Source: a virus | Lineage: Duplodnaviria > Caudoviricetes | Length of the DNA stretch: 28,220 nucleotides | IMG/VR virus record: IMGVR_UViG_3300025392_000641 | Location: 1 to 28,220 of that record | Strand: one strand, 5' to 3' | Shown here: positions 1 through 28,220 of the stretch, piece by piece | Layout of the letters: every line of letters starts with the position of its first letter | Numbering within the stretch: position 1 is the stretch's first letter | Made by a program: the position numbers and the translations under genes | Notes under the pieces: model-generated | What the model was told of the DNA's origin: nothing | What the model saw: only the letters and a program-made list of their open reading frames with translations | Database searches by the model: none

Positions 1-3
1 GGG

Positions 4-84
4 TACGCACTTTACCATAGGTTAATAAAGCGGATAATATTTTCAGCATTTTTATACGCACTTTGGTCATGCCCTCCAAAGCGG
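4..84 (-). promoter_or_regulatory. Tandem 30-nt RNA hairpin motif CCGCUUU-[stem-loop]-AAAGUGCGUA in a leader upstream of a gene beyond the window
   Basis: Copies at 55-84 and 4-33 share their flanks; inner stems differ but both still pair (GG/CC vs AUUA/UGGU). Confidence 0.6.
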
Positions 85-135
85 GTTTAGATAATTAGCG
101 CTCCTACGGCCACATAGGGCCAACCATCTACGTCA

Positions 136-144
136 ATTGTATCA
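136..144 (-). promoter_or_regulatory. Extended -10 promoter TGaTACAAT
   Basis: Matches the TGnTAnnnT motif seen repeatedly in this window; just downstream of the 469-aa gene stop. Confidence 0.55.
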
Positions 145-159
145 TTTTAATAACGAATG

Positions 160-1569
160 TTACGTCCTAGCGCTACCAAGCCCTACAACCCCCTTAGCGT
201 TTTCAACGTATCCACCACCCTTTTCAAACGGGGCGGCTGCGGCTTGTTCAGCACGGGCTACCTGAACTTGTTCGGCTATTTGATTGGTTCCAGCAAATCC
301 AGCAAGTTGTGAACCAATAAGTTGATTAGTGCTTACTGTTGGTGTCCCAGCGCCTGGGCTTGCCTTGGTAAGGCCAACGTCACGACTGGCGTTAAGAAGA
401 GAGTTTTGAATTTGACCCACTCCGTAACCTAACTGTTGATTGCCTTGAGTAGCCGCTAATTTGGCCATATCAGCCAATTGGTTAACACCTGTTTGGTCAA
501 TACCCTTAAGTCCGACACGGGTTGCGTAATCTTGAATTTCCGCTCCAGCAACTTGACGTTGCATAGTTTGAATGGCATTTTTAGGGTCCATAAAATAATG
601 CATAAGGTTTGCTGGTGATACCCCGTATTGTTTTTCAAGGATGTTTTTAGTGTTTTGGTCGGCATTAGATACGGCTGCGTAAATGTCTGTAACACGCTGT
701 TGATATTCTGCTGCGGAAACATGACCAGTAAGCAATTTACCTATGTCAGCCTGTGAAGGCATAGGAGCACCATATTGTGTTGCTGAATTTTGAACAGTAG
801 TTGAGTATTGCGTATATTGTGATTCAGTCATGTGAACAGCGCCAGGTTGATTATTGTAATCGTTAAGTCCTGGAAAAGCAGCATTGTAATCGGCTTTAAT
901 TTTTGCATCGGTGGCTTTACCTAATCCACTAGGAATATCTCCACGAAAAATGTCAAGCAAAGCATTTTGATTTACAATGTGGTCACCGTTAACTGTAACC
1001 AATTGCTGTACAAGACTACTTATATAATCTTTTTGCGCTGCTGTGTAATTCCAACTTTCAATAGTATTTCTAACATTGTCAATAGCATTTGCTTGTTGTG
1101 AAGCAGTAGCCGATGATATACCTGCTGCGGTTTGGTCACCAAGTGCTTTGGTTAATCCAGCAAGTGTTGCTTTTAAAGAAGATACTTGTGGGCTTTGTAC
1201 TTTGCCAAGGTTAAAATGAGCCTTTGTTAAAGCGTCGTAAGCGTCGTTAACTGCTGTTCCGGTTGAGGTTTCGTTTAAATTAAGGTGGTCCATTAAAGCC
1301 ATGCCCAAAGCAGGGTTTGAACCAGACAGCCAATTAAGGGCACTTAACAAAGTTGATTTTGTTGGTGTAACACCTATAGAACTACCTTGTGGGTAATACA
1401 AAAGATTTGTTTTGGTGTAATCGGTTACCACCCCCGTAACGGGGTCTGTGTATTTAAGTGGAAGTTTTGGTGCAAAAGCCTTAATAAAATCGCCAAGGTT
1501 TAATTGATTGCCTTGGCTTGCACTAAAGGTTGAACCTTGATTTGGTTTTGCTTTTGTTTTTGTTACCAT
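160..1569 (-). CDS. Putative virion/internal (ejection-type) protein, 469 aa
   Basis: Long ORF, TAATG-coupled to the upstream gene, A/Q/G-rich helical C-terminus, in the operon after the portal; function by context only. Confidence 0.6.
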   Translation of the reverse strand: MVTKTKAKPNQGSTFSASQGNQLNLGDFIKAFAPKLPLKYTDPVTGVVTDYTKTNLLYYPQGSSIGVTPTKSTLLSALNWLSGSNPALGMALMDHLNLNETSTGTAVNDAYDALTKAHFNLGKVQSPQVSSLKATLAGLTKALGDQTAAGISSATASQQANAIDNVRNTIESWNYTAAQKDYISSLVQQLVTVNGDHIVNQNALLDIFRGDIPSGLGKATDAKIKADYNAAFPGLNDYNNQPGAVHMTESQYTQYSTTVQNSATQYGAPMPSQADIGKLLTGHVSAAEYQQRVTDIYAAVSNADQNTKNILEKQYGVSPANLMHYFMDPKNAIQTMQRQVAGAEIQDYATRVGLKGIDQTGVNQLADMAKLAATQGNQQLGYGVGQIQNSLLNASRDVGLTKASPGAGTPTVSTNQLIGSQLAGFAGTNQIAEQVQVARAEQAAAAPFEKGGGYVENAKGVVGLGSART

Positions 1570-2069
1570 TATTGTGCTCCCCTTGGTGTCTCAAGACCTT
1601 GTTTAAGATTGTTAAGCATTGAATTAACTCTTGCGTGAGCCTCTGGCGTATAACCCCAACCAAATGAAGGTTCAGACATAAGGTGACTTTTCCATTGGTC
1701 AAGCGTCATGGGCGTTGGTCGCCCAGTTTTTTCGTCTATTCCACCTTGCAAGGCAGCAGCAGATTTGTGGTCGTTAATAAAATCAGGTTCAAATTGCTCA
1801 CCAAGTGTTTGTTTTCCTATTTGACGGTAAGGGTCAAGAAGGTGAGCGGTAGGAATACCTGCGGCAATCTGTGGAGCAAAAGCGGGGTAAAGACCTTGTG
1901 CGGTTGTTTTTAAGTATTCTTCAAAAGCATTAGCCTTGGCAGGAGTTACCCCACCCTCACCAACAATTTCTCTCAATGTTGATTCGGCCATGGGTACTTG
2001 ATATTTATGAGCAAGGTCTTTCATGTCTGACACGCCCATAGTTTTTTCTTCTATTTTTTCTTCTGGCAT
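1569..2069 (-). CDS. Hypothetical virion-associated protein, 166 aa
   Basis: Tightly packed ORF between the 2203-aa and 469-aa genes. Confidence 0.65.
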   Translation of the reverse strand: MPEEKIEEKTMGVSDMKDLAHKYQVPMAESTLREIVGEGGVTPAKANAFEEYLKTTAQGLYPAFAPQIAAGIPTAHLLDPYRQIGKQTLGEQFEPDFINDHKSAAALQGGIDEKTGRPTPMTLDQWKSHLMSEPSFGWGYTPEAHARVNSMLNNLKQGLETPRGAQ

Positions 2070-2070
2070 A

Positions 2071-5000
2071 TTATAAACCCTTCGTTGGTAGTCCTCGTAG
2101 AACTGATGTCATAAAATACGATTGTTTTGCCCAGTATGGGTTGTTTGTTGCTTCGTCGGTTACCCAGTTATACCATGCGCTTTCAACTGCTGAAGCATCT
2201 GTTTTATCACCGGCAGCAATCAAACCTTTTACTTGACCAATAACTTGATTGTATTGACCAAGAATGTTTTGAAATTTGTCTTTTTCTGTTTTTGGCAAAA
2301 GTTGTTTTGACACATTAGGGTCAGCAAGCATTTTTGTCATTTCGTTGTACGCTTTAATTTCTATGTCATGTTTTTGACCACCATTGAATGATGCAAGCCA
2401 GGTTGGGTTAGTTGAATTACCATACGCTTGTGCAGCGGTTTTTAAAGCGTTCCATTGTGTGCTAGTCGTGCTCTGTCCAGCCACATCACCGTTACCACCA
2501 AATTCTGGTTGTGTTGCTAAATAGTTGTAGTAATAATCGTTGCCAGCAGATACAAGAAGACTATTTAAATAATCTTGTGGTGCTTGACGGGAACGAAGTC
2601 CAAGTGACATTTCAAGCGTGTACGCACCTGCGTCGTAAGTTGAATTACGGTCAATAAGGTATGCGGCGGCGTTTGGATATGCTTTTGTAATTTCTGGGTG
2701 ATTTGTAAGAATTTTAACCGCAGAACTTGTTTCTGGATAAGTAGCATACGTAGACATACTGTGCGCTGTTAGGTCCAATACATTGTAAGGGTACAACTCA
2801 CCAAATTTTGTAGCGGCTTCTGCAAAAGTGTATTTATTTTTAGTGTCGGGATTAATGCTATTTTGAATAGCAGAAAATTCTTTAGTTTTAGAAAATTGGT
2901 TATTAAGAGAAACGGCTACTGGCGTACCAAAAGCAATCACACTTTTTACAAGCATCATAGTAACAGCAGCGGCTTTGGCACGGTCTAGGAAATCTTGGTA
3001 ATACGTGTGGTCATTAAACAATTTTGTAATTTCTAGTTCAGCGTTTCCTCGACAGTAAGTTACAATTTCGTCTTTTGTCCATGGCTTTCCAGTCCAACTA
3101 TTTACGCCAGTAAAATCCGTGTTGTTAAAAACTTTGTTGTATTGTTGTTTAAACAAATTATCTACAGCGTTGTTCATAATTGAATTTTGCGCACTGATTT
3201 GAGCGGTGCTCATAAGGTCGGTTGCCCCAAAAGCACTGGCTATAGAAGTTGCTGAGTCAAGTAAATTTCTTCCAATTGTAGATGGGAAAAAGTCACTTTG
3301 CATTGAAGAACTTTGAGCAATGGGTCCAAGAAATGCAGAAGACATTTTTTTGGCTAAAGAATTAGTATCTGTTCCGTAAAGTTTTTCTACCAATTTTACA
3401 GGAATGGTAACAAGAGGTCCCCATGATGGTCGAGCAAGTCCCAAAAGCCCTGCAAAACCGCTTTGAGCGCCTGTAGGGAATACAGAAGCAACAGAACCTG
3501 GGTCGGCAGCAAGACCAAAACCAAGACTGGTAAATGGAGATGCGTCACCACCCATTGCAGGAATGTTTGCGCCCATTACTCCAGCAACACCCATAAACGT
3601 TGCCCCAGGAATAGCAATGCTTGGGTAAGCGCCACCAGCACTTAGGTTACTAATGTAATTAGTTACACCAAGGCTTAACTTTAAATACTTTTCAAATGCA
3701 CCTGGGTTTTCGTGCAATACACGGAAAGCACGACGCCAAGCCTGATTCTGAGCAAAATAAAACGGAGCCGCAACACGCATGTTAACTTCAAACATGGTTT
3801 TGTCTTTGGGGTTGTGAACATATTTAATCATGTTGGTCATGGCACGTTGGTCGGCAACAACTTGAGCCGTTGCTTCGTCAATAATGTTTCCATCTACCAT
3901 TCCACGTAATGCTTCCATGGCGTTGTGGTGTTCAAGAAGAAAGATGGGTTCACGAACAAGTCTGTTAACAATTGGTCCAAGAATTTTGTCGTGACCCTTT
4001 TGTGAAATGTTTTTAAGAAAATCAGTAGCAGATGCGCTACCAAGAGCGTCGTGTGCTACTCCACCAGGAGCGGGAATGTGCTTAGGCTCTGCACCTCTTG
4101 ACATTTTTTTTACGTCAGCAGCAAAAGCCATTTCATCTTTAATGTTTCCAGTAGCCGCTTGGTCTACAAGAGTAGAGTGAAATATGGTATTCCCTCTTGA
4201 ATCAAGACCGCTAACACTTGCCATAACGTGTTCAACAATGGCGTTAGCCCAGTCTTCATGTGCATTAGCACCGCTAAGTGGACCTGTCTTCATGCGCCCT
4301 GTGTCTCGTGCAAATCGTGCACGTTCTGCGGGGTCCATGTTTTTAATATCTTGCAAGGCACCTTTACGTAATTCATCTCGCAATGCAAGTACTTGTTCGG
4401 GCTTCCTAAAATCTTTTGCTCCAGCGCCAATTGCGGCTTCCCAACGTCCTGTTTGGTCACCTACAAATCCTTTAGCGCCAGCATTGTGTATGTCTCTCCA
4501 CGTCATGTGAGATGCAAGAAGTTCACCTGTTTTTTCTTCTCCACGGGCAAACATAATGTCAGCCAAACGACCAAACGTTGGTTGAAGCAATGCGTCAGTT
4601 GAACCACTTGCAATGTTCATGCGTAAGGCTTTGGCGTATCCTACGGAACCAATGTTTTTAGATTCAAACGATTTGTTGCTTACTGCTTGTGCCAAAACAG
4701 ATTCGCCCTTGTCATTTAAACCAACAGTCGTTTTTAAAAGCGCTGTTTTTAACGTGTTGTCGTTAAATACAGTTTCGCCTACATCGTGAACGCCACCAGG
4801 CAAGTGACCATCATGGCGCATAATCGTACCAACAAAGTCTTCTAACATGCGGTCACGTCGTGCTTGGTCAAAACCTTTAATAAGGTTGCGTTCAATACCA
4901 AGCAATGCTCCAGCGACAACATCTCGTATAAGGGTACGTTCAGATTTGCCAGCAGCCGTAATTAACTTTGCACCGTAAACTTCATGTTTGGCAATAGCCT

Positions 5001-8000
5001 GAGTAATCTTTGCGTCGAATGAAGCCCAACCACCAAAACGAAGACTGTTAAGAGTTGCTTCTGATGCAGACACACGCAACGCCCATCCACCAGAAAACAA
5101 CGCTAACGGAACAAATGTCTTACTTAAGAATCTATTAAGTCCGTCGACACCTTTTTGAAAAGTGGGAGTGTAAGGGTTTTTTTCTGCATGCCATTTTTCA
5201 ATTTGTTCGTTAAATTGTTCTTTAAGAATCTTGTCGGCCTCTGCTTTTGTTTTAGTTGCCTTAACGTATTCTTGTGCATTTTTACGAACTTCTTCTATAG
5301 GGCGAGCAGGTGATGTCATACGAACTTCCATTTGACGAAGTGCATCTTCGTAAGCAGTTATTTGACCCTTTAAACCAGAAAGAACATCAGGGGCAGTATT
5401 AACGTTAATGTTTGGATACGTTGCCATAATTTCATCAACAGCCTGAGCATAAACTTCTTCGCCAACTCTTGCTTTGCTAATTTGAATAACTTCGGACAAT
5501 GCGTTTATAGAACGTTGAAGATTTGCTTTTTCTACTCGCAAAGCATCGTAAGCAGTTGTAAAACGTTGTGAATCAATCAAATCAGGATTTGTGTGTGCTT
5601 CTTTAACAATTTGCTGAATGTCGTTTTTTGCTTTGTTGTAACCAGTAATTGCTTTGTTTTCAAGCGATGGGTTTTTTTCGACAGCATTTGTGTGGCTGTC
5701 TTTTACCCAACCGGTACCTTCGTCTTCAAGGTTTTTAATTTTATTAAGTGCATCTTGAGCATCAGCCATGTCATTGTTAAGAATGGCTAGGTTTAAATCT
5801 ACCGCTATTTTTTGTGCTTCTGTAGTTGTAGGCTGTGCTTCCCACAATGCACGAAGTTTTTGCACTTTTTCGTTTTGTGTTGCAATTGCAGGTTTAATTG
5901 AATCGCCATAACGTAATGTTTGAGAAAAGTGCTTGTCAAGAAGGTTTTGTAATCTACGAACTTTTTCGTCAATGTACATTTTGTTACCAGACTGTGCAAG
6001 TTCACGGAAAATATCTCCCGCACCTTCTAGGTCATATCGAATACTAGATGCTTCACCCCAACCATCTTTAGCGTGAATGATTTCTTCTTGATTAGCATCC
6101 TGAAAACGAAATGGGTCACGAGCGCCTTGTGCTTCAAGTTGACCAGTGCTAACTTTTCCAATACGTTCTAATTGATTGTCTAATCCAGCAAGCCTTGGAT
6201 TATGAAAATCAACAACCGTCTGTAATTGTTTAATAGTCATGTCTTGCGTGCGTGAAAATTTTGCAGATTCTGTTTTTGCAAAATCAAGTGAAACGCCACG
6301 TACTTTGGCAGCAAGACCACGAAGTTCAGCGGTTCGTGGAAAACGAAGTTCTCCTAAGTGGTTCATTCCAATACCTGCGTATGCTTCAATGCCAGATTCG
6401 GCATGAACAACTGCAGAAATGTCTGCACCGTTAATACCAGCGGCATAAAGACCTACAGCGCCACCACCGTCAAGACCGGTCATTTTTACAACTTCGTTCC
6501 AAATGTGGTCAGAAGAAGTACCAATAAATGTAGCCAATTCATCGTGATTCAAACCTGCGGTAGCACGGCGCATAACAGCGTGATACATAGCGTGACGATA
6601 AACGCTTATGTAATCATGTGGGTTTTTTGTTTGAAGAAGCAAATCTCCTACACCCTTAACAACGTTTTCGGGAAGTAATGACGCACGTAAAAAATCCATT
6701 ATGGCAGGAATAGCGTTAACGCTACCCGGACGAATTACTGAGTTTTCAACTTTATTAGTAAGTTCATCAATATACATTTGACTACGGGTAAATCGTGTTT
6801 CTAGCCAACGAGCAAATGAATTTAAAGAACGAGTAGCAAGATTATTGTCAGCATAATTAAGTTCTGTTTTTGGCTTCATTGGAATTCCGCCAGTGTCTTT
6901 TAAAGTTTCCGCATCACTAGAAATTTGTTCTAAAAATTTTCCGTCAACTCCAAGTAAGTTTCCCGCAGTTCCAAAACTACTTAATTTACCTTTAAGTGCG
7001 GCTTTAGTAATTTCATACATGCTAAGTGTTGGCACCATGCTTTTAGTCATGGCAACGCTTTCGGCAATGTCACGGTGAATCTGCATTACTTCTTCAACGC
7101 TTTTTGCCTCACCTAATTGAGAAATAATATCGCTAGCCTTAATTCCTTTTTTGGCGTCATCAATGTAAGTGTTTCTAAAAGTGTCTGCAATTTCATTGGC
7201 ACTGTGTGTGGCCATGTATTCAAATGCTTTACGTACACGACGGTATTGAGAAGCGGCAATATCAATGCTGTCTGCTCCACGAATACCAAGTCCACCAAAC
7301 CAAGCGCCTAGGCGACCAGTAAAACCACCAAAAGAACGTGATTGTCCTAAAACTTTTCCGTATGCACCTAATGGGTCTGTTCCAAGCCATTTAGTGTAAA
7401 AATCTGTTAACCCAGATACAGGCGAAAAAAACATGTTGCCTTTGTCTATACCAAAGTATGAAGCAATCATTTGACCGTTAGTTCCCATAGGGTGCCCGTA
7501 TTGGTCAATTGCAACACCGTTACGAACGTTAGGGTCATTCCAAATTGCAGCAAGTGCAGGATTCTTTTGAGCAGTTGCTTGAGTAATGGCGTACATAGTA
7601 TTAAGTTTTACGTCAGTCATTGGTTTGCCAATGGCCTTAGCAACACGTATAACTCCGCCTAATGGTTTTGTAGCATATTCAAGAGTTTTAGCAGTGGCAC
7701 GCATTGAACGACTTAATTGAGCGACACGACCAGCACGTTGTCCCTGTGCAATCTCTTGAGCAGCATCTTGTTTCATACGTGCCATCTGACGTGATGCAGC
7801 GGCTCTTACGGCTGCTTGGTCTTCTTCAGATAAAGTGCGTCCGGCTCGGAATGCTTCTCCAGCACTTTGCACCATTGCTGCGTCTTCTGCTGCTGTTGCA
7901 CCTACGTCTGCTGCGCTAAAAGCACCATCAGTTGCAAACCCTGCGGCAAGTGCGGGGGCGGCATAACCAATTGCGTATCCCCAACCGTAACGTTTAGCAA

Positions 8001-8682
8001 GGGAATTGTAAAATGCCATGTTGTGAGACATAAGCATAAAGACGTTGCCGCTACTCCATGGATTAACCATGTTTCCAACAGTATCAATTACATTTTTGGT
8101 TGTATCAAATGCGTCAGCAAGACCAGAAAAATTTGTGTTCCAACCTTTAGGTCCATAAAGACCGAGAGTTGCTAATTCTGCTCCAGTCATACCAACTCGG
8201 TTATTAATGTCTTCAACAAATTTTCCTGTGTCTTTTGCAAATGAAAGAACACCTTTGCCAATTGATTCTGCGGCGTTAGGAAGACTATTAGGGTTGGTCC
8301 AAAAATTTGCTACATCTTTTGTAGCGTTTGCGGCATGGTCCCACATGCTTGCGGTGCTGTGCCACAATGAACTCCAAAAACCAGGGCCGTGAGATGCGTT
8401 AGGGTCGCTTTGCGCTTGATTAATAGCATGTTCTTTGATACCGCCATACATTGTTAGATATTGAACAGCGTTAGAAACTTGAGTTGAATCAAGACCGTTT
8501 TGATGAGCAAAACCACCAAGCAAAGAAGGGTCTTGTGTTAAATGAGGATTGTTTTCAACAATGTTTTTTAATGAAGCAGCAACTGGTTCTTTCATTGAGC
8601 CAAGTGCGGATTCACCTATAAAACGTTGGTCACGTGAATCTTGAAATCCACCTGATTCTGAATATATTGGATTTTCAGGCAT
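2071..8682 (-). CDS. Giant 2203-aa protein, probable internal virion/DNA-ejection protein
   Basis: Uninterrupted 6.6-kb ORF two genes after the portal; mostly helical with Gly/Ala-rich hydrophobic patches; no catalytic motif recognised. Confidence 0.65.
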   Translation of the reverse strand: MPENPIYSESGGFQDSRDQRFIGESALGSMKEPVAASLKNIVENNPHLTQDPSLLGGFAHQNGLDSTQVSNAVQYLTMYGGIKEHAINQAQSDPNASHGPGFWSSLWHSTASMWDHAANATKDVANFWTNPNSLPNAAESIGKGVLSFAKDTGKFVEDINNRVGMTGAELATLGLYGPKGWNTNFSGLADAFDTTKNVIDTVGNMVNPWSSGNVFMLMSHNMAFYNSLAKRYGWGYAIGYAAPALAAGFATDGAFSAADVGATAAEDAAMVQSAGEAFRAGRTLSEEDQAAVRAAASRQMARMKQDAAQEIAQGQRAGRVAQLSRSMRATAKTLEYATKPLGGVIRVAKAIGKPMTDVKLNTMYAITQATAQKNPALAAIWNDPNVRNGVAIDQYGHPMGTNGQMIASYFGIDKGNMFFSPVSGLTDFYTKWLGTDPLGAYGKVLGQSRSFGGFTGRLGAWFGGLGIRGADSIDIAASQYRRVRKAFEYMATHSANEIADTFRNTYIDDAKKGIKASDIISQLGEAKSVEEVMQIHRDIAESVAMTKSMVPTLSMYEITKAALKGKLSSFGTAGNLLGVDGKFLEQISSDAETLKDTGGIPMKPKTELNYADNNLATRSLNSFARWLETRFTRSQMYIDELTNKVENSVIRPGSVNAIPAIMDFLRASLLPENVVKGVGDLLLQTKNPHDYISVYRHAMYHAVMRRATAGLNHDELATFIGTSSDHIWNEVVKMTGLDGGGAVGLYAAGINGADISAVVHAESGIEAYAGIGMNHLGELRFPRTAELRGLAAKVRGVSLDFAKTESAKFSRTQDMTIKQLQTVVDFHNPRLAGLDNQLERIGKVSTGQLEAQGARDPFRFQDANQEEIIHAKDGWGEASSIRYDLEGAGDIFRELAQSGNKMYIDEKVRRLQNLLDKHFSQTLRYGDSIKPAIATQNEKVQKLRALWEAQPTTTEAQKIAVDLNLAILNNDMADAQDALNKIKNLEDEGTGWVKDSHTNAVEKNPSLENKAITGYNKAKNDIQQIVKEAHTNPDLIDSQRFTTAYDALRVEKANLQRSINALSEVIQISKARVGEEVYAQAVDEIMATYPNINVNTAPDVLSGLKGQITAYEDALRQMEVRMTSPARPIEEVRKNAQEYVKATKTKAEADKILKEQFNEQIEKWHAEKNPYTPTFQKGVDGLNRFLSKTFVPLALFSGGWALRVSASEATLNSLRFGGWASFDAKITQAIAKHEVYGAKLITAAGKSERTLIRDVVAGALLGIERNLIKGFDQARRDRMLEDFVGTIMRHDGHLPGGVHDVGETVFNDNTLKTALLKTTVGLNDKGESVLAQAVSNKSFESKNIGSVGYAKALRMNIASGSTDALLQPTFGRLADIMFARGEEKTGELLASHMTWRDIHNAGAKGFVGDQTGRWEAAIGAGAKDFRKPEQVLALRDELRKGALQDIKNMDPAERARFARDTGRMKTGPLSGANAHEDWANAIVEHVMASVSGLDSRGNTIFHSTLVDQAATGNIKDEMAFAADVKKMSRGAEPKHIPAPGGVAHDALGSASATDFLKNISQKGHDKILGPIVNRLVREPIFLLEHHNAMEALRGMVDGNIIDEATAQVVADQRAMTNMIKYVHNPKDKTMFEVNMRVAAPFYFAQNQAWRRAFRVLHENPGAFEKYLKLSLGVTNYISNLSAGGAYPSIAIPGATFMGVAGVMGANIPAMGGDASPFTSLGFGLAADPGSVASVFPTGAQSGFAGLLGLARPSWGPLVTIPVKLVEKLYGTDTNSLAKKMSSAFLGPIAQSSSMQSDFFPSTIGRNLLDSATSIASAFGATDLMSTAQISAQNSIMNNAVDNLFKQQYNKVFNNTDFTGVNSWTGKPWTKDEIVTYCRGNAELEITKLFNDHTYYQDFLDRAKAAAVTMMLVKSVIAFGTPVAVSLNNQFSKTKEFSAIQNSINPDTKNKYTFAEAATKFGELYPYNVLDLTAHSMSTYATYPETSSAVKILTNHPEITKAYPNAAAYLIDRNSTYDAGAYTLEMSLGLRSRQAPQDYLNSLLVSAGNDYYYNYLATQPEFGGNGDVAGQSTTSTQWNALKTAAQAYGNSTNPTWLASFNGGQKHDIEIKAYNEMTKMLADPNVSKQLLPKTEKDKFQNILGQYNQVIGQVKGLIAAGDKTDASAVESAWYNWVTDEATNNPYWAKQSYFMTSVLRGLPTKGL

Positions 8683-9098
8683 TAAAGACCTAGAGATTTA
8701 GCAGACGAAGCAAGCATTGTGGCAAGTGAAGACGCTCCACTGCTACTTGCCGCAGCAGAAAGAATTTGTCCTAAATTTGCGTAAGATGGTCCCATTGCTT
8801 CTGGTCCCGCTCCAGGACCAAATGGCAGTCCTGTAGTTACAGGTTCATTAGGTCGTTGCGTTGGCTCTAAATGCGGGAACGAACCTGGTTGTGGCATGGG
8901 AGCCGCAGATGCTTGAGGTTGAGCAGAAGCGGAAGGTGATGAAGCCATTGGAACGGCACGTTGTGCCGCTTGCTGTACAGCAGCCTTGCCGTAGTCTTGT
9001 CCTGGAACTGTACTAATAGGCATGTTTAAATCTGTACGGTTACCGTACGCTGTACCTGGTGTTCCTTGGCGCTCTCCGCCTTTACCTTTACGTGGCAT
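8682..9098 (-). CDS. Pro/Ala-rich hypothetical protein following the portal, 138 aa
   Basis: Starts 3 nt after the portal stop, TAATG overlap with the next gene; motif PTQRPNEPVTTGLPFGPG. Confidence 0.75.
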   Translation of the reverse strand: MPRKGKGGERQGTPGTAYGNRTDLNMPISTVPGQDYGKAAVQQAAQRAVPMASSPSASAQPQASAAPMPQPGSFPHLEPTQRPNEPVTTGLPFGPGAGPEAMGPSYANLGQILSAAASSSGASSLATMLASSAKSLGL

Positions 9099-9101
9099 GT
9101 A

Positions 9102-11018
9102 TTAAACTCCTGCTGGTGCTGGTGCTGGTGCCTGAGCAACTGCTGGTGCCATTCCACCTGCGGCTTGCCCACCTGGAGCACCGCCACCGTGTAATGAAGC
9201 AAGAAGTTCTTGCATATTTGGTTGGCCTTGCGGGGCACCACCTTGAACTGGGTTATCTGGTGATACACCCATTCCAGGTTGAACTTCTGGTGCACCTGGT
9301 TGAGGGGCACCTTCCGGTCCTGCTTGTCCTTGCATTGCTTGAGCCTTGGCCGCTTGTTCTTCTTGCATTTCTTTGTGAATTTTGTCAACTGCATCTTCAA
9401 GCGTCATGTGACGTTGTGCTTTCATTTTAGCAATACGAGCAATAATAGAAGGGTCTAGTTGACCTTGAGATGCCTGTTGTTCAAGTCCGGTAAGAAGTGC
9501 TTTACGCAATCCTTCAATTTCTACACGGTCTGCTTCCAACGCTGGGTCTTCAATTGCAGGGTCCATGGTGCGTGCTGTCTCGTTAGACATGATGCCCATA
9601 CCTACACGCTGACCAATTGAAACAACCATAGCGTTAATGTCTGAACCAGGCATAGGATATTTAACATACGAAACTGTAGTGTCAAATGTTTCATTAGGTG
9701 TGTAATCTTCGTTAACAACCTTGCCATCTCCACCCATGAAGAACATAGAAGGTTTAGAACCGTAGTATGACTTCATAATTTGAACAGCACGTATGTTTTC
9801 CAACTCCATAGAGTTAGAAAAGATTTCCTGGTATTCCTGGAGTGGCATGTCAACTGCGCTGGACAGGACTGATGCGCCACGTCGGGCGGTACGAATGTTA
9901 GAACCTGACTCGCCTCCAAATTCGGCAGGAATACCAGCCGTAAGGCGCTGTGCTCGCTCAAGGCGGTCCAGTGCCATCGGTGCATCTTGGGTTTGCTGTG
10001 GATGAACAATTTGAATTTGTCCTTTATCCAAAATACCTCGAATGCCTTGTTTTCCATCAGCCTCTACAATTACACGAGGACTGGTAGGAGCGTTAGCAGG
10101 AGATACAACCCATTCGTCTGGGAACACGTTGCGGAATACTGCAATTGTGTTAAGTGCGTCTAACTTGGCTTCACGCTGGTACATACCAAGCATTTGGTCA
10201 AACTGACCCTGAAGACGGTCAAGTGTAATACGTCCAGCAATAACAACTGGGCAAATGTCAGAACGGTTAGGAATACGTTCAAGAATTATGTGCGACGCAA
10301 CACCTTTGCCGGTTTCGGTACTGAACGCTTGAGCCTTTGGTTTTTCAGCACCAATAGCAATAAGTACTGTTTCCCCTTCGTCTAAGTATTCAAGAATTTC
10401 AAACATGTCAGTGTCGGATTTATCACCACGGTACAAAATAGATGTTTGTTTTGGGTAATTTTCCTTCATCCAACCAAGAGGTCGACGGTCTGCAAAAATG
10501 CAATCGGTTGGTTCCATGTTGTCTGGGTCAATCATTGGTGCAGGGAATGTCTGCAATGGGTTACGTACACGCCAATGTGGAATTTTACGTTTGTCGTTAG
10601 GGTCAAGCGATACTGGAGAAAGTGATACGGCAGACATACCGTATGCAGTTAAATGACGACTACGACGGCGAACTTTAGTTCCCATCTTGTTCATGTCCCA
10701 CCAACCAAGGTTGGCTAGGCGACGGTCACGAGCACGATTGTCGGCAACCTGAATACCAGGGCGAAGTGAAGGGTATTGAACGTCTGGAAGAACCGACGCA
10801 ACTCGCATAGCAAAAGCATCAATACCTTGTGCAATCAAATTGGGAATAGCAGGTTTTTCTGATTCGTCTAATTCTGGTAGTGGAACAATTACGTCACCGT
10901 TGTAGTGGTCACGTACTTCTTGCATACGTCGAAACATCCCACTGCGGGACATACGGCGCTCCTGATACATAGTGACAATCTGGCCAGCGGCCTTGTCGTT
11001 GTCAGGGGATAGTGCCAT
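9102..11018 (-). CDS. Portal (head-tail connector) protein, 638 aa
   Basis: Directly follows the terminase; portal-like size and composition; low-complexity Q/P/A/G C-terminal tail as in podovirus-type portals. Confidence 0.8.
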   Translation of the reverse strand: MALSPDNDKAAGQIVTMYQERRMSRSGMFRRMQEVRDHYNGDVIVPLPELDESEKPAIPNLIAQGIDAFAMRVASVLPDVQYPSLRPGIQVADNRARDRRLANLGWWDMNKMGTKVRRRSRHLTAYGMSAVSLSPVSLDPNDKRKIPHWRVRNPLQTFPAPMIDPDNMEPTDCIFADRRPLGWMKENYPKQTSILYRGDKSDTDMFEILEYLDEGETVLIAIGAEKPKAQAFSTETGKGVASHIILERIPNRSDICPVVIAGRITLDRLQGQFDQMLGMYQREAKLDALNTIAVFRNVFPDEWVVSPANAPTSPRVIVEADGKQGIRGILDKGQIQIVHPQQTQDAPMALDRLERAQRLTAGIPAEFGGESGSNIRTARRGASVLSSAVDMPLQEYQEIFSNSMELENIRAVQIMKSYYGSKPSMFFMGGDGKVVNEDYTPNETFDTTVSYVKYPMPGSDINAMVVSIGQRVGMGIMSNETARTMDPAIEDPALEADRVEIEGLRKALLTGLEQQASQGQLDPSIIARIAKMKAQRHMTLEDAVDKIHKEMQEEQAAKAQAMQGQAGPEGAPQPGAPEVQPGMGVSPDNPVQGGAPQGQPNMQELLASLHGGGAPGGQAAGGMAPAVAQAPAPAPAGV

Positions 11019-11021
11019 CTA

Positions 11022-12941
11022 TTACCTCAGATTTGATAGTTGGGTATTTTTGACCCATTTGGGTCGCCACGCTGTAACGGCTTTATTTTGCGGTGCGTAA
11101 AGGTTGGGTAGGTTCCATTCAAAAAACCATTCGGCCATAACGCAGTCATCGGTACGCCCGTGGGGGTACCTGGTCACTTCATCAATCAACCTCATGGAGC
11201 GAACTTTTCCTTCACCCTTACCCATCAATCTTACACGACCAAACTTCCAATGCTGTGAAATTGTCGTAACACCATAATTGGAGTCTGATTTGTTGCTATT
11301 TGTGTTATGGGGAATTACCTCAACACTTCGAAGTTGCCGCCATCTTTTAAAATGGTCGTATTGAAGTAGGAACCTTTGAGCGGCATTTTGTTCCACAATC
11401 CAAACTTGAATTGGAATGCCAAGGCTTTCGCTTAGACGTTGCCAATCTTCCATAACCCCAGTAAATTCACCGGTATTGTAGTTGTAATCCAGAAACTCAG
11501 GGGCTTCCATTTTTTGACGAATAAGGTCCATTAAAAATCGTTGGTTAGATTCTGGGTGATAAACCCAACATTGAACAGACCAATACATTGTAGGAGAAGG
11601 GTCGGCCGTAGCCACAACAATGCAATCACGAGTGTTTAAACCAGGTGGCAATTCCCAACGGTCACGGTCTTTGTCAATGCAGCCTGGGCTAGTGCCATGT
11701 CCATATACCCACTCGTTTTGGACCAATACTTCATCCAGCGCCAAATCTTCTTGTTGATAAACAACTGCAAAGCGTTCCCCTCGGTTGGACATAAGGTTAG
11801 AAATTTCTCGCCAAGGGAGACGGCGAGGGTCCAGCAAACAACCGACGGGGTAAGCATTGCCCCCCCGTTTGTGATTCTCCGGAGAACACTTATCTTCGTA
11901 GTGGGCACGGTAGAGTAGGTGTTTGTACTTCTTGTCTTTGCGAAGTAGGGCAAGTTCTTCTTCGGTAAGTTCATCTTGTTTGTCCTCTTCTTCCTCATCA
12001 AGAGGTTGTACCATGTCTAAAGCAAATCGATAAAGGTCATCAGGAGCCAAACGCTGACCAATAAGAGCAAGCATACCTGCAGGTTCAAGTCGAGTTTCTG
12101 CAACGTCTTGGTACCAGTCTTCCATTGCTTCTCGTTGTTCTGCAGAGCGCACCTTGCGAGGGTCCACAAGGTCGTCCCAGAAACAGCCATCGAAGCGTCC
12201 TCCGATGAAACCACTATCCATACCGTAGGCACTAAGTGTTGGCTCCTTTTCTGAAATAGAACCCTGGTCTTCTGGTTGCATAACAATAAACGCTTGATTG
12301 GTCCATTGTTCTTTTTCCAAAGGTTTAAATCTACCAAAGTCTAAAGCAAGTGTTGATTCGGCATCAAGTGCTTGTCCACGTGATTTTAACATGTCATCGG
12401 CAGTTTCAGGTATAACACGTTCTAGTGAACGCTTAACTCGACGTAAGTTGTTTTGTGCAAGGCTCATAGTCGCACTACCAGTCAAAAGACGAATACCACG
12501 GTTACGGCAAATAGCCCAACACGTAATGTCATGCAACAGCGTTGTCTTACCCGAACCAGGTGGCATGTTCATAACCACGTATTCTTTGTCAGGCGATTCT
12601 AGTAACGCAACAAGTGCTTTACCTGCTTCTTCTTGCCATGGGGTAGAGATGCGACCAAAATAACGCATACGAAAATAACCAAAATCTTCTAATGCAGTTT
12701 TTGCTTCTTCACATAAATTGTCGTAATCTTTAGGGCCGCTAAGTTTTGCTTCTTTTTTTAATTCACGGTAATTAGTCGCTGAAGAATCAATGCCTTCACT
12801 AACTCGTAAATTTTGTGCAGCCTTTTCAACTCTATAAGCAGTGGCTTCTGAAAATTTAGATTTACGAGCGCTTTCAGCAATGGAAAATCCCGCTGCTCGT
12901 GCTTCAAAATATTTTTTACGTTGTACTGGTGTTACAGCCAT
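11022..12941 (-). CDS. terL: Terminase large subunit with N-terminal HTH-like extension, 639 aa
   Basis: Walker A MPPGSGKTT, Walker B CFWDDLVD, nuclease acidic motifs ATADPS, IVEQN, TDDCVMA. Confidence 0.93.
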   Translation of the reverse strand: MAVTPVQRKKYFEARAAGFSIAESARKSKFSEATAYRVEKAAQNLRVSEGIDSSATNYRELKKEAKLSGPKDYDNLCEEAKTALEDFGYFRMRYFGRISTPWQEEAGKALVALLESPDKEYVVMNMPPGSGKTTLLHDITCWAICRNRGIRLLTGSATMSLAQNNLRRVKRSLERVIPETADDMLKSRGQALDAESTLALDFGRFKPLEKEQWTNQAFIVMQPEDQGSISEKEPTLSAYGMDSGFIGGRFDGCFWDDLVDPRKVRSAEQREAMEDWYQDVAETRLEPAGMLALIGQRLAPDDLYRFALDMVQPLDEEEEDKQDELTEEELALLRKDKKYKHLLYRAHYEDKCSPENHKRGGNAYPVGCLLDPRRLPWREISNLMSNRGERFAVVYQQEDLALDEVLVQNEWVYGHGTSPGCIDKDRDRWELPPGLNTRDCIVVATADPSPTMYWSVQCWVYHPESNQRFLMDLIRQKMEAPEFLDYNYNTGEFTGVMEDWQRLSESLGIPIQVWIVEQNAAQRFLLQYDHFKRWRQLRSVEVIPHNTNSNKSDSNYGVTTISQHWKFGRVRLMGKGEGKVRSMRLIDEVTRYPHGRTDDCVMAEWFFEWNLPNLYAPQNKAVTAWRPKWVKNTQLSNLR

Positions 12942-13190
12942 CTAGCGATACAATGCGTCGTGCAATAGTCCTCTAATACGATAACCATTGGCGTTTGTGT
13001 CTCCAAGAGTAAAGAATCCACCGAGGTCATCCTTGAGGTCCTTTACGGCTACCACAAGGATGTAATCCTCGATGATGGGCATAACCCATTCTTGTTCGTC
13101 TAACAATTCAGCGTTGATGCCGTTGAGGAACTTAGGAAGGTTGGCTTCCAACCATTCTTTTAAAGAAACCTCTAAAGCATCTCCGTGCAT
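12942..13190 (-). CDS. Hypothetical protein, 82 aa
   Basis: Abuts the terL start; TAATG overlap with the upstream gene. Confidence 0.75.
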   Translation of the reverse strand: MHGDALEVSLKEWLEANLPKFLNGINAELLDEQEWVMPIIEDYILVVAVKDLKDDLGGFFTLGDTNANGYRIRGLLHDALYR

Positions 13191-13462
13191 TAAGCAGGTG
13201 TTGCTGGTGTTACAGGTGCAGTATCGGTTTTAACGTTAGTTGCTACCTGCGTTGCTAGGTGAGTTGCTAAAGCAATGTTGCTTTGTAATGTTGATTTCTT
13301 TACAAAGTGCAAAGCCTCTGTAAGAGTTGAAGCCAACAAACATAGTGATGCAATAAGACCCTCTACTCCGACAGGAATCTTAAAGCCTGGATGTACTACG
13401 GACAACACGGCGCCTGCTCCAGTAAGGATGGCGGTGATGTGGGGTGCAATGTATTTATTCAT
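13190..13462 (-). CDS. Small membrane protein (holin-like topology), 90 aa, probably leaderless
   Basis: Two hydrophobic segments; TGcTATGCT lies 6 nt before the ATG. Confidence 0.7.
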   Translation of the reverse strand: MNKYIAPHITAILTGAGAVLSVVHPGFKIPVGVEGLIASLCLLASTLTEALHFVKKSTLQSNIALATHLATQVATNVKTDTAPVTPATPA

Positions 13463-13468
13463 ACTAAA

Positions 13469-13477
13469 AGCATAGCA
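13469..13477 (-). promoter_or_regulatory. Extended -10 promoter for a leaderless transcript (TGcTATGCT-N6-ATG)
   Basis: 6-nt spacing to the ATG at 13462; no SD. Confidence 0.7.
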
Positions 13478-13478
13478 T

Positions 13479-13548
13479 GAGAAATCCCCCCAGTTATGTA
13501 CTAGGGGGATTCTCGGAAGGAGGGTTGAAATCAGTGGGGTTGAGCCAC
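13479..13548 (-). ncRNA. Candidate small RNA B (~70 nt) with anti-SD segment
   Basis: Own promoter (13555-13586), 5' hairpin GUGG/CCAC, single-stranded AACCCUCCUUCC, long 3' hairpin 13479-13514. Confidence 0.45.
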
Positions 13549-13554
13549 ATAAAT

Positions 13555-13586
13555 ACTATAGCACAAATATTTGGCGGAGGTGTCAA
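13555..13586 (-). promoter_or_regulatory. Promoter TGcTATAGT with TTGACA 20 bp upstream
   Basis: Extended -10 at 13555-13563; TTGACA at 13581-13586 (spacer longer than canonical). Confidence 0.6.
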
Positions 13587-13626
13587 AAAAATTTTTAAAA
13601 TTGAGCACCAAGGTGCAAAGCCTGCA

Positions 13627-13770
13627 CTACGACTGGGACTGGACCCATTCTTCGAAGGGCTGGCCGTTAACAGTTAGTTTGATACCACGGCGTCGGCGAG
13701 TAACCCTGCGTCTGTACTTGGGATTAAAAAGCCAAGTAGAGAGGTCTGTACTATCCCGCCGGATTTTCAT
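13627..13770 (-). CDS. Small Arg-rich protein, 47 aa (MKIRRDSTDLSTWLFNPKYRRRVTRRRRGIKLTVNGQPFEEWVQSQS)
   Basis: Hand-translated; TAATG overlap with the upstream 44-aa ORF. Confidence 0.65.
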   Translation of the reverse strand: MKIRRDSTDLSTWLFNPKYRRRVTRRRRGIKLTVNGQPFEEWVQSQS

Positions 13771-13904
13771 TACTTTTTTTTACGGACCTTGGACTTAATG
13801 GCTTCGAACTTGACCTTGGGGTTGGCGTACTTACGATTAGCCGTTTGTATGTCTTTTGACTCGTGCTTGTTAAATGGCTGGCCGCAGCCGCAGGTAGAAC
13901 ACAT
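13770..13904 (-). CDS. Small basic protein with N-terminal CxxCGC, 44 aa (MCSTCGCGQPFNKHESKDIQTANRKYANPKVKFEAIKSKVRKKK)
   Basis: Hand-translated; leaderless promoter 6 nt upstream; coupled to the next ORF. Confidence 0.75.
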   Translation of the reverse strand: MCSTCGCGQPFNKHESKDIQTANRKYANPKVKFEAIKSKVRKKK

Positions 13905-13910
13905 GCTTCT

Positions 13911-13919
13911 ATGATAGCA
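13911..13919 (-). promoter_or_regulatory. Extended -10 promoter for a leaderless transcript (TGcTATCAT-N6-ATG)
   Basis: 6-nt spacing to the ATG at 13904. Confidence 0.7.
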
Positions 13920-13930
13920 CATATGGTATC

Positions 13931-14015
13931 AAAGTAAGAAGCCCGACCCCATATCCCTACGGTGCCGGACCTTTTACCTTTTAGTGTCGGAAGTTACTAA
14001 TGGGACAATGCCCAC
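13931..14015 (-). ncRNA. Candidate small RNA A (~85 nt)
   Basis: Near-consensus promoter upstream, 5' hairpin GUGGG/CCCAU, 3' ~14-bp hairpin with GGGA tetraloop followed by UUCUUACUUU; no ORF. Confidence 0.55.
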
Positions 14016-14020
14016 CTAGA

Positions 14021-14049
14021 ACTATACACACATGGTATACACCTGTCAA
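14021..14049 (-). promoter_or_regulatory. Sigma70/SigA promoter TTGACA-N17-TATAGT
   Basis: Perfect -35, 5/6 -10, 17-bp spacer. Confidence 0.85.
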
Positions 14050-14058
14050 GCACCTGGC

Positions 14059-14076
14059 TTGTGAAAACATTCACAT
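14059..14076. promoter_or_regulatory. Rex/CRP-family operator TTGTGAAAACATTCACAT
   Basis: Perfect TGTGA-N6-TCACA; one mismatch from the Rex consensus TTGTGAA-N4-TTCACAA; lies between divergent promoters. Confidence 0.65.
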
Positions 14077-14104
14077 ACAAGTTACGCCACAGAGGTTATT
14101 TAGG

Positions 14105-14113
14105 TGGTACTCT
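14105..14113 (+). promoter_or_regulatory. Extended -10 promoter TGgTACTCT for the large RNA candidate
   Basis: Same TGnTAnnnT motif; a 6-nt gap puts the start at 14120, the first base of the first helix. Confidence 0.5.
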
Positions 14114-14119
14114 TATAAC

Positions 14120-14520
14120 AGCGCCGATGAGAGCGTTCGTGGGTGGAAGTCCCCGCCGAGTGTTAGTCCCCGTCGTGAGATGGCAGATACTAGCGGTAGT
14201 TAACCGGTTAGAGCGGTATTCGGTCGAACACGCATATACAGCAATATCGTGTATGAATTGTCCAAGTACTTTAAACGCATCGGACTCGCCTCGTGTTCAT
14301 GACGGGATGGATTGTCCCAAGTAAGATACTTAAGTCTTTTTTACTTGGTTGGTGATGCGGGGCGAACCAGATAAAACGGTACGTAAGTGTCCTTTTAAAG
14401 GTAACTAGATACTACTCCCAAAAGATAGTGATTTTGAAAGGGGGCTGATAGGGTTTAGTTCCGGTAGTTTTCTTCTTGTCCAGAATGCTTCGCATTCCAG
14501 ACGTTCGCCTTTTTTGTTTT
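14120..14520 (+). ncRNA. Large structured non-coding RNA candidate (~400 nt), family not recognised
   Basis: About a dozen nested helices with G-U pairs valid on the + strand, GNRA tetraloops (GUGA, GUAA), T-loop-like GGGUGGAAGUCCC, 3' U-tract. Confidence 0.65.
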
Positions 14521-14837
14521 AAAATAACGAGAATGACAGTTTGGCTAGTCCGAGATAACTAACTTTTTACTAGCACCGCCCTCGGCACATACCCGGTCAG
14601 AGACCGGGCACAGTCCTTGCCTCGTGCGTTGTTATGGTCACTAGTGCAATGAAACCACACAACCCTCCGTGACCCACGACACATGAGCATGACAACTGAC
14701 ACTCTGCTCATTGCTACTGCTTTCACGCTCTTTCAACAACTATCAGCCTAAATCATAGGGGAATGAGTGAGAATAGTGAGTAAGGGAGAGAGAGGGATTG
14801 GCTTAGCCCTTACTTTGACAGTAACAAACCACTTGCA

Positions 14838-15042
14838 AACTGCAACTACAACTGCATTAAATGCCACTTCGTGCCTCTGTGCCCCATGTCATTCCGGCTG
14901 CCTAATCGGCTGCTCGGAACAACGGGCACTAACTACAACTACATAAAACGCATGGCAAAGCCATCAAACTGTTGATTCTCCTGGCTATCTTCTACTCAAT
15001 ACAGCAAGAGTGCACACCCCAACGTACTTAGGCCTTAACTAC
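14838..15042 (+). repeat. Dispersed AACTRC hexamer arrays
   Basis: 3 copies at 14838-14855, 2 at 14931-14942, 1 at 15037-15042. Confidence 0.6.
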
Positions 15043-15097
15043 GCAATAAAGGGGGAAGGGCGCCGTTTTTCCTGGGTTTTGCTCCCGCAGGCGTTGA

Positions 15098-15137
15098 CTC
15101 GTTGGGCTTCAGAGCCCGCTCGTTAGGCTTCTGAGCC
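15098..15137. repeat. 19-bp direct repeat x2 (CTCGTTRGGCTTCWGAGCC), 21-bp period
   Basis: 15098-15116 and 15119-15137; each copy contains a GGCT..AGCC palindrome. Confidence 0.7.
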
Positions 15138-15152
15138 AAGCAAACTGGGAGA

Positions 15153-15181
15153 GCGGACGGGGAGCATAGCCCCCCGCCCAC
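15153..15181 (-). terminator. GC-rich hairpin terminator of the amidoligase operon
   Basis: 13-bp stem GUGGGCGGGGGGC/GCUCCCCGUCCGC 3 nt after the stop codon; weak U-tract. Confidence 0.65.
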
Positions 15182-15184
15182 GTC

Positions 15185-15370
15185 CTACAAATCGCCATCT
15201 AGCCTACTTACAAGCCAAACAATCGACACGGTAACAATCACCCAAACAATGCACGCCCAAGGGTCACTCCTCGAGTCCCCGTACCAACTGCCGGAAACGT
15301 GAGCATGAAACCACAGCGCACACGCCCAGCCGGTCAGCAGAGCGCCTACAAAGACAATCCACGCCCTCAT
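15185..15370 (-). CDS. Small two-TM membrane protein, 61 aa
   Basis: ATGA overlap with the GATase, SD GGAGGTG, two hydrophobic helices. Confidence 0.75.
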   Translation of the reverse strand: MRAWIVFVGALLTGWACALWFHAHVSGSWYGDSRSDPWACIVWVIVTVSIVWLVSRLDGDL

Positions 15371-16161
15371 CGCTCACCTCCTACCGTCAGGCACATGCAT
15401 TCATCGTAAGCGCTCACACAGTCCAAACACCACCCGCAGAACTCACAGTTACTCTCACCATCAGCAACACGAGCGCCACAGTCAGGGTTATCACAAAGCC
15501 ACCAGCGAGCCTCAAATGAATCTTTCGGAGCTGAGTGCCTAAACATGTCGTAATCATACCCCCAAGCCGAACTGCTGGACATGTAGGACTGATTAGCGGG
15601 CTTATAGGACGAATTAGACCACCAAACTTCAGACGCCGACCAGTGACCAAGACCCTCACCAAGAATCATCAAAGGCATCTCGTCCTCGACGGTAAGAATG
15701 ACCACCTTCGACCCAGAACCCTCCACAAAGCCCTCGAGCACGTCCCAAGCGTGAGGCTTAGACAACCCTGCGACGCCACCAAACAACCCGCCAAAAACCT
15801 CACGTGCAAACGTCTCGGAATCCGTCTGGTCACCCGTCGCCTCCAGTGGGAGCATGCCATTATGAGCGATAACAGTGCCACCCGTGCCAACTGGGAAGCC
15901 GTGACAGTTCTCAAGTTTCTTCGAGCCATGTGTGGCGATTCTGGCGTGGAAAAACCAAGCCAACACTTCACCACTCACCAACGTCTCAAAAGCCGAAATT
16001 GCCGTTCCAGCATCCATTGAACGACCAGTGAGCAGACGCCTAATTCCATCCATCTCAACCACTGCACCCCAACCGAACCCATCTGGATTCGACTTACAAG
16101 CCTGCTCAAGTTCTGCTCGTGTCGGACGAGCTGAGTCAACCCCAGCGCAAATGACGCACAT
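15367..16161 (-). CDS. Class II (Ntn) glutamine amidotransferase with C-terminal Cys-rich zinc ribbon
   Basis: Cys2 nucleophile (MCVI), NPDGFG, FHARIATHG, HNG and TDSE motifs. Confidence 0.92.
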   Translation of the reverse strand: MCVICAGVDSARPTRAELEQACKSNPDGFGWGAVVEMDGIRRLLTGRSMDAGTAISAFETLVSGEVLAWFFHARIATHGSKKLENCHGFPVGTGGTVIAHNGMLPLEATGDQTDSETFAREVFGGLFGGVAGLSKPHAWDVLEGFVEGSGSKVVILTVEDEMPLMILGEGLGHWSASEVWWSNSSYKPANQSYMSSSSAWGYDYDMFRHSAPKDSFEARWWLCDNPDCGARVADGESNCEFCGWCLDCVSAYDECMCLTVGGER

Positions 16162-17141
16162 CAGCCCGCCACCAATCCAAAAGCACCACCACGAAGCAAA
16201 ACCGAAGCCTCATTGTGATCGTGTGAATCAACCCAAGCGCTAAAACGTGACCACTCCAAAGCACCACGCAAAACATCGTGAGCCGTCAGCGTCCTCGTGT
16301 ACTCACGGGCAAAGTGAACCAGCGCAATAGAACCAAGCACACGCCCAAACTGAAGCGAAGGTCTAAAAATCCTGACCTCAATAGTCTCAGCATTGCTGAA
16401 ATTCACAGCGTCAAAGTGATTAGCCGAGTAACGAACCTTTACCTTTGTCACAGTTTCGCCCTCGTTGAAATTGGCAAACGATGAAGAACGACGAGCAACA
16501 CCCTGCCAATCCTTAACGTTTCGATTAAACAACAAACCAAAACGCACCTGATGACTGGCAGTCATACCCTTGCGTGTCATGTGAACATGAAGCCCACATT
16601 GCGACATCGTCCACGCTTGCATCTGACGCTCAGCAATCTCAGCAAGCCAAGCGCCCCACTGCTCTTTCGATTCATTCCAAGAATCAAAAGTGCGGGGATG
16701 ACTAACCAACTCAAAACCCTCACTCGACAGACTGCCGTCCTCTTTCATAATCGCAACATCGCTAGGAATGTTTTCAGCAACAAAACCAACAGCCAAAGAC
16801 CTCGAACCATTCGTGTCCATTTCCAACTCGATGCCGTAACCAACAGAACCAACGCCGTGCATGCGCCAGCCCTCCTCCGGCTGATAATCATGAGCCTTCA
16901 CAGGACGTTCATCCTGAGCTGAGTCATAACAAGCCTGACAATACTTCTCAAAACCGTCACCGTCGTAAAACTCCACAGACTCAGAAAAAATAATCTCGCA
17001 ACCTTCACACTCCCAAGAAGAATAATCAACGCAACCTTCGCACCATTCAACTTCGCCATAACGAGTTTGGACAGTAACCTCAGCGCCCGGGTCGCTGTGC
17101 TCACCGCACTCATCACACACAAAACATTCCACAACTGGCAT
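16161..17141 (-). CDS. Putative amidoligase (COOH-NH2 ligase, glutamine synthetase fold) with N-terminal Cys-rich repeats, 326 aa
   Basis: GIELE, KEDGSL, GFELVSHP, CGLHVH and TIEVRIFR motifs; start revised to ATG 17141 after GGAGG. Confidence 0.9.
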   Translation of the reverse strand: MPVVECFVCDECGEHSDPGAEVTVQTRYGEVEWCEGCVDYSSWECEGCEIIFSESVEFYDGDGFEKYCQACYDSAQDERPVKAHDYQPEEGWRMHGVGSVGYGIELEMDTNGSRSLAVGFVAENIPSDVAIMKEDGSLSSEGFELVSHPRTFDSWNESKEQWGAWLAEIAERQMQAWTMSQCGLHVHMTRKGMTASHQVRFGLLFNRNVKDWQGVARRSSSFANFNEGETVTKVKVRYSANHFDAVNFSNAETIEVRIFRPSLQFGRVLGSIALVHFAREYTRTLTAHDVLRGALEWSRFSAWVDSHDHNEASVLLRGGAFGLVAG

Positions 17142-17192
17142 CTCAAAACCTCCACAATCACGGGAACACCCCAACGGTGAACCACTTCAATG

Positions 17193-17222
17193 ATTCTAAG
17201 CGCAAAACTTCACCCGTGTCAA
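17193..17222 (-). promoter_or_regulatory. Sigma70/SigA promoter TTGACA-N18-TAGAAT
   Basis: Near consensus, ~50 nt upstream of the amidoligase start. Confidence 0.8.
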
Positions 17223-17431
17223 TAGTATTCCGCTAATTTCTTAAAAATAATACAAATGCCACCAAACACGCTAAAAAGCGATTCTAAAGACTTAGCGCCA
17301 AAGTGGACCAACCACCCACAAACAACAAAAAAGTCCGCTAGCGAGCAAACACCAAAAAACACCCATTTTTACCCCCAAAGTGGGGAACCTGCCCTAAATG
17401 AGTAAAAATCACAAAATTGCATAAAAAACCA

Positions 17432-17458
17432 TTAGCACTCACACGCCGCAACTGCCAA
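17432..17458. promoter_or_regulatory. CIRCE-like HrcA operator TTAGCACTC-N9-AACTGCCAA
   Basis: Left arm perfect, exact 9-bp spacer, right arm 6/9 vs GAGTGCTAA. Confidence 0.6.
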
Positions 17459-17462
17459 CATA

Positions 17463-17477
17463 CGAACAAATGTTCGA
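17463..17477. promoter_or_regulatory. LexA (SOS) box CGAAC-AAAT-GTTCGA
   Basis: Perfect Gram-positive/actinobacterial CGAAC-N4-GTTCG palindrome. Confidence 0.75.
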
Positions 17478-17483
17478 TTTTCA

Positions 17484-17511
17484 AAAAAAAATTTTCCGGG
17501 CTAGCGCCCGG
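17484..17511 (-). terminator. Hairpin CCGGGC-GCTA-GCCCGG followed by A4 and a T run
   Basis: Perfect 6-bp GC stem with downstream U-tract on the minus strand. Confidence 0.45.
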
Positions 17512-17541
17512 CTACGCATCTCAGACAGTACCAAGCCCTCA

Positions 17542-17571
17542 AACTACAACTACAACTACAACTACAACTAC
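17542..17571 (+). repeat. Perfect tandem repeat (AACTAC)5
   Basis: Direct reading. Confidence 0.95.
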
Positions 17572-17679
17572 GGGTCCCTAATCGGGACACCATTTCCGGT
17601 TCCGCTGGACGCTTCAATCCACGCCACAGCAAACTCGACCCCCGCTACTCGTGATCTACAAAACTATATGTGTGCAAAA

Positions 17680-17760
17680 ATCATAGCGCAAGCCGGATTA
17701 TCTGTCAACCGCACGAAAATGTGTAGAGGCACACGGATTATCTGTCAACCGCATGAAAAT
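17680..17760 (-). promoter_or_regulatory. Duplicated promoter: 27-bp direct repeat x2 (40-bp period), each carrying TTGACA
   Basis: CGGATTATCTGTCAACCGCAYGAAAAT at 17694-17720 and 17734-17760; first copy gives TTGACA-N17-TATGAT, second TTGACA-N17-TACACA. Confidence 0.75.
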
Positions 17761-17845
17761 TAAAAGGGGAGTGCCCCTGCAAAAGCCTAGAGAACTTTCA
17801 CAGGGGCACAGGGGTAGGCATGGGGCGTTGGGTACCCATGCCTAC
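17761..17845 (-). terminator. Tandem hairpin terminators ending the recombination/regulator operon
   Basis: GTAGGCATGGG/CCCATGCCTAC (17814-17845) and GTGCCCCTG/CAGGGGCAC (17771-17809) followed by a T-rich run. Confidence 0.75.
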
Positions 17846-17848
17846 GAA

Positions 17849-18061
17849 CTATAGAACGCCGTCCGTAATGGCCCAAAAGCCGTTGCTGACGCTGTATTCA
17901 ACAGTACTAGCAGGGTCAATGCTACCTGCTAAACGGTCAGTACAAAATTCTACAAAACTTTCAACTGTCAATGGGTAATCAAGTCGTGACTCAGAATACT
18001 CATTAAACAAGTCAAGGTCGATAGTGTCGTACGTTGCTGTAATGGTAACAGTGCACTTCAT
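17849..18061 (-). CDS. Hypothetical protein, 70 aa
   Basis: ATGA overlap with the upstream gene; terminator follows. Confidence 0.75.
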   Translation of the reverse strand: MKCTVTITATYDTIDLDLFNEYSESRLDYPLTVESFVEFCTDRLAGSIDPASTVEYSVSNGFWAITDGVL

Positions 18062-18306
18062 GCTAACGGTCCAATAAATCGAACGTATGTAAGTCGGTTG
18101 CCATTTTCGCCTTTGCGGTAGGCACGTTCGTAACGTGGACCTGCAAACATGCGTGGCACCGGTATGTGGTTTGGGTTTTCAATAATCATAGCCCATTCAC
18201 CTGGTCGCTCTTTAAGCATTGCATCAACCCGAGCCCACTTGCTTGTGCGCTTGACTTGGCCTTGACTGCTTGGTAGGGGTGTTTCCCATTTAATTTGCTC
18301 ATTCAT
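18058..18306 (-). CDS. Hypothetical protein, 82 aa
   Basis: Strong SD AGGAGG; promoter-like element upstream. Confidence 0.8.
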   Translation of the reverse strand: MNEQIKWETPLPSSQGQVKRTSKWARVDAMLKERPGEWAMIIENPNHIPVPRMFAGPRYERAYRKGENGNRLTYVRFIGPLA

Positions 18307-18363
18307 TTTACCCTCCTACAGGTAGTTATTTACTGCGTTATGTACATTTAAGCATACAACTTT

Positions 18364-18378
18364 AGACTTGTCAAGTCT
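18364..18378. promoter_or_regulatory. 15-bp palindrome AGACTTG-T-CAAGTCT containing a minus-strand TTGACA
   Basis: Operator-like, overlapping a -35 upstream of the 82-aa gene. Confidence 0.5.
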
Positions 18379-18764
18379 TATTTTATTTCTTTTCTTTTCC
18401 TATAACGAGCCACACGAATGCGAGTAGCAGAATTATAGGCATCAATGCATGGCTGGCATGTAACATGAGATTCGTCCTTTGTCTTTTGGCGTCGATGCCA
18501 TGCCCACCCTCGCTCGGTCCCGTGTTCGACTTCTTTGCGGTTAGGTGGTTGGTATCCAAGTGATACCGAAAGAATGCGTAGTTCGTGGTAATCGAGTCCT
18601 GCCCAGATTCCCCACGCCTCACGATGCACGAGAGCCCATTTAAGACAGTTTGCCTTAATGGGACACTCGGCGCAAATCATTTTTGCATGCATCTGTGAGC
18701 GATTGCGGTCGTCAAAAAAAAGTTTGGTTTTACCCACACACTTTGCTTTTGACCAATCAACCAT
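18378..18764 (-). CDS. whiB: WhiB family transcription factor with extra C-terminal His/Cys motif
   Basis: W..AKC, C..CP...C, GIWAG; C-terminal HGT..GW..H...CQPC. Confidence 0.92.
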   Translation of the reverse strand: MVDWSKAKCVGKTKLFFDDRNRSQMHAKMICAECPIKANCLKWALVHREAWGIWAGLDYHELRILSVSLGYQPPNRKEVEHGTERGWAWHRRQKTKDESHVTCQPCIDAYNSATRIRVARYRKRKEIK

Positions 18765-19135
18765 TAAAAGTCGTCTTCAACGGCCTTCTTTTTAGCACCC
18801 TCGAAAGGATTACCTGTAACCTGCGCTGTTGCGAATCGAAGGTCTGGTCCAACAGCCTCAGCATTAAGAATTACCTTGCTTACAGTCTTACCTTCCTTGT
18901 TCTCGTAACGGTCTTGGTTCAAGTTACCGTTGACTACAACTCGGTCACCCTTATGTAGTGAATCAGCAATGCCCTGAGCAAGTGTGCCCCAAGCGGTGCA
19001 GTCGAAGTAAGAAACGTATTCTTCCTCGCCCTTCTTTCTGTTTACTGCAACAGAGAAGTTCACAAGGGCCATGCCGTTGTTGGTGAACTTTAACTCTGGG
19101 TCGGCGGTAAGTCTGCCTATAATGGTGGTACTCAT
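18764..19135 (-). CDS. ssb: Single-stranded DNA-binding protein
   Basis: IIGRLTADPELKFT, KGDRVVVNG, acidic tail EDDF. Confidence 0.95.
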   Translation of the reverse strand: MSTTIIGRLTADPELKFTNNGMALVNFSVAVNRKKGEEEYVSYFDCTAWGTLAQGIADSLHKGDRVVVNGNLNQDRYENKEGKTVSKVILNAEAVGPDLRFATAQVTGNPFEGAKKKAVEDDF

Positions 19136-19178
19136 TTCTGTCCTATGCTTTCTCTAATTACTGCTCTGTAAGTGTACA

Positions 19179-19520
19179 TCAATAACCGGCCATTTGCAAC
19201 AGTTTCACCATGTCTTCTAGTGTAACTACTGCATAGGCTCGACTTGCACTTGTGTTACGTCGCTTGATAACTGCTAGGCCGATGTCTGCCTTAGCGTTGT
19301 TCTTCTCTACCTCGGTTTCATCCATGATAGAAGCGAGTGTTATCTTGCCTACGTTCTTGCACTCAATCACAATGGCATGGGCAAACCCGTTAAGGTCACC
19401 CTTGTCAATCGTGTTTCCTGCACCGTAACGTCGTTCGACTTGCGGGTAGCCATTTTCGTTAAAGAACTTAGCAACGTCACGCTCCCACTGACTGCCCTTA
19501 GCCTTCTGTGGTGTCGTCAT
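19179..19520 (-). CDS. Holliday junction resolvase-like PD-(D/E)XK nuclease
   Basis: KAKGSQWERDV, DKGDL, IECKN. Confidence 0.85.
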   Translation of the reverse strand: MTTPQKAKGSQWERDVAKFFNENGYPQVERRYGAGNTIDKGDLNGFAHAIVIECKNVGKITLASIMDETEVEKNNAKADIGLAVIKRRNTSASRAYAVVTLEDMVKLLQMAGY

Positions 19521-19626
19521 ACATACCCATTTTTTCCTGTATTTTTGTAAGTTCTTTCAAAAGTTCTTCCTTTGTCATTGATTTACTAATTTCATCAAAG
19601 ACGTTATCTTTCTGTGGTGTCGTCAT
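19498..19626 (-). CDS. Small protein, 42 aa (MTTPQKDNVFDEISKSMTKEELLKELTKIQEKMGMYDDTTEG)
   Basis: Hand-translated; begins with the same 17 bp as the resolvase. Confidence 0.6.
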   Translation of the reverse strand: MTTPQKDNVFDEISKSMTKEELLKELTKIQEKMGMYDDTTEG

Positions 19627-19771
19627 CGTCCCTCTGTCTAGCCATAATGTTTTTCATTGCTGTTGTAATAATTTCTTGGTCAACGCCAAGCGTAATAAGT
19701 TCAGTAAGAAATGGAATCATTACAGAGTCCACCGCTTCATTAATTGACTGAATTAACTCCTGCTTTTCCAT
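19604..19771 (-). CDS. Small protein, 55 aa (MEKQELIQSINEAVDSVMIPFLTELITLGVDQEIITTAMKNIMARQRDDDDTTER)
   Basis: Hand-translated; SD GAAAGGA; fills the operon gap. Confidence 0.7.
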   Translation of the reverse strand: MEKQELIQSINEAVDSVMIPFLTELITLGVDQEIITTAMKNIMARQRDDDDTTER

Positions 19772-20010
19772 GGTACAAGTCCTTTCTGACTGCGTTCCTT
19801 AACCATTTTACTTCTTTGCTTGGCACTAATTCCAGCACGGTATCCAATTTGCAAATAATCGTTTAATGCATCCTCAAGACATTGCTCCCTAACCGGACAA
19901 GGAACACAAACGTTTAAAATTTTTTCCTCTACGATGTACGACTTGCCCTTTTGCGGATGAAAAATGTTGACATCCATCCCACGACATTTTGCCTGCTCTC
20001 TCCAACTCAC
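19753..20010 (-). CDS. whiB: WhiB family transcription factor
   Basis: WREQAKCRG, CVPCPVREQCL, degenerate GYRAG turn. Confidence 0.88.
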   Translation of the reverse strand: MSWREQAKCRGMDVNIFHPQKGKSYIVEEKILNVCVPCPVREQCLEDALNDYLQIGYRAGISAKQRSKMVKERSQKGLVPWKSRS

Positions 20011-20531
20011 TTTGCAACCCTTTTCATTAAACCTTCTTTAAAACCTTTAGGCATTGGCACTGATTCTTTAACTCTTTCCTCAATAACACGCTCCCATTTG
20101 TCACTCTTGGGAGTTGTGATAACAATAGCAGGTTTGTTAACTTTGGCGTCTCGCTCACGTTGACCAACCATTGCGTCGTAGTGCTTACGAAACTTCTCTG
20201 GAGACAGTATGACCGTGCTCCAGAAATCGTGACCCATGCACCACTTAAGCAACTCAGAGGCATGCGCCTCGTTGCGCTTGTCAATGCGAATCATCTTCTC
20301 AAGCACTGCCACTGCTGTGTCGTTAACACGTGGTGGGTTCTTGCCATTGTTTTTAATGCACTGCACCATCTCTTTAAGTAATCTCTCACCAGCAACCCAC
20401 GTAGGTTTCCCCTTTACAGTCGGCGCCTTCACTGCCTTTACTTTTTCGATGGCTTCTGTCACTTCTTCTATTGAAACTAATTTGTCTTCAATTAAAGAGC
20501 AGAGAACCTTGCGGTAGTCAACGGTTGCCAT
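20007..20531 (-). CDS. Putative replication initiation protein (C-terminal-domain-like), 174 aa
   Basis: KMIRIDKR...W...DFWSTVILSPEKFRKHYD resembles phage replication protein O-type C-termini; start revised to 20531. Confidence 0.6.
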   Translation of the reverse strand: MATVDYRKVLCSLIEDKLVSIEEVTEAIEKVKAVKAPTVKGKPTWVAGERLLKEMVQCIKNNGKNPPRVNDTAVAVLEKMIRIDKRNEAHASELLKWCMGHDFWSTVILSPEKFRKHYDAMVGQRERDAKVNKPAIVITTPKSDKWERVIEERVKESVPMPKGFKEGLMKRVAK

Positions 20532-20808
20532 TAGTTTCCCTAAACAAACAAAGCGCAATAATGGTGTAAGTTGCCAGGTCAAGCAAGGAATCTTCAATCG
20601 ATTCGTTGACCATCTTTCCTCCTTGTGCGCCCTTCTGCAATCGTCTCATCTTGTCGTTCGCTCGTGCCATGCAACCAACCCAACCTGGGATACCAAAATC
20701 TTCACTCGCTCGTACGTTTGCAAACGGGTCGTTTGTCTTTCCATAGTCGGCTTGTTTCTTGTCATGCATAGCCTGAATCTCTTTAAGTATGTTTGTAAAT
20801 TCAGTCAT
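20518..20808 (-). CDS. Nucleotide modification-associated domain 1 (DUF1599-like) protein, 96 aa
   Basis: KKQADYG...DPFAN...DKMRRL...ESIEDSLLDLATYTII; start revised to the TAATG overlap. Confidence 0.8.
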   Translation of the reverse strand: MTEFTNILKEIQAMHDKKQADYGKTNDPFANVRASEDFGIPGWVGCMARANDKMRRLQKGAQGGKMVNESIEDSLLDLATYTIIALCLFRETNGNR

Positions 20809-21200
20809 TAACAACCGTCGGTCCATTCTGGGTATAACCCGTGGTTCCTTGTCCAATAAAAATACGCTACTGCGTTTTGTTCTATCTTATTTGCTTGGTT
20901 TGGTGTAGCAGGTAGGCTAGGCATGTAAGAACGTGCAAACTGCCAAATGCCAGGCATGAACTGATACATTCCCTGCGCTCCTGATACCACGTTGGTATCA
21001 ACCAACTTGTCACGACTCTCGGTGTGAGCAATACATTTAAATTGCAACTGCACACTTGGTGGCAATGCTGTTATGGGGTCGAATGAACGAATCCCATTAG
21101 CGACCATTGTCGTAGGTGCATCAACCGATGCAGTTGCTGACGGTTGTATAAAATTCATGGATAGGAGTAACCCACCCATTGCTAGTGTTGAACGTATCAT
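20808..21200 (-). CDS. Secreted lysozyme-like (Rpf-type) transglycosylase
   Basis: Signal peptide; CIAHTES (catalytic Glu), GMYQF...W, EQNAVA, terminal W...C. Confidence 0.8.
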   Translation of the reverse strand: MIRSTLAMGGLLLSMNFIQPSATASVDAPTTMVANGIRSFDPITALPPSVQLQFKCIAHTESRDKLVDTNVVSGAQGMYQFMPGIWQFARSYMPSLPATPNQANKIEQNAVAYFYWTRNHGLYPEWTDGC

Positions 21201-21361
21201 TATTCACCTTTGGTCCTTGAAGACGGGTGAATCGCTCTCGCTAATTCCAACTCTAATTCACGAATCCTTCTGTGCGCATCACGTAGTTCTATGCGTGTAC
21301 GTTCTAACTCACCAACTATTATCGTATTGCGGTCTTGTAAATACTTTATTTCATTTGACAT
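21200..21361 (-). CDS. Small coiled-coil protein, 53 aa (MSNEIKYLQDRNTIIVGELERTRIELRDAHRRIRELELELARAIHPSSRTKGE)
   Basis: Hand-translated; SD AGGAGG; TAATG overlap. Confidence 0.75.
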   Translation of the reverse strand: MSNEIKYLQDRNTIIVGELERTRIELRDAHRRIRELELELARAIHPSSRTKGE

Positions 21362-21488
21362 CTGAACCCTCCTGTGGTTTAAATTCTGTCATTTTGTTTT
21401 TGTTGCTTGGGCAACGATGTACTACTTCTTCTGCTTTTTGTTCTACTAAAAGCAAACACTTTGGGCAAACCCATTTTCTAAACTTCAT
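21351..21488 (-). CDS. Small zinc-ribbon protein, 45 aa (CPKC...HRC)
   Basis: Hand-translated; SD AGGAGG. Confidence 0.7.
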   Translation of the reverse strand: MKFRKWVCPKCLLLVEQKAEEVVHRCPSNKNKMTEFKPQEGSDVK

Positions 21489-21495
21489 ACCCCTC

Positions 21496-21969
21496 CTAGA
21501 TGGTAATAAATGTAAACGGTGGCATTGCCATGTTTGAATGCTTGGCCGTAGTTTTCAGTGCTACACGGACTGCATTGTTACTTGTTGCTTTTTGTTCAGA
21601 AAGAACAGCAAGGCAACCAGTAGCAACAGGGTTACCGGCACCAACGCTAGCATAATTTTCTTTAAACTTTATTACGGACAAATCGTCATCAATTTCGTAA
21701 AGAAACTTTTTAGTAACTACAAGTAGGTTCCACTCACCGCTTACGTTGGCTTCATGAAGATGGTTACGTAAAGCGTACGGGTCACTTAAACCCGACTTGC
21801 GAGCAACCTCGATAACTCGGAATGAACCCGAGCCACCAATAAGGGAGTCGCCTACTTTCCATACCTTCGGTTCAGCAGACAACTGGTACAGACCACCTTC
21901 GTCGTATGCACCAGCGTCGCCACCAATTGAGTATGTTTTACCATCTGTAAAGCCAACAATGCAGGTCAT
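21496..21969 (-). CDS. HslV/proteasome beta-like Ntn protease
   Basis: Thr2 (MTCIVG), GGD, KVWK, GGSGS, SVGAG. Confidence 0.8.
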   Translation of the reverse strand: MTCIVGFTDGKTYSIGGDAGAYDEGGLYQLSAEPKVWKVGDSLIGGSGSFRVIEVARKSGLSDPYALRNHLHEANVSGEWNLLVVTKKFLYEIDDDLSVIKFKENYASVGAGNPVATGCLAVLSEQKATSNNAVRVALKTTAKHSNMAMPPFTFITI

Positions 21970-22112
21970 TTAAAGTTTTCCGGTACTATGCCTCTGTAAG
22001 GCATCTGTTGGGGTTGAGGTTTGAAGGATGCTTCGCACTTGGGACAGAACACGTACGGCCGTTGCGTCAGCGCTACCATCCATTCGTGCTTGCATTCTTT
22101 CCACTTACTCAT
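21966..22112 (-). CDS. Small zinc-ribbon protein, 48 aa (CKHEW...CPKC)
   Basis: Hand-translated; ATGA overlaps at both ends. Confidence 0.75.
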   Translation of the reverse strand: MSKWKECKHEWMVALTQRPYVFCPKCEASFKPQPQQMPYRGIVPENFK

Positions 22113-22684
22113 GATAACTCTAGGATTACTCCGACTACTTCTGCTTCGGATAGGTCGTTAAGTGACTTAAGTTCACGGCCTACTAAACCTTCTACAAACT
22201 TCTTACGCTCGACAGGCTCAGCAAACTTTGCTGATAGCAAGTCACGCATTGTCTCTGCCGATGTCTTTTCCTTTGGCTTAGCACTAGCCTTAGCCCTAGT
22301 TGCTGAGTTGGCGTCGTCGTCCTCATCGGCCACTAGCCCCAAGCAACTCATATATGAGTAACGACGAGCATAGGTGCACGCACTACCAAAACTTTGCATG
22401 TCCTCTTTGGCAAGGTGTAGTTGCATTGAGTAAGCAATGAACTGACCTGATTCGTGAATCAAGTAGGTAAGTAGAGAGTCGGTGCCATCTTCTGAGTGAG
22501 TGATGAACTGACTAACTGCAAGGCCATGCTTTGCTAAAACAGGTGCTGTGTGTTGCACAACCTCTGGTAGACCTGCGTATTTGCTCTTAAAGAATGGGTT
22601 AACTGAACCCTTTGGTACTGCACTGAACTCGGCTTGAGCCTTGACCAATGACATTGCTAATTCGTTAATTTCTTGTGATTGCAT
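22109..22684 (-). CDS. erf: ERF family ssDNA annealing protein
   Basis: NPFFKSKYAGL, GSACTYARRYSYMSCLGL, EDDDAN. Confidence 0.93.
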   Translation of the reverse strand: MQSQEINELAMSLVKAQAEFSAVPKGSVNPFFKSKYAGLPEVVQHTAPVLAKHGLAVSQFITHSEDGTDSLLTYLIHESGQFIAYSMQLHLAKEDMQSFGSACTYARRYSYMSCLGLVADEDDDANSATRAKASAKPKEKTSAETMRDLLSAKFAEPVERKKFVEGLVGRELKSLNDLSEAEVVGVILELS

Positions 22685-22693
22685 GTTCTCTCC

Positions 22694-22909
22694 TTAGAAC
22701 TCTGAATTTAAATCATAACCGAGTGCCGCAAATGAAGTCATGATTGCATCCATGGTTTCAAGGCAAGCCTCGTAATTTTTTAGATGAGCAAGATAAACTG
22801 ATGCCCCGTCTTCTTTTAACACAACAGCCCAGTCGTCCCCGTCTAAGCAATCAGGGTACAACGTCAGTGTAACATCGTTACCTGTAATTGTTACCATTGG
22901 TGAATCCAT
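22694..22909 (-). CDS. Hypothetical acidic protein, 71 aa
   Basis: TAATG overlap with the upstream gene. Confidence 0.75.
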   Translation of the reverse strand: MDSPMVTITGNDVTLTLYPDCLDGDDWAVVLKEDGASVYLAHLKNYEACLETMDAIMTSFAALGYDLNSEF

Positions 22910-23790
22910 TACTTACTCTCTCTCTTTGTCATTGCACTACTTGTTATTTTTATTAAACCTGGTCCATCGTCCATACATACAGACTTAAAAGCACAATAAT
23001 CGCACTGCCACGCACGACCGTTAGGGTCAAGCGTCATGAACTCGTTATCGTCGTCTTGTGCCCATCGGTCAGGTAGGTAATCCCTGTTAATAATAGAAGC
23101 AAATTCTTTAAGTCGTTCTAATTCTTCTAGTGCTAACGGTTCCCACTCTGAACGTGGTACTTCAAACTCAGCAAGGAATCGATTAACTCCTTGTATGCCA
23201 AGATTGTCAGCCTTATTCTTTGACAATGCTTCAAAACCAATACTACCCATAACAAGTGTCTCAATGCGAATCTCAGGGTTTTCCCCCTCAATACCCAATG
23301 CATTAAGCCCAGCCTGTGCAACTGCTTTACCTGCTGGCCCCTGTGGGTTGTTAATCGTACCACGCAAACGGTTCCAACCAACTTGTTTGTCAAAGGCATA
23401 AGTGCCCATGGTCTTTAGTTCGTAAAGAACGTGAGTGCCACCGTAATTGGTTCCAACGTCGTACGTGTCAATAAGAGCGTCACATGAACCTGATAGGAAA
23501 TCTCCTATCATGGATGGGACTTCAAATTGGGCTGATGGAAAACGTCGACCAATTGCTTCTTGTAGCGCTTCGTGGACAATAGTGCCGAGGCCAGTGACCC
23601 ATGCTCCTGCTTCGTCCATTGGCTCTGTTGGGTCGGCATTAAAAGCCGCATACCCTTGTTGACGACCACAAGAAAATGTAGACGAATAACGCAATGGTGT
23701 GTTTTTTGCCGTTGGCTTTGGCACTTGCGACTTGATGTGCAATTCCTCAACCAACAAACTTGTAATGACTGGGTTAGATACCTGATTCAT
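22909..23790 (-). CDS. PD-(D/E)XK exonuclease (Cas4/RecB-like, Fe-S Cys), 293 aa
   Basis: CGRQ, GTIVHE, GSCD, YELKT, CDYCAFKSVC; start revised to ATG 23790 after AAGGAG. Confidence 0.88.
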   Translation of the reverse strand: MNQVSNPVITSLLVEELHIKSQVPKPTAKNTPLRYSSTFSCGRQQGYAAFNADPTEPMDEAGAWVTGLGTIVHEALQEAIGRRFPSAQFEVPSMIGDFLSGSCDALIDTYDVGTNYGGTHVLYELKTMGTYAFDKQVGWNRLRGTINNPQGPAGKAVAQAGLNALGIEGENPEIRIETLVMGSIGFEALSKNKADNLGIQGVNRFLAEFEVPRSEWEPLALEELERLKEFASIINRDYLPDRWAQDDDNEFMTLDPNGRAWQCDYCAFKSVCMDDGPGLIKITSSAMTKRESK

Positions 23791-23815
23791 ACAACTCCTT
23801 CCTAGAGTGGATACA

Positions 23816-23844
23816 ACAATACACACTTACAGGGGGATTGTCAA
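23816..23844 (-). promoter_or_regulatory. Sigma70/SigA promoter TTGACA-N17-TATTGT
   Basis: Heads the recombination operon. Confidence 0.8.
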
Positions 23845-24017
23845 ATACTATCTATTCTAATTTCATCATGATAATCGATGAGGTGGTCCATAATTTCTTG
23901 AAGACCATAGATAGAACGTTGAATTCTACAAATTTCGCATTTGTACCCTCGAAAATCACCCCTATGAGTTAAAACGTTTTCGCTTGTATCCCTATTTACA
24001 ATTTTTGCGTAACTCAT
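23841..24017 (-). CDS. Small C2H2-like zinc-finger protein, 58 aa
   Basis: Hand-translated MSYAKIVNRD...YKCEIC-x14-HLIDYH...; ATGA overlap. Confidence 0.7.
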   Translation of the reverse strand: MSYAKIVNRDTSENVLTHRGDFRGYKCEICRIQRSIYGLQEIMDHLIDYHDEIRIDSI

Positions 24018-25237
24018 ATATTTAAATGACCTCCAAAGTCATGAGTTGTACTTTTAACCGCAATAAGGTTTGCCTGTACGTAAGGAATGTGATTGTCGTG
24101 ATGCCACTTGCTAGGAAAGAAACTGCGTAAGCATGACACTTGGAAACGTACACGACCATCAATAAAGTCAGAGTATGTCTTGTCGGTGTGATACCAGAAC
24201 GAGTTCTCGTTCCAGAACGCAATGTGTGTTGGGTCTTGGAACGCACCACGTCCATCACTGCTTGGGGTCATAGATAGCAACATGCCACCGTGTGCCAACT
24301 TGTCGTAGCACCACTCCATGAACGCCACCTTGTCAGGCAAGTGCTCCATAAAATCGTGCGCACGGATAACACCAACGCTACCGTCGGCTATGTCCATGTC
24401 AAAAATGTCACCCACGTAATCAACACCAGGGCCAGGGCGTAGGTCAACGCCTAGAAACCCTTCAGCCTTGTTGTGGTGTGCACCCAGGTCAAGGGCAAGC
24501 AGACCCTCACGCTTAGCCCAAGCCACGGCGTTACGCTCTACGGTCTGGTGATACAACTCCACGGTGCCAGTCTGAATCTCGGCGTTACGTACAGTTTGAG
24601 TGTTGTCTGGATGTACACGTTGCAGGTACAAAATCTCAGGAATGTGGTAGAACTTGGTTGCCTGGTACATACGAGCCATAATGTCTTGGTCGTCTAGTAC
24701 CTCTAGATTGGCGTTATAGCCCCCTATTTGGTCGTATAGAGCCCTTCGGAAGGCTCTTAGGTGGTTAGGGGCATACCAAATGTAAGAAAGGTTGTGGGGG
24801 TATGGTTCAAAGGATAAAGCACCCTTGTATCCATCCTCTACGTAATACTTCCAACCGTGGGCTGGGTCAAACTCAGAATCGTCTGGCTTGCCGTCCTCAA
24901 GAATTTGGGCGGTGTCAGAATAGACAAAGCCTACTTCAGGAAAGTTATCAAAGACCCACTCAACATCCATAAGCGCAGTGGGCAGAAGTATGTCGTCATG
25001 GTCTAATTCAAGAAGAATGTCACCCCTGCAATAATCCATGCACTCACGTTTAAGAGCACCTACGCCAGTGTGTACAGACCAATACACGGTAACCCGTGCG
25101 TCCTCTGGTGGTTCCCATTCGGCATCGCCGTTAAGAAGAACTATCCATTCCCAGTTGTTGTTAGTTTGCTCGTTAAGCGAACGGTAGCACTCGTTAAGAT
25201 ACTTAGGGTCGTGACTAGGAGTGAATACGCTTATCAC
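24014..25237 (-). CDS. GT2 glycosyltransferase fused to a class I SAM methyltransferase-like domain, 407 aa
   Basis: ISVFTPSH, LDHDD (DxD), DDQD; C-terminal LDLGA, HDFMEH, QDPTH; start revised to GTG 25237 after GGAGG. Confidence 0.88.
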   Translation of the reverse strand: MISVFTPSHDPKYLNECYRSLNEQTNNNWEWIVLLNGDAEWEPPEDARVTVYWSVHTGVGALKRECMDYCRGDILLELDHDDILLPTALMDVEWVFDNFPEVGFVYSDTAQILEDGKPDDSEFDPAHGWKYYVEDGYKGALSFEPYPHNLSYIWYAPNHLRAFRRALYDQIGGYNANLEVLDDQDIMARMYQATKFYHIPEILYLQRVHPDNTQTVRNAEIQTGTVELYHQTVERNAVAWAKREGLLALDLGAHHNKAEGFLGVDLRPGPGVDYVGDIFDMDIADGSVGVIRAHDFMEHLPDKVAFMEWCYDKLAHGGMLLSMTPSSDGRGAFQDPTHIAFWNENSFWYHTDKTYSDFIDGRVRFQVSCLRSFFPSKWHHDNHIPYVQANLIAVKSTTHDFGGHLNI

Positions 25238-25439
25238 GTTTCCTCCAGTGGATTGTGTTTTTGAGGTAGATTGGGCCATAGAACAGACTAGCAATACAGA
25301 AACCGTATTGGTGGGTTTTGAAGCCATAAATTGTCCACAAAAAAGCGTTGACAAAAAGAATTACCCATGACCACCACACTTTGCGTCCAGCAAGATACGC
25401 ACCGGTCATACCAATGCCTTCAAGAATAAATGACCACAT
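25215..25439 (-). CDS. PnuC-like small membrane protein, 74 aa
   Basis: AGRKVWWSW...LWTIYG...QYGF pattern; TAATG overlap. Confidence 0.65.
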   Translation of the reverse strand: MWSFILEGIGMTGAYLAGRKVWWSWVILFVNAFLWTIYGFKTHQYGFCIASLFYGPIYLKNTIHWRKRDKRIHS

Positions 25440-26278
25440 TAAAAAGAATACTCTACGTTTGGGTATTTCTTTTTCATGAACTGCACCAGTGGCATCTTCT
25501 CGTAACGTCGGCATAGATAGTCGAGCGATACAAACATGGGGTCGTAACTACCGTCACGTACCTCGTGTTTAACAATTATTCCTCGCCAGTGTGCGTTCCC
25601 CTGCGGGCCTTTATAGTCTTCATCATGGAGGTAGCATGCGCCCGCAACAAGGCCATGTTGGCTCTTGCCAGCGACGAATCTAAGCCCGTACGCAAGCGTC
25701 TGTTGGTGGCCCATCGTGAAACTATGGCCAATGGATTTAAGTCTCGCTTCAACGTTGCCTCCTAGGGGCTTGCCGGTCATTGGGTTGTAGAAGTAATGGC
25801 TGTACGCAACACCGTCCAACCACAGGATTTCTAAGTAAGGACTTACTTTCCATCCGCTTCGCTCGTAGTCGAGGTGGTCGGTGGTAACAACTCCCTCAAG
25901 TTGTGCATCCATTGAGACAGCACGGTTGATTCTATCTTCGTGGTTGCCAAGGAGGATGTGCCTCTCAGGGTTCCATTTACCGTGCCTGGTCTTACGACGA
26001 TTCGCATTGAAGTCCGTGAGGGCTTGATTAAGTATTCTCCATGCTTCATTGGCTGCTTCTATGTCCTGTTTGTAACGGCGACCCTCCATAGCCTTCTTGC
26101 CTTTGTCATACATGGACAAAGACGGCATGTCTGCGTGGTCACCTAAGTGAATAATTTTAATAGGTTTATCGTGGAACTCGTCCACAATGTATTGACCAAT
26201 CCATTTAAGATGGTCTGTTGGTACTCCAGCCTTAGCCTGAGTATCTGGAATAATTACGTGTGTTGTTGGTGCCTGCAA
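25439..26278 (-). CDS. Calcineurin-like metallophosphoesterase
   Basis: IPDTQ, GDHAD, GNHE, SH, GHQQ; SD AGGAG before TTG. Confidence 0.9.
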   Translation of the reverse strand: MQAPTTHVIIPDTQAKAGVPTDHLKWIGQYIVDEFHDKPIKIIHLGDHADMPSLSMYDKGKKAMEGRRYKQDIEAANEAWRILNQALTDFNANRRKTRHGKWNPERHILLGNHEDRINRAVSMDAQLEGVVTTDHLDYERSGWKVSPYLEILWLDGVAYSHYFYNPMTGKPLGGNVEARLKSIGHSFTMGHQQTLAYGLRFVAGKSQHGLVAGACYLHDEDYKGPQGNAHWRGIIVKHEVRDGSYDPMFVSLDYLCRRYEKMPLVQFMKKKYPNVEYSF

Positions 26279-26310
26279 GGTAATTCTCCTTGTTTAGTCC
26301 GCCTTTCAGC

Positions 26311-26339
26311 ATTCTAACACACAAGTTAGCAACAAACAA
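26311..26339 (-). promoter_or_regulatory. Promoter TTGTTT-N17-TAGAAT with extended TG
   Basis: In the intergenic gap upstream of the metallophosphoesterase. Confidence 0.6.
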
Positions 26340-26351
26340 CAATAATGTAAT

Positions 26352-26846
26352 TTATCTTTCTGTTACTGCGTTTGCCACCTCAGCAGGGGTAATCGAGTAC
26401 AAGTCGGGCCATTGCATTGCTTTGGGGAACCCTCCATACCACAAAGCACCGGCTACTAATCCAGAACAAATCCAAGTACGGGATTTACGTAGACAAATAG
26501 CGTCTGGAAGGATGTTGTCAATGGCACATGAAAGTATGCTAAGATAACTGTATTTCAAGCCCACCTGAGAGCGAGCGAACCTCAACACAAGGTCTCGGTT
26601 CGTTGTTCTCGGTAGTTCCACTACCTCGAACGTGCCACCAAAAGCAGATTCATCGAGAGTTAAGTTGTCGGTAATACCTTTAGGTTGCGCTTGAATGAGG
26701 TACCACTTACCGTCCACGTATCTATCCAAAATGGCAACGTGATTCCACTTTGAGTATTCTGAGTCGGGCATGAAGTGTTGTGCCCATCTAATACTCTTAC
26801 CGATAATTCCTTTGGTTGAACAAAATACAAGGTCACCTGGATTCAT
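26352..26846 (-). CDS. Permuted papain-like NlpC/P60 (YiiX/YebB-like) enzyme
   Basis: PGDLVF, WNHVAI, GLKY, WICSGLV, ITP (His before Cys). Confidence 0.85.
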   Translation of the reverse strand: MNPGDLVFCSTKGIIGKSIRWAQHFMPDSEYSKWNHVAILDRYVDGKWYLIQAQPKGITDNLTLDESAFGGTFEVVELPRTTNRDLVLRFARSQVGLKYSYLSILSCAIDNILPDAICLRKSRTWICSGLVAGALWYGGFPKAMQWPDLYSITPAEVANAVTER

Positions 26847-27168
26847 CTTTTCCCTCTAGGTAATCGACACGTTCTTCTAGTGCCGCTAAATCGTAATCTT
26901 GACGTTGGTCAGTAACGTCTTCAATGTTCTCGTGACCGTGACGTGTAGCAAAGTACGTGCTTATGTATGCAGACACAAGACAGAAACAAACCAATTGCCA
27001 TGTGAAGTGACTGACTGCTGTCTTAATGCAGAAGATGTTGGCAAGCCAGTAGCCCACCTCGGTCATGCCTGCAACGTGTGGCCTGCCTCGTGCTTCTGCC
27101 TGCACCATGAGTACAGAGAACACATTGGCTACACCAAGGGATAATGCGGCGAGTAATGCTATTTTCAC
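26833..27168 (-). CDS. Membrane protein, 111 aa
   Basis: Three hydrophobic segments; overlaps both neighbours. Confidence 0.75.
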   Translation of the reverse strand: MKIALLAALSLGVANVFSVLMVQAEARGRPHVAGMTEVGYWLANIFCIKTAVSHFTWQLVCFCLVSAYISTYFATRHGHENIEDVTDQRQDYDLAALEERVDYLEGKDESR

Positions 27169-27518
27169 TTGTCGTCCTTTAATAGTTTGTGTATTTCTTG
27201 AACCAGAGCATGTGTCTCTAGGTCTAGTTGGTAATCCTTGACCGAGTGCTCGGTGTCTTTCTTTTGCATCTCGTCAGAGATACGGTCTGCTCGCTTGGCT
27301 GAGATAAGCAACACTGAACCTTGTAGACCAGCCACCATAGAAAGCACTAGGTTAAGCCTGAAGAATGGTGCAGGGTCAATGCCGAAACCGGCAGAGAGAA
27401 TCCATAGCACCATAGCGGTGCAGAACACAATAAGGAATGTCCACGTACCCATGCCATGACGCATAAGGTCTGCACATTTCTCTCCGAAGGTACGCTTCTT
27501 ATTCGTAGTCGAGGTCAC
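27165..27518 (-). CDS. DUF1003-like membrane protein
   Basis: TFGEKCAD...GTWTF...DPAPFFRLNLVLS...Q..VLLIS..R; start tentatively GTG 27518. Confidence 0.8.
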   Translation of the reverse strand: MTSTTNKKRTFGEKCADLMRHGMGTWTFLIVFCTAMVLWILSAGFGIDPAPFFRLNLVLSMVAGLQGSVLLISAKRADRISDEMQKKDTEHSVKDYQLDLETHALVQEIHKLLKDDK

Positions 27519-27759
27519 TAAGGTGGGTTTCGAGTTCTCTGGCGACACGCTTAATGGCTTTCTTATTCTTCTTCTGTTCCGACATAATTTCAACTACTAC
27601 TTTTTCTATCCTGTCCACGGCGTCTCGCAGTGAACTACCGTGATTTGGCGACAACTCAGATTTCACTTTCTTCCAAACAATACGGCCAACAAAAAAGATA
27701 ACGGGGAAAACAAATACTGCTAGTACTTGTGCAATGCTGGCAAGGCTATTCCAGTTCAT
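27499..27759 (-). CDS. Single-TM lysis-cassette protein (holin-like), 86 aa
   Basis: N-terminal TM, ELSPNHGSSLRDAVDRIE motif typical of actinophage genes near lysins; ATGA overlap. Confidence 0.7.
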   Translation of the reverse strand: MNWNSLASIAQVLAVFVFPVIFFVGRIVWKKVKSELSPNHGSSLRDAVDRIEKVVVEIMSEQKKNKKAIKRVARELETHLSDLDYE

Positions 27760-28220
27760 GCGCTCGGAACGGGGTGTGCTGACGTTGCGTTCAGTTGGTT
27801 GGTGTTAAAGCGTAGGTAGGTCTGTGGAAGTCGTCCGTCTTGTGATACATGAACATACGAAGGGTCGCCTTCTTGACCGTGGGAAATTGTTAAAGGGTTC
27901 TGAGCGTTAGCACCAGACACGTCTACGACGAGTGCTGTGTGCCAGCCGGTTCCAGGGCCGTACACAATAACGTCGCCAGGCTGTACCTGAGCAAGGGGAA
28001 TCTTGGTGCCGTGGCTAAGCAGTGTGCCGGTGTAGCCTTCGCCGTCATAGTTCTGACCGTTAGGGTCTGGTGCGCCAGCGTGGTTGTAGCAAAGGGTTAC
28101 AAACGCTGAGCAATCAGCAAACACAGGCCACTTAATAGGGTTCTGGTTAATGGCTTCCATGCGTTGTCCACCTTCGGTGTAGTGGAACTGCTGGTGATGA
28201 GCCGCAAAGTACTTAGCCCA
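27756..28220 (-). CDS. NlpC/P60 cell-wall peptidase, probable endolysin (5' end beyond the window)
   Basis: DCSAFV, PGDVIVYG, HTAL, SHG; frame open to the window edge. Confidence 0.85.
   Translation of the reverse strand, partial: WAKYFAAHHQQFHYTEGGQRMEAINQNPIKWPVFADCSAFVTLCYNHAGAPDPNGQNYDGEGYTGTLLSHGTKIPLAQVQPGDVIVYGPGTGWHTALVVDVSGANAQNPLTISHGQEGDPSYVHVSQDGRLPQTYLRFNTNQLNATSAHPVPSA

Follow-up and report, generated by a model that had tools for sequence, protein, structure and literature searches.

A conserved structured RNA gene upstream of the large terminase gene in a phage clade, representing an apparently undescribed RNA family

The locus and its promoter signals

The window, the whole 28,220-nucleotide stretch of DNA analyzed here, belongs to a phage record that is 68% complete. 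All of the genes recognized in it lie on the minus strand; they encode a portal protein, the large terminase (terL, 11022-12941), two WhiB-like regulators, SSB, RusA, an initiator-like protein, Erf and a Cas4-like nuclease. The whiB genes, a subthreshold transglycosylase-like domain and weak matches of the terminase (29 of the 37 are to Streptomyces phages) suggest that the host is an actinobacterium. A terL search of GTDB found no prophage, and no small-terminase gene was recognized in the window upstream of terL. A related TerL (P0120) is annotated with an XRE-family helix-turn-helix. The palindrome GCACCAAGGTGC, present also in L302 and L308, lies at 13605-13616, upstream of the packaging operon, and may be an operator, possibly one bound by the helix-turn-helix-like N-terminal part of TerL.

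The RNA gene described here occupies a slot 1 to 4 kb upstream of terL (Table 1). Its 5' and 3' ends were set from promoter spacing and from the limit of conservation. The earlier note had drawn it as a unit of ~400 nt (14120..14520) without a credible open reading frame; the strings listed there are found where it placed them, and the interval holds only short plus-strand frames, but the conserved part covers 14120-14362 only. On the other side of the divergent promoters, the Cys-rich ORF is found in many, not all, RNA-bearing loci; it has no family match and gave only unnamed matches under 0.9 in the ESM Atlas. Other small ORFs adjoining the RNA have been gained and lost among relatives. tRNA genes are scarce in these phages, occurring in one of four complete genomes and one of 92 loci. 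The genome G004 carries a tRNA-His and tRNA-like fragments (C1 21080-21155, 27055-27130 and 28744-28799), two of which lie in the interval from the RNA to terL, and in L068 a tRNA-Met gene has the same position.

Of 64 distinct regions, 61 have a TAnnnT box 5 to 8 nt upstream of P1 (background, 7%), and in 33 of the 64 it is joined by TG (background, 0.6%). The TGnTAnnnT promoter noted earlier 6 nt upstream, here TG-n-TACTCT, is thus a conserved feature. The perfect palindrome TGTGA-N6-TCACA, presumably a CRP-family consensus, could serve either of the divergent promoters. Of 54 upstream regions, 17 have a palindrome with 9 or 10 matches out of 10 (background, 0.8%), placed 52 to 63 bp upstream in 16 and 100 bp upstream in the other. 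Together, the host-type promoter and the CRP-like site present in a third of the regions suggest that the RNA is likely transcribed by host RNA polymerase and early. The one RNA run with matching reads, which made up a small share of it, yielded a single 151-nt contig (depth, 2.2) at 14359-14509, with none on the RNA core, and this contig was the only 99%-identical piece over 5001-25000. It is no evidence of expression, since the run had been chosen by means of this stretch.

Table 1. Window coordinates of the RNA gene, its predicted helices and the neighboring elements
Feature	Position	Strand	Basis or remark
50-aa Cys-rich ORF (CxxCGCG)	13770-13922	-	Divergent from RNA gene
Divergent promoter-like site TTGACA-17-TATAGT	14021..14049	-	Precedes the Cys-rich ORF
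Perfect TGTGA-N6-TCACA palindrome	14060..14075		Centered 52 bp upstream of RNA
Extended -10 box TG-n-TACTCT	14105..14113	+	6 nt ahead of first helix
Conserved structured RNA gene	14120..14362	+	About 245 nt; homolog conservation and covariation
P1, 5' hairpin, 14120-24/14133-37	14120..14137	+	5/5 pairs change on both sides; 94.5% paired
P2, 3-bp stem 14141-43/14151-53, loop U-G-N-R-A-G-U	14141..14153	+	100% paired
P3, 14155-58/14194-97, AGUG bulge, 14163-67/14189-93, variable extension	14155..14197	+	Covariation
P4, 14198-200/14218-20, 2-nt bulge, 14203-06/14214-17	14198..14220	+	98.6% paired
P5, 14226-32/14292-98, closing P6, P7 and junction CCU 14289-91	14226..14298	+	58/58, 15 stem versions (tally script favored a C/U-U, i.e., pyrimidine, junction)
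P6, variable	14233-55	+	Within P5 domain
P7	14260-85	+	Missing in L015 group and L157
P9, 3-bp stem 14301-03/14314-16, loop GG..GGAU	14301..14316	+	Read from sequences; 81.7% paired
P8, hairpin of variable length	14317..14348	+	Homolog comparison
3' tail UUGGUGAUGCGGGG	14349..14362	+	14354-59 pairs with 14276-81
Variable spacer, outside RNA family	14363..14528		About 60-290 nt in relatives
73-bp fixed-spacing DNA element	14529..14601		Kept down to about 53% TerL identity

Conservation and covariation of the RNA

In 80 fetched loci with TerL proteins 70 to 100% identical to that of the window, the DNA upstream of terL diverges except in blocks, the strongest of which runs from ~14120 to ~14362. 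An iterated profile found the RNA in 60 of the 80, and L079 was added by motif; most of the remaining loci stop short of the slot. Where loci with TerL at least 70% identical span the slot through to the downstream 73-bp element, the RNA is present in 56 of 56, and it is kept although the DNA on either side diverges. Its total length in relatives is about 188 to 350 nt. Pattern scans supplied further variants; the set then comprised 61 distinct 5' and 58 distinct 3' halves, all from a single phage clade and many of them near-duplicates; the matches that lacked the RNA numbered 8 of 65, 3 of 6 and, for metagenome loci, about 51 to 53 of 118. Isolated phages gave only chance matches of 26 to 37 nt, and plasmids gave no match. 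Pattern matches in GTDB genomes were due to chance in 12 of 12 cases, and a model of the 5' half found nothing in 151 genomes sampled from one actinobacterial phylum (25 candidates scored in each, run without a positive control) or in three GTDB genomes.

The homologs near related terL genes show covariation. In an alignment of 40 5' halves picked for diversity, 96.7% of the 950 cells of P1 to P4 pair, both sides change in 15 of 24 pairs, and none of 500 shuffles scored as high; when partners were slid, 31 to 51% of cells paired. On a tree built from the very alignment tested, 39 same-branch compensatory events were counted, whereas 5,000 random pairings averaged 4.0 and never exceeded 18. G-U cells outnumber A-C cells by 140 to 7 in these 5' halves, which fixes the plus strand and favors RNA over DNA. 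Folding energy, one of the checks set beforehand, was dropped as evidence for a structured RNA, as it was no better than that of shuffles: single-sequence z was -0.71 for 14115-14525 on the plus strand and -1.62 on the minus strand, -0.70 for 14119-14363 and -1.46 for 14360-14520, and the minimum-energy fold of the window RNA departs from the covariation model. These values, about -0.7 for the RNA, and an expression record limited to one uninformative contig are what would be expected of a structured DNA or a neutral relic that gives rise to no functional RNA. The G-U excess, the GNRA loops, the conserved promoter spacing and the compensatory events nevertheless make such an origin highly improbable, and we conclude that 14120-14362 very probably encodes a real functional RNA. 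The proposal of a new structured noncoding phage RNA on the plus strand, with a promoter-like site of its own, is supported by covariation, by strand asymmetry and by the lack of an Rfam match (see below).

Compensatory change supports several helices that had been read from the window alone, namely 14120-24/14133-37, the stem 14141-43/14151-53 of GGG-UGGAAGU-CCC (14141-53), GAACACG 14226-32/CGUGUUC 14292-98 and 14260-63/14282-85. The middle pair of P2 is G-C in 22 sequences and C-G in 18, and its UGNRA loop matches what we take to be the T-loop consensus. P3 had been drawn as 14161-67/14189-95; the inner five pairs (14163-67/14189-93, 92.1% paired) are likewise supported by compensatory change, but the outermost pair fails in 30 of 40 sequences and is displaced by 14155-58/14194-97 (99.4% paired), a helix that had been missed. 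The CCGUC-GUGA-GAUGG hairpin of the window, which forms the P3 extension (14170-74/14179-83, GUGA tetraloop), is present, but its length and sequence vary among relatives; predicted P3 terminal loops are GNRA in 10 of 17. The proposed helix 14203-07/14220-24 is replaced: 74.5% of its cells pair and none of its pairs changes on both sides. The true register is formed by 14203-06/14214-17 together with 14198-200/14218-20. The P4 loop, GUYAGAG at 14207-13, is invariant but for its one U/C position, and the AGU strand ahead of this hairpin is missing in L077 and L079.

In the 3' half, an unedited MAFFT alignment of 29 sequences has 97% of P5 cells, 95% of P7 cells and 82% of P9 cells paired. P6 and P8, proposed as 14233-39/14249-55 and 14317-26/14339-48, are present but variable in length and sequence. 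P9, absent from the earlier list, occurs in the versions GAC/GUC, AAC/GUU, CGC/GCG, UGC/GCA, CUU/GAG and GCC/GGC; its loop motif is WGGD, UGG not being fixed. A pairing of UCGU 14137-40 with ACGG 14302-05 was rejected because these bases covary as P9.

The tail, in which the RNA ends with a G run, carries GAUGCG (14354-59), and its proposed pairing with CGCAUC (14276-81) in the P7 region is upheld. At least five consecutive Watson-Crick pairs link the two in 23 of 39 nonredundant cases, a count that includes a few matches located elsewhere in the P7 region, against a mean of 4.9 and a maximum of 12 for shuffled P7 regions and 18% for noncognate tails. The versions include GCAUC/GAUGC, GCAUUU/AAAUGC, CCGACUU/AAGUCGG, CGUAC/GUACG and ACUUCA/UGAAGU. 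Because the register moves between subgroups, only 58 to 65% of these cells pair in a plain MAFFT alignment. P7 or its complement in the tail is missing in about 16 of the 39. The pairing would form a pseudoknot or else join two molecules. Long members (the L047 group, L077, L079 and L132) carry extra insertions or a domain that appear, as read from the sequences, to be pseudoknotted as well. The closing helix and 3' domain once placed beyond 14362 were not sustained: 21 of the 50 spacers could form a closing helix of at least eight pairs, where 17.2 would be expected, and the mean folding z is -0.35.

The predicted core comprises the 5' hairpin, the T-loop hairpin, the GUYAGAG loop, the three-way domain, the GG..GGAU loop and the tail pseudoknot. 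That unpaired bases are invariant while the peripheral stems around them vary freely suggests that these parts form a tertiary core.

The downstream DNA, RNA-free relatives and candidate functions

The spacer beyond the RNA holds a sequence box (14424-37) found in 24 of 50 spacers, where 0.2 would be expected, and a minus-strand GCGAAGC hairpin (14478-502); GCGAAGC occurs in 9 of 50 spacers (expected, 2.0). An A/U-rich stretch (14363-14378), often UUGUAACYAA, stands at a fixed distance past the tail in 21 of 47 and is possibly a 3' processing site or a DNA box. The spacers of L012, L060, L119 and L179 fold strongly on the strand opposite the RNA (z of -4 to -6.4); those of L012 and L179 have no Rfam match. 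The 73-bp element that follows contains a promoter-like ATGACA-17-TAnnn and a conserved CCCTCGGCACA..CCGGTCA block, and it occurs also in lineages without the RNA. It probably serves as an origin or a packaging site, or else as a second plus-strand promoter. Between this element and whiB sits an amidoligase/amidotransferase cassette (window 14600-17800), the orientation of which flips among RNA-bearing relatives, even close ones (11 versus 11; e.g., L010, L026 and L066 versus L007, L035 and L075). We found no flanking inverted repeats that could explain the flip. AACTAC repeats lie close to both cassette ends in the window. The RNA had been called the only plus-strand unit; this is so in the window, but in relatives the downstream cassette is co-oriented with it in 11 of the 22 RNA-bearing contigs that showed both.

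ColE1 RNA II is a folded pre-primer. Our RNA might likewise act in cis on an origin or a packaging site downstream of it, either as such a pre-primer or as an activator, resembling ColE1 RNA II or ARRPOF. It always points at the 73-bp element, a promoter facing that element persists in sister phages without the RNA, the spacer has its conserved box and GCGAAGC hairpins, and the G run at its 3' end and a size like that of ARRPOF would suit such a role. Nevertheless, the spacer varies from about 60 to 290 nt, six of the 12 sister-clade loci, as well as L376, L378 and L379, have the 73-bp element without the RNA, the replication-initiator-like gene is 5.6 kb away, and the GC-skew switch follows the invertible cassette rather than a fixed origin. 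We consider action in cis unlikely. Action in trans fits better, given the varying distance to an element that also exists without the RNA.

The sister clade (TerL about 57 to 60% identical) has another structured RNA in the same slot in 6 of 12 loci; the remaining 6 have the promoter and short hairpins only. This RNA of about 250 to 280 nt (L298:250-528 on the minus strand, L299, L301, L302, L307 and L308) changes on both sides in 24 of 73 predicted pairs among five sequences. It has in common with ours the slot, the promoter, a 5' hairpin and a CGGGUGGAU...UUGGUGA..CGGG end. Profiles of the two do not cross-match, and a 3'-domain profile found one of six (E 0.005), so that the two are at most putative homologs. 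L300 and L303, sister phages that lack the large RNA, have a short hairpin just past the same promoter, upstream of the 73-bp element; its loop, CAC(C)GAGGAA(A)CAC, is common to both.

Two near-complete or complete sister genomes, G159 (97%) and G160 (100%), have neither RNA, and G163 (86% complete) also lacks ours. Relative to RNA-bearing phages, G159 and G160 have TerL proteins 58 to 60%, portal proteins 58% and capsid proteins 57 to 59% identical. Among ORFs matching at least four genomes, with the ORFs of G001, G002 and G005 as queries, no protein gene was found in all seven RNA-bearing genomes and in none of the three RNA-free ones. As these sister genomes have a matching motor without the RNA and no protein gene co-occurs with it, an essential role in packaging appears unlikely, and the suggestion that the RNA is packaging related is weakened. 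A specific form of that suggestion is an analogue of prohead RNA, in which copies would form a ring through pairing of the tail with P7 and aid docking of the terminase on the portal. The slot near terL, the failure to recognize a small-terminase gene in the window, the retention of the RNA in 56 of 56 loci of the clade and the blindness of covariation to intra- versus intermolecular pairing would all accord with it. We nevertheless regard it as very unlikely in view of the RNA-free genomes with TerL, portal and capsid, the lack of P7 or of a tail complement to it in about 16 of 39, and the host-type promoter.

A ribozyme of a new class, one that cleaves itself or, in trans, tRNA or a different RNA, might also show what is seen here: junctions and loops with invariant unpaired bases, optional stems at the periphery, a pseudoknot, extra pseudoknotted insertions in long members and the want of a partner gene. 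However, models of known ribozymes give no match even at E 10, the RNA interrupts no gene, and tRNA genes are rare. We judge a ribozyme improbable, slightly more so than an RNA acting in cis.

Of the roles considered, action in trans on a host factor is the most likely: the gene stands alone behind a promoter of host type, it combines invariant unpaired bases with optional stems at the periphery, and it has neither a partner gene nor a constant distance from a DNA site. We hold this role to be somewhat short of an even chance. That the factor bound is tRNA related is doubtful when taken by itself. As a working model, which we put forward only tentatively, the RNA gene would be read early by host RNA polymerase from its own promoter-like box, and the transcript would adopt a compact core made of T-loop and pseudoknot and would bind a host factor in trans, most plausibly one handling tRNA, perhaps through a tRNA-like surface. 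Alternatively, the T-loop, the YAGA loop and the GG loop might together serve as a dock for the tRNA elbow and CCA end.

Few bacterial or phage RNAs longer than 200 nt combine a pseudoknot with many invariant unpaired bases, and several such classes proved to be ribozymes or formed unexpected assemblies. About 60 natural variants are at hand here, the smallest of them near 190 nt; some domains are optional, and there are close relatives with no RNA or a different RNA in the slot, so that structure and function could be tested in vitro without phage culture.

Comparison with known RNAs

Rfam models gave no match at E 10 over 13000-15500, only an unrelated tRNA over 11 sources and five chance matches over six loci. 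Models for GOLLD (RF02032), raiA (RF03072) and YrlB did not match, the first two at E 10, and raiA matched in none of five genomes. The Rfam comparison called for by the earlier note assigns the RNA to no family. A full-text literature search, in which few subscription papers were covered, found no description of it. A set of viral csRNAs comprises 8,495 IMG/VR motifs of 29 to 151 nt (Fremin 2023, PMC10690425); no fragment of our RNA was found in those of its tables that were searched, and one may be among the 8,495 motifs. We therefore regard these 190- to 350-nt pseudoknotted phage RNAs as an apparently undescribed family.

Resemblance to tRNA was weighed in several ways and is no more than a lead. 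The order of the stem-loops agrees with V, T, acceptor, D, but only 67% of cells pair in a T stem of 5 bp, and the tRNA D-stem register lacks covariation and is incompatible with the register that covaries. T-arm and D-arm profiles derived from 32 tRNAs of the host phylum do not place the RNA among the best matches in the window; with the T profile in G001, it comes second to fourth (E 2.8). The tRNA likeness failed these register and profile tests, and ARAGORN finds no tRNA or tmRNA at the RNA. YrlA is similar in layout: a hairpin, a T-loop stem, a closed variable stem, U-A and a GG-containing arm follow in that order, and YrlA is described as V-T-acceptor-D (PMC4201824; bioRxiv 10.1101/312249). 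It differs in that our RNA has a 3-bp T stem, UGNRA instead of UUCRA and a large extra 3' half. A Ro60 (TROVE) gene was found in none of five complete genomes (the control matched in 2 of 14), the Y RNA motif GNCGAAN0-1G is absent from the RNA 5' end, and GUCGAAC follows the D-like arm in some members only.

Models of RNase P have a P4 pseudoknot core. The UGNRA T-loop, the YAGA-containing loop and the GG loop recall, by eye, the elbow and CCA/T-loop receptor modules of RNase P, T-boxes and FMN or cobalamin riboswitches, and RNase P and T-boxes are described as holding tRNA by T-loop pairs and a GG loop (PMC4919913). Our RNA differs in having no model match, no downstream gene and no recognized specifier or P4 equivalent. 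Since no plus-strand gene follows in the window, it is not a leader riboswitch. Likenesses to the FMN riboswitch, group II domain V, group I R/S, RNase P and T-boxes were set aside as seen by eye only.

The prohead RNA of phi29 is likewise a small phage RNA near a likely genome end, and a covarying long-range pair in ours is possibly intermolecular; in contrast, this phage has a full-length large terminase, and complete relatives package without the RNA. ARRPOF, GEBRO and PAGEV, motifs of plasmid replication regions, are similar in size (223 to 349 nt), in pseudoknots and in their place beside a likely DNA site; ARRPOF is given as 255 nt (PMC12990946; see also PMC5737381). Ours differs from them in that it has neither an Rfam nor a plasmid match and that its DNA site exists without the RNA. 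The raiA motif, of about 210 nt (PMC11751092), shares its size, many conserved unpaired bases, short and long variants and a link to Actinobacteria, but raiA forms two core pseudoknots from one loop, whereas our RNA has a local 5' hairpin and a pseudoknot made by the 3' tail and is so far found only in phages.

GOLLD often lies near tRNA islands, and ROOL has six junctions and three pseudoknots. Like our RNA, both are free-standing, multibranched, pseudoknotted phage RNAs without a known protein partner, with a conserved core and a variable periphery. They are larger, GOLLD exceeding 800 nt (PMC12286853) and ROOL averaging 581 nt (PMC5737381), whereas the RNA described here spans about 188 to 350 nt, matches no model and, rather than lying in tRNA islands, keeps a fixed slot upstream of terL. 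Overall, it is akin in kind to the orphan ornate RNAs and a member of none of them.
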